From: a virus
Lineage: Duplodnaviria; Heunggongvirae; Uroviricota; Caudoviricetes
Length of the DNA stretch: 64,000 nt
Strand: one strand, 5' to 3'
Virus record (IMG/VR): IMGVR_UViG_3300002026_000057
Shown here: one piece after another, positions 1 through 64,000 of the stretch
How positions within the stretch are numbered: the first letter of the stretch is position 1
Layout: every line of letters starts with the position of its first letter
Translations under genes and position numbers: made by a program
Notes under the pieces: generated by a model
Database searches by the model: none
The model's input: only the letters and a program-made list of their open reading frames with translations
What the model was told of the DNA's origin: nothing

Positions 1-581
1 TTCCCCGACCATTTTCCAATAATCTCTTTATCTTCGCCAGGAAGAGTTAGAAATTCGGGGTCTTGTTTTAACTTTAACAGATGATTAGTTAAGTCGACAA
101 TGGTTAATATTTGTTCAACCCATTTGGGATTAAGAACGATATCATTTTTCCAATCAACATAACGATGAACTTTGAATGTGGAAAGATGGGCTCTACCAAT
201 TTCCATTGGTCCAGATAACATCAACGAAGCATTCATATTACCCTCACCGTTCCGTGTCCATACACAGGTTTTAACGATACCCCAATGGTCTGATAATCGA
301 TAAACATATCCATCATCAGTGGTGAAATACTTTGATTTGGATTTACCTTTACTTTCGTGTGTGGTTACGATATTGTTTTTGAATTTATCCTTGAGTCTTC
401 CCCAAGTTTCGAATACGTTAGAATATTCACTTTCGATAGACTGAAAATCTACTTTGGTGCAAGTTTGATAATCCTCATGAGTTATTTCCGGTTTAAGATC
501 TCGGTAATGAATGTATTTAATTTTATTTAATTCATTCACCCAATCCCGGGTTTTAATTATTTCTTCTCTTGGAATATCCAT
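1..581 (-). CDS. hypothetical protein, 5' part only (gene runs off the window edge; starts MDIPREEIIKTRDWVNELNK)
   Basis: Hand-translated minus-strand frame with ATG at 579-581. No competing ORF is listed for 1-660. Absent from the ORF track presumably because no stop lies inside the window. Confidence 0.45.
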   Translation of the reverse strand, partial: MDIPREEIIKTRDWVNELNKIKYIHYRDLKPEITHEDYQTCTKVDFQSIESEYSNVFETWGRLKDKFKNNIVTTHESKGKSKSKYFTTDDGYVYRLSDHWGIVKTCVWTRNGEGNMNASLMLSGPMEIGRAHLSTFKVHRYVDWKNDIVLNPKWVEQILTIVDLTNHLLKLKQDPEFLTLPGEDKEIIGKWSG

Positions 582-662
582 CTCTATCGTTTTTAATTAG
601 ACGATGTAAAGATAGATCAAAATAATTAGAATAACAAATTTTAATTAAAAAAGATTGAGGAT

Positions 663-1196
663 TTATTGGATAATTGTTCCTACATCAAACACGACGTAGT
701 TTCGAGCATTGGAGTCCCATTTATCTATGAATGTATTTCCAATATAACCTAATGATTTAAGGAATAATGACGCTTCCTTTTCACCACTTAATACAAATGA
801 TAGCCATTCATATACTTGTTTATTTGTGACATCACCATAATTCTCAGATTGTTCTATGTAATCAGATCTTAATTCTTCAATTGAGTCTTCATCAATTCCA
901 ACATTTTCCAATCCATTTAGGATTCGTCCCCCATCCTCACTTGCAGGGGAATCAAGGTCAAAGAAATTACCAGATCTAAGTTCGTACTCATTAACGAAAC
1001 CATTCGATGTGAAATATCTTTCTGACACTTCTCTACTATCAGAAAAATATATTCCCCACCCACCAAGAGATTTACCATCACCACTCCCAACTTTTGACAT
1101 GTCGAATGTATCGAATTTCCTGTCTGATCCATGCCACACATTTATACCTTCGGGAATTAATCTTCTTAATTGATCTTCTGTTACGATTATTTTCAT
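663..1196 (-). CDS. paralog A of the 'ITE-x-QL' N-terminal-motif family; HGS...GIYF core, possible ADP-ribosyltransferase-like fold
   Basis: N-terminus MKIIVTEDQLRRLI. WHGSD...GWGIYFSDSRE...Y core shared with 1201..1785 and 40257..41654. Tandem with paralog B. Confidence 0.6.
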   Translation of the reverse strand: MKIIVTEDQLRRLIPEGINVWHGSDRKFDTFDMSKVGSGDGKSLGGWGIYFSDSREVSERYFTSNGFVNEYELRSGNFFDLDSPASEDGGRILNGLENVGIDEDSIEELRSDYIEQSENYGDVTNKQVYEWLSFVLSGEKEASLFLKSLGYIGNTFIDKWDSNARNYVVFDVGTIIQ

Positions 1197-1200
1197 TGTT

Positions 1201-1785
1201 TTATACTATTTCAATGTTTGTTATCTCAATAATATTGGGGTTATAAACAATAATATGTTGTCTATCTTCTTTGTTTATTATTTGTCCATCATATCCTAAT
1301 TTAACCATTCCCCTTGCAAAAATAATTGGATTATATCTAAAGAAATCTATCCATACTTGTTGAAACAAATCTTTCTCAGTGTTATTATACTGCATAAAAG
1401 ATTGAATAGCAACATTAAGTCCCCTTTCAGGGTTTTCATCCCAATCTTGAGCATTAAGTTCCCATTCTGGAAGTTGTTTTATTATTTTCTTTAATTCTAT
1501 TGGCTTAATATTTTTGCTTGAAGTTTCATCCAATAATTTATTTGGTCTTAAAATAACGGAGTACAAAAATTTACCATAGTGTAGAGCCTCATTACGACTT
1601 GTTGTGAAATATATACCAGGTCCTTCCTGATCTGAAGCTTCTTGTGACCCCATAAATTCATCTGTGAATTTTTTAAAATCATGATCCGATCCGTGATATG
1701 CAATAATATTACCACCAATAACAGTTTCCTTAATGTTTCTTTTTAATTGATGAAGTTGAGCTTCTGTAATAATTATTTTCTTCAT
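1201..1785 (-). CDS. paralog B of the 'ITE-x-QL' family; YHGSD...GIYFTTSRNEALHYG core (ART-like, speculative)
   Basis: N-terminus MKKIIITEAQLHQLKRNI. Core motif similar to 663..1196. Sits 4 bp downstream of paralog A. Confidence 0.6.
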   Translation of the reverse strand: MKKIIITEAQLHQLKRNIKETVIGGNIIAYHGSDHDFKKFTDEFMGSQEASDQEGPGIYFTTSRNEALHYGKFLYSVILRPNKLLDETSSKNIKPIELKKIIKQLPEWELNAQDWDENPERGLNVAIQSFMQYNNTEKDLFQQVWIDFFRYNPIIFARGMVKLGYDGQIINKEDRQHIIVYNPNIIEITNIEIV

Positions 1786-1812
1786 ACCTATAAATATACT
1801 GAAAATTATTAA

Positions 1813-1840
1813 TAAAAAAAGGGGGATAAATCCCCCTTTT
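1813..1840. terminator. GC hairpin GGGGGA-TAAA-TCCCCC flanked by an A-run and a T-run (bidirectional intrinsic terminator)
   Basis: Perfect 6-bp GC stem with A7 upstream and T4 downstream, between converging gene ends. Confidence 0.55.
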
Positions 1841-1851
1841 AATGTATGTTA

Positions 1852-2706
1852 TTATTTCTGAAAGAATGGAGGTAGTACTGAACCGTTTCCTGAATAAGTC
1901 GGAGATACACCATTCCACTTTTTCGCCAACTCATATGTAACCAATGTCGGAGTGATTGAGTTTGACAATAATCTATTTGCTTCAGCCTGAGCTTTGGCGA
2001 CAAGAAGGAGAGATTCAGCCTCACCTTGTGCTTTTGCTACAGTTTTCTTGGCATCAGCCTCAGCCTGAACAATTTCATTTTGTTTTTGGGTAGCTAACTG
2101 AATGGCCTCAATTTTAGATATAATTGCTTTCTGAACCTGTTCCGGGAATCGAATATCACTTTTATATGAAATATCATCGATAACTAAACCAAGGGGTTCA
2201 CATTTTTTTCGTAATTCATCTTTAGCGTAATTTATCATATCAATTTTTTTGACACTATAAATTTCATCTACCCTTAAATTACTGGCATAATTAATAAAAT
2301 AGTTACTAACATCTTGACGAAGAATTTCCTTTATAATAGGTATCATATCCTTTCGATATGTGACAAATAACTTTACCACCTTCGTAGGATCAGCGTGAGC
2401 TGAAATTGCAATGTCAACATTACAGGTTATACCTTCAACTGATTGGAAATAAAAAGCTTCATCAACGGGGCTTCCCTCAGTAGCACTTTGGGTGAACGGA
2501 TAAATGTTAACGAATGTTGGGTAGGTGTATAGATCATAAGGAAGACCTAACCAATACCGACCTACATCGAGAACTTCGGGTTCAACACCTTTGTTTTGGC
2601 CAAGGGTTTTAACCTTTACCCCAATATTACCGGGGTCTACTCTACTACATGAGATTAACATCATTGATCCAAGTAGGATCATCATTAAAAAACTACTTTT
2701 TTTCAT
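1852..2706 (-). CDS. SPFH/band-7 (prohibitin/HflC-like) domain lipoprotein
   Basis: Signal peptide ending in lipobox L-I-S-C-S. Band-7 core is followed by an Ala/Gln/Glu-rich coiled segment (QAEADAKKTVAKAQGEAESLLLVAKAQAEANRLL). Confidence 0.7.
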   Translation of the reverse strand: MKKSSFLMMILLGSMMLISCSRVDPGNIGVKVKTLGQNKGVEPEVLDVGRYWLGLPYDLYTYPTFVNIYPFTQSATEGSPVDEAFYFQSVEGITCNVDIAISAHADPTKVVKLFVTYRKDMIPIIKEILRQDVSNYFINYASNLRVDEIYSVKKIDMINYAKDELRKKCEPLGLVIDDISYKSDIRFPEQVQKAIISKIEAIQLATQKQNEIVQAEADAKKTVAKAQGEAESLLLVAKAQAEANRLLSNSITPTLVTYELAKKWNGVSPTYSGNGSVLPPFFQK

Positions 2707-2897
2707 TTGTTTTTGTTTTTGTTTATAAAAATTGATTTAAGTAAAAAATAAGCGATTACAGGCGCTCCAGCAAAAGCTAAAACGTTAAAAAGGAATGGAA
2801 GTTCTGCCATCGACATCAATGGAATAATCCAAAACCATACACCAAATACAATAATAATTGATGCTAAAATTCTTGCGTAAATGTTTACAGGATTCAT
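2703..2897 (-). CDS. small 2-TM membrane protein, translationally coupled to the SPFH gene (NfeD-like partner?)
   Basis: Very hydrophobic 64 aa. Its start overlaps the SPFH stop as an ATGA overlap. Confidence 0.45.
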   Translation of the reverse strand: MNPVNIYARILASIIIVFGVWFWIIPLMSMAELPFLFNVLAFAGAPVIAYFLLKSIFINKNKNK

Positions 2898-2961
2898 ATT
2901 TGTTTATTTATTTGTTTATGTAATGATAATGAAAATAATTTAATTATCCAAATTTTGGAGT

Positions 2962-2986
2962 AAAAAAAGGGGAAAATCCCCTTTTA
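2962..2986. terminator. GC hairpin AGGGG-AAAAT-CCCCT with A/T flanks
   Basis: Hairpin plus A-run/T-run immediately downstream of the 2984..4753 gene end. Confidence 0.5.
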
Positions 2987-4753
2987 TACTTCGACCTGAA
3001 TTTCAGTGAAGATTTTAATGAAACTATCTTTTTCAAGCGTGTCAAGAGAAAAGTCATAGTCAACGTCTTCTCTAGTTTCACTAAATTCACCCCCAAGGAC
3101 AGTAATTAGGTCATTGAAAGTATATGCATTTTCCCATTGCTGAGCCAACGCCTTATTTGCAATTTCCGTGATATTGTTTTTACCCGACACCCTAGAAGTT
3201 CCTGCTCCGAAGTTCAAGAGAACAAAGGATTGTTTTTCTCCTTTAGGTAAAAATAATCCAAGAATATTCTGTTTCTGAACCGATTCAACCTTAACCTCTA
3301 AGAAAAGATTATTTGGATCCATCATATATTCTCTGGACATTTTGTCACCCTTACCCACAATGATCTTATATTTGCAAGTATCCAAACCGCTAAATATATT
3401 AATTTGAACAAGGGTTGGGTCTTTTAATCCTTTACCTGCGTAAAGATATTCAACAGCTCCATTTGGGGCATTTGTGATATCACCTGAATACATTAGAGCA
3501 CCATCTCCTTGGTTATAGGATGAATTCCAACCAACGTGTCCGTTTAGGTTAATTCCATGAAGATCGATATCTCGAGCACCCCATTCGTTTTCCCAATACA
3601 TTCCGACGGCCATTTTTTTACCTGAGAATCGTGAACCTGTTGGTATATTACCCACGAACATCTTTTCAGAAGTTGGTAAGGCGTACTCAACGTTCTTAGG
3701 AACAAAGAATTTTTTACCTTCGAAACTAAACCTACTTTTAAGGTAATCAACCAAAAAGGTAAAGTTCTGCTCGTTTACATTACTGGTAGTTTTTTCCTGT
3801 GTCCACGATTTACCATTACGGATTCTGTAAACAAATGAGTCCTGCCCATTCATTCTCGTATAACACCCTGAAATAGCCTTAAATATTGCATATGGGGTTG
3901 CGTTATTCAACCAGTGAACATCAGAATCGGTAAGTAACTGACTCGTTGCAAGGTTAAGTGGATTACTCACCAATGGTTTATGCATAGTCTTTGACAACTT
4001 TGCAATTTTATTGACGGCCTTTGGACACTTACCTTTGAAAGCAAGGAACAATGGTTTGAACCTATTGAAGATTTCAGCGAGTTTTTCAAATCCGAACTGT
4101 TCAAATTGTACACCGGGGTTAAATGTTGAGCTCTTAATAAGTTCAACTGTACCGGGGTTTTTGATTAACAAAGACTTACCTGTTGCACGATAGATAATGT
4201 ATCTGAAAAATTCCATAGTGTCCTGTGGAATAACTCCGTACATATCGGCAATAATTATGACGGCTTCTTTGTTTTTGATACCTTCTTTACCTGTGAATTT
4301 GTACCCAAGTTCATCAGTGAGAATTGATAAAATGTCAATGATGGTGTCTTCTTTCAAAGCTGCACCAGATTTAAGGATACCAAGACATTTTGATATCATT
4401 TCATTCTTACTGTATCCTTTGATAACTTTAAATACAACCTTAACATCGGGCACATTAACCACTTCGTCAGGAATATATACGTCACCCTGAAAATCAGTAC
4501 CATAAGTACTCATATAATGAAGAATTTGTTCAATGAACAATTCCCAACGGGTTGATGTTTTGATTTTCTCCCATGACTTATGGAAGGTCTTATTAAGATC
4601 GTTTCCGGATAATTTTTCCTTCTTATAATATGCAAGGATTTTGTCTTTCGCCCACAAGGCGTTTGGTTCAATTATAAACCCATCTTCAGAAATGAATGGT
4701 TTCTGGTCAGAAGATAAACCGATTACGGCATTGAAGTGTTTTAACGTTTTCAT
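2984..4753 (-). CDS. hypothetical protein (589 aa)
   Basis: Long uninterrupted ORF. No motif I can name. Confidence 0.55.
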   Translation of the reverse strand: MKTLKHFNAVIGLSSDQKPFISEDGFIIEPNALWAKDKILAYYKKEKLSGNDLNKTFHKSWEKIKTSTRWELFIEQILHYMSTYGTDFQGDVYIPDEVVNVPDVKVVFKVIKGYSKNEMISKCLGILKSGAALKEDTIIDILSILTDELGYKFTGKEGIKNKEAVIIIADMYGVIPQDTMEFFRYIIYRATGKSLLIKNPGTVELIKSSTFNPGVQFEQFGFEKLAEIFNRFKPLFLAFKGKCPKAVNKIAKLSKTMHKPLVSNPLNLATSQLLTDSDVHWLNNATPYAIFKAISGCYTRMNGQDSFVYRIRNGKSWTQEKTTSNVNEQNFTFLVDYLKSRFSFEGKKFFVPKNVEYALPTSEKMFVGNIPTGSRFSGKKMAVGMYWENEWGARDIDLHGINLNGHVGWNSSYNQGDGALMYSGDITNAPNGAVEYLYAGKGLKDPTLVQINIFSGLDTCKYKIIVGKGDKMSREYMMDPNNLFLEVKVESVQKQNILGLFLPKGEKQSFVLLNFGAGTSRVSGKNNITEIANKALAQQWENAYTFNDLITVLGGEFSETREDVDYDFSLDTLEKDSFIKIFTEIQVEV

Positions 4754-4770
4754 TTGTTTTAAACTTTAAA

Positions 4771-4950
4771 GTGGGGAGTATTTTCATAAGTTTGATTTTT
4801 ATAGGAACTCCATTTACCTATTTAAGTTTAATAATTTGACGGAGAGTAATTTATCTTAAAAGGATTGTTTTATAGGAACTCTCTATGTCAATATTTTATG
4901 GCGGGTAGTATTTTTCCATGTTTGTTTTTTATAGGAACTACCTATGCCAA
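4771..4950. repeat. three ~50-bp direct repeats (G.CGG.AGTA.TTT...TTGTTTTTTATAGGAACT.C.TAT.CCAAT) in an AT-rich ORF-free intergenic region
   Basis: Core TATAGGAACT at 4800, 4871 and 4930 with conserved flanks, spacing ~71 and ~59 bp. The region 4754-5058 lacks ORFs. Confidence 0.6.
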
Positions 4951-5058
4951 TTTTTTTCAATGAACTTTAACGATACAAATATAAATAATATATTTAACAC
5001 TGCCAAATAAATATGTGATTTTTTTTATATTTTAATAAAAAACCAGTAAATCCCTTTA

Positions 5059-5295
5059 TTATAATGTTCGTGCTATTAGGTTTGTTTCACATACAATTGG
5101 AATTTGCTCAAGAATAACTGTTAATTTGAAGGCACTTTCGTAATCCTTTTCCTTAATAGTCTCATTGAGTTTTTCTTGATAGATTTTAGTTAATTCTTCA
5201 GGCTTATATGCGTTCGTGAAAAGTAATTGAAAAACTAAAAAATTAGACTTTTCTGTAATTTGTTCTCTAATTGTTTTTGTTACTTGTTTCTTCAT
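5059..5295 (-). CDS. hypothetical protein (78 aa)
   Basis: ORF directly upstream of the MTase gene in the same orientation. Confidence 0.35.
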   Translation of the reverse strand: MKKQVTKTIREQITEKSNFLVFQLLFTNAYKPEELTKIYQEKLNETIKEKDYESAFKLTVILEQIPIVCETNLIARTL

Positions 5296-5308
5296 AATAT
5301 TGGTAAAA

Positions 5309-6022
5309 TTAAATTTCGTCTAAGAGTTTTTTTGATATATTGACATATTTTTCATCAATGTCAATTCCAATAAAATCCCTGGATAGTTTCTTACACACAA
5401 TTCCAGTGGTTCCAGATCCAAGAAATGGATCAAGACAACTGTCACCGGATTTAGTTGTAAGTAAGATACAGTTTTCAACTAATTGTTCTGGAAACGGGGC
5501 TGGATGGAGTTTATTTCTTGAAGGATTAATATTCCAAACTTCAGATTGATATTCTGATAATATTTGATTTTTATAAACATCAGGTTTTCCTTTAGTTAAC
5601 CAATAGATATGTTCAGTACAAGGTAAAAGAACATCCTTTCTAATGTTTGGGGATGATAACCTATTCCAAACAATTAATTGGTACACATTCAAATCAGATT
5701 TGGATATGAAATCGGTTGGTAAGAAAAGTTTATTCTTATGTCGTCTTAATTTATGATTAAAAAATATTGAACCATTTGGTTTAATAATCCTTTTCATTTC
5801 ATTTAAGACATCAACCATCCATTCTTGATATTTATCTTCAGGTAAATCATCACCATAAGAATTGTAATCAATATTATATTTTTTCCAGACTTGATTACCT
5901 GGAGTTGTTTTTCCTATTAATCCTTTTTTATTGTATGGTGGTGAGGTCACTATTGTTGAGATGGTATTAGATGGAATTTTCCTCATCTCTTCCATCGAAT
6001 CCCCTGTTATTAATTTTATCAT
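5309..6022 (-). CDS. DNA amino-methyltransferase, beta class (SPPY then DPFLGSGTT; N4-cytosine or N6-adenine)
   Basis: Motif IV IVTSPPYN precedes motif I VLDPFLGSGTTGIV, the beta-group order. SPPY is more typical of N4C MTases. Confidence 0.75.
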   Translation of the reverse strand: MIKLITGDSMEEMRKIPSNTISTIVTSPPYNKKGLIGKTTPGNQVWKKYNIDYNSYGDDLPEDKYQEWMVDVLNEMKRIIKPNGSIFFNHKLRRHKNKLFLPTDFISKSDLNVYQLIVWNRLSSPNIRKDVLLPCTEHIYWLTKGKPDVYKNQILSEYQSEVWNINPSRNKLHPAPFPEQLVENCILLTTKSGDSCLDPFLGSGTTGIVCKKLSRDFIGIDIDEKYVNISKKLLDEI

Positions 6023-6295
6023 ATTAGTTAAATATACAGAAATTTAGGGTATTAATCAAATAAACTTAATATTTTTCTATGGTCTTGGTGAAACTGAAGA
6101 CCCTTTAGGTGGTATTGTAAAGTTCCAAAAGGGAGGTGAATGGTTGTTGTTCCGAAAGATATTGCATCTTTGTTTTTTTATGGTACCTTCTTTTAATTTC
6201 TCTATCGATATGATATCATCAACATTACTATCTGTATTTACCTTGTTTCGGTACAGAATGTATTCCACCAAATAAATATTTATTTTTTATATTTA

Positions 6296-6324
6296 ATAAA
6301 AAGGGGGAAATAACCCCCCCCTTT
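6296..6324. terminator. GC hairpin GGGGG-AAATAA-CCCCC with A/T flanks
   Basis: Stem-loop with flanking A- and T-runs between minus-strand genes. Confidence 0.5.
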
Positions 6325-6346
6325 CTTCCGATTATCTTCCGATTTT

Positions 6347-6694
6347 TCAAGCAATCGCCCGATTTTCGTCCGATTCAACCTTCACTTCAATCTTATACTG
6401 TTCCATAATTTTATCAATTTTCCATTGATACTGAAGTAATGGATGATTTTCTTCAGAATAACGTCTCTCAATTTGAGAAAAACTTTTACCCCTTGCTATT
6501 CCATAAGCGGCATACATAGCTCGTAAGTTTTCTCTATTAGATTGATGTTTATTTCTAGCGTCACTAGCTTGAAGTTTTCTTTCACCAACTAATTTCACAG
6601 TTTTTCTCTGATTTTTGTAGAATTTCTGTAATTCAACCATTTCTTTGATATCACTTTTTATTTTTAGGATATCGATTTTTTCTATTGTTTCCAT
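6347..6694 (-). CDS. hypothetical basic protein (115 aa)
   Basis: ORF. Lys/Arg-rich. Confidence 0.45.
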   Translation of the reverse strand: METIEKIDILKIKSDIKEMVELQKFYKNQRKTVKLVGERKLQASDARNKHQSNRENLRAMYAAYGIARGKSFSQIERRYSEENHPLLQYQWKIDKIMEQYKIEVKVESDENRAIA

Positions 6695-6733
6695 AATATA
6701 TTTTTAATTTATTTTTATTGTTATTAACTTGAC

Positions 6734-6813
6734 ATCACAATTTGTGATATCAATCCTTGATTAGAGAATCACGAATCCGGACATAATGTCCAGATTAATG
6801 TCCATATTATGGA
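6734..6813. promoter_or_regulatory. three palindromic operator-like sites in the 6695-6845 intergenic region
   Basis: ATCACAA-TT-TGTGAT (6734-6748), GGACAT-AA-TGTCC (6779-6791) and TCCATA-T-TATGGA (6801-6813). They lie upstream of the 6694 minus-strand gene start. Confidence 0.45.
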
Positions 6814-6844
6814 GATCTGATTTTAATTTAGTGTTCGTTCATAG

Positions 6845-7105
6845 CTATTCGAATTTAATTCGTTCTAAAATTTGTTTTGTCATTTCCTGTGAAATCTCTC
6901 GTTTCAAATTTTTTGACCCGAAATATTGATCATCAGTAATAATTCGCTGAACCACTTTATGGACGTCAAAATTATTGAATTCTTTATCCACAAGTTTTTT
7001 CGCTTGTTCTTCTACTGAATCTTGAACCCATTGACGGATATCTTCTTTTGTGATTCCGAGTTCATTGTGCATGTAATTTTTAAACATTAACCATTTGTTG
7101 TCCAT
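6845..7105 (-). CDS. hypothetical protein (86 aa)
   Basis: ORF. Confidence 0.4.
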   Translation of the reverse strand: MDNKWLMFKNYMHNELGITKEDIRQWVQDSVEEQAKKLVDKEFNNFDVHKVVQRIITDDQYFGSKNLKREISQEMTKQILERIKFE

Positions 7106-7382
7106 GAGTTGAATTTTTAAGTGATAAATTTAATTTATTTGTATGCTTACGCATTTCAGGAGTGCCTAAAAAGCAAATAGAAGTCCATTGGTTACTTATG
7201 TCGGGTTCAGAAAAGAACACAACATTAGCACTATGCCACTTTAATTTGTAATATAGGTCTTTGAGTTTTTCTTCGTTAGAGATTTCCAACGATATGAGAT
7301 ATTCACTATCTCTCATCCAATCTTGGAATTGATTGGGGAATTGGTATGCAAATTTCGCAACTGAATGACCTGTTTGTACCAA
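7080..7382 (-). CDS. hypothetical protein (100 aa)
   Basis: ORF. Confidence 0.4.
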   Translation of the reverse strand: MVQTGHSVAKFAYQFPNQFQDWMRDSEYLISLEISNEEKLKDLYYKLKWHSANVVFFSEPDISNQWTSICFLGTPEMRKHTNKLNLSLKNSTHGQQMVNV

Positions 7383-7499
7383 TTGGTATCCGGGATCAAG
7401 GTCAGCCCGTGTTACTGTTACTAATTTAACTTACTTCATGACTAATAGTTTTTAATTGTTTATGTATATTAATAAATACTTAGAGATACAAATATAAAC

Positions 7500-7527
7500 A
7501 AAATATTTGGATTTCCAAATATATTTT
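7500..7527. promoter_or_regulatory. inverted repeat AAATATTTGGA-TT-TCCAAATAT upstream of the 7382 gene start
   Basis: 10/11-bp palindrome in an AT-rich leader. Confidence 0.35.
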
Positions 7528-7614
7528 TAAAAAAAAAGTGGGGTGGAGTGCTTTATTTTATTGCTACTCGCTATCCCCACATTTTAACAGTTCAAAGTAC
7601 TGCTAGACTATCAT

Positions 7615-7821
7615 TTATGGTAACAGTTTAAATTTCCCTGTCACCTTTTCAAATAATTCTCCATTACTTACAAGAGATCCATAATAGTCAGCCTTTTCAT
7701 AAGCGTCTTCGTGATACCTTGCTTTTACGTAGAATGTTCGAACTCTGCCACTCGTAAGGGTGAGTTCAACCAACCAATACTTCATTGGTGGTTTTTTGGT
7801 CTTCTTTTTATTGTTAACCAT
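7615..7821 (-). CDS. hypothetical protein (68 aa)
   Basis: ORF. GTGGGG...CCCCAC hairpin downstream at ~7555-7600. Confidence 0.35.
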   Translation of the reverse strand: MVNNKKKTKKPPMKYWLVELTLTSGRVRTFYVKARYHEDAYEKADYYGSLVSNGELFEKVTGKFKLLP

Positions 7822-7906
7822 AATCTTAATCCAGTCAAATGAATTGACGGATTAAGATGAATTTAAAAAACATTCTTTCATAAAAATAAATATAACAATA
7901 ATTTGG

Positions 7907-8221
7907 TTAATTTATAAATAGGGCTTTAATTATCCAAGCCAAACTGAAAACCACCCATGGTAAAATTATTCCCATTAGTAAAGTTTGTGTTTTGTCAGTA
8001 ACATCTTCTTTAAATTGTTGAGAATTATGATTTTTAAATAACCCAACAAAAAATACTAGACCGACAGCTTCAAAAAATGTAATGGCGGGTAATGTGACAA
8101 ATACGGGAAGTACAAACCATCCCCAAAATTTCCAAAACACAAATCCCCAAGAAAAGGATTCATAAACAAGTAATCCAAATATTACAACTACAATACCGAT
8201 AAGTGCTAATAATGCTTCCAT
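7907..8221 (-). CDS. multi-TM membrane protein (104 aa)
   Basis: Hydrophobic segments throughout. Confidence 0.45.
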   Translation of the reverse strand: MEALLALIGIVVVIFGLLVYESFSWGFVFWKFWGWFVLPVFVTLPAITFFEAVGLVFFVGLFKNHNSQQFKEDVTDKTQTLLMGIILPWVVFSLAWIIKALFIN

Positions 8222-8234
8222 AATTTTTATTTTA

Positions 8235-8780
8235 TTACATTGAATAATATGATTTTAAATACTTTCCTTCTTTTAACGGAATATAAACAAATCCCGTATA
8301 TTCATCTCCACTCATTCCACCATTTACATATTGGTTGACAAGAATATGATCGAATGAGTCCCATTCTTCGTATTGAGGTTCAATATCTGGTTTATCGACA
8401 ATTTCAAGTTTGCCGTGAGCTTCAGATTGTTCAAGACATTCAATAATATCTTTAACATATTTCTCACCCAACGATTTTCTAAGTTCATCTAAAAGAATAT
8501 CGTTATGCTTAGTTTCTTCCTGATTTCTTTTATTTTCTTCAGCCATAAAAAAATCCATAGCTTGATCGTTTTCATCCATTATATGAGATTCAGCTATCCA
8601 CTCAATGAATTTTTTAAATCCATCGGCGTTTTTGTATTTTACGGGATCAATGGCGAGCCCCATTCCATATAACATATCAAGAAACATAATGTTCTGTTGA
8701 TCTGGATATCGTTCGTGATAAGATTCAACATAATCTTGAAAGTATGCTATGTCAAAAATTTCAGTTCTTAAATGTTTCAT
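8235..8780 (-). CDS. hypothetical acidic protein (181 aa)
   Basis: ORF. Confidence 0.5.
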   Translation of the reverse strand: MKHLRTEIFDIAYFQDYVESYHERYPDQQNIMFLDMLYGMGLAIDPVKYKNADGFKKFIEWIAESHIMDENDQAMDFFMAEENKRNQEETKHNDILLDELRKSLGEKYVKDIIECLEQSEAHGKLEIVDKPDIEPQYEEWDSFDHILVNQYVNGGMSGDEYTGFVYIPLKEGKYLKSYYSM

Positions 8781-8805
8781 TATAATAGGTATTTAATTTT
8801 TATTG

Positions 8806-17760: not shown

Positions 17761-18286
17761 TGGTAATGTCTACAAGACGGACAGCTTGACGGGATTCAAT
17801 TTGGGCTAATGGTAAGTTTCCCTTGGATTCAGCCGCGGCCTTACGATCAAGACAAACCTGAAGTTCTCTTTTCTTTTCCTTAATTTTATCTTTGAATTTA
17901 AGACGAACACCATTAAGTTTACCCATCTTATCTTCGACATTAGTAATCCTTCGGTACATTTGTTTAATTGTATCCTCAAGGATTGCAATTGGGTTCATTT
18001 TAACCACAGCCCCCATAAGAGACCTAATGGCCATCATATATAATGTCCCGGCGAGTAAACGTGCGTTCTTATCAAAAACCACGTACAGAATTGCCGCAAT
18101 AACGAGACAAAGTGCAATTATTCCCAGAAGACTTGTGAGAGCCGATTGTACGAGAATTAAAATAGGTTGAAAGAATGCGAGAAGGGCAACAACACCAATG
18201 GCAAGAACAACCATTCCAAGTGTTCCACCTTTTTGATCAAAGACACCTTTGGCCTTATCTCCGTAATTTGCTAATGAATTTTCCAT
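17738..18286 (-). CDS. membrane protein with C-terminal coiled coil (182 aa)
   Basis: Two or three TM helices followed by a charged helical region. Confidence 0.5.
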   Translation of the reverse strand: MENSLANYGDKAKGVFDQKGGTLGMVVLAIGVVALLAFFQPILILVQSALTSLLGIIALCLVIAAILYVVFDKNARLLAGTLYMMAIRSLMGAVVKMNPIAILEDTIKQMYRRITNVEDKMGKLNGVRLKFKDKIKEKKRELQVCLDRKAAAESKGNLPLAQIESRQAVRLVDITNEYISGR

Positions 18287-18293
18287 TTTTTAA

Positions 18294-18941
18294 TTATTGA
18301 ATAAAATTGTTTATTTTCTGTTTATCTCCCAACATTTCATTGATGATAACATCAGCGGAAGCCTGGAAGTTGGCTTCTTGGGCTCGGAGTTTCATTTCTT
18401 CAGCTCCAGCCTCTTGTTGTAAGGTCAGGATCTTAGTGTTAAGTTCCGTCATTCTTTTGGTGAGAGACTCTAACTCTTGTTTAGCTGAATCCACCTCAAC
18501 CATTTTGTTTTGAACTTTGGATTGAAACTGTGAGTTCATCTCTTTATCGAAACTTTTCTTTTCTTCTTGAATAAGTCCGATATATTTGTCGAGAGAGGTG
18601 ATAAGAATTGTTTTTGTACACCCCTGAAGTCCAAGGACAGCATAAACGGTTTGAAATTTCTGTTGATCAGTCATAGCCATTGATTTCATATTCTCAATAG
18701 CTTGTTTGAACTCGAAGTAGTCTTGTCCAGGTTGATTATTCTCTTCAAGAACTGCGGTCAACACGTCAACAAATTTGTTGTCAACAATACCCTGTACTGT
18801 TTGTGTTGATGTAAAGCTCTGAACAGGTTCACCGGGAACTTTAGCATTCTTAGAAACCAAAGACATTTTTCCTTGGTCATCTGAATTTGGTGCTCCATCT
18901 TCCTTGAAGATAAGCCCCTTTAAAAATCCTGATTTGCTCAT
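18294..18941 (-). CDS. coiled-coil protein (215 aa)
   Basis: Long heptad-like Q/E/K-rich C-terminal half. Confidence 0.5.
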   Translation of the reverse strand: MSKSGFLKGLIFKEDGAPNSDDQGKMSLVSKNAKVPGEPVQSFTSTQTVQGIVDNKFVDVLTAVLEENNQPGQDYFEFKQAIENMKSMAMTDQQKFQTVYAVLGLQGCTKTILITSLDKYIGLIQEEKKSFDKEMNSQFQSKVQNKMVEVDSAKQELESLTKRMTELNTKILTLQQEAGAEEMKLRAQEANFQASADVIINEMLGDKQKINNFIQ

Positions 18942-19016
18942 AGAAGTTTGTTAAATTAATAAAAATATGGATACAAAAATAAAACGAAAAAATGAAACCG
19001 CCAAATTTTTTTGGAT

Positions 19017-19394
19017 TTATTTTTCATTTTTTTCATCTAAAGGTTCAAATTCTTGTTTCAGTTTGAGATAATTCTCTCGACGACGTTCTTTAAGGTTTTC
19101 AAGAAATAGACGAGATCTTTCAATTCTTTCCTCGTATTCCTCATCGGTTTCTAAACGTGGGCGACGGATAATAACTTCCGTAAAAGGATCCCATGAATTA
19201 TTTTCAGAGTAATGTCCCGAATCTGAATGATATACCAGAATGTCTGTTGGTTGTAAATCAGTGGGTAAATCGCCAAATAGAATGTCACGATTTTCACCCC
19301 CATAATTTTTAGTGAAGATTGTATCATAAACCATTTTTTTAGGCTTACTCATATCTACTTGGTCTTCAAATATAAATCTTTGATATTTTTTCAT
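19017..19394 (-). CDS. hypothetical protein (125 aa)
   Basis: ORF. Confidence 0.45.
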   Translation of the reverse strand: MKKYQRFIFEDQVDMSKPKKMVYDTIFTKNYGGENRDILFGDLPTDLQPTDILVYHSDSGHYSENNSWDPFTEVIIRRPRLETDEEYEERIERSRLFLENLKERRRENYLKLKQEFEPLDEKNEK

Positions 19395-19431
19395 ACCACA
19401 AAGATATGTAACTTTTTAATTAATTCCAAAT

Positions 19432-19460
19432 AAAAAATGGGAAATTTTAATTTCCCATTT
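19432..19460. terminator. hairpin TGGGAAATT-TTAA-TTTCCCA with A/T flanks
   Basis: Stem-loop with A6 upstream and T3 downstream. Confidence 0.45.
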
Positions 19461-19490
19461 AATTTTAATGATTTTATATAGATGACCGCC

Positions 19491-19946
19491 TTATTCTGAA
19501 ATAAAATCCTCTATTTTATATCGTCCAGACTTTATTTCTTTTTCTAACATTCGACCTCTAGACCATCTAAGTAAATGTTCTAATGAATAGATATCAATGT
19601 TTTCTTGGGCTAGTTTTACCATTTCACCAAAGACCTCATATCCACGACCCATCTCATCATCAGATTTGAATTTATATCGACTTTGTCCGAACAATTCATA
19701 ATGGTGATACCCAACAGAATCGTCGCCATTAATTTCATTTTCATAATCATACAACCAACGCTCACCCTCACCATCTCCAAAACAAGGATCGTTATCATTG
19801 AAATCAATTAGGTATTCACTTGGGTTTTCATACTCGTCAATTCTTTTCCCAGTAAAATCACAAATAGCGTGATCAAAGACTTTATGAGTTCCAATCTTTT
19901 TACCAGTATTATGGTCAAATAGATCTGCTGTTTTATATACAAACAT
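19491..19946 (-). CDS. hypothetical protein (151 aa)
   Basis: ORF. Confidence 0.45.
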   Translation of the reverse strand: MFVYKTADLFDHNTGKKIGTHKVFDHAICDFTGKRIDEYENPSEYLIDFNDNDPCFGDGEGERWLYDYENEINGDDSVGYHHYELFGQSRYKFKSDDEMGRGYEVFGEMVKLAQENIDIYSLEHLLRWSRGRMLEKEIKSGRYKIEDFISE

Positions 19947-20212
19947 TATCGTGAATTTTTTAATTCTTCTGCTCTTTTCTTTAGGGCGTTATATGTGACA
20001 TCTTTTCCACCACAAACTAATTCAGGTTCTTTAGACATTTTTTTATTGATGATTTTAAAATCAACATCTGTTTTATTTTTTTCAATAAAACTGTGCTGTC
20101 CCCACACATCATCAAAATAATAATTCTCACTATCTTCACTTTTAATGTTTGCAGTGAACCCAATATCCCAACCAATAGTATCGGTTATAAATTTAATCTT
20201 TGTTTTCATCAT
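19946..20212 (-). CDS. hypothetical protein (88 aa)
   Basis: ORF. ATGA overlap with the previous gene. Confidence 0.4.
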   Translation of the reverse strand: MMKTKIKFITDTIGWDIGFTANIKSEDSENYYFDDVWGQHSFIEKNKTDVDFKIINKKMSKEPELVCGGKDVTYNALKKRAEELKNSR

Positions 20213-20356
20213 ATTTGATGGTTAAATCTTCATTAATTTTATCAACGGTTTTATTGATTTCCAATTTTGTCTCATCAATTAATTCCATAAGGGTTTTTAT
20301 TTTGGTGAGATAATTTTTCACTCTTACATATTCTTCGTAAGTTAATGTTTTTTCCA

Positions 20357-20707
20357 TTATATTTGATTTTTTGATCTTTCGAAACCCATCTTCAACGCCT
20401 CTTCAGGTGTAGGGATTCCATTATTTTTTATTGACCCGAAAATTGGATGAGCACACATAAAAAGTTTCTCAACTCTTTTACGAGTTTCATTGTCATAATA
20501 TCCCGCAAAATATCCTAAATTTGATTTGGCGATATCTTCGGCGGTCATAATATTACCACCCGGATCTATGTTTAAATTTTTTTGAATATACCTTATATAG
20601 TCAGTAAGATATTGTTGAGCATCGTATGGATCAGTGATTTCCATGGCGGGTTTTAAAGATTCACCAATTGTTAATGTTTCTTTGTTTTCGGGATTGAATT
20701 TCGTCAT
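20357..20707 (-). CDS. hypothetical protein (116 aa)
   Basis: ORF. Confidence 0.45.
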   Translation of the reverse strand: MTKFNPENKETLTIGESLKPAMEITDPYDAQQYLTDYIRYIQKNLNIDPGGNIMTAEDIAKSNLGYFAGYYDNETRKRVEKLFMCAHPIFGSIKNNGIPTPEEALKMGFERSKNQI

Positions 20708-20889
20708 AATAAAAATCTTTTATTCGTTGAATTGGTTCCACCAGCGCATAATTCACTTCCATATGTGTTCCAAGCGGAACGATTAGATTTTCTTAAATCA
20801 TCAAGAGATTGCTCTAATTTTTCTAAGCGTTTATCCATAAACTAAAATATATGAAAAATATCTTAGATTACAAAATTTTAATAAGAAAA

Positions 20890-21147
20890 TTAATGGGTTG
20901 AAAGAACCTCAGAATTATGATATTCTTCTTTGGTTATTGTGGTAATATAATCTCTAATTATTTTGATTGGTTTGTTTGAAGGATTGTTGGGAGACCCTTC
21001 TTTGTGTTGAACCATTACTTCAGATGTACAAAAATCATATTCTGCTGTTATTTTATTTTCGTCTTCAATTACGAATCCTACACCTTCAGGGGTTCTAACA
21101 AAATCCCCCTTTGTGAAATACATAAAATGCAGAATACCTTCTCTCAT
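20890..21147 (-). CDS. hypothetical protein (85 aa)
   Basis: ORF. Confidence 0.35.
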   Translation of the reverse strand: MREGILHFMYFTKGDFVRTPEGVGFVIEDENKITAEYDFCTSEVMVQHKEGSPNNPSNKPIKIIRDYITTITKEEYHNSEVLSTH

Positions 21148-21386
21148 GTCCTATAATGGATTTGTTATTATATAAATATGATGAGTTTTTAATTAATTTG
21201 GTTTTTTTAATAACAGAATTTTTAAATTATTTGTTTTTTTGATAAACGTTACGGTTTATATCTTGAATTTTCTTCTTACGAGTATTACTACCCTTAAACC
21301 AATGTTCAACTACATAAATGTCGAGTATTATCACAATGATCGATAAACCAATTAATAAAATTACTGTGCCATATTCACTTATGAAA

Positions 21387-22196
21387 TTAACCATTGTCCA
21401 AATTATTAATTAGTTCTTTTACTTTATCGATATGTTTATGATCCATCGGTTTCCCACAAGTGTTCAATTTTATGAATGATTCATAAACTGCCCTCTTATC
21501 TGGATTTTCAAGAAATCCATAAGTGATACCGTGGCTTGTGAATGTATGCTTGTCTCTATGAGACATTTGAGAGAAATAAACACCCTTGTATGGGAATCTA
21601 TCTTCATAAAACTCACATAGAGCTGTCAATCTTTGTTTTCCATCAAGTACTTGGTAATATTTACCCGTTGTTTTTTCGTTAAGTTGAATGAAAACGAATT
21701 TCCCTATATCAATATTGTTATATATACTGTCAATGAGATCAACTTTATCATCAATACTCCATACGTGCCCACGTTGATATTCAACATCAAAGTCAACACC
21801 TGCATGGGATGCATAAACCATATGTAATAAAGATTCAACGGGAGAATTTAATAGTCTGATACGGTACTTTTCTTCTTGAGTGAATTGAGTCTCCTTATTC
21901 TTACCGTATTTATAAATTTCATGCCAAGCGTCAACATGAAACTCGTGAGATGCTGGTTTATCCCTGTCCCGTTTAACATTCATTGCTTCGCACACATAAA
22001 AAAGACCTTCTTGGCGAATTTCACGAACATATACTTCTTCAAGTGCTCCAAGGCTAACACGTTCACCAATTTCAAAACTACGGGTTGGATTCAACGGAAT
22101 CATTCCTATTTCTATTGCATGTTCCATCTCCCGTAAACTATATTGGAGATTATGTAGACTTAATTCTTCCGGTGATTTTTTAACAATCTTTTTCAT
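21387..22196 (-). CDS. DUF262-like (ParB/Srx-fold, GmrSD N-terminal-type) domain protein
   Basis: Motif LDGKQRLTAL matches the DUF262 DGQQR signature. Confidence 0.5.
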   Translation of the reverse strand: MKKIVKKSPEELSLHNLQYSLREMEHAIEIGMIPLNPTRSFEIGERVSLGALEEVYVREIRQEGLFYVCEAMNVKRDRDKPASHEFHVDAWHEIYKYGKNKETQFTQEEKYRIRLLNSPVESLLHMVYASHAGVDFDVEYQRGHVWSIDDKVDLIDSIYNNIDIGKFVFIQLNEKTTGKYYQVLDGKQRLTALCEFYEDRFPYKGVYFSQMSHRDKHTFTSHGITYGFLENPDKRAVYESFIKLNTCGKPMDHKHIDKVKELINNLDNG

Positions 22197-22291
22197 GATT
22201 TGTTGTTTTTATAATTAGACACTACAAATATAAAAGGAATAATTGAAACTGCCAAATAAAAACCCCCAGATTTCTCTGAGGGTTAGTAAAT

Positions 22292-22945
22292 TTATTCTAA
22301 ATTCCATTTAATCCCGACCATAATATAGTCTTTATATGGTGTTAATAGTGTGTAATTTGATAATCTACTTTCAATCCCCACGGCAAATCTATCAGTTATC
22401 GAATAGAATAGTTGTGGTTCAAACATAATAACAGTTGGAGATTCATTTGGATCATACAATCCAGAATTCCATAAATCACAATATCCAGTAAGTAAGAGTT
22501 TGTTCCATTCTTTTAAAAATGTAAATGTTACTTGAGATCCACTTTGAGACGTATATTGATCATATCGATATAAAATATCCATTGATAAACCCCAACCATT
22601 TATCTCTGTTGCCTTTTGAAATCCTAGTAGATATACTGGATCAATTCGAAATGCATCTGTACCATCAGAGTATATTCCCACATTATACTGTACAGTCCCG
22701 GAGATACCATTTTTGGTAATATTCCAATACTTGGAGACCTCAGTATATGATTCATAGTACCCATTAAAATCCATCTTAAAATCGGTGAAATAATAAAATG
22801 CACCATGTTCCAATGGTTTATAAATTTCCGATGTGATGAAGTTTACAGGTTTACCATTTCCATAACCATATAAGAATTGGAAATTCTGTCCTTGGACCAT
22901 TCCAAAGACACAGAAAAATAATACTATTGTAATTAGTTTTTTCAT
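22292..22945 (-). CDS. secreted protein with signal peptide, possibly an outer-membrane beta-barrel
   Basis: Signal peptide MKKLITIVLFFCVFGMVQGQ. Alternating aromatic/hydrophilic beta-strand-like pattern. Confidence 0.45.
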   Translation of the reverse strand: MKKLITIVLFFCVFGMVQGQNFQFLYGYGNGKPVNFITSEIYKPLEHGAFYYFTDFKMDFNGYYESYTEVSKYWNITKNGISGTVQYNVGIYSDGTDAFRIDPVYLLGFQKATEINGWGLSMDILYRYDQYTSQSGSQVTFTFLKEWNKLLLTGYCDLWNSGLYDPNESPTVIMFEPQLFYSITDRFAVGIESRLSNYTLLTPYKDYIMVGIKWNLE

Positions 22946-22955
22946 TTTATTACAT

Positions 22956-23360
22956 TTATTGTTTAAGATATAATTTTACAGATGGGTGATAATTAAGAAG
23001 GTGAAATTCTTCTTGTAATTCTTTTTTGGTAAAAAAATTGTAATTCCTAACAAGTGACGTGAAAATTTTAATTTCTCTACCAACGAAATAGTTTTCTGGG
23101 TATCCAGCTTGTCCCTTAAACTCTTCACTACCCATTCTATCTGAATAGAGGCTACCAAAAGTTCGTCCCTTATGCGTTTTTCTCTGATTAAGAACTCTAC
23201 CAGTTGCCATTGTTCGACCTTTTACTTTATTGAAGTTATCTAGATTTGAACATATAGCGATACCAAGATGAAGATCATCATCTTTAATGACGCCGGCAAT
23301 GGTGAATCTTGTACCATCAACACTTTTTCCATGAAAATACATTACATCAATTTCTTCCAT
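22956..23360 (-). CDS. hypothetical protein (134 aa)
   Basis: ORF. Confidence 0.45.
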   Translation of the reverse strand: MEEIDVMYFHGKSVDGTRFTIAGVIKDDDLHLGIAICSNLDNFNKVKGRTMATGRVLNQRKTHKGRTFGSLYSDRMGSEEFKGQAGYPENYFVGREIKIFTSLVRNYNFFTKKELQEEFHLLNYHPSVKLYLKQ

Positions 23361-23564
23361 AATTTTTAAATTTATTTAAAGTTATACTCAATGAAATCCA
23401 CATCACCATCAGTGTTGTGGACAATTATTTTTCCTTTGAAATGGGTTGCCGCGTAGTGAAACGCAAGGTCTCTATGTTTAAAGTTTTTAACAGACCTATA
23501 TTTTCTATCTTTAAGAATTTTCCATTTCCCTCGGCTCGATATTATATTAATGTCTACAACCATA

Positions 23565-23936
23565 TCATCCAAAACCCCCATATGTTACATTTTCATCTAC
23601 TTTCTCTCCACACAATACACAATAATAGACTGTCCTATGCTCAGATCGATCTAAGTAACCACCTGGATAATTAAATTCTTCAGTTCTTGTTTTCTCGTGG
23701 GTACAATATTTGTTTAATTCAAGAGTAGTTTCAATGATTTTTTTTTCAATTCTATCCCTCGATTCTTTGAGACCGGATAATTTAATGGATAACATCAACG
23801 CCTGTTTGTTTTTAAACTCCTCTTCTTTAAGAAGCATTTCTTTTTGTTTTTGAAATTCCTCTATTTCTTTTTGTTTTTCTTCGATTTTCCTTGTTATGTG
23901 GGATAAATCGAATACGTCGTTACATCGCTGTACCAT
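23565..23936 (-). CDS. coiled-coil protein with C-terminal zinc knuckle (123 aa)
   Basis: KEIEEFQKQKEMLLKEEEFKNKQ coiled coil. Cys cluster YYCVLCGEK. Confidence 0.4.
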   Translation of the reverse strand: MVQRCNDVFDLSHITRKIEEKQKEIEEFQKQKEMLLKEEEFKNKQALMLSIKLSGLKESRDRIEKKIIETTLELNKYCTHEKTRTEEFNYPGGYLDRSEHRTVYYCVLCGEKVDENVTYGGFG

Positions 23937-23939
23937 ATA

Positions 23940-24323
23940 TCAATTTATAAATGTATCCTTTAACTCATTATCTCCTGGTTTCCATTCAGGGTTATCAGCT
24001 TTCCAGTTATCCCCTTTTAATATCCAAGTATATTCAATCTCATCAAATGAATCATTATACTCGTAAACTTCAAAGAACCGGCAATCATCAGGATCTAGAC
24101 TGAATAGATTTACAATCTCAGACGCTAATTGTTCTGATGCATTGGTGACTGAAGTGCCTTTGCCTATATCAATAAAACAAATATATGTTTCACCGTCATC
24201 ATTAAACATTTTTACGACGCACTCGGATGGAACTCTTCCATATCCTAAGTACTTATGATTGAATTCTTGTGTCATTGTTTTTAGTTTAATAACAAAATAT
24301 AAGGAAAAAGAATAAGAATACAA
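23940..24323 (-). CDS. hypothetical protein (127 aa)
   Basis: ORF. Confidence 0.45.
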   Translation of the reverse strand: MYSYSFSLYFVIKLKTMTQEFNHKYLGYGRVPSECVVKMFNDDGETYICFIDIGKGTSVTNASEQLASEIVNLFSLDPDDCRFFEVYEYNDSFDEIEYTWILKGDNWKADNPEWKPGDNELKDTFIN

Positions 24324-24352
24324 AAAAAAATAAAGAATATATTTATAGATAT

Positions 24353-25114
24353 ATGATTTTTAATATAATAAAATACTTTAGGGAATACCTTCCAAAATCA
24401 AAAAAGATGAACTTCTCAGACTTAAAACCAATAGATCTAAAGAAAATAAACCTTATTGATTTTCCTTCAGATCAATATTTTAACGAATCATTTGAAAAAA
24501 CTCAAATAATCCTTCATCACACAGTATCAGGTCCCGAAGCTAGGGGTGATATCCAAACTTGGATCCAGGATAAAAGAAGAATTGCAACATGTATAATTGT
24601 TGATGGATATGGTGTGCCTAATCAATTGTTTTCATCAAAATTATGGGCTGGACATACTGGAGTATCATCGAAACTAGATCAACACTCTATTGGGGTTGAA
24701 ATTGATAATTGGGGTGGATTAATTTTAGGCGATGGTGATACCTATCAGTTTGGAAAGAACCCAGACGGTACTCCAAAATTGGTTAAAACAATTAATGGTA
24801 AATTATACGCCGCATATGGAAATGTTGTTGAAGTTGAGACCCAATTCTATTCTGATGGATGGAGGGGTTATAAGTATTTTCAAAAATATAACGAATCTCA
24901 GCTTAGAACTGTTGGTGAACTTCTTCTATTATGGAGAGATAGGTACCAGATTCCCCTGACATATAATACCGATATGTGGGATGTTTCACAAAGAGCATTA
25001 TCAGGAGAACCTGGTGTTTGGACTCACGTTTCATATCGTCCATATCCTCAAAAATTCGATTGTCATCCCCAACCTGAATTGATTCAGATGTTAAAAACTG
25101 TACAAACCCTGTAA
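24353..25114 (+). CDS. N-acetylmuramoyl-L-alanine amidase (amidase_2/PGRP-type endolysin)
   Basis: ILHHTVSGPEARGDIQTWIQD...AGHTG...NQHSIGVEIDNWG is typical of amidase_2 / T7-lysozyme-like zinc amidases. Confidence 0.7.
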   Translation: MIFNIIKYFREYLPKSKKMNFSDLKPIDLKKINLIDFPSDQYFNESFEKTQIILHHTVSGPEARGDIQTWIQDKRRIATCIIVDGYGVPNQLFSSKLWAGHTGVSSKLDQHSIGVEIDNWGGLILGDGDTYQFGKNPDGTPKLVKTINGKLYAAYGNVVEVETQFYSDGWRGYKYFQKYNESQLRTVGELLLLWRDRYQIPLTYNTDMWDVSQRALSGEPGVWTHVSYRPYPQKFDCHPQPELIQMLKTVQTL

Positions 25115-25115
25115 T

Positions 25116-25598
25116 CTACATCAATGGGTGAATATCTTGCTCTTTCACAGTACGTTCACGCCTCCAAATAGATGTTTCTTCTTTAATTGACTGTACTAAT
25201 TCATCTCCACCTCTGATTGCGTGGATTTCAAAAATTGGGGTAAACGGATCGGATGTAACTAAAATAACATTAGATAACCCAAAAATACGTAAAAAGAACG
25301 GTTCGTGATGTCTCACGGATTTAATTCTGTAATAATGAATCTCTCTGGTAACAACTGAGAATACTCCTTTTCTTTCAGAAATGGTCTTTTCACGAAAACG
25401 AAATGACCAACAAGTAATAATTAACCAATTAGAGAACCATATTATCCCGGAAATAACCCCAAAGAAATACATTTGGTGGTAGATGCCGATTGTTATGGAA
25501 ATTAGAAATAAAAGTAACCACCATATGTTTACAAGTTGAGATGGTTTCATAACAAATATGAGGTCGTCGGTGTCAGTTTCAATAATTTTCTTTACCAT
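25116..25598 (-). CDS. membrane protein with bacterial PH (bPH_2/YdbT-like) domain
   Basis: Two TM helices followed by a membrane-flanked domain. Confidence 0.45.
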   Translation of the reverse strand: MVKKIIETDTDDLIFVMKPSQLVNIWWLLLFLISITIGIYHQMYFFGVISGIIWFSNWLIITCWSFRFREKTISERKGVFSVVTREIHYYRIKSVRHHEPFFLRIFGLSNVILVTSDPFTPIFEIHAIRGGDELVQSIKEETSIWRRERTVKEQDIHPLM

Positions 25599-25684
25599 TT
25601 TATTTGTTTTTAGTTATTAGACACATCAAAGATATATCGAATAATTGAAACCACCAAACATTTTGACGTAAATATTTTAAAAAA

Positions 25685-26158
25685 ATGAGATATCATAAGG
25701 GGTTGCGTATTTATATAGAAAGAAACAACACCATGAAATTAAAACACATTTTACTCGGATTAATGATGCTTTTAATACCATATAACATCATAGCTCAGCT
25801 TGATACATCTAGTATTTATGACCTTAAAATAAAAAGTAATAAGGTTCAAGTATATGAAAAACGAGATGGGGGTATTGAGGTTGGTAAAAACTTACGTCTT
25901 CCTGAAACATATTTCTTTTTTACTCGCAACGGGATATACGGGGCAGATATATATGGAATTCTAAAGTATGAGTTTAGATCACCAGTAACCTTCACCGAAG
26001 AATATCAATTTAATAGATTTACAATTAGAGGTTTTGATTTGGATTTTAAAAATGAATGCACAATAATGATATTCGATTATTATGTAAAAAACAAGATTAA
26101 AATTTTCTTTATGTACGAAAAACGTCAGTATGTCTTTGATTGTGTTTTAGTTAACTAA
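25685..26158 (+). CDS. secreted protein (signal peptide MKLKHILLGLMMLLIPYNIIAQ; likely start at 25733)
   Basis: Internal Met followed by a classic signal peptide. Tyr/Phe-rich. Confidence 0.45.
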   Translation: MRYHKGLRIYIERNNTMKLKHILLGLMMLLIPYNIIAQLDTSSIYDLKIKSNKVQVYEKRDGGIEVGKNLRLPETYFFFTRNGIYGADIYGILKYEFRSPVTFTEEYQFNRFTIRGFDLDFKNECTIMIFDYYVKNKIKIFFMYEKRQYVFDCVLVN

Positions 26159-26344
26159 CTAAAATAATCATCAAATGGTGACCAAGAAGCTATGGACCAT
26201 TCGATAGATAAACTTTTTCTTTCTTTCTTCTTTTTCTTTCTGGGAAGATTTTTTGATTCTTCCCATTTTTTTAATATTCTCTCTTTCCATTCATTATTAT
26301 GAACTTCCATCATACTGCCCATTCCAATGGCCATAATTGCGTAT

Positions 26345-26689
26345 TTATTTATGCTGTTCATAATATTTCTGAATTAGAGAATTAAGTTTTTCTTCATCTG
26401 AAATCTTAACAACCTGAGCCCAATACTTTGGCATCTTTTTCAACACATATGACATTTGTTTTGGAGTTAGATAACGTTTCTTTTGAAGTTGTAGAGCCAA
26501 AGATGATAGAAATTCACCATCAGTGCCATTAAACCCAACTCCATTATGAAAGAGAGTATCTTTGGATTCTTGTTCCTCAAGAGTTTGAAACTCAAAAATT
26601 TTAAGAAGGGCTTGTTGTGCCCATATTGGATCAGTTGACAGTTTTGCCTTAACGAAATCTCTGATTTGAACTTTTGTTATTTTGCTCAT
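26345..26689 (-). CDS. hypothetical protein (114 aa)
   Basis: ORF. Confidence 0.45.
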   Translation of the reverse strand: MSKITKVQIRDFVKAKLSTDPIWAQQALLKIFEFQTLEEQESKDTLFHNGVGFNGTDGEFLSSLALQLQKKRYLTPKQMSYVLKKMPKYWAQVVKISDEEKLNSLIQKYYEQHK

Positions 26690-26745
26690 CTTTATTTCTT
26701 TTATGAGACAAAGATAAAAACAATTTTTAAAATATCCTAATTTTT

Positions 26746-26991
26746 TTACCTTTTTTTACCTTCCCATGATCGAGGCTCATCATTTTCTTCTCTCTCATCA
26801 TCGAGTATGTCACGAAACAATTCTTCTTCGGAGATATCCTCAACATCAAGATCCATAAATTCAATTTGATCGATTTGATCGATTTGATTCATCATTTTAA
26901 GATAATATTCAATATCTTCTTTCTGCCGTCTTTGAAGATATTCTTCGTCGTCTTCAAGCTCTTCGTGGTAATAATCACTTGTTTTACTCAT
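26746..26991 (-). CDS. highly acidic small protein (81 aa) with QIDQIDQI repeat
   Basis: Asp/Glu-rich. Contains an in-frame GATTTGATC x3 tandem repeat. Confidence 0.4.
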   Translation of the reverse strand: MSKTSDYYHEELEDDEEYLQRRQKEDIEYYLKMMNQIDQIDQIEFMDLDVEDISEEELFRDILDDEREENDEPRSWEGKKR

Positions 26992-26999
26992 AAATAAAG

Positions 27000-27386
27000 T
27001 TTTTAATAAAATAATTTTTAAATAAAAACTGAGTCACTTAGCGGTGAAGTGTATAGATACAGACAAGATCCACGTCTATGTCAAAGACCTCCCCATACAA
27101 CAAAGACAAAGGCAAAATCTAAGTCTTGTTTTCGCCAGCTAATTGTTCACCACCCTTCTTGGTGGGATAACTTATCTGACTGTTGTGGTGTTTTCTATAA
27201 AACCCACAAAAACTTAAATTTCGTATGAGGAGCGATATAACCATAAAGCTGTTTTCGCAGTGCAGGACTGCAAACACAATTTCATTGCGTTAGATTTTTA
27301 GTCTATATGTAAAAGAACTCCACCACTAAGCACAAAGAAAGATAGAATCGGCTTGTGCTTCGTCTACCTTTCACCTTAGTTTATAA
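27000..27386. ncRNA. candidate structured non-coding RNA: ~390-bp ORF-free, GC-richer island between two minus-strand genes
   Basis: No ORF >=60 aa on either strand. GC is visibly above the surrounding ~30%. Multiple local hairpins. Unique in an otherwise tightly packed region. Confidence 0.3.
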
Positions 27387-28376
27387 TTAGTCCTGATTTT
27401 CAGGAAGTTGTTTTAGGAATATATCAACCACTTCTTGGAAACGTGGGTTGACATCGATACGAAGTGCCGCCACAGTCTTAATTTTAGACTGACGTTCTTT
27501 TTCAAACTCAACTTTAATAGCCTGTTGTTCGGCCGACATCTTTTTAACAGCCAAATCGTACTCGGTACGAAGGTCGTAATTAGTCTTCTCTGCTTTAGAT
27601 TCGGCATCAGCGTTAATGTTTGCAATTCTTGCGTTTTCGGCGGTAACAAGATTATTAACTTTCGCCTTAAAGTAATTTACCTTTTGCTCAAATCCACGGT
27701 GAAGAGCCGCCAATTCTTCATGGAGTTTAAGTAAATCTGAAGATTTATGATGAACTTTAATTTCAACAGGGCTCTTCTCTCCATCTTTAATTGTCATCCA
27801 TTCAATAGCTGGAAGACGTGGAAGTTCGTTTCTCAACACATCTAATGTCGAACCCTTATGAATAAATTGACCAATATGTGAAGCATAGGCTTCAGCTTCC
27901 AAATATTCTCCAAGTTCGCTGACAGTAAGTTGTTCCCAACCATAGTTATCATACACTTCCGGAAGAACTTCAGCACGAACAAATTCTGGTGCTTTAGGTT
28001 GGGTGATATTTGAGAGATCTGGCTTACTTGTTTTTATTGAAACAAGAAGTTCGGTCTTAGCCTTAATATTTTCCATTAAGAAAGCCTGACACGCGTGAAG
28101 TTTTGCTTTTTCGGTAAGAAGTGCAACAACATTTGTTGGTAACGGTTTTGCTGCAACAATTACATGATCTTTTTTTCCAACTTCAACAACTTTTGAATAA
28201 TTGTTGACATTAGTCAATTGATGATTAATTTCAGTTGCTCTTTGATGACAAAGATTTGAAATTGATTGAGCCTGTGAAAGACTTAAACCTGATGTTGAAA
28301 GCGAATTTTTTTTCATTTGTTCTGTGTTTTTAAAAAATATACATATTAAAAAATAAAAAACCAAATATAAAGACAA
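27387..28376 (-). CDS. hypothetical protein (329 aa), coiled-coil C-terminal region
   Basis: ORF. Confidence 0.5.
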   Translation of the reverse strand: MSLYLVFYFLICIFFKNTEQMKKNSLSTSGLSLSQAQSISNLCHQRATEINHQLTNVNNYSKVVEVGKKDHVIVAAKPLPTNVVALLTEKAKLHACQAFLMENIKAKTELLVSIKTSKPDLSNITQPKAPEFVRAEVLPEVYDNYGWEQLTVSELGEYLEAEAYASHIGQFIHKGSTLDVLRNELPRLPAIEWMTIKDGEKSPVEIKVHHKSSDLLKLHEELAALHRGFEQKVNYFKAKVNNLVTAENARIANINADAESKAEKTNYDLRTEYDLAVKKMSAEQQAIKVEFEKERQSKIKTVAALRIDVNPRFQEVVDIFLKQLPENQD

Positions 28377-28399
28377 CTATTTTTTTGATAAATTATAAC

Positions 28400-28672
28400 C
28401 TATTCACTATCAAGGTTATATTCACCCAATAAATCTGAAAATAATTGTGGGAAACTTCCCACATCCATTGCCTTTTCATCGTCCACTTCACTTGCGAAAA
28501 CTTCAATGATATCATCTAAAGTTGTGTTATAGGTTTTACAAATCTCTTTGATGAAGGATAATTTTCCATTTCCCTCTCCTAAATGATGAGCTTGACTAAC
28601 ACATTTCCCGTCCACATAACAGGCTTCCCAATAATCTTCTTGTGAAGATAAAATAATTACTCTTTTTGCCAT
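28400..28672 (-). CDS. hypothetical protein (90 aa)
   Basis: ORF. Confidence 0.4.
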   Translation of the reverse strand: MAKRVIILSSQEDYWEACYVDGKCVSQAHHLGEGNGKLSFIKEICKTYNTTLDDIIEVFASEVDDEKAMDVGSFPQLFSDLLGEYNLDSE

Positions 28673-28690
28673 AATATTTATGAATTTTAA

Positions 28691-29077
28691 TTACCCATTA
28701 TTTTGGCTATCACCTTTCTCCACTCTGTAACTATCCTGAATATCATCAGGAGTAGACACTTCAAAAATAGCACTTTGTTCTTTCGAGATTAACTGATGAG
28801 AAATTCCTCTATGTACTTCAACCACATCCCCCACCACTAAATCTACCTGAACTTTTTCTGCCGTGTCCGGGTTAATCATAATTAAAGTAAAAGACCCTTT
28901 AGCCACATACCATGTTTCTCTTTTTTTAACGTGATAGTGCATACTGAATTTACTATTAGGATCAAAGTTTAAAACCTTACCACAATAGTCATCCCCATCG
29001 TGTATTATTGATTCAAAACCCCATCCTTTAATTCGTACTTCGGGTTTAGATATAATTTCCACATTTCTTAATTTCAT
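28691..29077 (-). CDS. cupin-fold protein (sugar-phosphate/NDP-sugar isomerase- or epimerase-like); start trimmed to the ATG that overlaps the kinase stop
   Basis: Cupin motifs HYHVKKRETWYV and GDVVEVHRGISHQL. ATGA overlap with the upstream kinase gene if started at MKLRN. Confidence 0.55.
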   Translation of the reverse strand: MKLRNVEIISKPEVRIKGWGFESIIHDGDDYCGKVLNFDPNSKFSMHYHVKKRETWYVAKGSFTLIMINPDTAEKVQVDLVVGDVVEVHRGISHQLISKEQSAIFEVSTPDDIQDSYRVEKGDSQNNG

Positions 29078-29868
29078 ATCAGTTCTGAATTTACTGCAAC
29101 TACTCCCTTTTGTGTCACAACCCAAGCAGCACATTTATTAGCAAAGCGTATTGACTCTTCAATGTCCTTATTTTCGATATACTTTACAACTAATGATGCA
29201 ATAAAAGTATCACCTGCTCCGCTAAGATCTCTAACATTGTGTTCATTTTCGATTGAAAATCGTTTAATCTTATTCAGCTCAGCCCCATCCTTTCCTAGCG
29301 TAACAATTAAATTTCCATTGAATTTTATTGAATCACTCCAATTTTGAAGATACTCGGTTTTATTTATTTTAATAAAACCAATATTTTCCACCCAATTTCC
29401 AATTTTTTTCTTACTATCCAAGAACACCAATTTGTGTCGGTTTGCAATATATTGAATATGGTCTTCATATAGATATCCCTTGTTATAATCTGAGATAATA
29501 ACAGCGTCATAATTTGGGAAATAAATATTATCCAATACTGACCACTCGATAGGTTTAATTTTATCATTAACGTCGACGCGCAAAAGCATATGATTCGATT
29601 GTTCCTCGATATACCTGGTTTTTACCGGCCTGAAATCATTTGTAATTAAATCATAATCTATTCCTAAGGCTGAGATGTTCTCTACAACATTGATTGACAT
29701 CCCACCTGAAGTACGTAGCGTTGTTGGTTTAAAAATCGGAACGGGAGCTTCTGGCGATAATCTTTCGCATATTCCGTATTGAAATATGTCGGTACAACTA
29801 TCACCAATTACTAATATTTTACTCATCGTCTTCGTCATTTTTCTTAGGAAAATCCCCATCAGCATCAC
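29074..29868 (-). CDS. pfkB/ribokinase-family sugar kinase (HldE/RfaE domain-I-like)
   Basis: N-terminus ILVIGDSCTDIF and C-terminal GAGDTFIA pfkB signature. Confidence 0.65.
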   Translation of the reverse strand: MMLMGIFLRKMTKTMSKILVIGDSCTDIFQYGICERLSPEAPVPIFKPTTLRTSGGMSINVVENISALGIDYDLITNDFRPVKTRYIEEQSNHMLLRVDVNDKIKPIEWSVLDNIYFPNYDAVIISDYNKGYLYEDHIQYIANRHKLVFLDSKKKIGNWVENIGFIKINKTEYLQNWSDSIKFNGNLIVTLGKDGAELNKIKRFSIENEHNVRDLSGAGDTFIASLVVKYIENKDIEESIRFANKCAAWVVTQKGVVAVNSELI

Positions 29869-30022
29869 AATGAGCTGGTGGATACCCGTGTTTAGAGATA
29901 TTTCTTTGTCTCAAGGTTCTGTTGTAGATCCTAAAGATGAAATTAAGTAACGATCCGAATATAATAACGAATCCTAACCAGATCCAAAAATTACTAAAAA
30001 TGAATTTTAAAAATTCCCACAT
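29819..30022 (-). CDS. small membrane protein (67 aa)
   Basis: Hydrophobic N-terminal half. Confidence 0.35.
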   Translation of the reverse strand: MWEFLKFIFSNFWIWLGFVIIFGSLLNFIFRIYNRTLRQRNISKHGYPPAHCDADGDFPKKNDEDDE

Positions 30023-30222
30023 TAGATTATGATTTTTTTAATTGATGTAACTTGGATGGGAACCAACCCATCAAATTTTATTACGTACTCAAATAAATGA
30101 ATACCTTTCTCTTGAGCTGGAAGTTCAGTCTCATGAATTGCCTGTTTCCAAATTGGTGAATCATTAAGAGATTTCTTAATGTTATTGTCTTCGATTTTCG
30201 AATATACTTTTATTGTTTCCAT
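30022..30222 (-). CDS. hypothetical protein (66 aa)
   Basis: ORF. ATGA-type overlap. Confidence 0.35.
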   Translation of the reverse strand: METIKVYSKIEDNNIKKSLNDSPIWKQAIHETELPAQEKGIHLFEYVIKFDGLVPIQVTSIKKIII

Positions 30223-30239
30223 AGTTAAAATATAAGTAA

Positions 30240-30632
30240 TTATAATTGAATTTCAAAACGATTTCTCATTTTTTCTAAAGTTTCCTCAGGCACATTATGT
30301 ACATTGACGCCATTATGACGATTTTCAACGATAACAGAATAAACCCGATATCCGTACTTTTGTGCGAGGTCATAATATGGTTGCATTTCTTTAAGTGTAG
30401 TTGATGTGTTTGCAACGACAACAGGTGTTAAACCATCCATCATCAAGCTAGCAGCTTTTGATTGACACCATTCATGAGCTTTTTTAACATTTTCTGGCTT
30501 CCAATTGTATTTACCATCTTTCATATGATAATCATCGGCAGTACAGATCTGATCTACTGATGCTAATTGTTCAGCAAAAGTTGATTTACCTGATCCAGGA
30601 ATTCCTCGTACTATTATTAGAAATTTTGTCAT
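30240..30632 (-). CDS. P-loop kinase (AAA_33/polynucleotide-kinase-like)
   Basis: Walker A IIVRGIPGSGKSTFAE. 130 aa. Confidence 0.55.
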   Translation of the reverse strand: MTKFLIIVRGIPGSGKSTFAEQLASVDQICTADDYHMKDGKYNWKPENVKKAHEWCQSKAASLMMDGLTPVVVANTSTTLKEMQPYYDLAQKYGYRVYSVIVENRHNGVNVHNVPEETLEKMRNRFEIQL

Positions 30633-30810
30633 AATTGGGCAAATGTAATTATAATTTATTTAATTTCCAAGTTAAATGAATAATAAAATCTAATTCTCGT
30701 TATTTTATCATATATCTCGTACTTCATATCCTCTATTAATTTTTAAAATAATTGGAGAATCTAATTTAACTTTATTAACTGATATAAGGGTTACAAAATC
30801 AAAATTACTA

Positions 30811-31599
30811 TCATATGTTTATTTCAATTTCTTTAATTGGCTCAATCGTTCCCCATATGTAAACTTCCAATAAATAATCATGCGGATACAACACATAATT
30901 AGTGAAATATGAGGTATCCATTATATTAGGTTTATTGTGATCAGGTCTATTATCTATAATATCGGGTACTTTATAATCATAAGCGTACACAGATAGTCCG
31001 TATTCTTGAATCATATCAAAAAATCGTTCTTCATTGAGTTGGTCATTTCTTTTTGGGTTGTTCCAATTTTCAAATGTAAAAGTTTTAGTTACAGGTAAAA
31101 ATTGCTTTGGATTAAAATCCATAATTATTAATGAATACGCTTTTTGTTCGGGGAAATTATGACAGATAAATGGATAATCAAGTTTATAATCATCTCGACG
31201 GATTTCTTTTACTTGAGTATCATAATTAATTAACATTACTCTATCATAAAGAAATAAATGTTCGGTTAATGACCGAATTTGCTGAAAAACCGAATATCCT
31301 GTATCATAAATTGAATAATAAAATTTCTTTTGAAAAAGATATTTTTCGTTTTCAGTTATAATGTTCCAATAATAAATCCATTTATTGTAATCAGTATAAT
31401 TCAATTCTTCATAAATGTATGAATCTACTAATTTTTGAATCTCACCACTTAAAGGGTAATTTGCATGAAGAACAATATCATATTCGGGGAAAAATGACCT
31501 AAGTTGTGATATGTTTATTATTAGAACGTTTACTTTTTCTTCAGTATCACAATACGACGTAATTCCAACTGCTTTATGTTTATTACTATTTCTAATCAT
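30811..31599 (-). CDS. hypothetical protein (262 aa)
   Basis: ORF. Confidence 0.5.
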   Translation of the reverse strand: MIRNSNKHKAVGITSYCDTEEKVNVLIINISQLRSFFPEYDIVLHANYPLSGEIQKLVDSYIYEELNYTDYNKWIYYWNIITENEKYLFQKKFYYSIYDTGYSVFQQIRSLTEHLFLYDRVMLINYDTQVKEIRRDDYKLDYPFICHNFPEQKAYSLIIMDFNPKQFLPVTKTFTFENWNNPKRNDQLNEERFFDMIQEYGLSVYAYDYKVPDIIDNRPDHNKPNIMDTSYFTNYVLYPHDYLLEVYIWGTIEPIKEIEINI

Positions 31600-32221
31600 T
31601 TTTTAACCCTCCCCATTGTTTTGCCATTGCTTTTGCAAACCCCGGAAAAGTTTCACTTCTTTTCCTACGACGTTCATCGGGTGGTAATTTCAATGTTTCC
31701 ATATGCCACATTGAATCGTGTCGACCATCCTTATATGTGTACAATACTGGCTCAACCATATTAGTTGGTTTCAAATGAGGTAATCCTTTTAACCATAATC
31801 CCGTCTTTTTACTTTCTGGATCCCCAAAAAAATATGGATGAACATATTGATCGGGCTTTCTATATCTAGTGGACATAATCCCCACAGGATTCTCAATGGC
31901 AATCATTGGACAATCCACTTCAGTCAAATCCATAAAAAATTGAATAGCCTCTTCACGTTTGTCCGCTCTTCCCGGAAATCTGTCTTTGAATTCGGGTTTC
32001 ATCCATTTATTGCCCGTGACAGTTAAATAGGTACATTCTGGGTGGAAAATACATAAATCAAACTTCTCCCTTTTTAATACCTCGAATACATCCTCTTGAA
32101 AGTGCCACTCAGGGTGTCCACCAGAACAGGGTAATAAATCACAACTATATGCTTCGTGTCCTAATTCACGAAACGCTTTACAAACAACTTGACTTTCTTC
32201 ACAACCAATTAGTACTCTCAT
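31592..32221 (-). CDS. hypothetical protein with weak C5-cytosine-methyltransferase-like motif order (GCEES ... HPEC ... ENP)
   Basis: LIGCEESQ, FHPECTY and IENPVG recall C5-MTase motifs I, IV and VI, but the match is divergent and the protein is short (209 aa). Confidence 0.3.
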   Translation of the reverse strand: MRVLIGCEESQVVCKAFRELGHEAYSCDLLPCSGGHPEWHFQEDVFEVLKREKFDLCIFHPECTYLTVTGNKWMKPEFKDRFPGRADKREEAIQFFMDLTEVDCPMIAIENPVGIMSTRYRKPDQYVHPYFFGDPESKKTGLWLKGLPHLKPTNMVEPVLYTYKDGRHDSMWHMETLKLPPDERRRKRSETFPGFAKAMAKQWGGLKND

Positions 32222-32222
32222 A

Positions 32223-33662
32223 TTATCCGTTTATTAACACCACAGCTGAAGTTGTTGGTCGGGTAAGAGAAGTGTATTTCAATTGATTCCTCTCTTTTAC
32301 AGTCCAATTCTCGTCCATATCGTTCTCCATAACAAATACGTGAGTATATGTACTTCCTTGCGATTTATGGGCGGTAATTGCCATTCCGTAATCCATATCT
32401 TTTACAATGGTTTCTTTTTTATTTCTAGGACTTCCGTCTCTAAATTTATTTATTGTTTTCATTAAGATATTGTTCCTTCTGAAATCATAATATTTTTTCC
32501 AAGGACCAATTACATCTCGTCTTACTCCTATTTCTTTAAACTCATCATGAAGTTCCCCGTATCGGTGTAAATTGTTAAAATCATTAACATCAATAATGAA
32601 TACATTTTTATTTTTGAATTTACCGTGTGGAAGATCTTCACGTATTGTAACATCCCACCCAAACAAACCGTATTTATTTTCAGTTTTTTCAGTCTTAGCA
32701 ATAACTCTATAATCTTCTGAATTCTCAATAATATTATATCGAGCATTTGACGATCTTACGCTTCGATAAGCCATAAGGATGTCACCGATTTCAATCGTAT
32801 CCGAACCTTTTCCAAACAATTCATTTCTAATTGACCTATTCGCCCCCATAACGGTTGTGTTTTTCCACGCAATTACTTTTGCAAATTCCGTATTGGTTTT
32901 AAATTCTTCGGATTTATACTTCTCCATAATTAACCTCTTAAACTCATCGGTGTTTTCGGTGAATATTACACCCTCACCTTTCTCATTCATAACGGTTTCT
33001 CTTTGAAATCCGCCAGACTGTTTGTTTAAATTGTTTCGTAGATCACTATAAACAACTGATAAAGGATTGGATTGGTTTTGTCTTTCAATTATGGTTAATT
33101 GATGAAGTTCAATTTCGGGTTGTTCAAAAACGGCACTAAGTTTTTCTCCCACCGGCGGAATTTGTGCTGGATCACCCATGAATAAAATTTTTATTTCATA
33201 ATCCATTGTTATTGCCATAATTAAATTGTACAACTCCTGGTTAATCATTGAAGATTCATCTATGATAACAAATTCATAATCAACAATAGTTGGAAGTGCA
33301 ATTGGGCCAAACTGAGGATAATTTGGATTATAATTGTCGAGATCAACATCTGGCCGTAATCCTAACAATGAATGTAAGGTCTTACCTTCCACATCTGTGG
33401 CAGCCATAATTACTTTTTTTGCTTTATGAGTTGGTGCTGAAACAACAACATTACCTCGATATTCATCGAGTATTTTTTTTATACAAGTTGTTTTTCCTGT
33501 GCCAGCATATCCTGCCAATGTAAAAAGGAAGCTACTATCATCATTTAACCATTCACGAATTTTATTTATCCCCTCATATTGCTCATCGTTAAAAGTGATT
33601 ATCTTTCCAGTTGGAAGAACCAATTGATTGTCATCAACCACACGTATATTCTTCTTTGACAT
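32223..33662 (-). CDS. SF1B DNA helicase, Dda/RecD/Pif1-like
   Basis: Walker A LAGYAGTGKTT, Walker B VIIDESSMI, C-terminal ITAHKSQGSTYTHVFV. Confidence 0.8.
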   Translation of the reverse strand: MSKKNIRVVDDNQLVLPTGKIITFNDEQYEGINKIREWLNDDSSFLFTLAGYAGTGKTTCIKKILDEYRGNVVVSAPTHKAKKVIMAATDVEGKTLHSLLGLRPDVDLDNYNPNYPQFGPIALPTIVDYEFVIIDESSMINQELYNLIMAITMDYEIKILFMGDPAQIPPVGEKLSAVFEQPEIELHQLTIIERQNQSNPLSVVYSDLRNNLNKQSGGFQRETVMNEKGEGVIFTENTDEFKRLIMEKYKSEEFKTNTEFAKVIAWKNTTVMGANRSIRNELFGKGSDTIEIGDILMAYRSVRSSNARYNIIENSEDYRVIAKTEKTENKYGLFGWDVTIREDLPHGKFKNKNVFIIDVNDFNNLHRYGELHDEFKEIGVRRDVIGPWKKYYDFRRNNILMKTINKFRDGSPRNKKETIVKDMDYGMAITAHKSQGSTYTHVFVMENDMDENWTVKERNQLKYTSLTRPTTSAVVLING

Positions 33663-34267
33663 TAAAATCGTTTATTATAAACTAAATTATTCCAATGATC
33701 CAATCCATTTAGTATTGTCTCATCATGGTCGAATGCCCATTCTAAATTATCGTGATTTATTAAAAATAACCCCACGTCCACCCATTTCACTAATTCAACT
33801 TCTTTGCATGTGAAATATTTAATATTTTCCGGAAATATTTCTGGTTCATCTTTAAAATCATAAACATTTAGATAGATATTTGAAATATTCTGACGATGAT
33901 CGGTTGGCTTGTCTTTGACGATGATCGGTTGGCCGTCATTATTATAAACTAAATATTCTTCACTGTCCGGCATATAAAACGATGTTTCTTCATATACTTC
34001 TCTCATCATCCCTTCATGACGAGTTTCATCCCAATCAAGATATCCGCACGGTAGGCTAAATTTTCCGGGCTCATCTACCATCGATTTAGACCTTTTTGTA
34101 ATTAAGACTTTCATACCATCTTTAGTCATTGCGAATATAATTGCAACAACCGCCGTTGAACGACTAATAAAAAAATTTTGGTTTATTTTTACATCAGTTC
34201 CAGGTGATATAAACCTATACATCAAATGGTCATTTTCTCTATTATTAAATTTTTTTGGAAGTTCCAT
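33662..34267 (-). CDS. NUDIX hydrolase (second copy)
   Basis: Nudix box GYLDWDETRHEGMMREVYEETSF. Confidence 0.65.
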   Translation of the reverse strand: MELPKKFNNRENDHLMYRFISPGTDVKINQNFFISRSTAVVAIIFAMTKDGMKVLITKRSKSMVDEPGKFSLPCGYLDWDETRHEGMMREVYEETSFYMPDSEEYLVYNNDGQPIIVKDKPTDHRQNISNIYLNVYDFKDEPEIFPENIKYFTCKEVELVKWVDVGLFLINHDNLEWAFDHDETILNGLDHWNNLVYNKRF

Positions 34268-34802
34268 TTTGAAATTTTATTAATTTAGTTTTAAGACTCC
34301 ATATTCTCATTGTGCCAAGTTTTGCCACTTTGAATTGTTCTTCCTGAGTCAATTTTCTTGCATCCTTACGAATTTTAGCATTCCTTTTTATAGTGGCATA
34401 CACCGAATTCCGGGTTTTCCATGGACTTCTATAACAAGAAATGATTCCTGCGTGTTCGGGAATAAATTCAGTACAGGTTGATAATAATTTTTCAGGTAAT
34501 GCATAATAAAACTCTCGTATTCTCACGTCAGAATGATCGTGCTTCTTTTTAAAATCAGCAAGCAAATCAGACTTCGATCTTTTTATTTCAACCTCAGTAG
34601 CAAATCCACTCTTATTAATAATAAACACATCACATTCGTGCATCCCCGGAAGTCCCCATGAAAGATTTGGAACAATTATGTTAGTCCTCACTCCGAAAAG
34701 ACGTGAAATCGCCTCTTCCATTTCAATTGTGGTTATCGGTACTTCTTTCGGTTTACTTGTGGTTTTTGTTTTTTGAACGTACTTTCGTCTCTTTACCGCC
34801 AT
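34245..34802 (-). CDS. hypothetical protein, possible PD-(D/E)xK nuclease fold
   Basis: HECDVFII ... EVEIKRSK fits a D...ExK pattern. Weak. Confidence 0.35.
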   Translation of the reverse strand: MAVKRRKYVQKTKTTSKPKEVPITTIEMEEAISRLFGVRTNIIVPNLSWGLPGMHECDVFIINKSGFATEVEIKRSKSDLLADFKKKHDHSDVRIREFYYALPEKLLSTCTEFIPEHAGIISCYRSPWKTRNSVYATIKRNAKIRKDARKLTQEEQFKVAKLGTMRIWSLKTKLIKFQNGTSKKI

Positions 34803-35527
34803 TATGCGAGTTTCATATCTCTAATCAATTCCCTAAGAAATAGATTTTTATCACCACCAATTACCTTTTCTTTCCATTCAGCAAAATACTCAGGAAAATG
34901 TGATTCCAATGTTTCTCTATCCATTCTTCTAATGAATATTTTATTCTCAGGAGCCATAGCGTCGGCAGCGGATTTATACATTTTCACATCGAACATCCAA
35001 TCGGCAAAATCAAGATAATCTTTCTTGTTAAAAACCCTTTCATCACAAATCACAGCAACCGCAGTTAAAGCATCATTTAGATCTGGTTCAGTGAAATACG
35101 CCATTTCAATTTCATTTTCAACCAACTCGTCAGCAATCTGATTTAGAGACCCAACAGATATCATTGTAAAATCCCTACTTGAATTGGTGGTTCCTCCATT
35201 AAGAATAATCCAGGTTTTCCAATGTTCCAAATATGTCCATATAATATGAACAGGATTAAACCTACCATATTTCAATGCATATTCACCCATAGCGTGTCCA
35301 GCCTGAATACCTTGTTGGATGGGGCTTATGTTATATGGAACAAAGAAATACATTCGATATTCCAATTCATTAGGACAACCACCATTTTCAAGGATTTCCT
35401 CTTTCGTTGCATAACGTTCAATCGTTTCATATGGAACGTTGGACATATCATCAGCGGTTATTTTAATAACCATACCATCTTTGAGTACAACCCATTGGCC
35501 GACCTCAATTTTTATTTTTTCACTCAT
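34802..35527 (-). CDS. hypothetical protein (241 aa); faint PTH2-like QAGHA motif
   Basis: ORF. IQQGIQAGHAMGEYAL weakly resembles peptidyl-tRNA hydrolase PTH2. Confidence 0.35.
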   Translation of the reverse strand: MSEKIKIEVGQWVVLKDGMVIKITADDMSNVPYETIERYATKEEILENGGCPNELEYRMYFFVPYNISPIQQGIQAGHAMGEYALKYGRFNPVHIIWTYLEHWKTWIILNGGTTNSSRDFTMISVGSLNQIADELVENEIEMAYFTEPDLNDALTAVAVICDERVFNKKDYLDFADWMFDVKMYKSAADAMAPENKIFIRRMDRETLESHFPEYFAEWKEKVIGGDKNLFLRELIRDMKLA

Positions 35528-35557
35528 ATCTAAAATATATGTAAAAATTATGAGAAA

Positions 35558-35941
35558 TCAAAACAACTTCGCTAGATACTCAACGCTCACTTTTGTTTGA
35601 TTCATTTCTTTTCGGATAATTTTGAGTAATTCATCCCGTTTTGGATTTTCCGGGTTATCAAAATATTCGTTAAGAATAGCTACAAGATTTTTCGGTGGAC
35701 TGAGTTTATTACGGATATCCGACCCAATTTCGGTTGACTCAATAAGGTCATATTCCACAACTTCTAGGTTTTCGTAATTAAAGTCCTTCCCTGTTTTTGT
35801 TGTCTCATTATATTTTTTAAACAACTCCATTGATGCTGTCATTGGAAGTACTTCTGGTATGGAACCAGTTGCAAGACTTCCATCTTGAAGAATATGAACA
35901 AATTCTTTTGAGTCTTTAAATCTTAATGTTTTTACTTTCAT
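35558..35941 (-). CDS. hypothetical protein (127 aa)
   Basis: First of four overlapping-start small genes. Confidence 0.45.
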   Translation of the reverse strand: MKVKTLRFKDSKEFVHILQDGSLATGSIPEVLPMTASMELFKKYNETTKTGKDFNYENLEVVEYDLIESTEIGSDIRNKLSPPKNLVAILNEYFDNPENPKRDELLKIIRKEMNQTKVSVEYLAKLF

Positions 35942-36234
35942 TTTTTTTCGAATTTAATTCCTTGTTTTTCTAATTCCTTAATGGTGTCGAAACCATATTT
36001 TAATTTATTTATTTTACCACCAAGCGAATTATCTTTAGTTGTTAATTCTCGATTATCAACGTCAATTGAGACGATTTCGTGTTCGAAAAATGATCGTCCA
36101 ATTGGGTCTTGATATTCTTCTTCATAAACCAAATCGCCTATTTTCATTTCTTCCCATCGTTTCTGTTCTTCATTGAACTCCTGAGTTATTTTTTCAAACT
36201 CTTTTTTCGTTAATAATTTTCCGTTTATTATCAT
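35938..36234 (-). CDS. hypothetical protein (98 aa)
   Basis: ATGA overlap. Confidence 0.4.
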   Translation of the reverse strand: MIINGKLLTKKEFEKITQEFNEEQKRWEEMKIGDLVYEEEYQDPIGRSFFEHEIVSIDVDNRELTTKDNSLGGKINKLKYGFDTIKELEKQGIKFEKK

Positions 36235-36485
36235 TTTTTGTTCTCATTAAATAATTTAATTAAAATTTCTAATTCTGTTAATTCTGTAAATATAACAGAA
36301 TCAGAGTGATCGAAAAACTCTACGGAATAACCGCCATCAATACACTCGTCGTTAGCACAAGTTATTAGACATAAGTCACCGATTTCGAAAATAAAGTAAT
36401 GAAATGGTTTATCACCACTTTCTTCAACATTTACCTTTTCTTTTTTAAATCCAAGGTTTAATAGATTTTTTTCTAAAATTTTCAT
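36231..36485 (-). CDS. hypothetical protein (84 aa)
   Basis: ATGA overlap. Confidence 0.4.
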   Translation of the reverse strand: MKILEKNLLNLGFKKEKVNVEESGDKPFHYFIFEIGDLCLITCANDECIDGGYSVEFFDHSDSVIFTELTELEILIKLFNENKK

Positions 36486-36772
36486 TTTATTTCTTCTTTT
36501 TTAATTCGAAACGATTTTCCCTCTATTTTTGCTTTAGATTTTACTTCGTCTCTTAGTTTTATTCCGATAGATTCGGCCATTAATTTTGCATTAACACAAT
36601 AATCCAATTCTTCATTTTCATATGGTTTCCCATCAACGGTTGCTACGGCATGCCATATATTCTGTTTAAGATTAAGCTGTCCTTCATTTTGTTTAAGTTC
36701 TACATTAACAACAATGTCAGTTACAACCTTATCAAGAACATATTCTAATTTATATCGTCCGTTTAGTACCAT
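36482..36772 (-). CDS. hypothetical protein (96 aa)
   Basis: ATGA overlap. Confidence 0.4.
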   Translation of the reverse strand: MVLNGRYKLEYVLDKVVTDIVVNVELKQNEGQLNLKQNIWHAVATVDGKPYENEELDYCVNAKLMAESIGIKLRDEVKSKAKIEGKSFRIKKEEIK

Positions 36773-36775
36773 TCG

Positions 36776-37516
36776 TTATTTATTTATATATTCCTTAAAC
36801 CATCTAGTGAACATACTCGGTAATTTTGAGTGGTCAGAGAATCCGTATAATCCACAAGAGAAAAAATCATGAACTTCAATAACAAACGTTCCTTCATCAT
36901 TAATACCGATATCAAGAGTATATGCTACTGGTGCATCCTTATACGCATCAATCATCCGTTTGATTTGATTTACATCCGGAAACAAAGTGAATTCACCCAC
37001 ATAATGTTGTAACCCAACCATTTTACCTTTATAAACAAACGTTCTCCATTCACTATCAATGGTAATATGTCTTGAAATTTGATATGTACCGTCAGGAACA
37101 CTTAAACTATCGGGATTGATAATATCTCTAGCAAATCCCTTTATTTTTTCATGACTTTTTATAAACCACCAACCTTTAAGACCTTCTAAATTACTATTAG
37201 TCCCAACGAAAATGTCTCTTTGTGCAAATTGATAAAGTTGTGTTGGTACATTAATTGGTTTAGGGGTTATTCCGTGGAATGTCTCTAAAAATTGAGTGAC
37301 GAATTCCACACTTCCGATTGGAATAGAATCGTTATGATATTTTAAAAACTTAAATGGTTGAACCACATCATTATCATCCATCTCGGTGTTCATATATTGA
37401 ACGCCCATATGTTCAAGACCTGGCGATAACCAATTATGAAATCTAATGGACTCCAACAATGTGAAAGCAAAGTCGTGCCTGATTTCGTTGTTTATTTTTT
37501 GTATTAGGAATTTCAC
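36776..37516 (-). CDS. ATP-grasp-like enzyme (putative)
   Basis: EWRTFVYKGKMVG and DIGINDEGTFVIEVH resemble ATP-grasp core strands. Confidence 0.4.
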   Translation of the reverse strand: MKFLIQKINNEIRHDFAFTLLESIRFHNWLSPGLEHMGVQYMNTEMDDNDVVQPFKFLKYHNDSIPIGSVEFVTQFLETFHGITPKPINVPTQLYQFAQRDIFVGTNSNLEGLKGWWFIKSHEKIKGFARDIINPDSLSVPDGTYQISRHITIDSEWRTFVYKGKMVGLQHYVGEFTLFPDVNQIKRMIDAYKDAPVAYTLDIGINDEGTFVIEVHDFFSCGLYGFSDHSKLPSMFTRWFKEYINK

Positions 37517-38940
37517 AGTGATACCGATTTATCTATTTGAATACACTCCTCAAGTGTGTTTGCGGTTTCTTTATCATCCCTGAACATTTTATAGACAGGG
37601 TGAAGTACTGAGTAGTTACCTTCACTGTCCTGAGACAACCCGGAACATTTTATTTCAACAATCTTACCCATTAACTCATCTTGATTATTGGTTATATAGT
37701 CCATTTCATCTTCGGTAATTCCTGTTGGGGATGTTTTCAATAAACCTTCTTCAGAAATAACATTCAATGAAGATATGAGATTGGCATTTTTGCCCGTTCC
37801 ATAATTGAAACCAGTAACACGAAGATCTAAATTGATTTCTTTCTTTACCTTGATTTGGTAAGATGGTTTAGTGTCCGCCCATACTCCTTCCATTCCCTTA
37901 ACCACAGTTCCTTCACCATTACGTCTTAGAACTTCTTCGAAATGATCCATAACTTCCTCAATGGTGCTCACTTCTCTTGTTTCAACAACAGACAAAGTCT
38001 TGAACCCTTGTAAGGCTTTTTTCAATATCTCAAACCTAACCCTATATGGCCTTGTACATTTTCTGGTAAAATATTCGTCGATGGTTAGAAGATCCCAAGC
38101 GGTTACCCGAATGAGATCCAAAGCCTCACGATATGGAAGATGTTTCTTTTCAAGTTTTTCAATATCTTTAGTTACATCTTTACCTTCAGATTTCTTGGTT
38201 GCAATTGTGATGAGTGATGAAACAATACCATTACTTTCGTATCTTGGTAATCCCTCCATTGTCAACTCACCATTCAGGACGCAATCATTAATTCGGACAA
38301 GTTCCGACATGAATGCTGGATCTTCCAAAATTGTGGGTTCACCCTGTCGGGATTCGTTATAAACCTCACCACCCTGGATAATAATGTTAATGAATCTTCC
38401 ATCCATTTTCTCCTGACTGTAACAGGTACCCTTGGATAGAAGTTTTTCAATAAGTTCTTTGGAATAGGGTTTACAACCCATATATCCTGTCTTCTCGATA
38501 AGATCCGGAAATACCTTATTTATATTCCGAGTACCCATACCGATTTTACAATCTTTTTCAATGATACGCTGAATGATACATGCGTCATCGAGGCTAAGGG
38601 ATTCAATAATTTCTTTCAAATATTTAATCGCGGCGTAACCAGTGATTGTTCTTTTAGATAATGGGTCTAACAAGTTTAATGACTCATCTAAAGAATAAGT
38701 TGGTTTATGAAATTGTTCGATTTCGGGAATCTGTTTAATGTAGAACTTAACTCGTTTGGAGTTTGCCATGTACAGAACACGTTTTAGAAGTTCATTGTCC
38801 TTATACTTGGAGAGAATATTCATTTTCTCGTTAGTACCTGATTCGTTTGCAATCTCGTCGAAAATTTGTTTGATAGTCATATTATTTTTATATTTAATAA
38901 TGATACAAAGATAAAAAATATTTTTGGAAGTGCCAAACAA
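37513..38940 (-). CDS. ATP-dependent DNA ligase
   Basis: Motif I EKMDGRFINI (KxDG), motif IV/V EGTVVKG, motif VI YQIKVKKE. Confidence 0.7.
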   Translation of the reverse strand: MFGTSKNIFYLCIIIKYKNNMTIKQIFDEIANESGTNEKMNILSKYKDNELLKRVLYMANSKRVKFYIKQIPEIEQFHKPTYSLDESLNLLDPLSKRTITGYAAIKYLKEIIESLSLDDACIIQRIIEKDCKIGMGTRNINKVFPDLIEKTGYMGCKPYSKELIEKLLSKGTCYSQEKMDGRFINIIIQGGEVYNESRQGEPTILEDPAFMSELVRINDCVLNGELTMEGLPRYESNGIVSSLITIATKKSEGKDVTKDIEKLEKKHLPYREALDLIRVTAWDLLTIDEYFTRKCTRPYRVRFEILKKALQGFKTLSVVETREVSTIEEVMDHFEEVLRRNGEGTVVKGMEGVWADTKPSYQIKVKKEINLDLRVTGFNYGTGKNANLISSLNVISEEGLLKTSPTGITEDEMDYITNNQDELMGKIVEIKCSGLSQDSEGNYSVLHPVYKMFRDDKETANTLEECIQIDKSVSL

Positions 38941-38974
38941 TTAAGGTAATATTTATGATTATATACAATATATT

Positions 38975-39436
38975 ATGATATTAACATCAATACAAGGATT
39001 GATATTTATTCTATATGTGACCTTTTTATTAATTAAATTTAAAGGACCATTACACTCCATTTCAGCGTCATGGTATGAATTAGGATATCCATTAAGAAAT
39101 TTATTTGTGGCATTTTGTTTTTCAATTGGATTTACAATGACGCTACAGACGGGAAGTGTTTTATTCTTTTTATCAGGTCTTGGATTAGCATTTGTTGGAA
39201 TAGCTTCATGGTCTCAATCTTCCGTAAAATTAACACGTTTTATACACTTTGCTGGTGCCGTGAGTGGTATTGTTTTTGGACTATTAGGTATCGGATTTGG
39301 ATTCGATAATTGGATACCATTATTAATGTGGATAATATTATCATTATTAATACTATTGTTTAAAATAAAAAATCATTGGTGGTGGATTGAAATTGTTGCA
39401 TTCATTACCATAATAATCGGATTATATAACCAATAA
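38975..39436 (+). CDS. multi-TM membrane protein (153 aa)
   Basis: 4-5 hydrophobic helices. First gene of the plus-strand block. Confidence 0.5.
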   Translation: MILTSIQGLIFILYVTFLLIKFKGPLHSISASWYELGYPLRNLFVAFCFSIGFTMTLQTGSVLFFLSGLGLAFVGIASWSQSSVKLTRFIHFAGAVSGIVFGLLGIGFGFDNWIPLLMWIILSLLILLFKIKNHWWWIEIVAFITIIIGLYNQ

Positions 39437-39440
39437 AAAC

Positions 39441-40250
39441 ATGAACATATTTAAAAAAATTTTCAATCTTTTTAAGAAAAAGAAAGAAGTAAAAATTCCC
39501 GCTCTAACTAATTTTGGTTGGAAAAAGGATACACACGACCCACGAGACTTTAAATTTAAAGTTACTCGGCCTATTGAATTACCTAAATCAGTTGACCTAA
39601 GAAAAGGGTGTCCACCTGTTTATGATCAAGGTGAACTTGGTAGTTGTACTGCTAATGCTCTTGGAGCCGCATTTCAATTTGAACAAATAAAACAAAAGAA
39701 ACAAGATTTTATACCTTCAAGATTGTTTATATATTATAATGAAAGAGAAATTGAGGGAACTGTTGATCAAGATTCCGGTGCAATGATTCGTACTGGTATT
39801 AAAACAATGGTTAAAGATGGCGTTTGCCCAGAAAAAATGTGGAGGTATAATATATCCAAATTTAAAAATAAACCAACACCTGAATGTTACGAAGAAGCTT
39901 TGAAGAATCAAGTGTTAGAATATTTGAGGATTTCACCACATTCTTTATATGAAGTGAAATATGCGTTAAATGAGGGTCACCCTGTTTCATTTGGTTTTAT
40001 GATTTATGAATCAATGATGTCCCAAGATGTGGCTAAATGGGGAGAAGTTCCAGTTCCAAAACCAGGAGAAACCACTATGGGCGGACACGCAGTTCTTGCA
40101 GTTGGTTATGACGATAAGAAAAACGCTTTACTTGTAAGAAATAGTTGGGGATCCCAATGGGGTATTAATGGATATTTTTGGTTACCTTATGAGTTTGTAA
40201 CAGAACCGAATATGTCTGCCGACTATTGGGTAATAAAACTTGTCGAATAG
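39441..40250 (+). CDS. papain-like (C1 family) cysteine peptidase
   Basis: Catalytic Cys region QGELGSCTANALG, His region GGHAVLAVGYD, Asn region VRNSWGSQWGINGYF. Confidence 0.8.
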   Translation: MNIFKKIFNLFKKKKEVKIPALTNFGWKKDTHDPRDFKFKVTRPIELPKSVDLRKGCPPVYDQGELGSCTANALGAAFQFEQIKQKKQDFIPSRLFIYYNEREIEGTVDQDSGAMIRTGIKTMVKDGVCPEKMWRYNISKFKNKPTPECYEEALKNQVLEYLRISPHSLYEVKYALNEGHPVSFGFMIYESMMSQDVAKWGEVPVPKPGETTMGGHAVLAVGYDDKKNALLVRNSWGSQWGINGYFWLPYEFVTEPNMSADYWVIKLVE

Positions 40251-40256
40251 ATTACA

Positions 40257-41654
40257 ATGAGAGTTATTATCACCGAAAATCAATTAAAAAATGTTATTAA
40301 CCGTACTATTCTAAATGAAACTTCCGGTGAATTAGAAAAGTATTATGTTAAAACTGGTATTTTTGATGATGAAGACCGAAATGTTATAATGAATATCACT
40401 AACGGCGATAATTTCACAAAACTTATCGCCGATATGTACTATTATTTTGCCGGTAAGTACAACAAAGAATTGGTTGAACCAAGAAGATTATCTGCGAGAG
40501 ATATTGAAATTCTCGAAAATACACATAGAAGACTAAAAGAATATAACAAAAATGTTATACCTATTCATGATCTATATGCAAAAGAACATAACGCTCATCC
40601 GTTAGAAAAAATGAATGATTTAGATTGGAGAGAACGAATCATTGAAAGAATAAAACAATTACCGAGTTTATTAGTTCGTAATTTAAGGGGTGATATTAGA
40701 AAAGAAAGAACCCATTATGAATTGGAAGGGTTGTTTCATACAATAAAAGAAATACAAAATTCCTTAAAGTTAGTTGGACAAACTAAACCTGAACATCGTG
40801 AAAAAATTGAGAAGAAAATATTTTCGAGCGCCAACGACACTTTCGATGGGGTTAAAAAAAGACTTGAAGATACAACTATTCCATATTTGTCACAAGATGA
40901 TGCATCTGAAGGTATTGTCGAAAAAGTTAGAGATATAGGTGATGAAGCAGAAATATTATACAACCAAGACAATATTTTAGTTGTAAAAATTAATAGTGCA
41001 GAGGCGATGGGGTATATCGGTTGTAGTTCTCAATGGTGTTTTGCTTCAAATCCACAACAATATTGGGACAATTATACTGGCGAAGGTGGATTTGCTACCA
41101 TAGTTTTTAATTTCAATGAAGAGCCAAGTGAACCAACCGCAATGGTTGTTGTATTGGAAGATGGTAATGTATATAATATGTATAATGATTTTATGGAGGA
41201 TGGGGAGGAGTATTTAATAGATATAGGCGTACATAACATAATCCAAAGAGGTGAAATGGAATTATCCGAAAGCTTTGATATTGAAAAACAAATCGATGGG
41301 TTTATTTACCATGGAACAGGAAAAGGACAGGCTTTAAACATACAAAAAGATGGGTTTATGAAACCTAACAGAACAGGTGAAGAACATCCATCAATTTCAT
41401 TTACTAAAAGTTTTAACTATTCAAAATATTATGCAACCGTTAAAGGTGGATCAAACAAAATGGTTATATTGAGAACCAAATTAACAAACGATTTTATATT
41501 GTCTCCAAAGATATTAAATAATAAAGGAGACGAATATGTTACATTTAAAAAAGTTTCTACAAACGATTTAGAAATACTGTGTCCCGATAATAAATGGAGA
41601 CCATTAAATGAATGGGATGTTATATTTGATGAACCTAAAATTAACTTAAATTAA
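40257..41654 (+). CDS. paralog C of the 'ITE-x-QL' family (465 aa) with C-terminal YHGTG...ISFT ART-like core
   Basis: N-terminus MRVIITENQLKNVINRTILNE. C-terminus FIYHGTGKGQALN...HPSISFTKSFNYSKYYAT parallels the HGS...GIYF cores at 663..1785. Confidence 0.6.
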   Translation: MRVIITENQLKNVINRTILNETSGELEKYYVKTGIFDDEDRNVIMNITNGDNFTKLIADMYYYFAGKYNKELVEPRRLSARDIEILENTHRRLKEYNKNVIPIHDLYAKEHNAHPLEKMNDLDWRERIIERIKQLPSLLVRNLRGDIRKERTHYELEGLFHTIKEIQNSLKLVGQTKPEHREKIEKKIFSSANDTFDGVKKRLEDTTIPYLSQDDASEGIVEKVRDIGDEAEILYNQDNILVVKINSAEAMGYIGCSSQWCFASNPQQYWDNYTGEGGFATIVFNFNEEPSEPTAMVVVLEDGNVYNMYNDFMEDGEEYLIDIGVHNIIQRGEMELSESFDIEKQIDGFIYHGTGKGQALNIQKDGFMKPNRTGEEHPSISFTKSFNYSKYYATVKGGSNKMVILRTKLTNDFILSPKILNNKGDEYVTFKKVSTNDLEILCPDNKWRPLNEWDVIFDEPKINLN

Positions 41655-41690
41655 AAATAATTCATAAAACATTTGGCAAATCCAAATATC

Positions 41691-41720
41691 TTTTTTATAT
41701 TTGTACCATATTTATAATAA
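41691..41720 (+). promoter_or_regulatory. promoter copy A: TTATATTTGTACCATATTTATAATAA, containing a Bacteroidota -7 element TAtaTTTG
   Basis: Exact 27-mer repeated at 42644-42669. Followed by a small ORF and a strong terminator. Confidence 0.5.
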
Positions 41721-41773
41721 CATTCCTGTTAGTCCCTGTCGAAAGACAAACTTTCAGGTGTAAAAAGAAAACA

Positions 41774-41857
41774 ATGAGAACAATTAATAAATATTTCGTA
41801 TCTAAATCTTATAAGATGTATCTTATGGGAATCGGGAGAGATTTGTTTAATTGTTAA
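41774..41857 (+). CDS. small ORF A (27 aa, MRTINKYFVSKSYKMYLMGIGRDLFNC) between promoter copy A and a terminator
   Basis: Hand-translated. May instead be a non-coding transcript. Confidence 0.2.
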   Translation: MRTINKYFVSKSYKMYLMGIGRDLFNC

Positions 41858-41886
41858 CATAACAAGTAACTGAATTTTTAAAAAAT

Positions 41887-41935
41887 CCCGATTCGAAAGA
41901 TTCGGGATTTTTTTTTGTTCTTTGATGTATTGGAA
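41887..41935 (+). terminator. rho-independent terminator ATCCCGATTC-GAAA-GATTCGGGAT plus T9, followed by the repeated tail GTTCTTTGAYRTATTGG
   Basis: 9/10-bp stem with a GNRA loop and a T-run. The same tail is found after the terminator at 42872. Confidence 0.65.
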
Positions 41936-41942
41936 TAACATA

Positions 41943-42016
41943 TACGCTCGAAGCTCAAGTGGACGGGCTTCTGGCTTTTAACCAGAAGGTTGTGGGTTCG
42001 AGGCCCACCGGGCGTA
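41943..42016 (+). tRNA. tRNA-Lys (anticodon TTT), canonical length but apparent 8-nt T-loop
   Basis: Acceptor ACGCTCG/CGGGCGT, D-stem GCTC/GGGC, anticodon stem TCTGG/CCAGA, loop CTTTTAA, T-arm GTGGG-TTCGAAGG-CCCAC. Confidence 0.5.
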
Positions 42017-42022
42017 CAAAAT

Positions 42023-42112
42023 GACTCTGTGGCAGAGATAGGCGTGATGCACCAGACTTTTAATCTGGGATCCCCATAAAGGTGTACGTGGGTTCGATTC
42101 CCACCGGGGTCA
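42023..42112 (+). tRNA. tRNA-like, 90 nt, anticodon loop CTTTTAA (UUU) with ~19-nt variable region; identity uncertain
   Basis: Acceptor GACTCTG/CGGGGTC (with G-U pairs), T-arm GTGGG-TTCGATT-CCCAC, discriminator A, anticodon stem CCAGA/TCTGG. Confidence 0.4.
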
Positions 42113-42169
42113 CTTGAGAGTAGAGTTTAGGTATTTTCTGTATCTTGTTTGAACTGAAATATCCAAATC

Positions 42170-42238
42170 GCCGACAATCCAGGGAGACGACGGCTCTGTA
42201 AAAGCCTAGCGCGAAGGTTCAAGATCCTTCTGGCGGCA
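42170..42238 (+). tRNA. degenerate tRNA-like element (acceptor GCCGACA/TGGCGGC, loop CTGTAAA, 8-nt T-loop); possible pseudogene
   Basis: 6/7 acceptor pairing, T-stem GAAGG/CCTTC, but no convincing D-arm. Confidence 0.25.
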
Positions 42239-42303
42239 CATAGGTATCGGTTTTAGGGTTTTTTACTACTTTTTTGGTCCAATGTCCCGAAAAAAAGTAG
42301 AAT

Positions 42304-42386
42304 GGAAAGGTGGTCGAGTGGTTAATGGCACCAGACTGTAAATTTGGTCTCTTCGGAGTTCGGGGGTTCGAATCCCTCCCTTTCCA
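42304..42386 (+). tRNA. tRNA-Tyr (GTA), type II
   Basis: Acceptor GGAAAGG/CCTTTCC, 3-bp D-stem, anticodon stem CCAGA/TTTGG, loop CTGTAAA, variable hairpin CTC-TTCG-GAG, T-loop TTCGAAT, discriminator A. Confidence 0.7.
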
Positions 42387-42393
42387 CAACAAT

Positions 42394-42466
42394 GCATCCG
42401 TAGCTCAATTGGCGGAGCTCGTGACTCTTACTCATGAGGTTGGGGGTTCGATTCCCTTCGGATGCA
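42394..42466 (+). tRNA. tRNA-Lys (CTT)
   Basis: Acceptor GCATCCG/CGGATGC, D-arm GCTC-AATTGGCG-GAGC, anticodon loop CTCTTAC, T-loop TTCGATT. Confidence 0.65.
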
Positions 42467-42472
42467 CAAATC

Positions 42473-42555
42473 ACCATCGTAGTAAAGTGGCCAAATACGC
42501 TTCTCTCATAAGGAAGTCCTTTTTAGGTTCGAGGGTTCGAATCCCTCCGATGGTA
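42473..42555 (+). tRNA. tRNA with anticodon CAT (Met or Ile2) carrying a long variable hairpin (CCT-TTTT-AGG)
   Basis: Acceptor ACCATCG/CGATGGT, anticodon stem CTTCT/GGAAG, loop CTCATAA, T-arm GAGGG-TTCGAAT-CCCTC, discriminator A. Confidence 0.55.
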
Positions 42556-42643
42556 CAAAATGGTGATTATCACCATAATAGAAAAAAGTTTTAAAAAACT
42601 TAAAAAAAAGTTTAAAAAAACTTGGTTATTCCAATACGATTAT

Positions 42644-42669
42644 TTATATTTGTACCATATTTATAATAA
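42644..42669 (+). promoter_or_regulatory. promoter copy B: the same TTATATTTGTACCATATTTATAATAA 27-mer
   Basis: Identical to the 41694-41720 element. Confidence 0.5.
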
Positions 42670-42688
42670 AGATTAAACGCTGAAACAA

Positions 42689-42838
42689 ATGAAAAACATA
42701 ATTGCAATAATTTCAAGGACACAAATATCGTCCCCATCAACGACAAGTAGTCGTAATGGAAATGGTATATTCTGTTCAGACTTTACAGGCAGAAATATTG
42801 CAGACACGGGTTCAGGTGGAAAGGTTGTTTTAAGATAA
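42689..42838 (+). CDS. small ORF B (49 aa, MKNIIAIISRTQISSPSTTSSRNGNG...) between promoter copy B and a terminator
   Basis: Hand-translated. Flanked by the promoter at 42644 and the terminator at 42872. Confidence 0.25.
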   Translation: MKNIIAIISRTQISSPSTTSSRNGNGIFCSDFTGRNIADTGSGGKVVLR

Positions 42839-42871
42839 ACTTTTCCGAAACACACAAACTGAACCCGACAT

Positions 42872-42919
42872 CTGAATAGATAGTCGGGTTTTTTGTTCTT
42901 TGACATATTGGTATTTTGA
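42872..42919 (+). terminator. rho-independent terminator CCCGAC-N13-GTCGGG plus T6, followed by GTTCTTTGACATATTGG
   Basis: Hairpin plus T-run. The tail is shared with the terminator at 41887. Confidence 0.6.
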
Positions 42920-42999
42920 TGAAGTGGCTGAGTGGTTGAAAGCGACAGTCTGCAAAACTGTTTACGAAAGTACTCGTGGGTTCGAATCCCACCTTCATC
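42917..42999 (+). tRNA. tRNA with anticodon GCA (Cys identity, U73) but a type-II-like long variable hairpin (TAC-GAAA-GTA)
   Basis: Acceptor GATGAAG/CTTCATC, 3-bp D-stem GCT/AGC, anticodon stem ACAGT/ACTGT, loop CTGCAAA, T-arm GTGGG-TTCGAAT-CCCAC, discriminator T. Confidence 0.55.
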
Positions 43000-43077
43000 T
43001 CCATTTGGAACGTTCTGTCATTGCTATATCGGGACAGAACACCTCCATAGGGTTGCATGGTTTCCTATGGACCACCT

Positions 43078-43166
43078 GGGTGAGTAGCTGAATTGGCTTA
43101 GCGGGAGGCTGTTAACCTCTGATTGAAAATATTGAAATAAAGTGGGTTCGAAGCCCTCCTTGCCCT
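43078..43166 (+). tRNA. tRNA-Asn (GTT)-like with a 21-nt AT-rich insertion at the variable-loop position
   Basis: Acceptor GGGTGAG/CTTGCCC (with G-U pairs), anticodon stem GGAGG/CCTCT, loop CTGTTAA, insert GATTGAAAATATTGAAATAAA, T-loop TTCGAAG. Confidence 0.45.
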
Positions 43167-43229
43167 CAAATTATAGTTTTGTTTAACTATACTTATAGTT
43201 GATTAATAGAGAATATTTTCAACTGATAT

Positions 43230-43303
43230 TGTCTTGTAGTTCAGCCAGGAAGAACGTTCGGCAGATACCCGAAAGGTCGTTGGTTCAAACCCAATCAAGA
43301 CAA
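43230..43303 (+). tRNA. tRNA, probable Ile (GAT), anticodon loop CAGATAC (A at position 33)
   Basis: Acceptor TGTCTTG/CAAGACA, D-arm GTTC-AGCCAGGAA-GAAC, anticodon stem TTCGG/CCGAA, T-arm GTTGG-TTCAAAC-CCAAT. Confidence 0.5.
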
Positions 43304-43373
43304 CGAGAGAGACCCTTTTTTCTGATTTTTTTTAAAGGACACTTCGGTGGAAGCGTAGAAAAAAGTCTGATAC

Positions 43374-43455
43374 TGTGACGTGGATGAGCGGTTTAGTCAC
43401 CAGTCTGATACACTGGGTGCTTAGCACGACGTGAGTTCGAATCTCACCGTCACAA
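43374..43455 (+). tRNA. tRNA-Ile (GAT) with a 14-nt variable hairpin (GTGC-TTA-GCAC)
   Basis: Acceptor TGTGACG/CGTCACA, anticodon stem CCAGT/ACTGG, loop CTGATAC, T-arm GTGAG-TTCGAAT-CTCAC, discriminator A. Confidence 0.55.
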
Positions 43456-43575
43456 CAAAAGGTTAGTAATCTAGACGCCTAACCAGCTGAAAAGATGAAG
43501 TTTCCTTGGCGAAATTGATCCAAACTGGCACCTGTGGTGGGATGAGAAGTGGTGATAAAGTGACCAAAAACTATA

Positions 43576-43663
43576 AGGAAGAGTGTCCGAGTGGCTTATG
43601 GAGGCGGTCTTGAAAACCGTTGTCCCTGCAAGGGGACCGTGGGTTCGAATCCTACCTCTTCCG
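43576..43663 (+). tRNA. tRNA-Ser (TGA), type II
   Basis: Acceptor GGAAGAG/CTCTTCC, loop CTTGAAA, variable hairpin GTCCC-TGCAA-GGGAC, discriminator G. Confidence 0.7.
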
Positions 43664-43735
43664 CAAAAGGGTAGCTGTTTTTTAGAATTTTTTTATCGAA
43701 CTGAGTAAAGGTATTCGGAAACAAAAAATTCGTTT

Positions 43736-43820
43736 GGAGAGGTGGCAGAGTGGTCTAATGCGGCAGTCTTGAAAACTGTTGGGCTTTCGGGCTCCGGGGG
43801 TTCGAATCCCTCCCTCTCCG
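43736..43820 (+). tRNA. tRNA-Ser (TGA), second copy, type II
   Basis: Acceptor GGAGAGG/CCTCTCC, loop CTTGAAA, variable arm GGGCTTTCGGGCTC, discriminator G. Confidence 0.65.
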
Positions 43821-43934
43821 CAACTGAAAACTATTGGATTGTCTAAGTTTTTTAGTGGCGGAAGTTTAAAGGACAATAAACCGCCCCGGAAAGGTATATA
43901 AAACAGTGAACTTGTTCATTGATTCCGGGAATTT

Positions 43935-44023
43935 GGAAGAATGGGTGAGTGGTTTAAACCAGCGGCTTGCTAAGCCGTCGGGCGGGGTAACCCGCCCCAA
44001 GAGTTCGAATCTCTTTTCTTCCG
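43935..44023 (+). tRNA. tRNA-Ser (GCT), type II
   Basis: Acceptor GGAAGAA/TTCTTCC, loop TTGCTAA, variable hairpin CGGGCGGGG-TAA-CCCGCCCC, T-arm AAGAG-TTCGAAT-CTCTT, discriminator G. Confidence 0.7.
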
Positions 44024-44097
44024 CCATATTTAAAGAAATTTCATTAAAAGTCGCCTGTTTCAGAAACCGATGAGTATTTATAAATAAATAAACATTT

Positions 44098-44517
44098 ATG
44101 AATACAAATGAAAAGGGTAATAGAGGATTGGCAAATGTAATATCTGACGTAATTAATAAGGGGTATTTTATATTTTTACCACTTACGGACACAACAAATA
44201 TTGATATTATAATTGCAAATGAAAAAATGGAAATGTTCAGAGCTCAAGTAAAATATAGTTCTGTTAATAAACATGGAGTTATTAAAGCATCTACATCAAA
44301 TGTTGTTGATAGAAAAAGAGTTTCTGTAAATTTTTCGGTTATTGATTTGTGGGCAATTTATTGTCCTGACACAAGTAAAGTATACTATGTACCAAAAAAA
44401 GAATTGGTAAATAAGTCATCTGGAATGGAATTACGTGTTAATAAACCGAAATTGAATAATCCAAACATACATTTTGCAAATGATTATTTGGATATAAAAA
44501 ATGCGTTGATAAAGTAA
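44098..44517 (+). CDS. hypothetical protein (139 aa) embedded in the tRNA array
   Basis: ORF on the same strand as the tRNAs. No motif identified. Confidence 0.45.
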   Translation: MNTNEKGNRGLANVISDVINKGYFIFLPLTDTTNIDIIIANEKMEMFRAQVKYSSVNKHGVIKASTSNVVDRKRVSVNFSVIDLWAIYCPDTSKVYYVPKKELVNKSSGMELRVNKPKLNNPNIHFANDYLDIKNALIK

Positions 44518-44752
44518 TCAGCCAAATTGGATTATCATTAGCTGATTTCACACGTCAAAACAATGGTCATGACATTGTGGAGATGTTAGGGTTCTGAATT
44601 GCATAAGAGGCTCTATTAATGTTCAGCTGGAAAACTTCCCTGTGTTTGTGTATAGGCAGCACAATAAATACGGGGATATTCTGAGAGACATTTTTAAGGT
44701 GGTTGAAATATCATCGGTAGTGTGAGTATAAGGCTCACTTCAGAACCAAATT

Positions 44753-44825
44753 GGTGTCGTAGCTCAGTTGGTAGAGCGCGGGCCTGAAGAGCCCGGCGTC
44801 GGTGGTTCGAATCCACCCGATACCA
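44753..44825 (+). tRNA. tRNA-Phe (GAA)
   Basis: GGTGTCGTAGCTCAGTTGGTAGAGCGCGGGCCTGAAGAGCCCGGCGTCGGTGGTTCGAATCCACCCGATACCA; clean cloverleaf. Confidence 0.8.
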
Positions 44826-44831
44826 CAATAT

Positions 44832-44905
44832 TCTTGTGTAGCTCAGTTGGTTAGAGCGGCGGACTGTTAATCCGTAGGTCGAAGGTTCAAGTCCTTCCTC
44901 AAGAG
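44832..44905 (+). tRNA. tRNA-Asn (GTT), canonical
   Basis: D-arm GCTC-AGTTGGTTA-GAGC, anticodon stem GCGGA/TCCGT, loop CTGTTAA, T-arm GAAGG-TTCAAGT-CCTTC, discriminator G. Confidence 0.7.
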
Positions 44906-44999
44906 CAATACTGGTTTTTGATCCCGCTTTACCGTTAGGATGCTCAGGCTGAACAGAATACAAAGGAGGAATGACAGGTGTGGAGAGACACACAAATAC

Positions 45000-45071
45000 G
45001 GATTGGTAGCTCAGGGGTAGAGCGCTGGCCTGAAGAGCCAGAGGTCGAAGGGTCAACTCCTTCTCATTCCA
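45000..45071 (+). tRNA. tRNA-Phe (GAA)-like second copy with a divergent T-loop (GTCAACT) and an acceptor mismatch
   Basis: D-arm GCTC-AGGGGTA-GAGC, anticodon stem CTGGC/GCCAG, loop CTGAAGA, T-stem GAAGG/CCTTC. Confidence 0.45.
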
Positions 45072-45273
45072 CAAATGTGGGTTGTCCACCAGTAGAGGTG
45101 GGTACGTAAGTCTGTTATACACGGCAGAGTCCACGCCAAATATCGGGGATGATACACTGTTTTATCACAGTGCCCCGTCCAAAAAAGGACAAGTGAATGG
45201 ATCAATCCCTGTTTCCGCAGGGGGAGATTACCGTCTAGAGTACGGACATTTACATCGGAATTGTCCTTTACTT

Positions 45274-45361
45274 GCAGTAGTCGCCTAGTTGATCGATGGC
45301 ACTGGATTTCCAATCCAGTCAGATAAAGTTCACGTCGAGGGTTTGAATCCCTCCTACTGCT
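45274..45361 (+). tRNA. tRNA-Gly (TCC)-like with an 18-nt variable-region insertion
   Basis: Acceptor GCAGTAG/CTACTGC (7/7), 3-bp D-stem GCC/GGC, anticodon stem CTGGA/TCCAG, loop TTTCCAA, T-arm GAGGG-TTTGAAT-CCCTC, discriminator T. Confidence 0.5.
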
Positions 45362-45720
45362 CTTTTAAGATATCTGGAAATACAGGTTCGAATCCTGTAC
45401 CGCTCCTTCGGGGGAGGTTCGTCTAAGGGATAGGACGCCGGAGCACACGGTCTCCTTTGCTTAGGAATATCGAAGCGGCTACATCTCAATATTAGCTATA
45501 AAAGATGTAGAATGGGTGAAAGTCCCAAGGAGATCAGACTTTCGTGGTCGTGGGTTCGAGCCCCACCGCTACCGTCGGTAGTGTAAGTCTCAGTTGGTAG
45601 AGCTGCGAACCATAAATGTTATTTCTTAGGAACACCAATCACGATGGGTTCGAAACCGTAGTGAAGGTACATTAGAAAGTGTTCTAGCGGGAATAACAAT
45701 GCCTCGGATAATAATAGTAC
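45362..45720 (+). other. cluster of tRNA-like fragments: isolated T-arms, hairpins, and a 3' half (T-arm plus CGCTACC-G) directly abutting a 5' half (GGTAGTG-TA-D-arm) with mutually complementary acceptor strands
   Basis: T-arms ACAGG-TTCGAAT-CCTGT (45381-45398) and GTGGG-TTCGAGC-CCCAC (45556-45572). 3' acceptor CGCTACC at 45573-45579, then TC, then GGTAGTG plus a D-arm-like TCTC-AGTTGGTA-GAGC. GCGAA at 45613 can pair with TTCGT at 45547. Confidence 0.3.
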
Positions 45721-45736
45721 TTAAAAATTCCGGGGT

Positions 45737-45810
45737 CGCGATGTAGCTCAGTTTGGTTAGAGCGCCGCTGCACAAGGCGGAGGTCAGAGGTTCGAATCCT
45801 CTCATCGCAA
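45737..45810 (+). tRNA. tRNA-like with C1.A72 mismatch (initiator-like) and a non-7-nt anticodon loop (CCGC-TGCACAAG-GCGG)
   Basis: Acceptor CGCGATG/CATCGCA, D-arm GCTC-AGTTTGGTTA-GAGC, T-arm AGAGG-TTCGAAT-CCTCT, discriminator A. Anticodon loop is 8 nt (or 6 with a U.G pair). Confidence 0.4.
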
Positions 45811-45815
45811 CTATA

Positions 45816-45900
45816 TGCGAGGTCGACTGGAGTTGGTTCCAGCGGGGGCTCATAACCCCTAACCCTTACGGGAACACAGGTTCGAATCCTGTCCTCGCTA
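45816..45900 (+). tRNA. tRNA with anticodon CAT and a 15-nt variable hairpin (CCC-TTAC-GGG)
   Basis: Anticodon stem GGGGG/CCCCT, loop CTCATAA, D-arm CTGG-AGTTGGTT-CCAG, T-arm ACAGG-TTCGAAT-CCTGT, acceptor GCGAGG/CCTCGC. Confidence 0.5.
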
Positions 45901-45922
45901 CTAATATTTTTTTTAAAATACA

Positions 45923-46009
45923 TGCGGGGTGGTGTAATTGGTTAACACGCTGGGCTCATAACCCAGAGACATCTAATGCTTCGTGTCAGTTCGAATCTGA
46001 CCCCCGCTA
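45923..46009 (+). tRNA. tRNA with anticodon CAT and an 18-nt variable-region insertion; U1.U72 mismatch
   Basis: Acceptor TGCGGGG/CCCCGCT, D-arm GTGT-AATTGGTTA-ACAC, anticodon stem CTGGG/CCCAG, loop CTCATAA, T-arm GTCAG-TTCGAAT-CTGAC. Confidence 0.5.
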
Positions 46010-46014
46010 CAATT

Positions 46015-46087
46015 GCCTATTTAGCTCAGTTGGTGGAGCGTATCCTTGGTATGGATAAGGTCATGGGTTCGAATCCCGTACTAGGCT
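46015..46087 (+). tRNA. tRNA-Thr (GGT)
   Basis: Acceptor GCCTATT/ACTAGGC, D-arm GCTC-AGTTGGTG-GAGC, anticodon stem TATCC/GGATA, loop TTGGTAT, T-arm ATGGG-TTCGAAT-CCCGT. Confidence 0.65.
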
Positions 46088-46131
46088 CATTCTCGTTTTT
46101 CATATATTTATGGATATAAAAAATTAAAACT

Positions 46132-46374
46132 ATGTTCAAAAAATTATGGGAAAATATTAAGGCATGGTGGATTAAAACCGCCGAACCTTGGTTAAAGAAA
46201 AGTTGGATGCAAATTGTAAATATCATTGTAATGTTCATTGCATATGGTACAACCGATTCACTTCCATGGGTACAAGCAATTGTAGGATTGTGGTTGTTCC
46301 TTCTTTTGGGATATTATATTTTCTGGAAACTCTTTGGAGCGGAAAAAATGTTCAAAAAGGATATCACAACGTAA
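46132..46374 (+). CDS. small 2-TM membrane protein (80 aa) inside the tRNA array
   Basis: Trp-rich hydrophobic helices. Followed by a strong terminator. Confidence 0.45.
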   Translation: MFKKLWENIKAWWIKTAEPWLKKSWMQIVNIIVMFIAYGTTDSLPWVQAIVGLWLFLLLGYYIFWKLFGAEKMFKKDITT

Positions 46375-46398
46375 AACAATTATTTTTACAGTATGGGT

Positions 46399-46430
46399 AA
46401 ACCCCAATTATACTGTAATTGGGGTTTTTT
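46399..46430 (+). terminator. rho-independent terminator ACCCCAATTA-TACTG-TAATTGGGGT plus T6
   Basis: 10-bp stem plus T-run right after the 46132..46374 ORF. Confidence 0.7.
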
Positions 46431-46433
46431 ATT

Positions 46434-46518
46434 GCCGATGTGGCATCAGCGGTCGACTGCGCCTGACTTGTAATCAGGATCTTAAACGGCAACGGGGGTT
46501 CGAATCCCTCCATCGGCT
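46434..46518 (+). tRNA. tRNA-Thr (TGT) with ~15-nt variable-region expansion
   Basis: Acceptor GCCGATG/CATCGGC, 3-bp D-stem, anticodon stem CCTGA/TCAGG, loop CTTGTAA, T-arm GGGGG-TTCGAAT-CCCTC, discriminator T. Confidence 0.5.
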
Positions 46519-46592
46519 CCATCCCTTCGGGGATCCCCGGCTTTTGGTGCTGGTAACACCTTGTAACCGATAACAATTAAAAACTACCAAAT

Positions 46593-46667
46593 GCGATAGT
46601 AGCTCAGTTGGTTCAGAGCGGGACCTTGCCAAGGTCCAGGTCGTGGGTTCGAGCCCCATTTATCGCT
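46593..46667 (+). tRNA. tRNA-Gly (GCC)
   Basis: Acceptor GCGATAG/TTATCGC, D-arm GCTC-AGTTGGTTCA-GAGC, anticodon stem GGACC/GGTCC, loop TTGCCAA, T-loop TTCGAGC, discriminator T. Confidence 0.7.
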
Positions 46668-46672
46668 CAATT

Positions 46673-46745
46673 GCGAAAGTAGCTCATTTGGTAGAGCATC
46701 AGCCTTCCAAGCTGAGGGTGGCGAGTTCAAGCCTCGTCTTTCGCT
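46673..46745 (+). tRNA. tRNA-Gly (TCC), canonical
   Basis: Acceptor GCGAAAG/CTTTCGC, D-arm GCTC-ATTTGGTA-GAGC, anticodon stem TCAGC/GCTGA, loop CTTCCAA, T-arm GCGAG-TTCAAGC-CTCGT. Confidence 0.7.
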
Positions 46746-46974
46746 CCAAGTATTCTTCATAACTCAGAGGATTCATCGCGCCAGAAATGGTGAGGAACTT
46801 CAGGACATCACTGCCAAATGCGGGAGGGTTAAAACCCGTTATCACCGCAGAGGATGCAACCCAAAAAAGCTTAGACGGCAAGCAGGTCTATAATAGTAAG
46901 GTTGGGGCTTAGACAAATGATGAAACAAAACAGAAACCTGGGTACGCTCAAGTTATGATTTATTTTGATTAATA

Positions 46975-47048
46975 GGATCATTAGCTTAATTGGTAAAAGC
47001 AGAACACTCATAATGTTAAGAGTAACGGTTCGATCCCGTTATGATCCA
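46975..47048 (+). tRNA. tRNA with anticodon CAT (Met/Ile2), canonical length
   Basis: Acceptor GGATCAT/ATGATCC, D-arm GCTT-AATTGGTA-AAGC, anticodon stem GAACA/TGTTA, loop CTCATAA, T-arm AACGG-TTCGATC-CCGTT, discriminator A. Confidence 0.6.
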
Positions 47049-47478
47049 CAAATAAATAATATTTAATATTGTAATAAAGGTCTTGGATCCTTCAAAGATA
47101 ATATTGAATATCTCACGAATGCTATAAAATATTTAAAATAAAAATATCTCATACAACCATATCCCGAAACTATTTATATATGTAGTTTCATAAAATTCTA
47201 AATTAATAAAAATGAAAGATTGTGAACCGTATAAACAGAAACAAAACAGCAACATTGTTCCTTTTCTTAGGAACATTTTTCAATCCTTTAGGATACGATG
47301 CTCTCCTAAAATTCTTAATCGATACGACAGGCAGTTATTGGTTTTCAATTTCCATTTTCTACCTATTGTCAGTAGTTTGCTTTATCTCTTACTTTGTTTT
47401 AGCTAAAGTAAACCCATTAAAACTCTTTACAAGAAAAAGAGATTTATCTTAGGATATTAATTTCTTTTTCTTTATATT

Positions 47479-47553
47479 TGCACCCGTAGCTTAATTGGAT
47501 AAGCATCACTCTTCTAAAGTGAAGTCATATGAGTTCGAGCCTCATGGGGTGTT
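47479..47553 (+). tRNA. tRNA-Arg (TCT)
   Basis: Acceptor GCACCCG/GGGGTGT (one mismatch), D-arm GCTT-AATTGGATA-AGC, anticodon stem TCACT/AGTGA, loop CTTCTAA, T-arm ATGAG-TTCGAGC-CTCAT. Confidence 0.55.
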
Positions 47554-47566
47554 CTAATTAATTGAT

Positions 47567-47710
47567 ATGTCTACAACTATATGTCCAAAATGTAAACAAC
47601 CACTTATTACAATAGATAAAGATTACGTTATTTGTTGTGATGAGGTAATATACGTGATAAATGATATTCACAATTCAAAAAATGAATCACGTCTTGAAAT
47701 ATCAAGATGA
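47567..47710 (+). CDS. small zinc-ribbon ORF (47 aa, MSTTICPKCKQPLITIDKDYVICCDE...)
   Basis: Hand-translated. CPKC...CC cluster. Below the ORF-track cutoff. Confidence 0.25.
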   Translation: MSTTICPKCKQPLITIDKDYVICCDEVIYVINDIHNSKNESRLEISR

Positions 47711-47849
47711 AAATAATAAATGGATTTCAGTAAATGGATATGCATTTATTGATAATTGGGGACATTGTATAATAATTGTTTATGGCGAAGGTCGTAGAGA
47801 TGCACTTAATCAACATTTAATAAAAACGCTCCCATATTTCAACGGATAG
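47661..47849 (+). CDS. hypothetical protein (62 aa); partly overlaps the zinc-ribbon ORF, so the true start is uncertain
   Basis: ORF track. Its C-terminal codons (…YFNG*) coincide with repeat copy 1 of the tRNA-3'-like element. Confidence 0.3.
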   Translation: MIFTIQKMNHVLKYQDENNKWISVNGYAFIDNWGHCIIIVYGEGRRDALNQHLIKTLPYFNG

Positions 47850-47893
47850 AATTAGAATTTCCTAAATTTTAGATACAGGTTCGATTCCTGTTG
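47830..47893 (+). repeat. tRNA-3'-half-like repeat, copy 1 (TTCAACGGATAGAA...TTTTAGATACAGGTTCGATTCCTGTTGGGAG)
   Basis: T-arm-like ACAGG-TTCGATT-CCTGT with no matching 5' half. ~80% identical to the 48308-48365 copy. The two copies flank the GNAT gene. Confidence 0.5.
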
Positions 47894-47913
47894 GGAGTAC
47901 AAAAAATATTAGT

Positions 47914-48294
47914 ATGGTAAGAATTTTAAATAAAAAAGACAACAAGCAATTAAGTGAATTAATAAAAATTGCACTTTTTGAAAACGTTTTTATTGTAAAA
48001 AAGAAAAATCATCATTTTTTTGGCTATTTTATCGATGATAAATTAGTTGGTGTTGTTGGATATTTTACAATGAAAAAATATAAAACCATTGGTTTTATTA
48101 ACGCATTTGTTTTACCTGAATACAGAAAATCTGGTATTTATAAAAAACTTACTGAAGAAAGGTTTAATTTTTGTGTTGAAAATTATAAAGGATTTAAAAT
48201 TTTTATATCCGTAAATAGTAAAAGTAGACCACAAATAGAAAAATTAGGTTTTAAATTAATTGAAGAACAATATAGAATGTGTTTAAGTATTTAA
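47914..48294 (+). CDS. GNAT-family N-acetyltransferase
   Basis: Motif A region VGVVGYF...INAFVLPEYRKSGIYKKL. 126 aa. Confidence 0.6.
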   Translation: MVRILNKKDNKQLSELIKIALFENVFIVKKKNHHFFGYFIDDKLVGVVGYFTMKKYKTIGFINAFVLPEYRKSGIYKKLTEERFNFCVENYKGFKIFISVNSKSRPQIEKLGFKLIEEQYRMCLSI

Positions 48295-48307
48295 TAATAC
48301 CCTTGTA

Positions 48308-48365
48308 ATTCAACGGATAGAAAGTTTTAGATAGAGGTTCGATTACTGTTGGGTGCTGAAGTAGA
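48308..48365 (+). repeat. tRNA-3'-half-like repeat, copy 2 (TTCAACGGATAGAAAGTTTTAGATAGAGGTTCGATTACTGTTGGGTG)
   Basis: Shares ATTCAACGGATAGAA and TTTTAGATA.AGGTTCGATT.CTGTTGGG with copy 1. Confidence 0.5.
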
Positions 48366-48376
48366 ATAATACCAAT

Positions 48377-49126
48377 ATGAAATATAAAACAATTGTTATT
48401 TCCGATGTCCATCTTGGAAGAAAAGATTCTAAAGTGGATGAAGTTGTGGATTTTCTTAAAACAAATTCTTGTGATAATCTTTTCTTAAATGGTGACATCA
48501 TTGACGGATGGCATCTTCAGCGTGGAGGTAAATGGACCAAAACGCATACAAAGTTCATTAAGAAAATAATGAAACTGGTTTCACACAATAAAACAAAAGT
48601 AGTATACATTAGGGGTAATCATGATGATTTTCTTGAAAATATTATGCCGTTTTCAATTGGCGATAATTTTGAGATAAAAACTGATTACGTTTACAATAGT
48701 TTGGGTAAGAAATTTTTAATACTACATGGTGATATTTTTGATGACATAACATCGAAAATCACTTGGTTATCAAAATTAGGCGATGTTGGGTATGAAGTTT
48801 TATTGTGGATTAATAGGAGGAACAATAATAAAAGATTAAAAAGGGGATTACCTTATAAATCTTTTTCTCAGGACATTAAAAAAAAGGTGAAATTTCTTGT
48901 TAGCTTCCTGTCAAAATTTGAAGAGAAAGCCGTCAAATTCGCTGAACATAAAAAATGTGATGGAGTTATTTGTGGACACATACACACCCCGGAAAACAAA
49001 ATAATAAATGGAATGATTTATATGAATTCCGGAGATTGGGTTGAAACCAAAAGTGCTTTGGTTGAGGATTTTGATGGTAATTGGGAAATTATTTATTCAG
49101 AAGATAAAATCATTAAACAATCATAA
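48377..49126 (+). CDS. calcineurin-like metallophosphoesterase
   Basis: Motifs ISDVHLG, GDIIDGWH, GNHDDF, LHGDIFD and GHIHTP. Confidence 0.7.
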   Translation: MKYKTIVISDVHLGRKDSKVDEVVDFLKTNSCDNLFLNGDIIDGWHLQRGGKWTKTHTKFIKKIMKLVSHNKTKVVYIRGNHDDFLENIMPFSIGDNFEIKTDYVYNSLGKKFLILHGDIFDDITSKITWLSKLGDVGYEVLLWINRRNNNKRLKRGLPYKSFSQDIKKKVKFLVSFLSKFEEKAVKFAEHKKCDGVICGHIHTPENKIINGMIYMNSGDWVETKSALVEDFDGNWEIIYSEDKIIKQS

Positions 49127-49127
49127 T

Positions 49128-49364
49128 ATGAAAACAAAAATTTTAAAGAAAATCAATGACAGAATCAGAATCATTCCAAAAAATGAAATGTTTGCTGTTG
49201 AACATCGTTTATTAGGTAGTCATGAATGGAAAGAACTTAATCTTTTCTCAACAATTTCTGCTGCAATTAACAAAAAGAACAGTTATATTGTTATGGTAAT
49301 TATGAGAGATTTAGGGTATCGAAATGAATTTGTTAAAAGAAGAATTAAAAGAAACAACAAATAG
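49128..49364 (+). CDS. small basic protein (78 aa, MKTKILKKINDRIRIIPKNEM...); start moved to the ATG right after the phosphoesterase stop
   Basis: The ORF-track version (49041..) overlaps the upstream gene. The internal ATG at 49128 gives a TAA-T-ATG junction. Confidence 0.4.
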   Translation: MKTKILKKINDRIRIIPKNEMFAVEHRLLGSHEWKELNLFSTISAAINKKNSYIVMVIMRDLGYRNEFVKRRIKRNNK

Positions 49365-49445
49365 ATGGCATCAACCACAAGAAATACTTGTCATTACACA
49401 ATGAAAATAGGTAAAAAAATTATCCATCGTAATTGTTGTGAGGCA

Positions 49446-49476
49446 AAAATAAACCCCCCGAAATCGGGGGGCTAAA
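49446..49476 (-). terminator. hairpin CCCCCCG-AAAT-CGGGGGG between the plus-strand block end and the convergent minus-strand genes
   Basis: 7-bp GC stem. The A-rich plus-strand flank becomes a T-run on the minus strand. Confidence 0.55.
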
Positions 49477-49588
49477 TAAGTAAATTACGTTTACCATTCG
49501 GCTATTAGTTAACATTTGGAATGCTAAACCAATTTATAATAGGTAATTCAAAATAGCCTTCATCTATAAATATTTCCTTATAGACGAA

Positions 49589-49870
49589 TCACTCATATTT
49601 CTTAGCAATTTCTTCAATAATATCACCATCAGTTTTACTGATTGAATACCAAACAGATTTTAGTTTTTTAAGAGATTTAAAATACTTCATTTGTCCAAAA
49701 CTCCTTGGACGAATGTTTTCTCCTCCATTCATAAAATCATCTTCATCGATATCGAATTGTTCAAAAATTAAAGACTTCAGTTCTTCAAATTCCATATCAC
49801 TACAATTTGCAACAAATTTATTAGGTGAAATGTTAATAGTAATATCCCCATTAGATGTAAAACGTGCCAT
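49589..49870 (-). CDS. hypothetical protein (93 aa)
   Basis: ORF. Confidence 0.4.
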   Translation of the reverse strand: MARFTSNGDITINISPNKFVANCSDMEFEELKSLIFEQFDIDEDDFMNGGENIRPRSFGQMKYFKSLKKLKSVWYSISKTDGDIIEEIAKKYE

Positions 49871-49882
49871 AATTTATATATT

Positions 49883-50548
49883 TTAATAAAATTTTCTTAA
49901 AACCGAAACAACATCATAAGCGTCTTCAAGGGCATCATGGGTAACATTTCCACTGATGCCAGCCCGGGACTTACAAATGTTTAGTGATGGTAATTCTTCA
50001 TCAGTTTTCCAATCAAGGAATAACATTGCCGGATCCATTATTCTCTGTTTGGCGATGATGAGTTTTTGCCACCATGGAAGTTTCTTCAAGAAAACATTAT
50101 CAAATGTTCCGAAGTTTTTACCGGCAACATTAATTAAAATCGGCTTAGTTTTACCGTTGATTAACGGATATGTTACACCATCAATCACTCTGATTGTTTT
50201 ATCCATTTGGTCAATAAGACTATATCCTGGACCGTTTTTCCATAAAAAATCGAAAAATGCTGATGCAACCTCATCCTCATCATAGAAATCTATAATTTGT
50301 GATAGCTCAGCACGTTTATCTTTATCACCATCAAGATATTCACCCATTAATCGAACGATTTTTTCATTCATGGTTAGTGCTCTTGGAGACCCAGAAATTT
50401 GTCTCTGAAGAATAATTGCGTGAAATTTTGGAATCTCGGAGAATGATAATTTTTTCGTGGTGTCTTCGATGACCGCCCCGATAGATAATACTTGGTTGTT
50501 TTCAGGATCTAATCCCGAAGTTTCAATGTCAATTGATACGTATTTCAT
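49883..50548 (-). CDS. DEDDh 3'-5' exonuclease (DnaQ/epsilon-like)
   Basis: Exo I VSIDIETSGLDP, Exo III HDALEDAYDV. Confidence 0.7.
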   Translation of the reverse strand: MKYVSIDIETSGLDPENNQVLSIGAVIEDTTKKLSFSEIPKFHAIILQRQISGSPRALTMNEKIVRLMGEYLDGDKDKRAELSQIIDFYDEDEVASAFFDFLWKNGPGYSLIDQMDKTIRVIDGVTYPLINGKTKPILINVAGKNFGTFDNVFLKKLPWWQKLIIAKQRIMDPAMLFLDWKTDEELPSLNICKSRAGISGNVTHDALEDAYDVVSVLRKFY

Positions 50549-50556
50549 TTTTAAAT

Positions 50557-50892
50557 TTATTTTTCTAACATTATTGTCTTATCTGGAGTTGTTATGGTTA
50601 CTCTATTCTGATCCAATCCATACATAAGAACTTTAGCAAGTCCTAACGCCCTGTCATATATCTCCTCCTGAGTTCTAGGAAACCTAGGATAATTAATATA
50701 ACCCACAATAACACCGGGTTCGTTTCCATCTACATAACGGAATTCAGTTGGGGTAATAGTTACACAGTCTTTTATTTCATTTACATATTGATCACAAAGT
50801 TCTCTAACCTGGTCCATAGTGTGAAAATTCTCAGAATATCCGACACGTAGTCCAACCCATATTTGTATGTTAAAAGATTCTGTTATTTTCAT
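50557..50892 (-). CDS. hypothetical protein (111 aa)
   Basis: ORF adjacent to the PP-loop ATPase gene. Confidence 0.45.
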   Translation of the reverse strand: MKITESFNIQIWVGLRVGYSENFHTMDQVRELCDQYVNEIKDCVTITPTEFRYVDGNEPGVIVGYINYPRFPRTQEEIYDRALGLAKVLMYGLDQNRVTITTPDKTIMLEK

Positions 50893-50894
50893 TT

Positions 50895-51797
50895 TTATTC
50901 ACCGTAATTATCACGGGCAAACGTATTCATTGCACTACTATCATCAAAATTTATCTCAGATTCGGTTTTACTTCTCTCATTCAAATCGTTAACTCCACAA
51001 AACCCATTACATTCAAATAACGGTTCAACTTTACACTCTGGCATGTCATCAATGGATTTTAGTTCGGGGTAATCAGGATGTTTCCTTAAAAAGAGAAGCT
51101 CGTTTCCCGACTCTTTAGCCGCTTTACTTTGATCCCTCAACATACATACGGGTTTACCTTTCGCATTGGTTAGTTCATGCTCCATATCCGCCATAGCCTC
51201 AAATTTCTCCGGGAAATCCCTTCTCATTTTCTGCCAATAACCAACACCACCCTGAACACATCCCGTTTGGAAACAATTGTTGTTTCTAAAACCTAGACGA
51301 TACATAAGTGGAACTGTTATTCCAGCATCCTCAACTATTTTTATACAATCATCCTTATCATATCCCATCATTAATAGAGGGTAGATAGGTTTTGCTTGCG
51401 AATGGTTTTTGGTTAACGATAATGCTCGATTAAATTCTTTCTTGTCGAATTCAAACCCGAAAACTTGATATTCGTACTCGGTTTCTTTTTGCCATCTTTC
51501 TCTAACCCGACGTTTTAACTGAGTTGAACAAATAGCCCCAGTGGCCACATTAAGTGATACGTGTTTTCTCCAAACGTGTTGAATACTATCATATTCCTTA
51601 CCTATTGCGGTAATGGTCTCAATTGGCGTCCCATACCACTTTTCACACTCATCTTTGAATCGGTAAGTATCAGGATGTTCATTGTGGGTATCAATCATAA
51701 CAACCCTGCAATTTTCAACACCGTATATGTCTATTGCTACTTTACAAGCTGTGGCTGATGTTATACCGCCACTCCACCAGCAAATAATTTTCTTCAT
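50895..51797 (-). CDS. PP-loop ATPase (PAPS-reductase/QueC-like superfamily)
   Basis: N-terminal CWWSGGITSATA is an SGGxxS PP-loop. Confidence 0.6.
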   Translation of the reverse strand: MKKIICWWSGGITSATACKVAIDIYGVENCRVVMIDTHNEHPDTYRFKDECEKWYGTPIETITAIGKEYDSIQHVWRKHVSLNVATGAICSTQLKRRVRERWQKETEYEYQVFGFEFDKKEFNRALSLTKNHSQAKPIYPLLMMGYDKDDCIKIVEDAGITVPLMYRLGFRNNNCFQTGCVQGGVGYWQKMRRDFPEKFEAMADMEHELTNAKGKPVCMLRDQSKAAKESGNELLFLRKHPDYPELKSIDDMPECKVEPLFECNGFCGVNDLNERSKTESEINFDDSSAMNTFARDNYGE

Positions 51798-51820
51798 ATT
51801 AAAATATAAAGAAAATTTTT

Positions 51821-52501
51821 TTAAATACCAAATTTACATTTATCAAAATGAAATCTACTTGCAATATGTACAGGTATATTTTTACCACATATTGGGCAAT
51901 CAACTCTATTTGCTTTCTTTCCATACATCGGATTTTTGTCACCTAGTTTAGCTTTAGAAATGTTTTCCACATGTAATTTATTTTTTTTCTTCCCTTCAAG
52001 TGTATGAGAAATTGACAATCTTCTATTTTTTTCATTAGTTTCGTTTATATTCCTATTCTTTGCGGAACAACTCATGTGAGATTTAGATAATTCTGAGTGT
52101 TTTCTACCTAGCCAAAATGGTTTTAATGTTCCATTTTTAACTAGATCATCATCTTTTCTTACTCGATATTTTTTACCATTATCATCGATATATAAACCTA
52201 ATTCTATGGTATTGTATCCGACGCCTGGAATGTGATAATTTCTATTAAGGGTATCCCCTTTGTCCCTAATTATTAGTTCTCTCTCATACCTAATACAATC
52301 TTCTCTTGAAGAGAAATCAAGTTGTAAAATTGATTTCTTTAATTTTGATTTATCAGGTTTCCAAGTTCTCATAGAACCCATATAACAATCTAAAGACGGA
52401 TGATTATTACAGGATCTACTCCCATAATAAAATTCACCCGTCTCAATGTGATCTAATCTGTAAGTGTAGTGGTACATATGTATTTTATACATAAATACCA
52501 C
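51821..52501 (-). CDS. GIY-YIG homing endonuclease with C-terminal zinc-finger/NUMOD-like region
   Basis: YHYTYRL...GEFYYGSRS (GIY...YIG), catalytic R and E in RYERELI, C-terminal CPICGKN...C. Confidence 0.7.
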   Translation of the reverse strand: MVFMYKIHMYHYTYRLDHIETGEFYYGSRSCNNHPSLDCYMGSMRTWKPDKSKLKKSILQLDFSSREDCIRYERELIIRDKGDTLNRNYHIPGVGYNTIELGLYIDDNGKKYRVRKDDDLVKNGTLKPFWLGRKHSELSKSHMSCSAKNRNINETNEKNRRLSISHTLEGKKKNKLHVENISKAKLGDKNPMYGKKANRVDCPICGKNIPVHIASRFHFDKCKFGI

Positions 52502-52522
52502 GGAATGTTCAAAAAGATAATT

Positions 52523-53191
52523 TTAAGGACAATAAAGTAAACTTGGATTATCTTTATGGATATCAATACCCGGAAATTTGTCCTTGAACTTCTTCAGATT
52601 GAAAGGTCGAGTTATGATATGCATCCCATTTTTAGTAGGAAGAAAAACCATCATAGGTTCTTTTTTTGTTTCATGTTGTAGCCCAAGTATCTCATACTGA
52701 ATTTCAGCATACATATATTTTCCTTCCAAATTTTCGGGAGTTTTAATGTCAACCCAATCAATATCAACAATCCATTTTTTATCTTTGTCATTATGATATT
52801 GACCACAAACGGAATCGAATGAGCCTTTAAGAGATTTAACCATACCGCTACTAACAACCTCAACAACTCTTTTGAGCATATGAAATGAAAGGTGTTTATA
52901 GTTCCTTTTATTTAATCGTAAATACGCACGTGCATTTTCAGCATCACACAAACTAATGATATGAGGCGTAAGGTTATTATATTGTTCAAAAGACTCTATG
53001 TGATAGTTTACAATAACAACCATATCTCTTTTAAGATCTGGGTTATCTTTCCTACGTTTTAGAATCTGAAGAAAGTAAAAATCGAACTCATCTTCAAATG
53101 AGATGAGTTCTCTTATTCTATCTATATTATTTACCATAAACTTTTCTGTATGTTGTGAATAAAGATTTAATGTTTCTTGCACCCACCCCAT
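52523..53191 (-). CDS. hypothetical protein (222 aa)
   Basis: ORF. Confidence 0.5.
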   Translation of the reverse strand: MGWVQETLNLYSQHTEKFMVNNIDRIRELISFEDEFDFYFLQILKRRKDNPDLKRDMVVIVNYHIESFEQYNNLTPHIISLCDAENARAYLRLNKRNYKHLSFHMLKRVVEVVSSGMVKSLKGSFDSVCGQYHNDKDKKWIVDIDWVDIKTPENLEGKYMYAEIQYEILGLQHETKKEPMMVFLPTKNGMHIITRPFNLKKFKDKFPGIDIHKDNPSLLYCP

Positions 53192-53516
53192 TCATTGAAT
53201 GAATAAAAATTTGTTTCGGAAGTTCTTGGTCATGGTCAATACAATAATTAATCATCCATTGAGCACAATGAAACCCGGTCTTTTCTTTACAAATATCATA
53301 AAAATCCTGATCAATATGATCTTGAACATCGTAATGAACATCAGCTAAATCATGATCAAATGATACAATTTCCGGTAAACCATTATCTTGAATATACTTC
53401 ACAAACTCATCGTAGTTACGAACAACGACCCATTCTTTTGTTGCATATTCTGGTATTGGGAAATACATATGTGCATCCTCAACATTCCGAAAATCATCTA
53501 GAAATAAATTATACAT
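53127..53516 (-). CDS. hypothetical protein (129 aa); start likely downstream of the overlap
   Basis: ORF overlaps the next gene by ~65 nt. Confidence 0.4.
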   Translation of the reverse strand: MYNLFLDDFRNVEDAHMYFPIPEYATKEWVVVRNYDEFVKYIQDNGLPEIVSFDHDLADVHYDVQDHIDQDFYDICKEKTGFHCAQWMINYCIDHDQELPKQIFIHSMNGVGARNIKSLFTTYRKVYGK

Positions 53517-53525
53517 TTTGTCATT

Positions 53526-54059
53526 TTAATTGTCAAACCAGAAAACAACAACAACCTCATTTCGTCCATTGTTTTCAAGAGCTTTCATTGTTTTTAAGAG
53601 TACTTTATACTCAAGTCCAACATCATATTTCTCTGATTTTTTATACCACGAATATGCCTGTTTCAATTCTTTCACCGTCATCCAACTATGTGAGTGCCAG
53701 TCTGGGTGATAGGTGTACCACGGTTTACCATCCTTGTCTTTGATTATTGGTCTTCCCCATCGCTGGGCGTCTTCCAATGTACAACAATTTTCATGTGGAT
53801 TTGACTCTTCCGTGATGTATAGGAATAAATCCCGTCTGGCCGCCCATCCTAATCCAAATTCAGGAATACCTTTTGGGTCAAATCCCTTATAAGTACTACC
53901 TCTCACACCGGCTAATATACTAAACATTGTGTAGTTTCGGCCAGGATTTATTGTACCACCAAAATTATCCCACCAATCTGTATTTTGGCCTCTTTTAGCG
54001 TTTTCCTTAACACCTTTCTTTTCTCTGTACTGAATGTACATATGAATATCTGCTCCCAT
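53526..54059 (-). CDS. hypothetical protein (177 aa)
   Basis: ORF. Trp-rich. Confidence 0.45.
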   Translation of the reverse strand: MGADIHMYIQYREKKGVKENAKRGQNTDWWDNFGGTINPGRNYTMFSILAGVRGSTYKGFDPKGIPEFGLGWAARRDLFLYITEESNPHENCCTLEDAQRWGRPIIKDKDGKPWYTYHPDWHSHSWMTVKELKQAYSWYKKSEKYDVGLEYKVLLKTMKALENNGRNEVVVVFWFDN

Positions 54060-54063
54060 AATT

Positions 54064-54957
54064 TTATTTGTTTAAGTGTTTAAAATATTCTCTAATTGAA
54101 ATATTGTTCCAAGTTATAATATCTTTACTTCTACTTGAAGGTGCAAAGGTTTTACTAACCGCATTGATGTAAAAAGAGTATTCACCTTGGTTAAATGTTC
54201 CCCATTGTTCATCATCGAAAAACCTTCTTATTTGTAGTTGAACCAATGCAAGGTTATCAAATGAGACAACATCAAATTCGGTAAAAAGTTTTGAAACCCA
54301 CCAAAACCATTCTTTATGTGATTGACTTGTTAAATCTACTTTACCTTCATTGAATCCGAAATCTTTTTCACCTAGAATTAGTATTTTTTTTACTCCTTTG
54401 TCTTTAAGTGATAAAATCTCATTAAAGGTATCAATTCCATTAATTACGTGAAAAACAGTGTTTTTGTAATTTAGGAAATGATCTGGAATATTCCATTTTA
54501 ATCCACTTCTATATGAAATACCTAAACCTTTAATAAACCCATTAGTAATTAAAGAGTCTAATCCCTCATAATACCTCATTAGATGACCCTGGTTAACAGT
54601 TAAGTTCACAATGAACCCTCTGTGACCGCACCACATAATAAACTCCTCCAGACCCTCCGTAAGGTCGTTACACCCAATTGCTAGTTCAATACCTTTTGGT
54701 AATTCGTCAAGGGTGGCTTTTAACTCTTCATAATCACACTCTCGACCATCAGTCGTAGCACTTTCATGACAGAAATCACACACCCCAACACCTGTTTTCG
54801 GATTACGTCCAAATAAACATTTAGTTGAAACCCGAATATCCAGGTTCAATGGGTATTCAAATTGGAATGATGGATCGGGAGTCGTAATAACTCTCGTTCC
54901 ATCATCACGCAATTCAACGATTGCATTACCATTACGATATTTTGCTATCAATCCCAT
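54064..54957 (-). CDS. hypothetical protein with CX12CX2C cysteine cluster (possible atypical radical-SAM/Fe-S enzyme, QueE-like?)
   Basis: VSTKCLFGRNPKTGVGVCDFCHES. The spacing resembles the atypical cluster motif of some QueE enzymes. Speculative. Confidence 0.35.
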   Translation of the reverse strand: MGLIAKYRNGNAIVELRDDGTRVITTPDPSFQFEYPLNLDIRVSTKCLFGRNPKTGVGVCDFCHESATTDGRECDYEELKATLDELPKGIELAIGCNDLTEGLEEFIMWCGHRGFIVNLTVNQGHLMRYYEGLDSLITNGFIKGLGISYRSGLKWNIPDHFLNYKNTVFHVINGIDTFNEILSLKDKGVKKILILGEKDFGFNEGKVDLTSQSHKEWFWWVSKLFTEFDVVSFDNLALVQLQIRRFFDDEQWGTFNQGEYSFYINAVSKTFAPSSRSKDIITWNNISIREYFKHLNK

Positions 54958-55382
54958 TATTCTTCTTTAGCTTTCTCCCAAACGTGTTTACTGTTAACAG
55001 AACAATCTTCACATAGAGTTGTTATCCAACCTTTTGTGTGCCCTATATTTTTAGTGCTTCCACAATTTTCACACACTTTATATGACAATGATTCAACGAA
55101 AGATATAACTGCATACTGCTCAGGGGTCGCCGATTCAACATAAAAAGATAGACCGCCAAACTTTTCTTTAACTTGAGATGCCACCACTTGTGGATATTTT
55201 CCATCTCTGTTGTTCTTATCGGTATTCCATTGTAAATTAGAACACAATTGATCGATAAGCCAGTACCACCCATCACTACACTCAAATCCCCACACCATAC
55301 AAGTCTGTTTCATATCTCCGTGGCGATTTGCAAATATCTTAGGATATTTTGCACATAACTTTTCATCAAGTTCTTGTCTCAT
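54957..55382 (-). CDS. Cys-rich protein (141 aa)
   Basis: CENCGSTKNIGHTKGWITTLCEDC zinc-ribbon-like. Confidence 0.45.
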   Translation of the reverse strand: MRQELDEKLCAKYPKIFANRHGDMKQTCMVWGFECSDGWYWLIDQLCSNLQWNTDKNNRDGKYPQVVASQVKEKFGGLSFYVESATPEQYAVISFVESLSYKVCENCGSTKNIGHTKGWITTLCEDCSVNSKHVWEKAKEE

Positions 55383-56248
55383 TACAATTCTTTTAATTCA
55401 AATTTTATTGATTTTATTAAACCGGGAGTTGCTATTCCACGTTCGGTCTTAACAACGTATTTTTCGTTATAATTTGATTTTGGGCCCATTTCCTCATCCA
55501 CTTCATTACAAATCCGTCTCCACCTATCATCACCCTCTTTCAAGAAAAGAATTTCATTTTTAGAATAATTCTGTGCAAGGGAGTAGTTTTTTTCGTAAAA
55601 TACATTCCTTGGTCTGGAAATTTGCCAGTAAATACCATCCTCCTTTATGATCCCTCCCTCAGCCGTTAGATAAACTCCGTCTACTAAGGAATCAATTCCA
55701 GCTGAAAGTTCTTCATCATTCGGATATGATAGATATTTGGTTGTTTCCTTCAAACCATCAATAACGAGTTCGAATTTATATTCAGGAACAATTTGTTTTC
55801 CGTCTTTGAATTCAGGAACATGAAAAAATGTTGGGTCAGGGCCAGAGTTATCGTTTCCGATGAATAACCATGAGTTCTTGTTAAAGATGAAATTTCTCAT
55901 TGCCTCTTTGTTTCCACGAAGATCTTCAGTTGTTCCAACGCCATCATGGTCAATATATCCATCACCTTCATTAAAAATGATGTCGGTTGCTCCCGTTTGC
56001 TCCATTACAACCTCTTTGATAAGGTCTTCCTGACCGAAACTATCCTGAAATACGTACGCCAATTTAGTCATCGAGTCATTATATTTTTCCCAACCCCAAC
56101 CAAATTCTTGTCCAAAAACCCTAATAATCCCGTTTTGATCGGGATAAATCGTGTCATAAACAAATTCTTGGTCTTCCCTAGCCACTGAAAGACTATGAGA
56201 ACTTGAACTGTTAGTTTCAAATACACCTGTTCTTACAATTTTTTTCAT
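55382..56248 (-). CDS. hypothetical protein (288 aa)
   Basis: ORF. Confidence 0.5.
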   Translation of the reverse strand: MKKIVRTGVFETNSSSSHSLSVAREDQEFVYDTIYPDQNGIIRVFGQEFGWGWEKYNDSMTKLAYVFQDSFGQEDLIKEVVMEQTGATDIIFNEGDGYIDHDGVGTTEDLRGNKEAMRNFIFNKNSWLFIGNDNSGPDPTFFHVPEFKDGKQIVPEYKFELVIDGLKETTKYLSYPNDEELSAGIDSLVDGVYLTAEGGIIKEDGIYWQISRPRNVFYEKNYSLAQNYSKNEILFLKEGDDRWRRICNEVDEEMGPKSNYNEKYVVKTERGIATPGLIKSIKFELKEL

Positions 56249-56310
56249 TTTTTTATAATTTTTAATTCTACAAATATAAGGAAATTATTTCATTCCGCCA
56301 AAACTTTTAT

Positions 56311-56709
56311 TTAAAATCTGTAAACTAATTCATCTTCTCGGTTATATATGGAAGTAACGGAATTTTCGCCGTGTACTAAAGAGAATGTCCACCCCATATA
56401 TTTTAATGTTCTACTAGGAAACGATTTGGTAAGAACATCAAACGGTTTAACATATGTCCCCTCATATTGAGCGATGTCAAGAATTATAAAAAGAATTCTC
56501 CATGGATCGGGGAATATGTCATGTGTTGTGAGCCTTTCAAACCTCTTGTTATCTTTATCAATTATTTTGTTCATCAACACATTGAATGAATCTTCATCAG
56601 TATAAAACCTTTTGATTCTTTTCATATTCATTGTTTCTTTTTCTGATCTATCAAAATAGTATTGAAAGAGATCGGTGAGATTCACATAGTTGTTTTCTAA
56701 TGGGTTCAT
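56311..56709 (-). CDS. hypothetical protein (132 aa)
   Basis: ORF. Confidence 0.45.
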   Translation of the reverse strand: MNPLENNYVNLTDLFQYYFDRSEKETMNMKRIKRFYTDEDSFNVLMNKIIDKDNKRFERLTTHDIFPDPWRILFIILDIAQYEGTYVKPFDVLTKSFPSRTLKYMGWTFSLVHGENSVTSIYNREDELVYRF

Positions 56710-56711
56710 AT

Positions 56712-57179
56712 TTAAAGATTTAATTGTTTTAATTGATTAATAGTGTCAATAGATGAGGTATGAAGAATTCCAACGCCACCCGACTCTCTCCATTGTTCGA
56801 TGTTTGAATCTAAATCGTCAATTAATATTGAATTGGGTGATGCAAATTCTCTTTTTTGACTAGCAGATCTTAAAATCAAGTGAACGCCAGGAAGTTCACG
56901 TTCAACCCATTTAGCTTTTCCAACCCTTGAGTCGTTTTTAATTGATGGAGCAGATAAAAGCTCGGGATTATACTTCTTAATATAATCCCACAGAGCTTTA
57001 CCATCATGTGTCCATTCCAAGTTAACCCAGAAATTAACACCTGCTTTATCAATGGGGTCCCAGAACTTCTTATCAGATTGATACTGTCCTGAGATATCTC
57101 TTCCCGTTAATTCAAGGTATCCTTTTAAAAAGTCAACAAGAACACCGTCCATATCACAATATAATTTATATTTCTCCAT
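56712..57179 (-). CDS. HAD-family 5'(3')-deoxyribonucleotidase-like phosphatase
   Basis: N-terminal LYCDMDGVLVDF is HAD motif I (DxDGV). Confidence 0.55.
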   Translation of the reverse strand: MEKYKLYCDMDGVLVDFLKGYLELTGRDISGQYQSDKKFWDPIDKAGVNFWVNLEWTHDGKALWDYIKKYNPELLSAPSIKNDSRVGKAKWVERELPGVHLILRSASQKREFASPNSILIDDLDSNIEQWRESGGVGILHTSSIDTINQLKQLNL

Positions 57180-57185
57180 ATTTTC

Positions 57186-58247
57186 TTAATTATCATCTCC
57201 TTCACTATCATTTATAGTGAATGGTTTAGAATATTTTGGGTATATTTTTGCCCAAATCATCTGACTAATATCTTTCCCATCTGCCAAATTGAAAAATACC
57301 CCACGGAGACTTTTATCATATGTAAAAATTTTCTCAGCAAGTTCTTTTCTGGTTTTATAACCCTGACACTCAATTTCAGAAGTGTAAGTGTATTTCATCT
57401 TACCTTCAATAGACTGAAACAATTTAGTCATAGTATCAATTTGGTCATGTACCCAAGAGTCGAACTCATCAGGAACGTGTTCCAATAATTGATCTATTGG
57501 TAAACCATCTTTAAGATATGTCCAAATATCTCTACTTGAAATCTTAGTGACGATAGAATGTAAACGACAATATTCTTCGCCTTTTATTTTCATTCTGAAC
57601 CCAGACTTGAATCGAATAACATACCCTTCAGCATCTGGTTTAATGCTCGATTTAATTGTTTCAAAATCGGTCACTCCGTCATATTTTTGTACAACGGTAC
57701 AACCTAAATCTTCAAATCCAACGTTATGTACTGGTAATTCAATTCCCGAAACTATTTCTATGCGTCCTAAAAGAACTAAACCTTCAAAATCATATTTACA
57801 TACAATTCTACCTTCTTTGAAAATAATTTCAAAAATGTAGGTATAATCCTTTGCAAATTTTTCATATTCGAAAGCTTTAAGCAATTGTTTAGCTCGTTCT
57901 GCATACATAGAAGTGAAGGATCCTCGTGAAGCGAAAATCCATTCATCTTCGTACCAGAATAACAATCCCAACTGACCATCCATTTTTTCGAATAAATCGA
58001 ATGGTTCATCAGGAATTGGATAGTTTACGTTTAACAATTGTTCCCAATTGAAAAACTTGTTGAAGCACCGTGAAACAATATCACCTTTTGAGTTTGTTAC
58101 CAAACCACGGCACATCAAAGTGATTTCATCCCAATGGTCTTCCCATTGAGTCTGACGAGAATAGTTCCAAATAGTCAAATCCTTGTATGGGTGTGACTGT
58201 TTGATTAACCAACCTTCGTCATAATATTTGTTTAATACTTCTAACAT
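57186..58247 (-). CDS. ATP-dependent RNA/DNA ligase (nucleotidyltransferase superfamily, Rnl-like)
   Basis: Motif I FEKMDGQLG (KxDG), motif V-like EGYVIRFKSGFRMKIKGEEY. Confidence 0.6.
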   Translation of the reverse strand: MLEVLNKYYDEGWLIKQSHPYKDLTIWNYSRQTQWEDHWDEITLMCRGLVTNSKGDIVSRCFNKFFNWEQLLNVNYPIPDEPFDLFEKMDGQLGLLFWYEDEWIFASRGSFTSMYAERAKQLLKAFEYEKFAKDYTYIFEIIFKEGRIVCKYDFEGLVLLGRIEIVSGIELPVHNVGFEDLGCTVVQKYDGVTDFETIKSSIKPDAEGYVIRFKSGFRMKIKGEEYCRLHSIVTKISSRDIWTYLKDGLPIDQLLEHVPDEFDSWVHDQIDTMTKLFQSIEGKMKYTYTSEIECQGYKTRKELAEKIFTYDKSLRGVFFNLADGKDISQMIWAKIYPKYSKPFTINDSEGDDN

Positions 58248-58248
58248 T

Positions 58249-58902
58249 TTATCGTTTATTTTTCATTCCATCCATATGATGGTCAAGAACCGTTGCATAT
58301 TCTGAACAAATTGGTCTTGCATCCATCAATGGAAAAACTTCGGTTCTTAAATTATATGGTCGGAATTCTGGGTGTCCATCTATCCCGATATCCATTTTCT
58401 TACCTTTACCAAATCTATTATCACCCGTAAGGTGAGTATGACCGTGTAAGTGTATTGATCCTTGTTTCATATCTTTCCAAGACTGAATTGGATAATGGGT
58501 CAAATGGAATTTTCTTTTATCACATATAAAATCGTCTTCCATTTTATCAACATAAAGAAAAATTTCTCTGATTCCATTTTTATTGTTCTTCTGATGATGA
58601 TCGTGGTTTCCAAGAATCTTATAAATGTTTTTGCAAACCAATCTGTCATAAAATTCACGTATAGATTCAAATCCGCCAAATGACCAGTCACCTAAGTGAA
58701 TAAACGCATCATCCTGCATAACAACAGCGTTGATGTTATTTACAATTGCAGAATTCATCGCTTCCAAATCAGGGAAATCCCTTGTTTGAAGATTTGGTAT
58801 ATCTCCGTCGTGGGTTCTCCATTCAGTTACACCCCTACAAATATTTTTATGATTGTAGTGGGTATCTGATGAAATCCATATATTTTTATTTTCTATTCTC
58901 AT
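58249..58902 (-). CDS. calcineurin-like metallophosphoesterase (second copy)
   Basis: SSDTHYNH, LGDWSFGG, GNHDHH and HLHGHTH motifs. 2-bp gap to the ligase gene. Confidence 0.65.
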   Translation of the reverse strand: MRIENKNIWISSDTHYNHKNICRGVTEWRTHDGDIPNLQTRDFPDLEAMNSAIVNNINAVVMQDDAFIHLGDWSFGGFESIREFYDRLVCKNIYKILGNHDHHQKNNKNGIREIFLYVDKMEDDFICDKRKFHLTHYPIQSWKDMKQGSIHLHGHTHLTGDNRFGKGKKMDIGIDGHPEFRPYNLRTEVFPLMDARPICSEYATVLDHHMDGMKNKR

Positions 58903-58905
58903 TAT

Positions 58906-59721
58906 TTAAAAATTTTTTACTATTATTTCTATTGTTCCTTTTCCCTTTTTCTTGGCAACCTTCTCATAGTCATAATCAAGATCAATGATTTTATAATTTT
59001 TCAATCTATCGAGATGAGGATTAACTATTCCATTATGTTCTCTCACATTACTCATTACAAATCTTACTCCTCTCGCATCCAATATATCCAACATCGTATA
59101 CAATTTGAGTTCTCTATCAAACGACCAATATGCGTTGTACCCAGCCTCTGTAATCAAATAAGGTGGATCGAGATATACGAAATCATCTTTTCCGGGAATC
59201 TCATCCAATAAGAATTCAATATAGTCCTGACTTGTGAAAGATATATTTTTTTCATTAATAATTCTATGATAGTCCAATAATTTTGTAACAGTACTATCAT
59301 TTATTGTTCTTTTTCCAAATGTTTGGTTAAACTTCAATTTCTTATTAAACCTCATCATATTATTCGTACATGATGAAACCAATGCGAAAAATAAAAAAGG
59401 ATTTTGAACTACATTAAATTCTTCCCTAACCCTATTATACTCATCCTGATCGGTTTTTGAAATTGCAAAACTCTTAACCAAATTCACAAATTCTTCCCCA
59501 GTTCGGTTTCGTTGGAATTCTCTGTAAAATTCAATCATCGGTGATATAACGTCGTTTGCAACAATATTCTTATATTCAGAATTTATTGTAACCGATAATC
59601 CACCCGCAAAGACATCATAAAATGTGTCAACATCCTTCGGAAAGTGTTCCAACAATACGGGCATCAATTTATCTTTTGCTCCGGTAAAATTCAACGGGGA
59701 TTTATATATCTTTTTTTCCAT
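58906..59721 (-). CDS. DNA N6-adenine methyltransferase, Dam-like (alpha class)
   Basis: Motif I FYDVFAGGLSV precedes motif IV VYLDPPYL. Confidence 0.75.
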   Translation of the reverse strand: MEKKIYKSPLNFTGAKDKLMPVLLEHFPKDVDTFYDVFAGGLSVTINSEYKNIVANDVISPMIEFYREFQRNRTGEEFVNLVKSFAISKTDQDEYNRVREEFNVVQNPFLFFALVSSCTNNMMRFNKKLKFNQTFGKRTINDSTVTKLLDYHRIINEKNISFTSQDYIEFLLDEIPGKDDFVYLDPPYLITEAGYNAYWSFDRELKLYTMLDILDARGVRFVMSNVREHNGIVNPHLDRLKNYKIIDLDYDYEKVAKKKGKGTIEIIVKNF

Positions 59722-59753
59722 GAGACAAAGATAATCATTTTTTTTTAATACAC

Positions 59754-59796
59754 AAAAAAAAACCTCACTAAATTATCAGTGAGGTGTTTTTTTTTT
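59754..59796. terminator. bidirectional terminator A9-CCTCACTAAATTATCAGTGAGG-T10
   Basis: Perfect hairpin with long A- and T-runs between convergent or adjacent operons. Confidence 0.65.
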
Positions 59797-59813
59797 CAAA
59801 AATGTTAAATGAT

Positions 59814-60062
59814 TTACAACATTCGGTCAATCTTTAACTTCCTAAGTAATTCTGATAATTCTTCACATTCAGCATCACTGACTCTTGTTTCACACCATTG
59901 TGATGATAATTTACCCAATAGTTTTGCTTCTTCCGTTGACATAAAAACCTCACGAGCTTTTTCTCGTTGGTGGGTAGTTAACGCTTGGTCATATGTGTCT
60001 TCATTTATAACACTCATAAGACTCTTTAATTGTGATTCGGTTAATTTAATTTTCTTACTCAT
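59814..60062 (-). CDS. small protein (82 aa) carrying the shared N-terminal motif (MSKKIKLTESQLKSLM...)
   Basis: N-terminal KLTESQLKSL matches the I/L-TE-x-QL motif of 663..1196, 1201..1785 and 40257..41654. Confidence 0.45.
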   Translation of the reverse strand: MSKKIKLTESQLKSLMSVINEDTYDQALTTHQREKAREVFMSTEEAKLLGKLSSQWCETRVSDAECEELSELLRKLKIDRML

Positions 60063-60067
60063 AATTT

Positions 60068-61690
60068 CTAAGCGTTTTCATCTTCTGGATTATATTGTGA
60101 TGCTAATTGTACTAATTCAACCATTTGTTCAAGTACAGCATCTGGATCAATACTATTTTTTATGTTTTCACCTGTACGTGTGAAGAAATCAGGTAAGAAT
60201 CCTGTCTTATACCCGCTTTTTGTTCTTCCCTCATTCACAAAGAATTCTATGTTCTTTTCAAGTGTGAAATCATCGGAATTAATATCACCAAGAGGTTTAC
60301 GTAATCCCGTTACCACTGGCTGAAATAATTCACCAATTTTAACCCCTTGACCTGTTTCTGGGTGTCTAACATTTAATTCTGATGTAAATATTGACTTGAT
60401 TATATATTCATTTCCTACTACTTCACCTTTTACTTCAAGTTTACTTTCAATTGTAACACCCTTATTACCTTCTTGTATATTTTTTGATAATAAGTTATAT
60501 ACAGGGGTTTTTCCACCTTCTCTTTGAAAGAAGTTTTCATCATGTACCCTTTGTTTTGCATACCAATTACCACCTTGGTAAATATAGTTTGCGTGTCTTC
60601 TTGGAACTGCTGTTGATACATCACGATCTCTTTTTCCTCCTTCACCATCATCATCAATTGCTCCCATTGCTAAGTCAGCTCGAAGGTCCATAACTTCGTC
60701 AATTGCCTCTTCAACGTTATCCAAATCTCTAACAGCAAAAAAGTCAGCATCTATTTCTGCTGTGGTTCCACCAAACTTTCTAATTTTACTCACGTTTGTA
60801 GTATGCTCAGTTCTGATTGATGTTGCCCAAGTTTCAGGAATTAATGAAATGTCCAATTTATCAAGGAGACCATGTTCTGAGAACATTTTATTTATAAGTG
60901 GAAATAATGCGTATCTTTTAGCTCTTGCGTTCTGTAATGTTTCCACCCTTTCCTTCCAAGCTTCTTTTTCTTCATCTGATGCGTCTTCGGCAGGAGGATT
61001 ATCTAATAAATTTTCTAGAACATCTCTATCAGGAGGGTTACCTGTTGATAGTCTTCTTGGAAGGTTTTTCATATATTCTCCACTCATCATATTATCAGCT
61101 AAGATAACATATCTAGTTTTCACTGTTGGTCTATCCAAATTCTCATCTTCACCATGGTTTCTGAATATTAACATCCACTTATCACTTGGGAGACGAGCTA
61201 CTACTTTACTAATAACCACTCCTTCGACCATTTCACCAGTATCGGGATCTTCACAAACAATCCTTTTTGGCGGTTCAGATTTTTTACCAACCGTTAGTTG
61301 ATCCACTGGAATTCTTATTGCTTCTGGTAATTCCTCTCTTTGAAAAACTGAACCCCTATTTGGGGCAATGTCTTGCTCGGCTACCATTGCTAATTCTGGT
61401 TCAACTTCAGGTTCTAATGTACGTATTTTACCCCTTTCAGGATTAACATTACCTTGAGGAATATTATTTTGTCCTATGTCCGAAGAATTATTCTTTTCTA
61501 CGGGTTCAAAAAGAATTGGATATTTGTTATAGTCATCAATATAAACGTTTTTATCTGGTGGGAACTGCTTGTCAAGTTCAGCTTTGTAATTAATCTGTTC
61601 TATGATTAAGGACACTAGATGTTTTATAGGTATTTTTGCCATTTTTAAATGTGTTTCTTTATAAATATATTCAATTTCATTTGCGTCCAA
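60068..61690 (-). CDS. hypothetical protein (540 aa)
   Basis: Long ORF. No motif identified. Confidence 0.55.
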   Translation of the reverse strand: MDANEIEYIYKETHLKMAKIPIKHLVSLIIEQINYKAELDKQFPPDKNVYIDDYNKYPILFEPVEKNNSSDIGQNNIPQGNVNPERGKIRTLEPEVEPELAMVAEQDIAPNRGSVFQREELPEAIRIPVDQLTVGKKSEPPKRIVCEDPDTGEMVEGVVISKVVARLPSDKWMLIFRNHGEDENLDRPTVKTRYVILADNMMSGEYMKNLPRRLSTGNPPDRDVLENLLDNPPAEDASDEEKEAWKERVETLQNARAKRYALFPLINKMFSEHGLLDKLDISLIPETWATSIRTEHTTNVSKIRKFGGTTAEIDADFFAVRDLDNVEEAIDEVMDLRADLAMGAIDDDGEGGKRDRDVSTAVPRRHANYIYQGGNWYAKQRVHDENFFQREGGKTPVYNLLSKNIQEGNKGVTIESKLEVKGEVVGNEYIIKSIFTSELNVRHPETGQGVKIGELFQPVVTGLRKPLGDINSDDFTLEKNIEFFVNEGRTKSGYKTGFLPDFFTRTGENIKNSIDPDAVLEQMVELVQLASQYNPEDENA

Positions 61691-61940
61691 TTCTTTTTGC
61701 CCAATCTTTCTTGATTTCAGAACTATTAGACGAAATAAATCTCATATCGCTAGTATAATCAATATAGTCGTAATCGTTTACAACTTCTTTTGGATCTGGG
61801 AGAACCTCATCATCTATATCTTCTCGATAATACCTCACCCTATCATTTATCACTCGTCTAACAGTTCTCCAGTAAATTGCAGATTTGTTATAATTTCTAG
61901 GGGTATCTTTTAATATTGGTAATTTTCTACTTCTACTCAT
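61677..61940 (-). CDS. hypothetical protein (87 aa)
   Basis: ORF. Confidence 0.4.
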   Translation of the reverse strand: MSRSRKLPILKDTPRNYNKSAIYWRTVRRVINDRVRYYREDIDDEVLPDPKEVVNDYDYIDYTSDMRFISSNSSEIKKDWAKRIGRK

Positions 61941-62439
61941 AATTAAGAGTCGTAAGAATTTTTTCTTTAATATTACTTTGTTTTATCCCCTCATTTACTT
62001 TAGGGGTTCTTACAAAATGTTTTGGACTTATCCACGGACTTAAATCTAAGTCATCAATTGCAATCCAATTTTGAATTTCATGCTCGTGTACGTATTTCAG
62101 TATTTCATCCGCACGACAATCTTCTAATTGCGAGAGTGAAGTAAATTTAACCCCCCATAGGTCAGGTGTTATATCGGTAACAATGGTATTTACAGAATTC
62201 CATTTGAAAATCTCATTCATCTGCTCAATACTATATTGTTTACCCCAATCACTGGAAAGTATTATAATTGGATTTACCATTTCTATTATTGAATTGAATA
62301 TTTTAACACACTTTTCATCAAAACGATAACAATTATACATTGGATGCCAATGTTTTCGATTGGTGTTAAATTGATGAGAGGTGGCTAATACGCCATCGAT
62401 GTCTAAAAATATGTAAGGGTTCATAATACAAAAATACAA
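61933..62439 (-). CDS. HAD-family phosphatase (nucleotidase-like)
   Basis: N-terminal YIFLDIDGVLAT is HAD motif I. Confidence 0.5.
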   Translation of the reverse strand: MYFCIMNPYIFLDIDGVLATSHQFNTNRKHWHPMYNCYRFDEKCVKIFNSIIEMVNPIIILSSDWGKQYSIEQMNEIFKWNSVNTIVTDITPDLWGVKFTSLSQLEDCRADEILKYVHEHEIQNWIAIDDLDLSPWISPKHFVRTPKVNEGIKQSNIKEKILTTLNYE

Positions 62440-62453
62440 AAAAAAATTAACAA

Positions 62454-63881
62454 TTACAATACAACTTTTTCTTTATCCCATTTTAATGTTTCATACATCA
62501 TCATTTTTTTGGTTAAAATCTCAACGACCTCTTTGAAGTGGTCTGGAATTGGAGTGTTAGCCTTTCCATATGCTTGATGGAGTTTACCTCTTTGGTACTG
62601 AAGGTCAACAGTATGCTTACCATCTGTAAGTGAAATGTAAATATAAATTGACCCGTGGATAAATTGTTGAGCCATACAGTTTTTCATCCTATGACCCTCA
62701 TAACAAAAATCACGATCACTTAAAAGAACTTTTGGAAAAAATCGTTTTTTAATTGGTAGTTGTATGTTATCAATGACTTCTTGAGGAATTTTATATTTCA
62801 TCATATACCCAATTCGATGATAAGTTTTTAAAATTTCCCAATACGGTAATAATAATTCAACTTCATCCGGTGTTCTTAATTGAGATAATTTTAAATCTGT
62901 AAACCCATTTTCTTCCAAAAATTCACGAACCTCTATGAGTTTATATAGTGAAAGTAAAAGATTGTCAACCCTTGGAGTATCCCTATCTGCCGATTCATTA
63001 AGTTTTGTATACTCATTAAAAATATGTATTAAGGTGTTCTTTTCACTATCGTTTTTACATTTGTGCCTTTTAGTTTTATTAAATGACTTATTGGCGATTA
63101 ACTTCCAATTAAATTTTTTAATATATTCCACGTAGTTCTCACCAAATAACCCACACATGTATGCAACAGCTTTAATGTTAAGTTCAGTTCCGGTGGCAAT
63201 ATGAATTGGATCTTCTCTCTTTGATAATTCTTTAATCAGGTATTTTGATTTAATTCCATATTCATCCAAAATAGAGGGGAGGAATTTATCATCATTTAAT
63301 TTTAACCATTTTTTCTTAGGATAAATTAATTGAATATCAACATACACATTATCGTGACCCTTAATCTGTTTTTTAAATAAATGATAATCAACAATAAGGT
63401 CGAACAATTTATTTATTACAGGTTTATAATATGTTTTATTTTTTAAATAAGGATCCGTTATTTCCTTTTGTAAAACCCGTTTAATTTCATCAAAAAATTC
63501 AGTTGTTTTTCTTTCATATTTTATACCCCAGAAATCTTTTCTTTTTTCACCGCGATAAAAACCCATATGGGTCAATTCATTTAATTTTTCAAAATCACCT
63601 CGTTTTATCCATGAATTGGATTGTGGTTTTCTTTTAGCTCGTATTTTGTTGATGATTTCATAAGTTATTAAAAACTCACCGTTTTCTCTGTTCAGATATA
63701 GTTCATGCTTAAATGTGACACCATCCGATTCTTCCCCTTTTTGAAAATCCATATAGAACAACCCTCTATATATTATGCTATCCTTCTCTATTTCAAGGGA
63801 TAAATCCGCTGTTGAATTTAATTTCTTACCTGCATTAAATTTTTCTTGAAAGTACTGCATAAAAAATCCGACTATATACAT
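62454..63881 (-). CDS. hypothetical protein (475 aa)
   Basis: Long ORF. Confidence 0.55.
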   Translation of the reverse strand: MYIVGFFMQYFQEKFNAGKKLNSTADLSLEIEKDSIIYRGLFYMDFQKGEESDGVTFKHELYLNRENGEFLITYEIINKIRAKRKPQSNSWIKRGDFEKLNELTHMGFYRGEKRKDFWGIKYERKTTEFFDEIKRVLQKEITDPYLKNKTYYKPVINKLFDLIVDYHLFKKQIKGHDNVYVDIQLIYPKKKWLKLNDDKFLPSILDEYGIKSKYLIKELSKREDPIHIATGTELNIKAVAYMCGLFGENYVEYIKKFNWKLIANKSFNKTKRHKCKNDSEKNTLIHIFNEYTKLNESADRDTPRVDNLLLSLYKLIEVREFLEENGFTDLKLSQLRTPDEVELLLPYWEILKTYHRIGYMMKYKIPQEVIDNIQLPIKKRFFPKVLLSDRDFCYEGHRMKNCMAQQFIHGSIYIYISLTDGKHTVDLQYQRGKLHQAYGKANTPIPDHFKEVVEILTKKMMMYETLKWDKEKVVL

Positions 63882-63900
63882 AAATATAGTCGGATTTTTT
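63861..63900. terminator. bidirectional terminator A6-CCGACTATAT-ACATAA-ATATAGTCGG-T6
   Basis: 10-bp perfect stem with A- and T-runs. Confidence 0.6.
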
Positions 63901-64000
63901 CATTTAATGTAGCTTATTAATAATTTGGCCACCTCCGAGGTGGATCTCGGTTTATATTAATGACAGGTGCGTAGTTCATAAAATCAGCAAATAAATCTTC

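Follow-up and report, generated by a model that had tools for sequence, protein, structure and literature searches.

What does a virus gain when four of its proteins start with almost the same residues, and what are the two of them that are encoded side by side? The question is raised by the window, i.e., the whole stretch of 64,000 nucleotides analysed here, in which the first-pass annotation had pointed out four open reading frames with near-identical leaders and had read a core common to three of them as a sign of ADP-ribosyltransferases (ARTs). All four frames were present at the positions and on the strands given in Table 1, and their translations start with MKIIVTEDQLRRLI, MKKIIITEAQLHQLK, MRVIITENQLKNVI and MSKKIKLTESQLKSLM.

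Table 1. Positions, strands and supporting evidence of the features discussed in the text
Feature	Position	Strand	Basis
Second (downstream) gene of the pair, 177-aa ART-PolyVal protein with H-Y-I, sister-clade paralog	663..1196	-	Pfam, hhalign
Leader of the 663..1196 protein, MKIIVTEDQLRRLIPE, residues 1-16; V-T-E at 5-7, I-P-E at 14-16	1149..1196	-	translation
Upstream gene of the pair, standalone ART-PolyVal, 194 aa	1201..1785	-	Pfam, AF2, Foldseek, homologue alignment
Leader of the 1201..1785 protein, MKKIIITEAQLHQLKRNIKE, residues 1-20; I-T-E at 6-8, I-K-E at 18-20	1726..1785	-	translation, model
Promoter-like 13-mer TATATTTATAGGT, directly before the ATG of 1201..1785	1786..1798	-	sequence
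Intrinsic-terminator-like hairpin with T-run, separating the ART pair from the Band_7 gene	1817..1840	-	terminator scan, 10-pair stem
ATATTTAT motif, 26 nt upstream of ORF 38975..39436	38949..38956	+	sequence
Third leader protein, 465 aa: leader MRVIITENQLKNVINRTILNE, domain at about residues 20-340, C-terminal minimal ART module	40257..41654	+	translation, homologues, domain shuffling
C-terminal mobile ART-fold module of about 120 aa (YHGTGKG...PSISFT)	41283..41651	+	AF2, Foldseek
Fourth leader protein, 82 aa: MSKKIKLTESQLKSLMSVINE and a small cargo	59814..60062	-	translation

The tandem pair and the two distant proteins

The adjacent genes are separated by 4 nt, and their products are 34% identical over 87 aa (pairwise alignment, E 4e-9), including the motifs WHGS/YHGS and GIYF(S/T). 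Both proteins exceeded the curated Pfam gathering threshold of 31.2 bits for PF18760, ART-PolyVal, in profile HMM comparison, 1201..1785 with 43.5 bits (E 6.8e-11) and 663..1196 with 39.4 bits (E 1.2e-9), and the same family is precomputed for nearly all homologues of either protein. The site described for ART-PolyVal consists of His in strand 1, Tyr in strand 2 and Asp in strand 5 (PMC5512222). In the AlphaFold (AF2) model of 1201..1785, with pLDDT of 89.9, the triad of H31, Y59 and D166 (H-Y-D) had H31 in the predicted strand 27-33, Y59 in strand 58-61, and D166 directly preceding strand 167-172. Residues H31, G32, G55, G57, I58, Y59 and F60 were invariant in 31 homologues, and D166 nearly so. 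Foldseek matches of the model comprised an ART-type anti-CRISPR protein, a cyanophage A4 ejection protein, MbcT and many PARP catalytic domains in the PDB, as well as phage ART-PolyVal proteins in BFVD (E 2e-15).

In 663..1196, for which 76 homologues were found, H22 and Y50 were conserved to at least 90% in the clade, and Ile152 was found at the Asp position. Alignment of the two clades by hhalign gave a probability of 99.35% (E 6.4e-21) and paired LGYIGN with LGYDG; Ile occupied the aligned Asp column in the whole 663..1196 clade, not only in the window copy. The ART fold is assigned to 663..1196 through this alignment to the 1201..1785 clade. The His, the Tyr and the GIYF signature of the NAD site were invariant in both clades. 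Judged by sequence, and for 1201..1785 also by its model, the two proteins are standalone ART-PolyVal members of the H-Y-D clade of ADP-ribosyltransferases, with 663..1196 as an old sister-clade paralog. ADP-ribosyl transfer is predicted for 1201..1785 from the family and the site residues; 663..1196, with Ile at the Asp position, may or may not share it. The ART reading was thereby borne out; of the H-Y-E or PARP-like pattern that had been suggested with it, the H-Y part, the fold and the PARP matches held, the third residue being Asp or Ile and not Glu.

The ART assignment of the pair is already known, and since the family is in Pfam, the enzyme assignment alone is routine. Profile searches of PDB sequences with both ART alignments gave nothing meaningful, and no PF18760 member was found by sequence among solved structures. 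Megablast of window positions 1-20000 against cultured phages gave no match. The same ART clade was also observed inside polyvalent proteins of 1200-2200 aa.

The core that had been ascribed to three proteins was found in the tandem pair only. The protein 40257..41654 reads YHGTGKG...PSISFT...YSKYY, and the D-x-F...GIYF part is absent in literal form. The AF2 model of its C-terminal module had pLDDT of 87.4, and the top Foldseek matches all belonged to the ART superfamily (Tpt1/KptA, CC0527, DUF952, cholera and pertussis toxin, Arr, DarT), so that the structural search suggested by the first-pass annotation returned ART folds for this module as well as for 1201..1785. As modelled, the C-terminus is a minimal ART of a family other than ART-PolyVal. 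Its kinship to the tandem ARTs is at the level of the fold only, because hhalign of the module against the ART-PolyVal alignment was weak (probability 3.8%); pairwise similarity was also weak. In 16 other aligned members, of very different architectures, the module was 57-84% identical to the window copy. The protein 59814..60062 has only the leader in common with the other three. This leader resembles that of a MKKIKLTEADLTRIVRRVIRE protein, which adjoins a homologue of the T4 prohead protease gp21 in a related locus (L110), and the BLASTP similarity between the two was limited to the leader. Neither 40257..41654 nor 59814..60062 gave a tblastn match in cultured phages. No copy of an exact 47-mer of the window occurred in IMG/VR, and no recorded protein was identical to 40257..41654.

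The leader peptide

The leader comprises 16-20 residues with the consensus MK-I-I-I-T-E-S-Q-L-K-x-L-I-x-E. About 16 residues are conserved, the polar T, E and Q are invariant, and positions left free in the search pattern are conserved too. The near-identity noted in the window was real: [ILV][TS]ExQL occurred in the first 14 residues of four proteins against 0.004 expected for the 110 called genes, and no internal copy was present in their 18,920 residues. The census in the window was also run in six frames. In the AF2 model of 1201..1785 the leader had pLDDT of 53-65 with a helix at residues 8-16, followed by a linker (residues 19-22) below 50; the model thus presents the leader as a flexible appendage outside the enzyme fold. 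It was kept in the orthologues P0002-P0011, P0033 and P0035. The orthologues P0107-P0116 of 663..1196 kept MKIIITE[ST]QLKxL[IL]PE, and the remoter ones carried other leader types or none.

The DNA pattern of the leader was found at no fewer than 120 loci in viral contigs. Among the matches listed, 109 of 125 in-frame viral matches (87%) were start-proximal ORFs, whereas 120 cellular loci gave 63 in-frame matches and 7 start-proximal ORFs (6%), the viral share being counted on in-frame matches and the cellular share on all pattern-matching loci. The unconstrained +7 position was L, I, V or M in 100 of these 109 viral ORFs and in 3 of the cellular ones. The leader was the only common part of 86 non-redundant cargo proteins among the matches listed. 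These were very diverse, with lysozymes, M23 peptidases, LysM domains, ARTs and cREC; cell-wall hydrolases accounted for about 20% of the distinct cargo proteins listed. Others, such as a DHH-like or inorganic pyrophosphatase-like enzyme and DUF932, are not obvious injected effectors. Inside one cargo family the leader type switched between lineages, and sister types such as MKxLIKKLLRExLxE and MNINEIIKEEIQNLFEG were recognized. In 55 loci fetched by ART homology (about 1 Mb), the leader type of the window (type A) was rare. It occurred at three loci in addition to the four copies of the window, L003 and L006 having come in by routes other than ART homology; most standalone ART-PolyVal homologues there had another leader type or none.

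Synonymous codon use at the conserved T, E, Q, L and I was at background, and the DNA upstream of the four window genes was not alike. Selection on the leader therefore acts on amino acids and not on DNA, and for the same reasons a DNA-level repeat or mobile promoter cassette was rejected as the cause of the conservation. A Sec or lipoprotein signal peptide was rejected as well: the hydrophobic run is 3-4 residues long (IIV, IIII) and is followed by T-E-x-Q and charged residues, while about 10 are needed. Taken as a sequence feature, the leader is real and independent of its cargo, and in AT-rich T4-like phages it heads dozens of unrelated proteins. It appears to be undescribed so far. A literature search for leader strings (IITESQL and similar) gave no paper, and where Iyer and Aravind treat polyvalent proteins, jumbo phages and viral NAD+ systems, these ARTs are described with neither a leader nor a capsid-targeting sequence. 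The leader genomes are AT-rich, and one cultured relative infects Flavobacterium.

Cleavage-like sites, head genes and the upstream motif

The T4 protease gp21 cuts after L/I-x-E (PMC9026906). T4 Alt loses MELITE, i.e., it is cut after I-T-E, and the cleavage site of gp23 reads ...LTE65|A. All four window leaders carried I/V/L-T-E at residues 5-9 and a second I/L-x-E at residues 14-21. Among the matches listed, a second phi-x-E within 20 residues was present in 65 of 86 leaders, compared with 29% of background windows. The Glu at the boundary of leader and domain was kept in some leaderless homologues, and may belong to the domain and not to a cleavage site.

Loci with the leader carried T4-like gp18, gp19, gp20, gp21 and gp23, the gp21 homologues of four of them (L071, L086, L110 and L112) having E values from 5e-11 to 1e-17. 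In L086 and L110 two leader genes were flanked by gp21 on one side and by the scaffold-like and gp23 genes on the other; a leader protein of 457 aa abutted gp21 in L112, and in L055 and L058 an ART-PolyVal gene followed gp23. Only specific leader families sit inside the head module. A general enrichment of leader loci beside head modules was not supported, as about 5 of the 120 loci listed is roughly what chance would give. The 64-kb window and its 5.5-kb extension, given by the contig L184 (25.7 kb) that covers the left end, held no head genes, and L184 added no further leader genes. We infer from relatives that the window's own genome would encode a gp21 homologue. The neighbours of the ART pair are non-structural (Band_7, methylase, peptide deformylase).

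An upstream motif, ATATTTAT, was common to leader genes and to tail and head genes. TATTTAT was found within 60 nt upstream of 71 of 133 leader genes (53%), 10 of 19 T4-like structural genes (53%; among them gp18, gp19 and gp21, i.e., sheath, tube and protease) and 551 of 2634 others (21%). The exact late promoter of T4, TATAAATA, was considered and discarded in favour of ATATTTAT, as it preceded only 3 of 86 leader genes. We infer that ATATTTAT/TATTTAT is a late promoter. In 42 of the 71 motif-bearing leader genes TATTTAT started at -11 or -12; this would imply near-leaderless mRNAs, and leaves room for a role related to translation. In the window the motif lay upstream of only 9 of 110 genes. 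The 13-mer before 1201..1785 was identical to that before the ATG of the gp21 homologue in L110, and ORF 38975..39436 is the first gene of the plus-strand unit ending in the third leader protein. A terminator scan of the region gave 6 terminator-like sites against 0.4 expected in shuffles, most being overlapping calls on the hairpin 1817..1840. This hairpin separates the ART pair from the Band_7 gene and makes it a transcription unit of its own.

Proposed role, alternatives and comparison with known systems

Head targeting is, by analogy with T4, the most likely reading of the leader. As a whole, the explanation that it works like a T4 capsid-targeting sequence or propeptide on injected ARTs is, in our judgement, an even bet. 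A freshly synthesized protein would be steered by its leader into the core of the prohead, and a gp21-type prohead protease would remove the leader by cutting after I/L-x-E. Carried inside the head, the mature enzymes would be injected together with the DNA. As soon as infection begins, the ARTs would then ADP-ribosylate targets of the host, either proteins or nucleic acids, with NAD+ as substrate. The cargo spectrum of hydrolases and ARTs matches known ejected proteins and is counted for this reading; the closest cultured-phage match of a lysozyme with the leader was the lysozyme domain inside N4-like virion RNA polymerases. The packaging or injection signal that had been surmised from the window alone gained substantial circumstantial support from the cargo independence, the conservation at the level of amino acids, the I/L-x-E content, the gp21-bearing phages, in which leader genes sometimes lie inside the head module, and the upstream motif. 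The one datum from virions was negative: CBB_455 of phage CBB, a homologue without the type-A leader, was not among the virion proteins detected by published mass spectrometry. CBB_455 is the only cultured-phage homologue for which such data are published. The reading is further weakened by the non-structural neighbours of the ART pair, the window being devoid of head genes, the chance-level number of leader loci near head modules, the boundary Glu of leaderless homologues, the cargo that hardly looks injected, the position of the motif so close to the ATG, and the Ile of 663..1196. The broader proposal, that the leader and its sister types serve a large clade of uncultivated T4-like phages as a general address tag for head loading and injection, is put forward tentatively, at somewhat below even chances. 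If true, every leader protein would belong to the injected set, with ARTs, cell-wall hydrolases, cyclic-nucleotide-processing enzymes, zinc-ribbon proteins and others.

The leader could also be a protein-level tag with another job, either a docking peptide for a conserved partner from phage or host (a chaperone, a membrane site or the replication compartment) or a tag for degradation or regulation that shortens the lifetime of potentially toxic enzymes. In that case the infected cell would be the place where the ARTs are both made and active, as for ModA and ModB of T4. Cargo independence and selection on amino acids fit any recognition in trans, the ART pair lies among non-structural genes, CBB_455 was undetected in CBB virions and some of the cargo enzymes are not typical injected proteins. 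Such a tag, however, gives no reason why the leaders contain I/L-x-E and agree with the cleavage sites of T4, why leader genes lie between gp21 and the capsid gene, why the upstream motif is common to sheath, tube and protease genes, or why cell-wall hydrolases and ARTs, as is typical of ejected proteins, are in excess; we hold it to be rather unlikely, at roughly one chance in four. Considerably less probable is that the conserved start is an expression module, in which a promoter 11-12 nt before the ATG, a near-leaderless mRNA and A/U-rich first codons (about 16) ease initiation in hosts without Shine-Dalgarno, such as Bacteroidota, the module having spread before many genes by recombination. 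The preferred position of TATTTAT, the cassette of terminator, promoter and ATG before 1201..1785, the AT-rich genomes and the Flavobacterium host of the cultured relative agree with it. It is opposed by the background synonymous choice, which leaves the nucleotides free, by some 16 conserved residues with invariant T, E and Q, by the lack of the motif in about half of the leader genes, and by the dissimilar upstream DNA of the four window genes. MKK and MKI starts are common in AT-rich genomes, but a chance low-complexity feature of AT-rich genes is refuted as the source of the shared start by the four N-terminal copies without internal ones, by the viral and cellular shares of ORF starts among the matches listed, and by the conservation at positions free in the pattern, and we give it practically no credence.

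Another doubt concerns the enzymes and not the leader. The ART-like domains may not be transferases, and be NAD+-degrading, NAD+-binding or inactive instead, the pair perhaps consisting of an enzyme (H-Y-D) and a regulator (H-Y-I). MbcT, an NAD+ phosphorylase, was among the top structural matches, the 663..1196 clade is devoid of the strand-5 Asp, and the sequence-based search had given no solved structure from PF18760. On the other side stand the invariant H, Y and GIYF signature in both clades and the top PDB match, 6kyf, deposited as an anti-CRISPR protein, which we take to be AcrIF11, a bona fide transferase. PARPs with H-Y-I, e.g., PARP10, are active mono-ARTs, which also counts against this alternative. 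We consider it unlikely, at about one chance in five.

What appears to be new is the leader, a short, searchable N-terminal tag, specific to viral contigs, that links dozens of unrelated proteins. Should it be a capsid-targeting propeptide, the internal-protein principle of T4, one address for many interchangeable anti-host cargoes, would reach far beyond T-even phages; candidate injected effectors, including likely counter-defence enzymes, could be listed from sequence in unculturable phages, and a candidate handle would be at hand for loading foreign proteins into capsids. If it has another function, a peptide so conserved and cargo-independent would still indicate some recognition system in these phages.

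Among known systems, the tandem proteins are closest to the ART-PolyVal domains of phage and conjugative-element polyvalent proteins (Tox-ART-HYD2, PMC5512222), with which they share the family, the ART fold, His in strand 1, Tyr in strand 2 and a predicted role as early host-directed effectors; a probable counterpart of the Asp in strand 5 is present in 1201..1785 only. They differ in being standalone proteins of 177-194 aa with a short leader, not parts of multidomain proteins of 1000-2000 aa, and in the Ile in place of Asp in one paralog. The best solved-structure match of 1201..1785, 6kyf (Foldseek E 1.3e-5), is likewise a small standalone phage ART, one that inactivates a host defence protein, but the identity is 15%, it has no leader, and nothing pointed to CRISPR-Cas as the target of the window proteins.

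The resemblance to T4 that had been drawn for the tandem genes, as copies arranged like modA/modB, holds for the two adjacent copies; the proteins are not relatives, and the analogy is one of arrangement. Membership in the Alt/ModA/ModB group (R-S-E) was rejected, the window sites being H-Y-D or H-Y-I with no Pfam match to an R-S-E family, and the ARTs of polyvalent proteins have been placed in a clade other than that of Alt (PMC5512222). T4 Alt is comparable as an ART of a T4-like phage with an N-terminal I-T-E, and its life cycle of packaging, trimming and injection is the one proposed here for the window proteins. Unlike the window proteins, it belongs to the R-S-E (Alt/VIP2) clade, has 682 aa and is homologous at the superfamily fold only; its six-residue propeptide MELITE is not known on other cargo, and for the window proteins packaging is only proposed.

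In cyanopodophage A4 the ejection protein gp28 combines lytic transglycosylase and M23 peptidase domains with an unassigned alpha+beta domain (PDB 9k3a; PMC12002296). The model of 1201..1785 matched chain 9k3a_B, probably gp28, and the ART-like region may therefore be its alpha+beta domain. Together with the N4-like virion RNA polymerases, gp28 offers a parallel: such proteins are ejected from inside the capsid and unite a lysozyme or transglycosylase with an M23 peptidase and, probably, an ART-like domain, the domain types that bear the leader here. In podoviruses they are parts of one giant polypeptide, whereas here they occur in separate small leader proteins of myoviruses.

The T-even capsid-targeting sequence is also a short N-terminal peptide on unrelated, fast-evolving cargo; its last residues are I-x-E, and the prohead protease cleaves it off. 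The window leader had no similarity to the T-even sequence MKTYQEFIAE beyond phi-x-E, its sole likeness to T4 being the ITE of the Alt peptide MELITE. It is longer, with about 16 residues, and in environmental T4-like phages, e.g., of Flavobacteria, it heads a much larger number of cargo families, among them enzymes of 300-800 aa. The modular loading of diverse anti-host proteins that is established for the T-even peptide is what we propose for the window leader.

The leader and its cargo

The four window proteins to which near-identical starts had been ascribed were all present at the positions claimed (see table), and the likeness of their N-termini was borne out. Among the 110 called window genes, [ILV][TS]ExQL occurred four times within the first 14 residues, where 0.004 copies were expected, and not once internally in 18,920 residues. 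The leader was the sole feature that the 82-aa protein had in common with the other three. Upstream DNA of the four genes was dissimilar; only the coding leader could be aligned, and it contained synonymous differences. In the AlphaFold model of the 194-aa protein, residues 1-22 formed a low-confidence appendage of an extended segment, a helix (8-16) and a linker.

Coordinates of features in the window and in comparison loci (L numbers)
Feature	Sequence	Position	Strand	Remark
177-aa ART (H-Y-I)	window	663..1196	-	N-terminus MKIIVTEDQLRRLI
194-aa ART (H-Y-D)	window	1201..1785	-	N-terminus MKKIIITEAQLHQLK
Third leader protein, 465 aa	window	40257..41654	+	N-terminus MRVIITENQLKNVI
Its middle domain, ~320 aa	window	40317..41280	+	
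Its minimal ART module, ~120 aa	window	41283..41651	+	YHGTGKG...PSISFT
Fourth leader protein, 82 aa	window	59814..60062	-	N-terminus MSKKIKLTESQLKSLM
Upstream motif, 13-mer	window	1786..1798	-	TATATTTATAGGT
Upstream motif	window	38949..38956		7 other sites in window
Terminator-like hairpin, strong	window	1817..1840		between ART pair and Band_7 gene
Band_7/SPFH lipoprotein gene	window	1852..2706	-	
tRNA, anticodon UUA	window	8805..8877	-	ARAGORN
PAS and solute-binding/OmpA genes	window	11880..17304	-	within this range
Main array of 26 tRNAs	window	41944..47900	+	
Run of leader-bearing genes	L006	3366..11107		
Basic protein, 45-52 aa	L086	558..713		
Basic protein, 45-52 aa	L110	11953..12111		
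Basic protein, 45-52 aa	L183	7761..7898		
Portal (gp20) homologue, 811 aa	L112	106..2541		contains ...GIVVHNS...
Immuto leader genes	L183	504..1052, 14329..15330, 15330..15629		M(E)NFDLKKFLVENKLT

At least 120 loci in IMG/VR, and at least 120 in cellular genomes, matched a degenerate DNA pattern encoding M-[KR]-x(0-2)-I-phi-T-E-x-Q-L. Among the matches listed, 109 of the 125 in-frame viral ones were ORFs of ≥50 aa with the match near the start, and in 100 of these the unconstrained +7 position was L, I, V or M; the cellular in-frame matches gave 7 of 63, three with the +7 residue. The consensus was MK-[IYL]-I-[IL]-T-E-[SEN]-Q-[LF]-K-x-[LI]-[IL]-x-E. The leader is a real N-terminal tag, both widespread and virus-specific; no description of it was found in the literature, and it is apparently the new part of this work, the enzyme family being already known.

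Non-redundant cargo among the matches listed comprised at least 86 proteins of 52-836 aa with the leader as sole common feature. About one fifth of the 86 were cell-wall hydrolases, and most of the remainder had no Pfam match. The Pfam families were Phage_lysozyme (6), LysM (5), Hydrolase_2 (2), Peptidase_M23 (2), PG_binding_1 (2) and L5 gp82 (4), together with GH19, glucosaminidase, an inorganic pyrophosphatase-like enzyme, DUF932 and cREC_REC. Within one cargo family the leader varied between lineages, being of type A (the consensus above), B or C, or absent. Type B (MKxLIKKLLRExLxE) was seen in loci L010, L019 and L043, and type C (MNINEIIKEEIQNLFEG) in proteins P0117-P0146; together with the leader of immuto, a cultured Flavobacterium phage, this makes a minimum of three further conserved leader families on unrelated proteins of related phages. 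The run of leader-bearing genes in contig L006 begins with two MKLLDTLKKIIQE proteins and continues with a 412-aa MKITLNENQLQFLTE protein with an ART-like signature (YHFTNT...FYFFSTT) and, after a homologue of the third window protein, an ART-PolyVal protein of 831 aa. The run adjoins an LRR protein gene; a longer version of the contig has cell-wall-binding and amidase genes nearby.

The window is AT-rich (33.7% GC) and comes from a large phage, as its 27 tRNA genes, Dda-like helicase, RnlA-like RNA ligase and DNA ligase indicate; no close relative was found among cultured phages. The UUA tRNA, which would read UAA stops, lies far from the main array, and the window ORFs appear intact under code 11. 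Many array tRNAs are unusually long (83-92 nt), and ARAGORN determined no anticodon for one. A protein with three PAS domains, a fusion of a solute-binding domain with OmpA, the Band_7/SPFH lipoprotein and ABC-transporter genes (the last seen in the syntenic contig L003) are an unusual envelope and sensing set for a phage.

ADP-ribosyltransferases behind the leader

The tandem proteins, whose genes are 4 nt apart, shared 34% identity across the N-terminal 87 residues. They had been read as ADP-ribosyltransferases, correctly: against the curated Pfam cut-off of 31.2 bits for PF18760 (ART-PolyVal), the 194-aa protein scored 43.5 and the 177-aa protein 39.4 bits, and ART structures matched the model of the former (pLDDT 89.9; input of 31 homologues). 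Foldseek matches in the PDB included MbcT, many PARP and tankyrase catalytic domains, and 6kyf, deposited as "an anti-CRISPR protein", which we take to be AcrIF11, an ADP-ribosyltransferase. Those in BFVD were phage ART-PolyVal proteins, many within polypeptides of >1000 aa, and the same ART clade also occurred inside polyvalent proteins of 1200-2200 aa. The assignment is not new, as the Pfam family exists with a published prediction; its hallmark is a triad of His, Tyr and Asp in strands 1, 2 and 5, respectively (Iyer et al., 2017, PMC5512222). In the family alignment of the 194-aa protein H31 and Y59 were invariant, and the nearly invariant D166 directly precedes predicted strand 167-172.

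The clade of the 177-aa protein is a different one, well populated (76 homologues), and aligned end to end with the other (hhalign 99.35%, E 6e-21), with Ile at the Asp position (LGYIGN vs LGYDG). Active mono-ART PARPs, PARP10 for example, have H-Y-I as their triad, and we therefore do not call this protein inactive. With its members in two clades, the pair is thus an old pairing rather than the product of a recent duplication. Orthologues of either protein shared the same longest contig figure in Logan (4116 bp), which suggests that the tandem is retained elsewhere; contig L003 has the H-Y-D gene alone. Neither enzyme is a relative of T4 Alt, ModA or ModB, which are R-S-E ARTs; the comparison with modA/modB holds as an analogy only.

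The third leader protein is modular, with a first part of ~340 residues and a C-terminal module of ~120. Its middle domain, for which no Pfam or PHROG match was found, often makes up a protein by itself, and elsewhere, in other phages, has a 2H/Acb1-like phosphoesterase, cREC_REC or nucleotidyltransferase domain attached. These fusion partners hint that it counters cyclic-nucleotide defences. The pentapeptide SSQWC is common to this domain and the 82-aa protein. The ART-like core proposed for the third protein stood at the level of fold: the literal signature was replaced by another and similarity to ART-PolyVal was weak, and the top Foldseek matches of the module's model (pLDDT 87.4) were all in the ART superfamily (Tpt1/KptA, CC0527, cholera and pertussis toxin, Arr, DarT, RES). 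Sixteen other aligned copies, drawn from more than 20 different architectures, were 57-84% identical to it, with the module N-terminal, internal or C-terminal beside ART-PolyVal, ParB/DUF1015-like and other domains, which suggests very recent domain shuffling.

Leader function and a proposed link to head assembly

The most likely function of the leader, with about an even chance of being the right one, is that of a T4-style capsid-targeting propeptide. Effectors of many kinds, in this case two or three ARTs, would be loaded into the head by it and then injected. The link to the head is drawn from a protease motif, T4-like lineage, gene position, an upstream motif and the cargo types. The T4 prohead protease gp21 cleaves after L/I-x-E (PMC9026906), and Alt is annotated as losing its first six residues, MELITE (GenBank X15811). 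The gp23 propeptide of 65 residues is cut between ...FLTE65 and AEIGG, and the gp24 N-terminus, MAKINELLRE, is similar to leader types B and C. Each of the four window leaders had a phi-T-E (residues 5-9) and, further on, a second I/L-x-E (residues 14-21); among the matches listed, the second phi-x-E was present in 76% of 86 leaders vs 29% of background windows (p = 4e-17). Some leaderless homologues kept the Glu at the leader-domain junction.

T4 proteins were run by phmmer against all fetched loci, and homologues of gp18 were found in nine leader loci, gp20 in three, gp21 in four (L071, L086, L110, L112) and gp23 in L086 and L112. Either gp23 or gp17 adjoined ART-PolyVal homologues in L055, L056, L058, L032 and L061; in L055 and L058 gp23 was followed by an ART-PolyVal gene with a short leader. 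One cargo family has a cultured relative in the T4-like phage immuto. Loci L086 and L110 share a gene order: the gp21 protease is followed by a 52-aa very basic protein, a 93-114-aa MKKIKLTEADL... protein, a 114-aa MKIIITEEQL... protein, a scaffold-like acidic coiled-coil protein and lastly gp23. In L112 the gene of a 457-aa leader protein adjoins gp21 divergently. The 45-52-aa extremely basic protein (…GIHAKSKTS…NYKKP…GQG), encoded directly after gp21 in the environmental T4-like contigs L086 and L110 and also present in immuto, is a candidate DNA-associated internal head protein. The motif in the L112 portal homologue looks, by sequence, like a C-terminal intein splice junction.

No head genes were found in the window and its 5.5-kb extension, and no overall enrichment near head modules among the leader loci listed. 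CBB_455, a Rak2-like homologue of the 194-aa protein without type-A leader, is absent from the virion proteins listed for phage CBB, which encodes a gp21 homologue. That the leader is a protein-level tag of another kind we consider rather unlikely.

Of 133 leader genes, 71 had the motif (G)ATATTTAT in the 60 nt upstream, as had 10 of 19 T4-like structural genes (gp18, gp19, gp21). Other genes had it in 551 of 2634 cases (p = 2e-15 for leader genes and 0.002 for structural genes against these). In the form (G)ATATTTAT(A), loci L062-L181 have it ahead of the genes for sheath, tube and protease, as well as ahead of half of their leader genes; it may be the late promoter of these T4-like phages. 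Just 9 of 110 window genes had it, two of them heading the units of the ART pair and the third leader protein; the 13-mer directly before the ATG of the 194-aa protein gene also precedes the L110 gp21 gene. The reverse complement of TATTTATA reads TATAAATA, the T4 late promoter. In leader genes the motif mostly begins 11-12 nt 5' of the ATG, so mRNAs would be nearly leaderless if it were a -10-like element, and the first codons may then aid translation. The leader as an expression module is nevertheless improbable: codon choice at its conserved residues equalled background usage of the same ORFs, which speaks against nucleotide-level constraint, and selection therefore acts on the peptide.

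Likeness to ejected proteins

Head packaging of this ART clade was already proposed by Iyer et al. (PMC5512222). For one leader-bearing lysozyme, the best cultured-phage matches were the lysozyme domains of N4-like virion RNA polymerases. The model of the 194-aa protein matched 9k3a_B, from the pre-ejectosome of cyanophage A4 (Foldseek E 3e-5, probability 1.0), and this chain is probably gp28. In the A4 ejection protein gp28, a lytic transglycosylase and an M23 peptidase are accompanied by an alpha+beta domain left without assignment in a paper that does not mention ADP-ribosyltransferases (PMC12002296); on the structural match, this third domain may be ART-like.

What the first reader, a model, noticed from the sequence alone, without database searches (positions are those of the whole stretch)
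27000..27386. ORF-free, GC-enriched ~390-bp island: candidate structured ncRNA
Genes are tightly packed everywhere else on the minus strand. This segment has no ORF >=60 aa on either strand and visibly higher GC than its surroundings. It contains several local stem-loops, for example CACC-N9-GGTG and GAGTCACTTAGCGGTGAAGTG. It lies between two minus-strand genes and is too long to be a simple promoter/terminator spacer. Large structured ncRNAs (GOLLD, ROOL, HEARO-like) are repeatedly found in phage genomes.
Basis: seen in the sequence. Interest (0 to 1): 0.6.

Follow-up and report, generated by a model that had tools for sequence, protein, structure and literature searches.

The report
New phage RNA tied to one gene
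The gene-free stretch encodes a real, previously uncatalogued ~350-base folded RNA that always sits directly behind one conserved gene of unknown function in very large uncultivated phages, so the two probably work as a pair.

Summary
Window 26992-27386 has no ORF of 60 aa or more and is not coding in any frame or under single-stop recoding. It folds far better than shuffles on the minus strand (z -5.5).

It is a structured RNA on the minus strand, about 27023-27381. The same element occurs in more than 130 distinct phage and metagenome loci. A 24-sequence alignment gives 56 base pairs, 48 of them with compensatory changes. 95% of cells are paired, against 41-48% when partners are slid. G·U outnumbers A·C by 131 to 7, which fixes the strand.

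The fold is a 5' hairpin with a conserved loop, then a long interrupted rod closed by the two ends and followed by a U-run. An inner junction carries two more hairpins, and in-phase GNNUUU hexamers line the 3' strand.

Rfam 15 and ARAGORN find no known family: not GOLLD, ROOL, HEARO, tmRNA, RNase P or an intron.

The RNA lies 2-40 nt behind a 309-aa orphan protein (X) in 135 of 137 loci, down to about 25% protein identity, while all other neighbours change. The best reading is a new RNA-protein cassette. Its function is unknown and was not tested here.

The parts
27023..27381 (-). Whole structured RNA element. The 5' end lies about 5 nt after the stop codon of gene X. The 3' end is at the U-run after the closing helix.
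   Evidence: An nhmmer profile of relatives matches 27378-27024. MFE z is -5.5. Covariation.
27387..28316 (-). Gene X: a 309-aa orphan protein, the invariable upstream partner of the RNA. The mechanical ORF extends to a TTG at 28376, but homologues start at MKK (28316).
   Evidence: 2244 homologous clusters, all unnamed, no Pfam or PHROG hit. 647 clusters at 50% identity. AF2 pLDDT 83.5 with no fold match. The RNA follows X in 66 of 68 and 69 of 69 loci.
27371..27377 (-). Conserved single-stranded leader AAGGUGA, directly 5' of P1.
   Evidence: GGU is invariant in 56 sequences. The leader is also present in distant loci L159 and L160. Genes of this phage lack Shine-Dalgarno sites.
27337..27372 (-). 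P1: an 11-bp hairpin (27362-27372 with 27337-27347). Its conserved apical loop GAAGCACAAGCCGA (27348-27361) holds a 2-bp GC/GC mini-helix.
   Evidence: All 11 pairs show compensatory changes and 97% of cells are paired. Loop residues are invariant or nearly so.
27318..27332 (-). P2 5' strand (UGCUUAGUGGUGGAG) of the long-range closing helix.
   Evidence: 15 of 15 pairs show compensatory changes and 98% of cells are paired.
27035..27049 (-). P2 3' strand (CUUCACCGCUAAGUG), the partner of 27318-27332.
27240..27290 (-). Variable side arm (P2a) branching from the rod. Its length and sequence differ between relatives. In L036 it carries a permuted tRNA-like module.
   Evidence: Alignment gaps. MFE. 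The L036 module hits Rfam YrlA at 38.4 bits, E 6e-5, below the gathering score.
27224..27232 (-). P3 5' strand (CUCCUCAUA), preceded by the invariant CGC.
   Evidence: 9 of 9 pairs show compensatory changes.
27089..27097 (-). P3 3' strand (UAUGGGGAG).
27184..27208 (-). P4 hairpin (UGUGGGUUU...AAACACCACA), subtype A. A second clade has CUGAGAUAGAACUCA here instead.
   Evidence: 6 of 9 pairs show compensatory changes. The two subtypes are seen.
27134..27180 (-). P5 composite hairpin. The outer helix is GUCAG/CUGGC, the middle helix UAA/UUA, and the tip CCCACC-AAGAAG-GGUGG(UG).
   Evidence: The outer helix covaries in 56 sequences (for example UA:20 CG:15 AU:11 GC:3). Inner helices.
27098..27125 (-). 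F strand: four or five in-phase hexamers (GACUUA GAUUUU GCCUUU GUCUUU GUUGUA) between P5 and the P3 3' strand. It is conserved in sequence and mostly unpaired in the predicted ensemble.
   Evidence: The motif recurs in distant loci L159-L162.
27050..27087 (-). G strand: five or six in-phase hexamers (UCUUUG ACAUAG ACGUGG AUCUUG UCUGUA UCUAUA). Together they form the 3' strand of the rod between P3 and P2.
   Evidence: In 17 of 18 independent MFE folds it pairs collinearly with the A-rich 5' segment just upstream of P3. This pairing rests on thermodynamic prediction and is not proven by aligned covariation.
27023..27034 (-). Tail ACUCAGUUUUUA: a U-run after the closing helix, the probable transcript 3' end.
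   Evidence: A U-run follows P2 in most relatives. Where it is missing, a separate hairpin-plus-U terminator follows.

Best explanation
The segment encodes a new family of structured non-coding RNA of about 320-400 nt, on the window's minus strand.

It is most likely transcribed as the 3' part of the mRNA of the upstream gene X. It ends at its own closing helix plus U-run, or at a separate terminator where the U-run is missing.

The fold starts with a 5' hairpin that presents a conserved loop. A long interrupted rod follows, made by pairing of the two halves (P2, P2 extension, P3). An inner junction carries P4, P5 and a conserved U/G-rich strand. GNNUUU hexamers are phased along the 3' strand.

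The RNA and the 309-aa protein X are inherited together as a two-part cassette while every other neighbour changes. The most likely mechanism is therefore that X binds this RNA and the two act as one ribonucleoprotein during infection.

Shown here: the RNA fold, the strand, the conservation and the linkage to X. Inferred: co-transcription, the X-RNA interaction and any downstream role.

In some clades the cassette lies inside tRNA islands, and one member carries a YrlA-like tRNA mimic. These are weak pointers to tRNA- or translation-related biology.
For: Fold:
- Minus-strand z is -5.5.
- Of 56 consensus pairs, 48 show double compensatory changes.
- 95.1% of cells are paired against 41-48% for slid partners. 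The covariation score is 0.655 against 0.18 or less, and 0 of 500 shuffles reach it.

Strand: G·U/U·G 131 against A·C/C·A 7 in paired cells.

Not coding:
- Every sense frame has at least 2-3 stops in every member.
- The median longest ORF is 40 aa, with inconsistent strand and frame.
- Only 62 of 339 gap runs are multiples of 3.

No known family: Rfam 15 at gathering score and at E up to 10, and ARAGORN.

Linkage to X:
- About 40 loci found by a DNA pattern alone all have X directly upstream on the same strand.
- 66 of 68 distinct IMG/VR and other loci carry the RNA a median of 11 nt after X. 69 of 69 metagenome loci carry it a median of 7 nt after X.
- Distant X homologues (about 21-31% identity) again have a 320-520 nt gap with the same architecture.
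- None of 18 neighbouring window genes recurs near X in 84 loci.

Termination: a U-run or a separate terminator lies downstream.

Protein X: an orphan family with many invariant polar residues along an 80-Angstrom helix.
Against: - No direct evidence that X binds RNA. X has no known RNA-binding domain, pI 6.8, and only generic coiled-coil structural matches.
- No transcript data, so promoter use, processing and RNA ends are inferred.
- Tight synteny is also expected for a cis-acting 3' UTR.
- In L021 and L031 another ORF separates X from the RNA, so physical adjacency is not absolute.
- The P2 extension and the state of the F strand rest on thermodynamic prediction only.
- The tRNA-island context is absent from the window's own clade: 0 of 80 loci.
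Confidence: 0.55

Rival explanations
1. Cis-acting 3' UTR. The fold serves only the X mRNA, as a terminator, a 3'-exonuclease block, or an operator through which X or another factor controls X expression. On this reading it has no trans function.
For: The RNA always starts 2-40 nt after the X stop codon on the same strand. It ends with a helix plus U-run or is followed by a terminator. No independent promoter is evident.
Against: - About 350 nt with five covarying helices, invariant loop sequences and phased hexamers is far more than stabilisation or termination needs.
- In many relatives a separate canonical terminator follows anyway.
- The element persists when another ORF is inserted between X and the RNA (L021, L031).
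- The element is kept down to about 25% X identity.
Confidence: 0.2
2. An autonomous ornate phage RNA that works without X, in the manner of ROOL and GOLLD (RNA-only assemblies). On this reading the linkage to X reflects only shared transcription or shared timing.
For: - The RNA is phage-encoded, large and multi-helical.
- In 35 of 71 IMG/VR loci tRNA genes lie nearby on the same strand, some 2-24 nt away.
- One member has a tRNA-like insert.
- ROOL and GOLLD are described as phage RNAs often near tRNA islands, with tRNAs sometimes in the GOLLD linker and no protein partner known (bioRxiv 10.1101/2024.12.08.627333).
Against: The near-absolute pairing with X across deep divergence and changing neighbourhoods is not a feature of ROOL or GOLLD. 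There is no Rfam match. The window's own clade shows no tRNA linkage.
Confidence: 0.15
3. Replication-related element. The transcript primes DNA synthesis, or the DNA (or single-stranded DNA) acts as an origin with X as its initiator. The TTTGNC hexamers would then be iteron-like sites.
For: X lies in a DNA-metabolism region in the window (Dda-like helicase, methyltransferase, NUDIX). In L159 it lies next to a PIF1/Dda helicase and RNase H. The hexamer repeats are conserved.
Against: - Helices are kept through G·U pairs on one strand only (131 against 7), which points to RNA rather than duplex DNA.
- The replication-gene context is not conserved.
- There is no GC-skew turn at the locus.
- A 6-bp repeat does not fit one face of B-DNA.
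Confidence: 0.04
4. A highly diverged member of a known RNA family (Y RNA/YrlA, 6S RNA, tmRNA, RNase P RNA, an intron) that the models fail to detect.
For: The RNA has a rod formed by its 5' and 3' ends, as in Y RNA and 6S RNA. L036 carries a module that matches YrlA positions 23-85 (38.4 bits, E 6e-5).
Against: - There is no hit at E up to 10 in the window's element or in six other members.
- The YrlA-like piece is an insert in one member's variable arm and scores below the gathering score of 69.
- X has no TROVE/Ro60 domain.
- ARAGORN finds no tmRNA.
- The element does not interrupt a gene.
Confidence: 0.04
5. A protein-coding gene hidden by a frameshift, a non-ATG start or stop-codon recoding. 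The window does encode a UAA-reading suppressor tRNA.
For: A tRNA with anticodon UUA lies at 8805-8877.
Against: - All frames carry mixtures of the three stops.
- Reading any single stop as sense opens no ORF through the element.
- No frame is open across relatives, and indels are not in threes.
- The substitution pattern is compensatory base pairing.
Confidence: 0.01

Closest known systems
ROOL and GOLLD RNAs (large ornate phage/prophage RNAs)
   Same: Both are phage-encoded, large, multi-helix RNAs of unknown function supported by covariation. In several clades this RNA sits in or next to tRNA islands, and one member has a tRNA-like insert in a variable linker. The ROOL and GOLLD context is as described in bioRxiv 10.1101/2024.12.08.627333.
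   Different: - Smaller: about 320-400 nt against about 580 nt for ROOL (my own knowledge) and more than 800 nt for many GOLLD members.
- No match to their Rfam models.
- A different architecture: one long rod plus a small inner junction.
- Strictly coupled to a protein gene, whereas no protein partner is known for ROOL or GOLLD.
Ro60 (Rsr) with Y RNA / YrlA
   Same: The layout is alike: a protein gene followed on the same strand by its ncRNA, with the RNA's 5' and 3' ends forming a long stem (my own knowledge of the family). One member (L036) carries a permuted tRNA-like module that matches the YrlA model.
   Different: X has no TROVE or vWA domain and no fold match. The YrlA match is below threshold and confined to an insert in one member. 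The RNA is two to three times longer than Y RNAs.
TnpB/IscB with omega-RNA (RNA partner cut from the 3' end of the protein's own mRNA)
   Same: The structured RNA partner is encoded immediately 3' of the protein gene and is probably co-transcribed. The analogy is cited from PMC10278001, seen.
   Different: X has no RuvC or other nuclease domain. No guide segment or transposon ends are evident. The cassette is not flanked by IS features.
6S RNA
   Same: A rod-like RNA formed by pairing of the two halves, with internal loops (my own knowledge).
   Different: It is twice the size, with an inner multi-helix junction instead of a central bubble. There is no Rfam 6S match.

Membership tests
GOLLD / ROOL / HEARO / OLE / raiA (large ornate RNAs in Rfam) | Match to the family covariance model at or near its gathering score | tested here: not met
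   cmscan of the whole window at gathering score finds only tRNAs. A scan of 26800-27600 at E up to 10 gives only chance miRNA and snoRNA hits. Seven related loci at E up to 1 give no such family.
GOLLD / ROOL | Phage or prophage location, often near tRNA islands | tested here: inconclusive
   The location is phage-only: only 5 mis-binned MAG contigs in 185,579 genomes. tRNAs are nearby in 35 of 71 IMG/VR loci but in 0 of 80 loci of the window's clade. In the window the tRNA array is 15 kb away.
Y RNA / YrlA with Ro60 | Adjacent Ro60 (TROVE-domain) protein | tested here: not met
   X and 25 distant homologues have no Pfam domain. The AF2 model has no fold match.
Y RNA / YrlA with Ro60 | Match to the YrlA covariance model, including the tRNA-like domain | tested here: not met
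   Only L036 1629-1689 matches, covering model positions 23-85 of 114 at 38.4 bits against a gathering score of 69. The window's RNA has no hit.
tmRNA | tRNA-like ends plus a tag reading frame, as detected by ARAGORN | tested here: not met
   ARAGORN reports 27 tRNAs and no tmRNA in the window. The 'CTCCACCA' is the complement of the P2 strand.
RNase P RNA, 6S RNA, group I/II introns, riboswitches | Rfam covariance-model match; for introns also interruption of a host gene | tested here: not met
   No hits. The element lies between complete genes.
Intrinsic terminator | G+C-rich hairpin followed directly by a U-run | tested here: inconclusive
   The simple scan finds none on the minus strand here. 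The 15-bp P2 helix is followed by ACUCAGUUUUUA, and most relatives have a U-run or a separate terminator. No 3'-end mapping is available.
Structured ncRNA (generic) | Conserved secondary structure with compensatory substitutions, strand-specific G·U pairs, and no coding signal | tested here: met
TnpB/IscB omega-RNA systems | RuvC-type nuclease protein upstream of the RNA | tested here: not met
   X has no OrfB_IS605, RuvC or HNH domains. A TnpB-like gene downstream in L028 is a separate insertion.

The most novel reading that the evidence does not exclude
X and this RNA form a previously unknown phage ribonucleoprotein. The long rod, with its phased GNNUUU hexamers, would be the binding track for the conserved polar stripe on the 80-Angstrom helix of X. 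The conserved P1 loop and inner junction would engage a host RNA machine such as tRNA processing, the ribosome or RNA decay. That would make it a non-Ro analogue of Ro60-Y RNA, widespread in huge phages of sediments, lakes and sludge.
Probability: 0.3. Interest if true: 0.85.

Novelty: new variant of a known kind. Interest (0 to 1): 0.72.

Why it matters
Large, intricately folded RNAs with strong covariation are rare, and each class found so far (RNase P, OLE, GOLLD, ROOL, HEARO/omega-RNA) has led to new biochemistry.

This class is absent from Rfam 15. It also comes with a built-in handle, a single orphan protein that always accompanies it.

That pairing makes the function directly testable. 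One can co-express the two parts, pull down the complex and image it. The result would also assign a role to one of the most conserved unknown genes of huge uncultivated phages.

Tried and rejected
- **Recoding or a hidden gene.** Six-frame translation with stop types, single-stop read-through and family-wide ORF and indel statistics all came out negative.
- **Known RNA families.** Rfam at gathering score and at lax E-values on the window and on seven relatives, plus ARAGORN, gave nothing. The one exception is a sub-threshold YrlA hit in one member's insert.
- **Cultured phages.** Neither blastn nor tblastn found a match in 50,697 GenBank phage records.
- **Function of X.**
  - Pfam and PHROGs on X and on 25 distant homologues found nothing.
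  - A PDB sequence profile found nothing.
  - afdb50 was not available.
- **Alternative pairing of the AAGGUGA leader with the P2 5' strand.** By inspection of the alignment, the leader does not change when P2 covaries, as in L015 and L027, so this was rejected.
- **Conserved neighbourhood.** None of the window's 18 neighbouring genes recurs.
- **First DNA pattern for a collection scan.** It was too T-rich and returned many chance hits. The true hits were recovered by nhmmer.
- **Searches for distant relatives.** Protein-pattern scans with three distant X homologues in viral contigs found nothing. The distant alignment was too variable for a metagenome scan.
- **Consensus folding of the rod between P2 and P3.** MAFFT cannot align the variable 5' strand, so this pairing rests on per-sequence folds only.
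- **Literature.** No description of this RNA was found.

Full report
**1. The observation**

The segment 26992-27386 lies between two minus-strand genes. One is an 81-aa acidic protein (26746-26991). The other is a 309-aa protein, here called X (27387-28316). The mechanical ORF for X runs on to a TTG at 28376.

- The longest ORFs in the gap are 59 aa (+) and 52 aa (-).
- All six frames carry mixtures of TAA, TAG and TGA. Reading any single stop codon as sense opens no frame through the element. This matters because the window encodes a UAA-reading tRNA.
- GC of the core is 0.385. The window as a whole has 0.337, and other non-tRNA spacers have 0.25-0.31. The enrichment is real but modest.
- Other ORF-poor gaps exist in the window, so 'tightly packed everywhere else' is overstated.
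- The minus strand folds to -116.6 kcal/mol against -85.0 +/- 5.7 for dinucleotide shuffles (z -5.5). The plus strand gives z -3.5.

**2. It is conserved, and conserved as RNA**

No cultured phage record matches the DNA or the neighbouring protein. A search of IMG/VR with protein X returned 33 loci from very large phage contigs, up to 675 kb. In nearly all of them blastn finds the element directly downstream of X at 58-78% nucleotide identity. An ORF-free gap of about 320-450 nt is present each time.

RNAalifold on 24 sequences predicts 56 pairs, of which 48 show compensatory double changes. Counted independently:

- 95.1% of cells are standard pairs, against 41-48% when the 3' partners are slid by 1-3 columns.
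- The covariation score is 0.655, against 0.18 or less for the slid versions.
- None of 500 column shuffles reaches the observed values.

In paired cells, G·U and U·G occur 131 times and A·C and C·A 7 times. The functional strand is therefore the one aligned, which is the window's minus strand, and the molecule is RNA rather than duplex DNA.

Across 56 members every sense frame has at least 2-3 stops. The median longest ORF is 40 aa with no consistent frame. Only 62 of 339 gap runs are multiples of three. The element does not code for protein.

**3. Anatomy (window coordinates, minus strand)**

- **Leader:** AAGGUGA (27377-27371), single-stranded and conserved.
- **P1:** an 11-bp hairpin (27372-27362 with 27347-27337). 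Its nearly invariant apical loop is GAAGCACAAGCCGA.
- **Linker:** a CUUUG-type linker follows P1.
- **P2:** a 15-bp long-range helix (27332-27318 with 27049-27035) that closes the whole molecule. It is followed by ACUCAGUUUUUA.
- **P2a:** a variable side arm (about 27290-27240).
- **P3:** a 9-bp long-range helix (27232-27224 with 27097-27089).
- **P4:** a hairpin (27208-27184).
- **P5:** a composite hairpin (27180-27134). Its outer helix covaries in the 56-sequence alignment.

Two clades differ at P4. One has UUUGUGG...CCACAA and the other has CUGAGAUAGAACUCA.

The 3' half is striking. About twelve hexamers of the form GNNUUU run in phase. Four or five lie before the P3 3' strand (the F strand, 27125-27098) and five or six lie after it (the G strand, 27087-27050).

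In 17 of 18 independent folds of clade-B members, the G strand pairs collinearly with the poorly alignable A-rich 5' segment just upstream of P3. The molecule is therefore best drawn as one long interrupted rod (P2, P2 extension, P3) capped by a junction of P4, P5 and the F strand. This part rests on thermodynamic prediction. MAFFT cannot align the 5' strand, so aligned covariation for it is lacking.

Conserved blocks predicted to be unpaired are the P1 apex, the CUUUAU linker, ACCG before P3, the A-rich joiner after P3 and much of the F strand.

**4. No known family fits**

- Rfam 15 at gathering score finds only tRNAs in the window.
- A lax scan of the element (E up to 10) gives only chance miRNA and snoRNA hits.
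- ARAGORN finds no tmRNA.
- Seven related loci scanned at E up to 1 give one notable result. In L036 the variable arm holds a permuted tRNA-like module: a T arm, a capped acceptor stem and a D arm, which I first noticed by eye. It matches the tRNA-like part of the YrlA (bacterial Y RNA) model at 38.4 bits (E 6e-5), below the gathering score of 69. This is an insert in one member, not a family trait.

**5. The key finding: a two-part cassette**

A DNA pattern taken from the RNA alone recovered about 40 further IMG/VR loci. Every one has an X homologue immediately upstream on the same strand.

| Locus set | Loci with at least 400 nt downstream of X | With the RNA on the same strand | Distance from X to the RNA |
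|---|---|---|---|
| IMG/VR and other loci (distinct) | 68 | 66 | median 11 nt |

- Both exceptions in the first set involve distant X homologues.
  - L159 has a recognisable divergent copy of the RNA.
  - L164 has an inserted ORF, and the contig ends just as an AAGGUG leader begins.
- Distant X homologues (about 21-31% identity) fetched from other assemblies again have a gap of 320-520 nt behind the gene. The gap has the same plan: leader plus P1, a closing helix plus U-run, GUCUUU-type phased hexamers and a P3 equivalent.
- In contrast, none of 18 genes that flank X in the window recurs near X in 84 loci.
- In L021 an RHS-repeat ORF is inserted between X and the RNA, and in L031 a 95-aa ORF. 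The order and strand are kept in both.

**6. Protein X**

- 2244 clusters at 90% identity and 647 at 50% identity. All are about 300 aa and all are unnamed.
- No Pfam or PHROG family, even for distant members.
- No PDB sequence relative.
- The AlphaFold2 model (pLDDT 83.5) shows two repeats of helix, beta-hairpin, long helix. One helix has 54 residues.
- Many polar residues (His, Arg, Asn, Gln, Lys) are invariant along the long helix.
- The pI is 6.8, so X is not an obviously basic nucleic-acid binder.
- X occurs only in phage-like contigs. Among 185,579 reference genomes, only five short MAG contigs carry it.

**7. Context**

- Genes in the window lack Shine-Dalgarno sites, and some are preceded by TAnnTTTG-like motifs. 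This points to a Bacteroidota-like host.
- Around X the window encodes a Dda-like helicase, a methyltransferase, a NUDIX protein, a PNK-like ATPase, a PfkB kinase and a cupin. This context is not conserved.
- In 35 of 71 distinct IMG/VR loci, tRNA genes lie nearby, almost always on the same strand. Some are 2-24 nt after the RNA or just before X. The window's own clade shows none within 1.5 kb.
- ROOL and GOLLD are described as phage RNAs often near tRNA islands, with tRNAs sometimes in the GOLLD linker (bioRxiv 10.1101/2024.12.08.627333). The parallel is partial.
- Where the U-run after P2 is missing, a separate hairpin-plus-U terminator follows. This supports transcription through the element in the X direction.

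**8. Interpretation**

Firmly shown: this is a new, widespread, strand-specific structured RNA that is genetically locked to X.

Most likely (about 0.55): it is made from the 3' end of the X transcript and acts together with X as an RNP.

Rivals:

| Rival explanation | Confidence |
|---|---|
| Purely cis-acting 3' UTR | 0.2 |
| Autonomous ornate RNA, like ROOL or GOLLD | 0.15 |
| Replication primer or origin | 0.04 |
| Diverged known RNA family | 0.04 |
| Hidden protein-coding gene | 0.01 |

The biochemical role is unknown. The tRNA-island context in some clades and the YrlA-like insert are weak hints toward tRNA or translation biology.

No publication describing this RNA was found. The large viral survey by Fremin et al. 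reports elements of 151 nt or less, and its supplementary files could not be checked.

**9. Verdict**

The element is a genuine, uncatalogued large ncRNA with an obligate protein companion. It is of high interest to RNA biologists and directly testable.

Noticed in passing
window 41944-47900 (+): An array of 26 tRNA genes. One of them (45737-45811) gets an aberrant two-base anticodon call from ARAGORN.
   Followed up: no
window 8805-8877 (-); also L023 3849-3926 and L055: A tRNA with anticodon UUA, which would read the UAA stop codon. In L023 and L055 the same kind of tRNA sits just upstream of gene X. Whether any gene is recoded was not tested. Genes in this window look intact in the standard code.
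   Followed up: partly
window 7431-7906 (-): An ORF-poor gap whose fold has z -6.96. It holds a 15-bp perfect hairpin and a GUGGGG...CCCCAC plus U9 terminator. It probably contains a gene of under 80 aa plus terminators, but it could hide another RNA element.
   Followed up: partly
L036 1629-1689: A permuted tRNA-like module (T arm, capped acceptor stem, D arm) is inserted in the RNA's variable arm. It matches the Rfam YrlA model at 38.4 bits, E 6e-5, below the gathering score.
   Followed up: yes
L028 5486-6922; L021 5014-6420: In L028 a TnpB-like gene (Cas12f1-like_TNB, OrfB_IS605) lies right after the RNA. In L021 an RHS-repeat ORF is inserted between X and the RNA.
   Followed up: no
window 27390-27405 (-) and relatives: In the window's clade the last codons of X (..LPENQD) form a 5-bp hairpin CCUGA-NNN-UCAGG just before the stop codon. 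This may be a further 5' helix of the RNA or a by-product of the conserved peptide.
   Followed up: no
whole window: 46 of 55 genes lack any Shine-Dalgarno-like motif, and some are preceded by TAnnTTTG-like motifs. These are Bacteroidota-type expression signals. The contig belongs to GenBank WGS project JFJP01.
   Followed up: partly
window 27387-28316 (-), residues 192-245 of X: A 54-residue helix carries a stripe of invariant polar residues (H199, H206, R207, E210, N214, K219, N222, T225, N228, R230, N235). By my own arithmetic, the 6-nt RNA repeat (about 17 Angstrom in A-form) equals about 11 helix residues. This match was not tested.
   Followed up: no
window 29911-30239 and 6044-6346 (-): Two other ORF-poor gaps show no unusual folding (z -1.5 and -1.25). 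The second contains a G8/C5 hairpin-plus-U terminator.
   Followed up: yes

Follow-up and report, generated by a model that had tools for sequence, protein, structure and literature searches.

A membrane protein, a xylellain-type peptidase and an ART-fold protein at the head of a tRNA island in a Bacteroidota-type phage

Related systems and layout of the locus

Phage tRNA islands are increasingly viewed as a counter to host tRNA-cleaving defences, but most of the protein genes that they contain lack annotation. Among the described systems closest to the locus analysed here, xylellain-type C1A peptidases have already been published from Myoviridae, Siphoviridae and Mimiviridae, including cases of acquisition by phages, and the presence of such a peptidase in a phage is not new (PMC10380794). 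A scheme for RNA repair and counter-defence combines KptA with 2H, cREC or calcineurin phosphoesterases, an RNA ligase and phage tRNAs (PMC9503650, section 3.7.3), while polyvalent proteins join 2–15 domains in a single polypeptide (Iyer et al. 2017). In phage T4, capsid-targeting sequences of about 10 residues are cut by gp21 after L/I-x-E, and Alt is an injected ADP-ribosyltransferase (ART) (PMC9026906; PMC5512222).

The window, meaning the whole 64,000-nucleotide stretch of DNA that was analysed (IMG/VR record IMGVR_UViG_3300002026_000057), belongs to a Bacteroidota-type phage whose nearest cultured relative, Cellulophaga phage phi4:1, is distant. The three plus-strand ORFs described in an earlier note on this DNA are all present on that strand, and their operon-like packing is borne out by intergenic gaps of 4 nt (ORF1–ORF2) and 6 nt (ORF2–ORF3). 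They form the largest contiguous plus-strand coding block, although not the only one, as had been thought, because six further plus-strand genes lie in the window (24353–25114, 25685–26158, 44098–44517, 47914–48294, 48377–49126 and 59809–60183). The GC skew is positive throughout 38–50 kb, and the block is therefore the head of a plus-strand region of about 10 kb that includes the tRNA genes. The features referred to in the text are as follows.

663–1196, minus strand: leader-bearing ART-PolyVal gene (PF18760, 39.5 bits against 31.2)
1201–1785, minus strand: leader-bearing ART-PolyVal gene (PF18760, 43.6 bits against 31.2)
38906–38937, minus strand: Bacteroidota-type promoter TTTGGC...N...TTTTATCTTTG, serving the divergently transcribed DNA ligase gene, within a divergent region of about 94 nt
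38975–39436, plus strand: ORF1, 153 aa, integral membrane protein
39441–40250, plus strand: ORF2, 269 aa, xylellain-type short C1A (papain-family) cysteine peptidase
40257–41654, plus strand: ORF3, 465 aa, N-module and C-module
40257–41276, plus strand: ORF3 N-module (aa 1–340), with leader MRVIITENQLKNVI, helical domain (aa 7–230) and alpha/beta subdomain (aa 231–325)
41301–41654, plus strand: ORF3 C-module (aa 349–465), minimal ART-fold domain
41672–41703, plus strand: sole plus-strand copy of the Bacteroidota-type promoter motif, between ORF3 and the tRNA genes
within 41672–41916, plus strand: structured RNA of about 200 nt downstream of that promoter motif (MFE z-score −4.5)
41880–41916, plus strand: strong hairpin and T-run ending the 200-nt RNA, immediately 5′ of the first tRNA gene
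41944–47900, plus strand: tRNA island, 26 tRNA genes, the first four being Lys(ttt), Lys(ttt), Tyr(gta) and Lys(ctt)
47914–48294, plus strand: GNAT acetyltransferase, in the rest of the plus-strand block
48377–49126, plus strand: calcineurin-like metallophosphoesterase, in the rest of the plus-strand block
57186–58247: Rnl1-type RNA ligase, also encoded by the window
59814–60062, minus strand: looser match to the leader, from a motif search

No promoter for ORF1–3 was found in motif scans of the window. A regex scan located about 12 intergenic copies of the 32-nt promoter motif, none of them facing ORF1. Sigma-70 sites were not in excess (19, against 18.2 in shuffled sequences), nor was the candidate 'late' motif TATATTTA enriched (16 copies, 18 expected). 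The earliest strong terminator downstream of ORF1–3 is the hairpin at 41880–41916. Among GenBank phages there was no nucleotide match to the ORF1–3 block and no tblastn match to ORF3. An RNase P-like RNA had an MFE z-score of −0.6 and no blastn match among the same phages.

The three protein families

The papain-family identity proposed for the middle gene is correct, with QGELGSC starting at residue 63, GGHAV at 214 and NSWG at 234. ORF2 matched Pfam Peptidase_C1 (PF00112) at 62.2 bits (cut-off 20.7, E = 9.8e-17) and PHROG 16701 'peptidase' (1.1e-21). It shares approximately 50% identity with xylellain, a cathepsin-like protease whose structure aligns end to end with residues 23–268 of ORF2 (PDB 3OIS, E = 7.7e-66), the motifs falling on the same motifs of 3OIS and Gln63, Cys69, His216 and Asn234 all being intact. 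ORF2 belongs to the C1A cysteine peptidases of the xylellain type, and is predicted to be proteolytic. No hydrophobic segment or signal peptide was found in its sequence, and it is therefore predicted to be cytoplasmic. The enzyme of Xylella fastidiosa and ORF2 are similar in size and share the catalytic contexts YDQG.GSCTANAL, GGHAVL.VGYDD and RNSWG. They differ in the first 24 residues of ORF2, which are basic, amphipathic and variable, and in setting, as ORF2 heads a tRNA island and in sister phages lies between an Rnl1-type RNA ligase and tRNA-Lys/Tyr genes.

Homologues of ORF2 were found in Burkholderia phage FLC9, Lak megaphages, a 595-kb uncultured phage and giant-virus MAGs. In the nearest relatives outside the clade, the same leading tRNAs (Lys/Tyr) as in the window lie directly 3′ of the peptidase gene. 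At five loci with peptidases of 67–73% identity (L016–L019 and L047), tRNA-Lys/Tyr genes are 270–310 bp downstream on the same strand; the genes upstream of the peptidase in L016, L017, L019 and L047 form one BLAST cluster, the L047 member of which matches T4 Rnl1 (PDB 2C5U, 1.1e-15). More distant peptidase loci are mostly without nearby tRNAs, and no conserved neighbour family was found among 39 peptidase loci. Adjacency of peptidase and tRNA genes is confined to a single sister lineage, which may have inherited this gene order from a common ancestor.

ORF1 was modelled by AF2 (pLDDT 96.4) with six transmembrane helices and a short helix at residues 31–35, rather than the four or five helices claimed previously. 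The family-invariant polar residues are S28/I29/S30/S32/Y34, H91/G94/A95 and W137/E139/A142/F143, and K132/N133/W136 are conserved in at least 90% of members. ORF1 had no match above threshold in NCBIfam or PADLOC. It belongs to a phage family without annotation. Homologues of ORF1 are often located inside tRNA arrays: a tRNA gene was present within 3 kb at 29 of 58 distinct loci and within 100 bp at 15, and nine of the 58 had tRNA genes on both sides within 150 bp. ORF1 is pictured as a probable six-helix inner-membrane protein of a family habitually placed between tRNA genes, its invariant polar residues possibly arranged as in an enzyme or a transporter.

The N-module of ORF3 matched no Pfam family, and profile and sequence searches of the PDB gave no meaningful match; for ORF3 as a whole, NCBIfam and PADLOC yielded nothing above threshold. 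The family comprises at least 614 representative clusters at E ≤ 1e-3. In the family alignment the alpha/beta subdomain bears an invariant G255-C256...W260-C261-F262 motif, and the basic residues R125, R141, R148, K149, R151 and K187 are invariant or nearly so. A CCA-adding enzyme was encoded within 3 kb on the same strand at 15 of 44 N-module loci, compared with 0 of 45 peptidase loci and 0 of 69 ORF1 loci, and in one case (L005) its gene is directly 3′ of the N-module gene. At 7 of 33 loci tRNA genes were found 0.65–1.8 kb upstream of the N-module gene. The 51 multidomain members include fusions to CCA-adding (six), ART-PolyVal (six), GNAT (five), 2H (four), NUDIX (three), lysozyme (three) and cREC (two) domains; SAM lyase is a further partner, and one protein (P0103) has the order GNAT, N-module, CCA-adding, 2H, CPD. 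No CCA-adding enzyme was detected within the window. In phi4:1, the ligase, a PARP-like protein and a tRNA nucleotidyltransferase adjoin one another, and the similarity of the PARP-like gp031 to ORF3 was not significant.

The C-module of ORF3 has an ADP-ribosyltransferase-like fold, aa 349–465 containing the ART core. The conserved residues are Y351-H352-G353-T354 in strand 1, S379-I-S381-F382 in strand 2, R406-T407 and E426-Y427. ART enzymes have a catalytic, NAD+-binding triad, H-Y-E/D or R-S-E, on strands 1, 2 and 5. The candidate counterparts in the C-module are H352, S379-I-S381-F382 and, on a later strand, E426, with conservation of 95% or more across 23 sequences; by sequence they would make a hybrid H / SxS / E type. 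Elsewhere the module is mostly a stand-alone protein of 120–145 aa, or is C-terminal to ART-PolyVal or ParB-like domains, and a homologue was also found in an early-type region beside a Lar-like gene. Searches with the C-module gave no Pfam match and no meaningful PDB profile or sequence match. ORF3 had been taken for a paralogue of the other leader-bearing ORFs, but those at 663–1196 and 1201–1785 are ART-PolyVal proteins, and ORF3 did not match ART-PolyVal (PF18760) even at E ≤ 1 to 5. As its YHGTG domain lies outside Pfam and reached an hhalign probability of 59% against the ART-PolyVal set, ORF3 and the leader-bearing ORFs are not close paralogues, and the YHGTG domain represents a different, distantly related ART-fold family.

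Comparison with KptA/Tpt1 matched only the ART lobe structurally; the two-lobe architecture was not found, and ORF3 had no match to PF01885 (KptA/Tpt1, PTS_2-RNA). Unlike KptA, ORF3 lacks the N-terminal RNA lobe and the R-H-R-R tetrad, and its ART module, of just 115 aa or so with conserved H352 / S379-x-S381 / E426, is joined to a different N-module. Both modules recur in multidomain phage proteins of 500–3,600 aa, together with ART-PolyVal, ParB-like, GNAT, lysozyme, SAM lyase, CCA-adding, 2H and NUDIX domains, as in polyvalent proteins. However, the two modules of ORF3 are at the lower bound of the published range, most close homologues have a single module, and the partners are often RNA-end enzymes rather than the classic anti-restriction effectors.

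Co-occurrence of the families and competing explanations

Among 151 fetched loci, all three families were present in four (L006/L007 and L053/L054), all of them in close, genus-level relatives with a ligase 79–80% identical. A single family was found at 138 loci, made up of 62 with ORF1 alone, 39 with the N-module alone and 37 with the peptidase alone. In about 130 other distinct loci the families were apart in all but three cases (two partial pairs and one decayed remnant). None of the peptidase loci from the IMG/VR scan had ORF1 or the N-module within 4 kb. When contig lists were compared by eye, those of the peptidase and the N-module shared no contig, and those of ORF1 and the peptidase shared one, with the genes approximately 7 kb apart. 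No conserved three-gene module was found beyond close relatives, and loss of synteny in related phages, which the earlier note had named in advance as the result that would count against a functional unit, is what was observed outside the immediate clade.

The reading we favour, with a probability of about one half, is that the block supplies the leading protein genes of a tRNA and translation-protection island of about 10 kb on the plus strand (38975–49126). The three accessory genes would have been acquired and lost independently; they are probably co-transcribed and would not depend on one another, and each family recurs with phage tRNA genes or tRNA-repair enzymes. The ancestral site of ORF2 in the wider lineage would be directly 5′ of tRNA-Lys/Tyr and, in the sister phages, directly 3′ of a tRNA ligase of the T4 Rnl1 type. 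ORF3 may act on the ends of RNA (tRNA), modifying or healing them with the use of NAD+ much as KptA/Tpt1 does, and this activity would be part of how the phage protects translation from host anticodon- or tRNA-targeting nucleases; the peptidase and ORF1 might also have some part in counter-defence. Adjacency to the tRNA island, previously treated as incidental, is the strongest signal that the families share. Accessory genes are known to accumulate in tRNA islands, so the co-location may reflect shared expression or tolerance of insertion rather than function.

A second explanation, which we consider rather unlikely, starts from the leader. The motif M-x-(I/V)-I-(I/V)-T-E-x-Q-L recognised earlier is genuine, and is present on ORF3 and other ORFs of the window. 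Under this explanation the leader (MxxII-T-E...) would be a capsid-targeting propeptide of the T4 type, removed by a prohead protease that cuts after (I/L/V)-x-E. ORF3 and the ART-PolyVal proteins would be packaged and injected, the ART would, like T4 Alt, modify host proteins by ADP-ribosylation, and the N-module would serve as a carrier or as a second effector of the polyvalent type. I-T-E, V-T-E or L-T-E closes the leader on four unrelated ORFs of the window (within residues 5–9), and the same leader is found directly on a stand-alone C-module (P0247) and on 97-aa and 261-aa proteins in relatives. The N-module occurs within proteins of 1,200–3,600 aa that carry ART-PolyVal, lysozyme and SAM lyase domains, and its fusions to lysozyme and SAM lyase suggest polyvalent proteins delivered by the virion rather than housekeeping RNA repair. 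Fold matches in BFVD include phage 'structural proteins' and ParB-like multidomain proteins. Fusions of the C-module to ART-PolyVal and ParB-like domains, and its early-type neighbourhood with a Lar-like gene, fit a protein-targeting, host-takeover ART equally well.

Like the T4 sequences, the leaders are short N-terminal peptides on unrelated proteins with an end of the (L/I)-x-E type, a likeness of sequence pattern alone, but the phage of the window is not T4-like. ORF3 sits in the replication/tRNA region, away from the few recognisable structural genes, and the window yielded neither a prohead protease nor any head gene. In the structural model the helix of the leader (residues 7–31, low pLDDT) belongs to the N-module, where it may have a structural role. 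RNA repair is a better match than protein modification for the CCA-adding, 2H, cREC and NUDIX partners.

The suggestion that a membrane protein, a protease and a modifier make up a unit fares poorly. In its specific form, which is improbable, the C1 peptidase would process the leader of ORF3 and its paralogues, releasing or activating a host-takeover effector at the membrane. The tight packing of the genes agrees with this, as does retention of the trio in three close lineages (the window, L006/L007 and L053/L054). An additional leader-bearing gene of 97 aa lies between the peptidase and N-module genes in L053/L054, and the peptidase and N-module are kept together in L058. Papain-type S2 pockets prefer hydrophobic P2 residues, with which the sequence I-I-T|E is compatible. 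However, beyond genus-level relatives the families are almost always separate, the ORF3 homologue of L006/L007 (348 aa) lacks the ART domain, ORF1 is dispensable (it is absent in L036 and L058, which have the peptidase), and leader-bearing genes without a nearby peptidase were found in L008 and L012. Cleavage of the leader by the peptidase is unsupported: no leader-bearing gene was found near the peptidase outside the immediate clade, so nothing ties the two together. By the synteny on which it relied, the cooperative unit is largely refuted.

Phage-borne defence or superinfection exclusion of the abortive-infection type, with a membrane sensor, a protease and an NAD-consuming effector, is very improbable and was rejected; the trio of domains superficially recalls defence-system logic and the window has defence-like genes (e.g. 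GmrSD_N/NsnA-like at 21387–22196), but none of the three proteins matches PADLOC, conserved co-occurrence is absent and the families are carried by phages and associated with tRNA islands. A lysis cassette of ORF1 as holin and ORF2 as endolysin-type peptidase, an ordinary form of which the earlier note had named as a result that would count against its own reading, is scarcely credible: a membrane protein does lie immediately 5′ of a clan-CA peptidase, and the annotated 753-aa endolysin of Alicyclobacillus phage MMB025 begins with a C1-like domain (31% identity), but ORF1 has six helices with invariant polar residues and is usually set among tRNA arrays rather than lysins, ORF2 is cathepsin-like and lacks an export signal, the window encodes a more conventional candidate endolysin (Amidase_2, 24353–25114), and the pair is broken in L036, in L058 and in L020/L021, which keep the peptidase alone. 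An ORF1 homologue is likewise missing from 37 of the 45 fetched loci with a peptidase, and no conserved pairing of the two genes was found.

Implications for phage tRNA islands

Comparative genomics overturns an attractive story of membrane protein, protease and modifier, and instead provides a context for three protein families associated with tRNA islands. The N-module family, with its 614 or more representative clusters and no Pfam model, is connected, through both fused and neighbouring genes, with the CCA-adding enzyme and with domains that process NAD or ADP-ribose, and the minimal ART-fold family escapes current profiles. If the proposed RNA-directed, NAD+-dependent activity is real, it would represent a new branch of phage RNA-repair and counter-defence biology, with 2′-phosphate or damaged tRNA ends as candidate substrates of ORF3 and host defence nucleases as those of the peptidase. 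More tentatively, and as a possibility that we would not yet back, the N-module and small ART-fold modules may define a new pathway of NAD+-dependent tRNA-end repair or modification, by which phages, together with CCA-adding enzymes, phosphoesterases of the 2H, cREC and NUDIX types and their own tRNAs, would overcome host defences that target tRNA. In that case neither the ORF1 family nor the xylellain-type protease would be a hitch-hiker in translation-protection islands; both would have a function there, the protease for example destroying an anticodon nuclease, or the membrane protein being coupled to expression of the tRNA array.

Setting and transcription of the three-gene block

Three consecutive plus-strand genes lie upstream of the tRNA island, as the earlier note described:

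38975–39436 (+): ORF1, membrane protein, 153 aa
39441–40250 (+): ORF2, papain-type peptidase, 269 aa
40257–41654 (+): ORF3, two-module protein, 465 aa

Gaps of 4 and 6 nt separate the genes; the nearest tRNA gene 3′ of them starts at 41944. The window is about 32% GC and mostly transcribed leftward, with a GC skew that turns positive from about 38 to 50 kb. The divergent gene upstream encodes an ATP-dependent DNA ligase sharing 46% identity with that of Cellulophaga phage phi4:1, indicating that the window phage is a distant relative of this Bacteroidota podovirus lineage. The block had no nucleotide-level match among GenBank phages. Its description as the only sizeable plus-strand block needs trimming, as the plus-strand region continues to approximately 49.1 kb with 26 tRNA genes and genes for a PD-(D/E)XK endonuclease, a GNAT protein and a metallophosphoesterase, and isolated plus-strand genes are found elsewhere. 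An isolated plus-strand gene and further unusual cargo on the minus strand are as follows:

24353–25114 (+): Amidase_2 (PGRP-type N-acetylmuramoyl-L-alanine amidase)
11880–12992 (−): triple-PAS-domain protein
21387–22196 (−): GmrSD_N/NsnA-like nuclease-domain protein (PADLOC NsnA, 1.2e-16)
29074–29868 (−): PfkB-family kinase
50895–51797 (−): PAPS-reductase-like protein

A 32-nt Bacteroidota-type promoter motif (TTTGGC...TTTTATATTTG) was found at about 12 intergenic sites of the window, including:

38937–38906 (−): copy driving the DNA ligase gene (motif match)
41672–41703 (+): sole plus-strand copy, just 3′ of ORF3

No copy faces ORF1, and neither a sigma-70 scan of the window nor a candidate TATATTTA motif rose above chance. 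We infer co-transcription of ORF1–3 from their spacing only. Downstream of the plus-strand promoter copy comes a structured RNA of about 200 nt (MFE z −4.5), closing with a strong hairpin and T-run at 41880–41916 (+), just 5′ of the first tRNA. The RNA had no match in Rfam, and the whole element (41672–41916) might act as a leader, a small RNA or a tRNA-island attenuator.

Distribution of the three families

For each family, loci were collected by exact-protein look-up and by scanning IMG/VR, 151 in all, to which four GenBank phage regions were added, and the trio content of each locus was tallied using tblastn.

Trio content of the fetched loci (ligase identity in brackets)
L006/L007 and L053/L054 (79–80%): full trio by the same ligase and R2K genes
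L058 (66%): peptidase and ORF3 N-module, ORF1 absent
L036 (74%): peptidase present, ORF1 absent
L020/L021 (no ligase match within the locus): peptidase only
Remaining loci: ORF1 alone in 62, ORF3 N-module alone in 39, peptidase alone in 37

Even the full trios vary, with the ORF3 homolog of L006/L007 missing the ART domain and an extra 97-aa leader-bearing gene inserted in L053/L054. The contig lists for the peptidase and the N-module had zero overlap, those for ORF1 and the peptidase had one contig in common, where the genes are about 7 kb apart, and clustering of the genes flanking the peptidase revealed no conserved partner. The earlier note had proposed that membrane protein, protease and modifier form a unit and had tied this to synteny in related phages. 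Judged by that synteny test, the unit is unsupported beyond synteny by recent descent.

ORF1, predicted to have six transmembrane segments, matched no Pfam, PHROG, NCBIfam or PADLOC family at threshold. The sole family entry, Peptidase_M50B, fell below threshold (16.3 bits; cut-off 26), and ORF1 lacks an HExxH motif. The ORF1 family comprises 42 clusters of proteins of about 153 aa in metagenomes. tRNA genes were found within 3 kb of the ORF1 homolog in 29 of 58 distinct loci, within 100 bp in 15 and on both sides within 150 bp in nine, and near none of the six control ligase loci. A common order is tRNA-Leu/Ala, ORF1, tRNA-Trp, tmRNA, with several other flanks also seen. In many phage arrays the gene is wedged among tRNA genes with gaps of 17–150 bp (it lies between tRNAs in L108, L112, L116, L121, L124–L126, L128–L130, L136, L137 and L145), and a phage tmRNA often adjoins it. 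In L124/L125, a decayed peptidase C-terminus (bases 5243–5443; 64% identity over 67 aa, no intact ORF) is located inside the tRNA array 1.8 kb downstream of the ORF1 homolog, hinting at an older ORF1–peptidase linkage in tRNA islands. At 13773–17304 (−) the window encodes an ABC transporter trio made up of an ATPase, a permease and an OmpA-domain-fused substrate-binding protein, and this trio recurs in L052 (1–2717), just upstream of the ORF1 homolog.

ORF2 matched Pfam Peptidase_C1 with 62.2 bits (gathering threshold 20.7), and the nearest solved structure is xylellain of Xylella fastidiosa (3OIS; E 7.7e-66, residues 23–268), with the catalytic contexts (Gln63, Cys69, His216 and Asn234 in ORF2) conserved in the alignment. 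A hydropathy scan detected no hydrophobic segment and hence no Sec signal, and on its sequence the peptidase is presumably cytoplasmic. It belongs to an already known type, as horizontal acquisition of short xylellain-type C1A peptidases has been reported for Myoviridae, Siphoviridae and Mimiviridae (PMC10380794). Homologs were found in Burkholderia phage FLC9, Lak megaphages, a 595-kb uncultured phage and giant-virus MAGs. In the five nearest relatives from outside the clade (L016–L019 and L047; 67–73% identity), a gene for tRNA-Lys(ttt), Tyr(gta) or Lys(ctt) lies 270–310 bp downstream of the peptidase gene, and these are also the tRNAs with which the island of the window begins. The genes upstream of the peptidase in L016, L017, L019 and L047 form one BLAST cluster, whose L047 member matches T4 RNA ligase 1 (PDB 2C5U, 1.1e-15). 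An order of Rnl1, peptidase and tRNA-Lys/Tyr therefore seems to be the older one; in the clade of the window, ORF3 sits between the peptidase and the tRNAs.

Two modules of ORF3

Mapping of homologs divides ORF3 into two separable modules that are fused in it. The first, up to about residue 340 (N-module), belongs to a family of mostly stand-alone proteins of about 345 aa, and the other, residues 345–465, approximately, to a second family (C-module) found alone (120–145 aa) or joined to other domains. The complete fusion was found only in the window and in one homolog, P0002 (73% identity). Neither module had a Pfam model or PDB relative in profile and sequence searches. In the AF2 model (pLDDT 81), a helical region (7–230) is followed by an alpha/beta subdomain (231–325) with the invariant G-C-x-S-x-W-C-F motif; a disordered linker connects this to a C-domain that is compact and of alpha/beta type. 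The C-module residues H352 in strand 1, S379-x-S381-F382 in strand 2, R406-T407 and E426-Y427 are conserved, giving a putative H/SxS/E arrangement that would be plausible but unusual. The earlier note had placed ORF3 in a leader-motif family of paralogs. The other leader-bearing ORFs of the window, 663–1196 and 1201–1785, are bona fide Pfam ART-PolyVal proteins, and the C-module family differs from these. hhalign gave only 59% probability for a match between the two, and ART-PolyVal and the C-module stand side by side as distinct domains in P0030, P0032, P0041 and P0044.

An N-module profile search of 1.84 billion representatives returned 614 matches (173 at E ≤ 1e-30), many of them giant proteins of 1,200–3,600 aa. 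In 51 multidomain members, the Pfam domains fused to the N-module were CCA-adding enzyme (6), ART-PolyVal (6), GNAT (5), 2H phosphoesterase (4, plus LigT and tRNA-ligase CPD), NUDIX (3), phage lysozyme (3), cREC (2) and SAM lyase (1). Using home-made HMMs, a same-strand CCA-adding enzyme gene no more than 3 kb away was detected in 15 of 44 N-module loci, spanning 26–68% identity, and in none of 45 peptidase or 69 ORF1 loci. tRNA genes lie 0.65–1.8 kb upstream of the N-module gene in 7/33 distinct loci, often as a cta-anticodon suppressor-like tRNA with tRNA-Cys.

RNA-repair associations and proposed function

The window encodes further RNA-repair/island components:

44098–44517 (+): PD-(D/E)XK endonuclease amid tRNAs, probably homing-type
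47914–48294 (+): GNAT
48377–49126 (+): calcineurin-like phosphoesterase
57186–58247 (−): T4 Rnl1-type RNA ligase

In phi4:1, the nearest cultured relative (L001), a PARP-like protein (annotated 'polymerase'; 8373–9524) and a tRNA nucleotidyltransferase (7637–8371) adjoin the ligase, an ART and CCA-enzyme pairing analogous to the N-module associations. The published scheme for how phages repair RNA and counter host defence (PMC9503650 sec. 3.7.3) has phage tRNAs standing in for host tRNAs that have been cut. In this scheme, cyclic phosphates are opened by phosphoesterases of the 2H, cREC or calcineurin-like type, a KptA-type ART uses NAD+ to strip off the 2′-phosphate, and the break is sealed by RNA ligase, with nucleotidyltransferases restoring the ends.

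An RNA of about 200 nt between tRNA-Gly and tRNA-Met in the tRNA island (46759–46956, +) is a possible minimal RNase P-like RNA encoded by the phage. Its full-length match to Rfam RNaseP_arch is below the gathering score of 84 (E 6.8e-9; 39.8 bits in a 6.4-kb scan and 31.6 in a 241-nt rescan); it retains the core motifs GAGGAA..UC and ACAGAA, with a deletion of the specificity domain. An unrelated phage tRNA array has a homologous element (L108 5262–5461, +; 48 bits, E 1.9e-10), and 7/32 predicted pairs are compensatory between the two. A blastn search of GenBank phages found no match, and the MFE z-score was uninformative. Many Lys, Met, Ile, Cys, Asn, Thr and Gly tRNAs within 42023–46521 are unusually long (83–92 nt) and may have introns or extended arms, and the tRNA at 45737–45811 has an undetermined anticodon. 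An ochre-suppressor-like tRNA (anticodon tta) is found at 8805–8877 (−), and loci with the N-module and a CCA-adding enzyme (L067–L081, L148) include amber-suppressor-like cta-anticodon tRNAs ('Pyl' per ARAGORN). Stop codons may be reassigned or suppressed in these phages.

We favour ORF3 as an RNA- or tRNA-end modifier because the partner set is an RNA-repair toolkit and the C-module has an ART fold. ORF3 would be an NAD+-dependent protein of a translation-protection island, with the peptidase, possibly acting in counter-defence proteolysis, and ORF1, possibly with a membrane function tied to island expression, as its cargo. We give this model as a whole a probability of about 0.5; within it, we favour an RNA-directed over a protein-directed role of ORF3 by a small margin only.

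The main alternative, which we consider unlikely, is that the leader-bearing proteins including ORF3 are packaged in the head and injected as polyvalent-type effectors, on the model of T4 Alt (PMC5512222). The strict leader pattern, M-x(0,4)-[ILVM][ILV][ILV]-[TS]-E-x-Q-[ILVMY], is found at the N-termini of ORF3, 663–1196 and 1201–1785, with a looser match on 59814–60062, and in relatives on N-module family members, a 261-aa protein (L012), a 97-aa protein (L053) and a stand-alone C-module (P0247). The leader is therefore a peptide that can be carried by different proteins at their N-termini. Its I/V/L-T-E ending at residues 5–9 recalls the capsid-targeting propeptides of T4, where cleavage by the prohead protease follows L/I-x-E (PMC9026906). 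By sequence resemblance it could thus be a T4-type propeptide, in contrast to the earlier idea that the C1 peptidase cuts it, which is weak. Injected effectors are also favoured by the lysozyme, SAM-lyase and ART-PolyVal fusions and by the presence of one stand-alone C-module in an early-type region that includes a Lar-like gene. At 663–2706 (−), the two tandem leader-bearing ART-PolyVal genes adjoin an SPFH/Band-7 gene, and a terminator-like hairpin precedes the first of them. The trio is also a weak candidate for a defence system or for a holin–endolysin set, the Amidase_2 gene likely being the true endolysin of the phage.

Most of the mechanistic proposal in the earlier note is unsupported, and peptidase, ART domains, polyvalent proteins and phage RNA-repair islands are already known. 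What is new is that the two ORF3 modules and the ORF1 family are without a profile in Pfam, PHROGs, NCBIfam or PADLOC, that the N-module is linked to the CCA-adding enzyme by both fusion and neighbourhood, and that a 6-TM protein family is embedded within tRNA arrays. The locus indicates a testable, largely unannotated layer of phage tRNA-island biology.

Follow-up and report, generated by a model that had tools for sequence, protein, structure and literature searches.

The window, a 64,000-nucleotide stretch of DNA from a large uncultivated phage, carries an array of tRNA genes (Table 1). ARAGORN identified 26 tRNAs on the plus strand between positions 41944 and 47900; 25 of them lie within 41943-47553, and Arg-CCU (47828-47900) is located just beyond. 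These calls were checked with the Rfam tRNA model RF00005 (gathering score 29) and by Infernal alignment. Nine tRNAs of normally short-armed identity (Lys-UUU, three CAU, Cys-GCA, Asn-GUU, Ile-GAU, Gly-UCC and Thr-UGU) have variable regions of 13-21 nt in the ARAGORN folds. A long variable arm is normally a feature of Ser, Leu and Tyr tRNAs alone. All nine had been listed in an earlier note made from the sequence alone, and all were called within 1 nt of the positions given there. The note described 14-21 extra nucleotides; this is nearly the size of the whole variable region, which exceeds the usual 4-5 nt by about 8-16 nt. RF00005 scores for eight of the nine are 40.6-64.5 bits, close to those of the short tRNAs. 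Infernal alignments place the extra bases in a single variable-loop insert and leave all four arms intact, and both programs give a 7/5 acceptor/T-stem layout in all nine. The long genes are genuine tRNA genes; neither the ordinary 72-77-nt folds nor the pseudogenes that the note had named as counter-evidence were found. The 8-nt T-loops suspected in two tRNAs were not seen in any tRNA by ARAGORN or Infernal.

Table 1. Positions and properties of features in and around the tRNA array of the window.
Feature	Position	Strand	Length (nt)	Calls and details
Long tRNA-Lys(UUU)	42023-42113	+	91	ARAGORN; Rfam tRNA 50.8 bits; 19-nt variable region; A73
Long tRNA(CAU)	42473-42556	+	84	ARAGORN; Rfam 56.9 bits; A1-U72; A73
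Long tRNA-Cys(GCA)	42918-43003	+	86	ARAGORN; 64.5 bits; U73; CCA encoded
Long tRNA-Asn(GUU)	43078-43167	+	90	ARAGORN; 40.6 bits; U73
Long tRNA-Ile(GAU)	43374-43456	+	83	ARAGORN; 51.8 bits; A73; 3-bp D stem
Long tRNA-Gly(UCC)	45274-45362	+	89	ARAGORN; Rfam 54.3 bits; U73
Long initiator-like tRNA(CAU)	45816-45901	+	86	ARAGORN; A73
Long initiator-like tRNA(CAU)	45923-46010	+	88	ARAGORN; Rfam 59.8 bits; A73
Long tRNA-Thr(UGU)	46434-46521	+	88	ARAGORN; Rfam 51.6 bits; U73; CCA encoded
Short twin tRNA-Lys(UUU)	41944-42017	+	74	ARAGORN; 5 nt upstream of long Lys
Short twin tRNA-Ile(GAU)	43230-43304	+	75	ARAGORN, Infernal; A33 replaces U33, loop CAGATAC
Short twin tRNA-Asn(GUU)	44832-44906	+	75	ARAGORN; Rfam 71.5 bits; G73
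Short twin tRNA-Gly(UCC)	46673-46748	+	76	ARAGORN; Rfam 65.6 bits
Short tRNA(CAU)	46975-47049	+	75	ARAGORN; Rfam 67 bits; G1-C72
Ordinary class II tRNA-Tyr(GUA)	42304-42387	+	84	ARAGORN
Ordinary class II tRNA-Ser	43577-43664	+		ARAGORN
Ordinary class II tRNA-Ser	43736-43821	+		ARAGORN
Ordinary class II tRNA-Ser	43935-44026	+		ARAGORN
Irregular tRNA	45737-45811	+	75	ARAGORN; Rfam 54.1 bits
Putative RNase P-like RNA	46759-46956	+	~200	inside the array; catalytic domain only, no specificity domain
Motif TTGTTCTTTGAYRTATTGG, copy 1	41915-41933	+		preceded by a terminator-like hairpin; 10 nt upstream of the first tRNA
Motif TTGTTCTTTGAYRTATTGG, copy 2	42893-42911	+		6 nt before long tRNA-Cys
Rnl1-like RNA ligase gene	57186-58247			

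The variable regions of the nine long tRNAs differ in structure. Hairpins are formed in Cys (TAC-GAAA-GTA), Ile (GTGC-TTA-GCAC, followed by a GAC tail) and the CAU tRNAs at 45816 (CCC-TTAC-GGG) and 42473 (CCT-TTTT-AGG, followed by TTC); the first three had been described correctly, as had the unstructured AT-rich insert GATTGAAAATATTGAAATAAA. No significant variable hairpin was found in the other five, namely Lys, Asn, Gly, the CAU tRNA at 45923 and Thr. The Asn region is 21 nt long, AT-rich and unstructured, with a tandem ATTGAAA; that of Gly is A-rich and unstructured (17 nt), that at 45923 also unstructured (18 nt), and that of Thr 15 nt long. Some long copies look weakened: Asn has a single mismatch in the T stem, Gly has the T-loop TTTGAAT, and the CAU tRNA at 45816 falls under the tRNA threshold, its only Rfam match being to tRNA-Sec (29.7 bits, below the gathering score of that model). 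The latter also has a Sec-like D arm with a 6-bp stem and a 4-nt loop. Both it and its neighbor at 45923 have a T1.T72 mismatch and three G-C pairs next to the anticodon loop (GGG/CCC at 45816), and they look like initiators. Together with the irregular tRNA at 45737, where C1xA72 is mismatched and the anticodon loop is 6 nt long (GCACAA), they form a cluster of three odd initiator-like tRNAs. An elongator Met or Ile2 identity is suggested for the CAU tRNAs at 42473 and 46975. Short twins had been proposed for five of the long tRNAs; those of Lys, Ile, Asn and Gly are present, and the CAU pairing is uncertain (initiator-like versus elongator Met or Ile2).

Long tRNAs recur in related jumbo-phage contigs, in agreement with the systematic family suspected in the earlier note. 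In a comparison set of 351 distinct type-I-identity tRNAs from these contigs, 86, with 14 different anticodons, are long (variable region of at least 12 nt), and variable-region length has two modes, at 3-7 and 13-17 nt. Orthologues were found for eight of the nine window tRNAs; none was found in the related contigs for the CAU tRNA at 45923. For the long Ile-GAU, 28 distinct orthologues were identified, and every one has a variable hairpin. These hairpins have 13 different stem sequences, each of the first four pairs in the stem occurring in three Watson-Crick types, and stay paired through compensatory changes. In 12 Ile sequences checked closely, pairing is 100% in the acceptor, anticodon and T helices (the D stem was unscored). 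The same compensatory pattern is seen in the Cys (arm stems TAC/GTA, TGC/GCA and TAGC/GCTA), CAU (ACC... acceptor) and Asn families; the five members of the 42473 family have the stems CCT/AGG, CCTA/TAGG, AGTC/GACT, GCT/AGC and GGCA/TGTC.

Variable regions with no significant hairpin also recur. The Asn orthologue in contig L117 has a 21-nt variable region identical to that in the window and nine changes elsewhere, four of which make up two compensatory stem-pair changes. In the 88-nt Lys orthologue from L125, the flanks GATCC...GGTGTAC are retained and the anticodon stem differs by two compensatory changes. An AGA..AAA..CAC motif is common to the Gly orthologues in L103, L104 and L111. Thr orthologues are present in L103, L134 and L100, the last with an ACC-GTAA-GGT hairpin, and L100 also has a long initiator-like CAU tRNA similar to that at 45816. 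A relative, L095, encodes a 77-nt Cys tRNA with the same scaffold as the long Cys of the window and no hairpin. The arms have been maintained in phages that have diverged to only ~50% identity in their DNA ligases. Comparison of these orthologues shows that the arm region is conserved over diverged phages and that hairpins are kept paired by compensatory changes. When the genomes of 185,579 species of bacteria and archaea were searched with the Ile pattern, a single match was obtained; blastn against 50,697 isolated-phage records gave none. In one T4-like Aeromonas phage, Arg-CCU is 83 nt long and carries a variable hairpin; thus, isolated cases exist outside this clade.

Identity signals follow the anticodon. 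The discriminator base matches the bacterial consensus in 75/83 long and 145/152 short tRNAs, and the agreement of U73 with GCA and of A73 with CAU and UUU noted earlier for the window holds. In the long set, U73 is found in Cys and Gly, G73 in most Asn and in Trp and Gln, C73 in His, and A73 in Ile, CAU, Lys and Val. By eye, the long His tRNAs inspected combine an extra 5' G with C73, and long Gly and Thr have G1-C72 and C2-G71. The arms resemble those of Tyr, not of Ser or Leu. A 3-4-nt 3' tail and 3-5-bp stems characterize 59 of 71 long type-I hairpins, a geometry shared by the window Tyr(GUA) arm (3 bp, tetraloop, 3-nt tail), whereas Ser arms in the same phages have a 1-nt tail in 35/46 cases and stems of 4-7 bp, and Leu arms a 2-nt tail in 7/7. 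A 3-bp D stem, typical of class II, is present in most hairpin-bearing long tRNAs and in all Ile copies, and the last variable position is a pyrimidine in 77 of the 86, as suits the tertiary structure.

We consider it probable that the long tRNAs are real, selectively maintained, cognately charged isoacceptors of class II shape that keep the arm. The long genes would then encode class-II-shaped versions (long arm, 7-bp acceptor, 5-bp T stem) of short-loop tRNAs; the arm would be retained in the mature tRNA, the cognate synthetase would charge each of them, and they would read normal codons in infection beside the short same-anticodon copy. It looks as if this phage and many relatives carry a selected, so far undescribed tRNA design. 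Several observations count against this reading: conserved unstructured variable sequences fit no simple arm model, some copies look weakened, and two pairs important for E. coli IleRS, C4-G69 and C29-G41, are missing from the long Ile tRNA.

Alternatively, and in our view unlikely, the long copies could be non-translating regulators or decoys, the latter an idea raised in the earlier note. They would sequester or divert host toxins that act on tRNAs, or enzymes that bind tRNAs, and leave decoding to the short twins. In the relatives, 38 of the 86 long tRNAs have a short same-anticodon twin at the same locus (adjacent in 30 of the 38), an arrangement that fits isoacceptors and decoys alike; the decoy reading also draws on the cluster of odd initiator-like tRNAs and on the conserved unstructured sequences of Asn and Gly, which resemble binding sites. 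Some allo-tRNA-like species are charged yet unused in translation (PMC5389517). However, the discriminator rules, the last-position pyrimidine and the Rfam scores exceed the needs of a decoy for an anticodon-loop nuclease, and 48/86 long tRNAs have no short twin at their locus, although such loci are often truncated.

Recoding by mischarging appears less probable still. As with allo-tRNAs or nematode nev-tRNAs, the class II shape would cause SerRS, LeuRS or TyrRS to charge these tRNAs regardless of anticodon, and codons for Ile, Asn, Met and other amino acids would be translated by the phage as Ser, Leu or Tyr. The class II architecture with Tyr-like arm geometry and the Sec/allo-like D arm at 45816 are in line with this; A73 on the Ile, CAU, Lys and Val tRNAs suits LeuRS and TyrRS too, LeuRS determinants including A73 and arm orientation (PMC2377443), and nematode nev-tRNAs with Ile and Gly anticodons receive Leu in vitro (PMC3333845, PMC4300185). 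Against this stand discriminators that shift with the anticodon by cognate rules, the extra 5' G of long His, and tails unlike those of Ser and Leu arms in the same phages. The nearest neighbor is a Ser, Leu or Tyr tRNA for only 9/86 long tRNAs. U35, a major TyrRS element, is absent from every long tRNA.

The closest known tRNAs share some of these features and differ in others. Allo-tRNAs have an 8/4 or 9/3 acceptor/T-stem layout and Ser identity with G73 or U73 (Mukai et al. 2017, PMC5389517), whereas the phage tRNAs combine the 7/5 layout in all nine with anticodon-matched discriminators and Tyr-like rather than Ser-like arms. The nev-tRNAs are likewise class II with Ile or Gly anticodons and kept in one lineage; they are, however, eukaryotic, limited to few anticodons and Leu-mischarged, while the phage set is phage-borne and has 14 anticodons with cognate-type discriminators. 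Ordinary bacterial class II tRNA-Tyr shares with the long tRNAs the 3-bp D stem, 3-5-bp variable stem, tetraloop and 3-nt 3' tail and, with those for Ile, Met and Lys, A73, but the anticodons here are not GUA and the discriminators are U, G or C as the anticodon requires.

The earlier note had suggested that the inserts are possibly processed. Removal of the extra bases and ligation of the two halves into an ordinary ~75-nt tRNA would fit the single fixed insert position and the Rnl1-like RNA ligase, but is very improbable: conserved insert-end motifs, looked for as processing sites, and a bulge-helix-bulge are both absent, the stems are only 3-5 bp and covary as class II arms do, the last-position pyrimidine is kept, and the 3-bp D stem accompanies a retained arm. 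No tRNA splicing endonuclease is known from bacteria. It is just as hard to credit that the long tRNAs are decaying duplicates, redundant copies turning into pseudogenes through slippage insertions in a tolerant loop, as the tandem repeat and T-stem mismatch of Asn, the orphan T-arm fragments and one sub-threshold tRNA-like stretch in the array spacers, and an arm that comes and goes among Cys and Thr orthologues might suggest, given that the length distribution is bimodal with no tail and that L117 has exactly the same "messy" Asn insert. Arms also persist at ~50% ligase identity with compensatory changes, and decay is largely refuted for four families (Ile, Cys, CAU and Asn).

If the long tRNAs are cognately charged isoacceptors, their arm could, more tentatively, mark or shield the phage copy from an enzyme docking on the variable-loop face, so that it is handled unlike host-type tRNAs. 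Such an enzyme might belong to a host defence that targets tRNAs, or might come from the phage and act on the tRNAs of the host; the RNA ligase provides an arms-race context. Phage tRNAs countering PrrC and retron-Eco7 are published cases (PMC11555353). Studies of PARIS and of predicted changes in the anticodon loop are cited in the same paper. The systems described there are similar in that arrays occur in large lytic phages and supply extra copies of host-attacked tRNAs (Lys, Tyr and others); the routes given are more tRNA or a changed anticodon loop. An added variable arm is not known from any published case, and evasion is our hypothesis here. In L029 and other relatives, however, the anticodon loops of the long and short Ile twins are identical by eye, and the arm would therefore give no escape from a nuclease that recognizes the anticodon stem-loop alone. 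In the window, the short twin has A33.

Two further elements were observed in or next to the array. The RNase P-like RNA matches RF00373 with 39.8 bits (E 3.2e-10; gathering score 84), and its homologues in L084, L095 and L100 score 29.9, 26.9 and 29.3 bits; an alignment inspected by eye has compensatory changes in P1, P3 and P4. Type T (Thermoproteaceae) RNase P RNA (PMC3579882) likewise has no specificity domain and is ~200 nt long, but it is archaeal, whereas the window element is phage-borne, putative and under every Rfam RNase P threshold. The motif TTGTTCTTTGAYRTATTGG, with two exact copies in the window versus 0.12 matches expected, is a candidate phage promoter.

ARAGORN places 26 tRNA genes in the window, all on the plus strand at 41944-47900, and 25 of them also exceed the gathering threshold of the Rfam tRNA model (RF00005; 29 bits, full model), which is independent of ARAGORN. 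They comprise four ordinary long-arm tRNAs (Tyr-GUA and three Ser), 13 tRNAs of ordinary length and nine of 83-91 nt, whose anticodons (UUU, CAU, GCA, GUU, GAU, UCC and UGU) belong to type I identities. ARAGORN segmentation gives these nine variable regions of 13-21 nt, and Infernal alignment of four array tRNAs, three of them long, places the extra bases in a single variable-loop insert with every arm intact. Eight of the nine score 40.6-64.5 bits over model positions 1-71 of RF00005; the CAU tRNA starting at 45816 falls below the tRNA threshold and matches only the Rfam tRNA-Sec model, at a sub-threshold 29.7 bits. All nine have the variable arm of more than 10 nt that is typical of class II, folded into a stem-loop in four of them (71/86 across the clade); the Ser, Leu or Tyr anticodon and identity set of that class is lacking, and the discriminators are cognate to the tRNAs' own anticodons. 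Bacterial tRNAs are not otherwise known to carry the long arm unless they are specific for Ser, Leu, Tyr or Sec.

The nine loci are the same as those listed in an earlier note made from the sequence alone. Its other observations on them are confirmed: the hairpins, an AT-rich insert without structure, the discriminators, and short copies that share an anticodon with a long gene. Its estimate of 14-21 extra nucleotides has to be lowered to about 8-16 nt beyond normal, and the 8-nt T-loops it saw in two tRNAs were not recovered. Neither ARAGORN nor Rfam returned ordinary 72-77-nt folds or pseudogenes at these loci. The spacers yielded no further credible tRNAs when ARAGORN was run in intron mode and at a relaxed threshold.

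Long type I tRNAs and other features of the window
Feature	Position	Strand	Remarks
Two ART-PolyVal ADP-ribosyltransferase ORFs	663-1785	-	
Peptide deformylase with SEC-C motif	9142-9717	-	
Long Lys-UUU	42023-42113	+	91 nt (ARAGORN)
Long CAU	42473-42556	+	84 nt (ARAGORN)
Long Cys-GCA	42918-43003	+	86 nt (ARAGORN)
Long Asn-GUU	43078-43167	+	90 nt (ARAGORN)
Long Ile-GAU	43374-43456	+	83 nt (ARAGORN)
PD-(D/E)XK endonuclease ORF, inside array	44098-44517	+	PF11645, E 6.5e-21
Long Gly-UCC	45274-45362	+	89 nt (ARAGORN)
Long CAU	45816-45901	+	86 nt (ARAGORN)
Long CAU	45923-46010	+	88 nt (ARAGORN)
Long Thr-UGU	46434-46521	+	88 nt (ARAGORN)
RNase P-like RNA, between Gly-UCC and CAU tRNA	46759-46956	+	~200 nt
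Small GNAT acetyltransferase ORF, after last tRNA	47914-48294	+	
Rnl1-like RNA ligase	57186-58247	-	PHROG 562, E 2e-62

A search with the DNA ligase retrieved 80 IMG/VR loci (49-79% identity, contigs up to 365 kb), in whose flanks 27 of 169 tRNAs reach 80 nt or more and have anticodons other than Ser, Leu or Tyr. In the relatives nearest by ligase identity (66-79%; large contigs L004, L055 and L071, and most of the remainder) no more than one tRNA lies near the ligase, so that synteny is not conserved there. With a pattern derived from the long Ile-GAU tRNA as bait, we obtained 13 more viral loci, 29 metagenome loci and one contig among the genomes of 185,579 bacterial and archaeal species. 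This contig (L128, CAZVHB010000014.1; 3.1 kb), binned in a Saccharibacteria MAG, consists almost entirely of 13 tRNAs, five of them long type I (Trp 96 nt, Gln 92, His 89, Ile 85 and Asn 86), and probably represents a piece of phage DNA that was wrongly binned with a bacterial genome. Of the three loci found with the Metallophos ORF, one lacks tRNAs, and the other two have the same array but no long tRNAs; the ORF upstream of the array (40257-41654) has no relatives in IMG/VR, and an exact-pattern search for the long Cys tRNA gave no match.

When relatives were pooled and de-duplicated, 86 of 351 tRNAs of type I identity had a variable region of at least 12 nt, and 58 of 305 when all GAU tRNAs, the search bait, were left out. 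Variable-region lengths are bimodally distributed: 248 tRNAs fall at 3-7 nt and few at 8-12 nt, before numbers peak again at 13-17 nt. The long tRNAs have 14 anticodons (GAU, GUU, CAU, GUG, GCA, UCC, CCA, UGU, UUU, UAC, UUG, CCC, UAU and AGC), and for 38 of the 86 a short twin with the same anticodon is found in the same locus, adjoining the long gene in 30 cases. Control arrays had none among 19 type I tRNAs (T5) and one among 12 (a T4-like Aeromonas phage), an odd Arg-CCU tRNA. The latter, an annotated 83-nt tRNA-Arg(CCU) of Aeromonas phage Aes012 (JN377895.1 65796-65878; control locus L126, 19832-19914), combines a reduced D arm with a hairpin, ATACG-AAA-CGTAT, where the variable loop would be; single cases of long-armed type I tRNAs thus exist in cultured phages. 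Searches of 50,697 isolated-phage records with the array (megablast) and the long Ile tRNA (blastn) gave generic tRNA-Asn matches or none, and no isolated phage with an array resembling that of the window; nor did we find long-armed type I phage tRNAs described in the incompletely covered open-access literature on phage tRNAs. The division of tRNAs into short-loop and long-arm classes is among the most constant features of the translation system; in this phage lineage, no fewer than 14 further anticodon families have crossed into the long-arm class and are maintained in it by selection, with amino-acid identity apparently unchanged.

The arm geometry of the long type I tRNAs is closest to that of Tyr tRNAs. 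The loop of the hairpin is a tetraloop in 50 of 71 cases, 31 of them GNRA. The D stem has 3 bp, as in class II, in all Ile copies and in most hairpin-bearing long tRNAs, and 77 of 86 long tRNAs end their variable region in a pyrimidine, as short tRNAs do, which is consistent with the usual 15-48 tertiary pair.

Variable-arm geometry of long type I tRNAs and of Ser, Leu and Tyr tRNAs of the same phages
tRNAs	Hairpin	Stem	3' unpaired tail
Long type I	71/86	3-5 bp	3-4 nt in 59/71
Ser	46/46	4-7 bp	1 nt in 35/46
Leu	7/7	3-5 bp	2 nt in 7/7
Tyr	3/3	2-3 bp	3 nt in 2/3

SerRS and TyrRS select their tRNAs by arm orientation and discriminator, as cited by Mukai et al. (PMC5389517). LeuRS relies on the same determinants (PMC2377443). 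Of 83 long tRNAs, 75 have the discriminator that the bacterial consensus prescribes for their anticodon, compared with 145 of 152 short tRNAs; the base is A in Ile, CAU, Lys and Val tRNAs, U in Cys and Gly, G in Gln, Trp and most Asn, and C in His. Long His tRNAs also start with the extra 5' G, as judged by eye. The identity marks encoded in the long tRNA genes are demonstrably cognate; together with arm geometry, they speak for retention of the cognate identity by every long tRNA and against a switch to Ser, Leu or Tyr acceptance.

For the long Ile-GAU tRNA, 28 distinct orthologues have a variable hairpin of at least 3 bp without exception (28/28), built from 13 different stem sequences; three Watson-Crick pair types occur at each of the first four pairs. 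Pairs were counted from ARAGORN segments and RNAfold because MAFFT misaligned the variable arm in four Ile sequences. In 12 Ile sequences, pairing in the acceptor, anticodon and T helices is complete (100%) and includes compensatory changes, and all 12 have A73. Similar variation is seen in the stems of the CAU family with an ACC... acceptor (CCT/AGG, CCTA/TAGG, AGTC/GACT, GCT/AGC, GGCA/TGTC), in the Cys family (TAC/GTA, TGC/GCA, TAGC/GCTA) and in several Asn lineages. The window's long genes have orthologues in close relatives at 84-93% DNA identity: at locus L125, the long Lys, CAU, Cys, Asn and Ile genes are all present with their order unchanged, L117 has long Asn and Ile, and long Gly and long Thr recur at three loci each (L103, L104 and L111; L103, L100 and L134). 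For the CAU tRNA starting at 45923, no orthologue was found among the relatives examined. The long-tRNA genes are real, and comparison of their orthologues demonstrates selection on the arm or variable region.

The unstructured inserts may be conserved as well. The 21-nt insert of the Asn tRNA is identical in L117, while nine of 69 other positions differ, four of them making up two compensatory stem-pair changes; with an estimated chance of about 5%, assuming independently varying positions, the identity is only suggestive of conservation. The Gly inserts share an AGA..AAA..CAC motif among orthologues. Cys and Thr scaffolds occur in short and long versions in different relatives, so that an arm can be gained or lost within a lineage. 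In an analysis of tRNA cores, with weak scores throughout, long Gly and long Thr are mutual nearest neighbours, which suggests that they are related.

The same core analysis, with its weak scores, rules out that the long tRNAs as a whole descend recently from Ser, Leu or Tyr tRNAs, which are nearest neighbour to only nine of 86. The earlier note considered the inserts to be possibly processed; no flanking bulge-helix-bulge is present, and a conserved motif at their ends was looked for across orthologues and is absent. An intron-type tRNA would have its insert at 37/38; here it lies in the variable loop, and the ARAGORN intron mode adds nothing. tRNA pseudogenes are rejected by the three Ile helices scored, which are fully paired with compensating changes, and by the discriminator matches.

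Among known irregular tRNAs, allo-tRNAs also combine a long arm with varied anticodons, and are defined by an 8/4 or 9/3 acceptor/T-stem layout and Ser identity (PMC5389517). The long phage tRNAs share the arm and the variety of anticodons but have a 7/5 layout in 9/9 cases (ARAGORN, Infernal). A 9/3 fold of the CAU tRNA starting at 45816, checked by hand, needs two mismatches and loses a perfect 5-bp T stem. This is also the only one of the nine with the Sec-like D arm of allo-tRNAs (long stem, tetraloop), whereas the long variable region is present in 9/9. Ser identity in allo-tRNAs involves G73 or U73 and a Ser-type arm; indirect evidence speaks against it here, with A73 in five of nine and a 3' tail of 3-4 nt, compared with 1 nt in the phages' own Ser tRNAs. 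A eukaryotic analogue is provided by nev-tRNAs, class II tRNAs with a non-Leu anticodon that are mischarged with Leu (PMC3333845, PMC4300185); against Leu charging of this kind, the arm tail of the long tRNAs differs from that of Leu tRNAs in the same phages (3-4 versus 2 nt). We rate the long phage tRNAs as belonging with the non-canonical arm-bearing tRNAs.

The arm probably stays in the mature tRNA, and the long tRNA is probably charged and used. If so, these would be natural tRNA scaffolds that tolerate an added arm, and would bear on the tolerance of synthetases, EF-Tu and the ribosome and on orthogonal tRNA design. Our guess, a tentative one, is that the arm distinguishes phage from host-type tRNAs for an enzyme approaching the variable-loop face. 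It was suggested by published counter-defence roles of phage tRNAs and by the phage's own Rnl1-type ligase. Phage tRNAs counter PrrC and retron-Eco7 (PMC11555353), and work cited in that source credits T5 with escaping PARIS by means of a tRNA-Lys variant and mycobacteriophage tRNAs with predicted anticodon-loop changes. Two observations count against the guess. In L029 and similar relatives the twins have an identical anticodon loop, so that nucleases needing only the anticodon stem-loop would not be evaded; and conserved unstructured inserts would suggest sequence-specific recognition rather than steric bulk. A broader scheme, which we consider rather unlikely, is a partly private tRNA system in which the arms, often GNRA-capped and otherwise conserved single strands, are handles that tell phage from host tRNAs, making phage tRNAs immune to defences that cleave or modify tRNAs, or to a weapon the phage itself directs at host tRNAs, or giving them dedicated maturation by the phage's own RNase P-like RNA lacking the specificity domain, encoded in the same array. 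Should the arm protect against tRNA-targeting immunity, phages would have a further, new means of counter-defence in addition to oversupplying tRNAs and altering anticodon loops. In the twin pairs a comparison is ready to hand, with the anticodon constant and the arm present or absent.

That RNase P-like RNA would be of interest in its own right, apart from the long tRNAs. Its match to the archaeal RNase P model runs from end to end and scores 39.8 bits (E 3.2e-10; gathering score 84), with about 117 specificity-domain positions replaced by about 28 nt, and carries catalytic-domain motifs, looked for as CR-I, CR-IV and CR-V (GAGGAA..UC, GCUUAG.C.AAU, AACAGAA...G..UAC). Homologues in three relatives (L084 8474-8694; L095/L096, at L095 10816-11048; L100 7242-7496) score 29.9, 26.9 and 29.3 bits against the same gathering score, and compensatory changes in P1, P3 and P4 are visible by eye in the four-sequence alignment. 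Other IMG/VR contigs (L129-L136) contain versions of 180-320 nt, always within tRNA arrays. The RNA is not strictly tied to long-armed tRNAs, and a link between the two was rejected, since L095 has the RNA and no long tRNA among 19. We regard it as a candidate phage-encoded RNase P RNA reduced to the catalytic domain; no phage-encoded RNase P RNA was found described in the open-access literature, of which coverage was incomplete.

The window is part of a large phage and encodes a Dda-like helicase, an ATP-dependent DNA ligase, DNA methylases, the Rnl1-like RNA ligase, a peptide deformylase and ADP-ribosyltransferase domains, the last three being translation- or RNA-repair-related functions outside the array. 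As with the PD-(D/E)XK ORF here, homing-type nucleases lie inside the control arrays of T5 and the Aeromonas phage. A terminator-like hairpin precedes each of two exact copies of TTGTTCTTTGAYRTATTGG (0.12 matches expected by chance). The copies lie 10 nt and 6 nt upstream of the first tRNA of a sub-cluster, the second of which opens with the long Cys gene; the element looks like a candidate phage promoter.

Some tRNAs have unusual anticodons or anticodon loops. A tRNA at 8805-8877 (minus strand; Rfam 66.5 bits) has the anticodon UUA, which would read the UAA stop codon, and CUA (amber) suppressor-type tRNAs occur in relatives (L092/L116, L095/L096, L130, L132, L135 and L136). The short Ile-GAU twin (43230-43304, plus strand) has A33 in place of the near-universal U33, in the anticodon loop CAGATAC. 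The tRNA at 45737-45811 (plus strand; 54.1 bits) has a C1xA72 mismatch and a 6-nt anticodon loop, GCACAA, and lies immediately upstream of the two long initiator-like CAU tRNAs with T1.T72 mismatches; similar short-anticodon-loop tRNAs occur in relatives L029/L087 and L041.

Three T-arm-like motifs without a surrounding tRNA, such as ACAGGTTCGAATCCTGT near 45384, lie in the plus-strand spacers 45363-45736 and 42114-42303, where the stretch 42170-42238 is also tRNA-like at a sub-threshold 23.4 bits. Neither ARAGORN nor Rfam calls the motifs or the stretch, which may be decayed tRNAs, half-tRNAs or other small RNAs. A 46-nt spacer segment upstream of the long Gly-UCC gene (45136-45181, plus strand) is 93% identical to positions 5432-5477 of the relative L095/L096, within a spacer that does not otherwise align between the two, and may be another small conserved RNA element.
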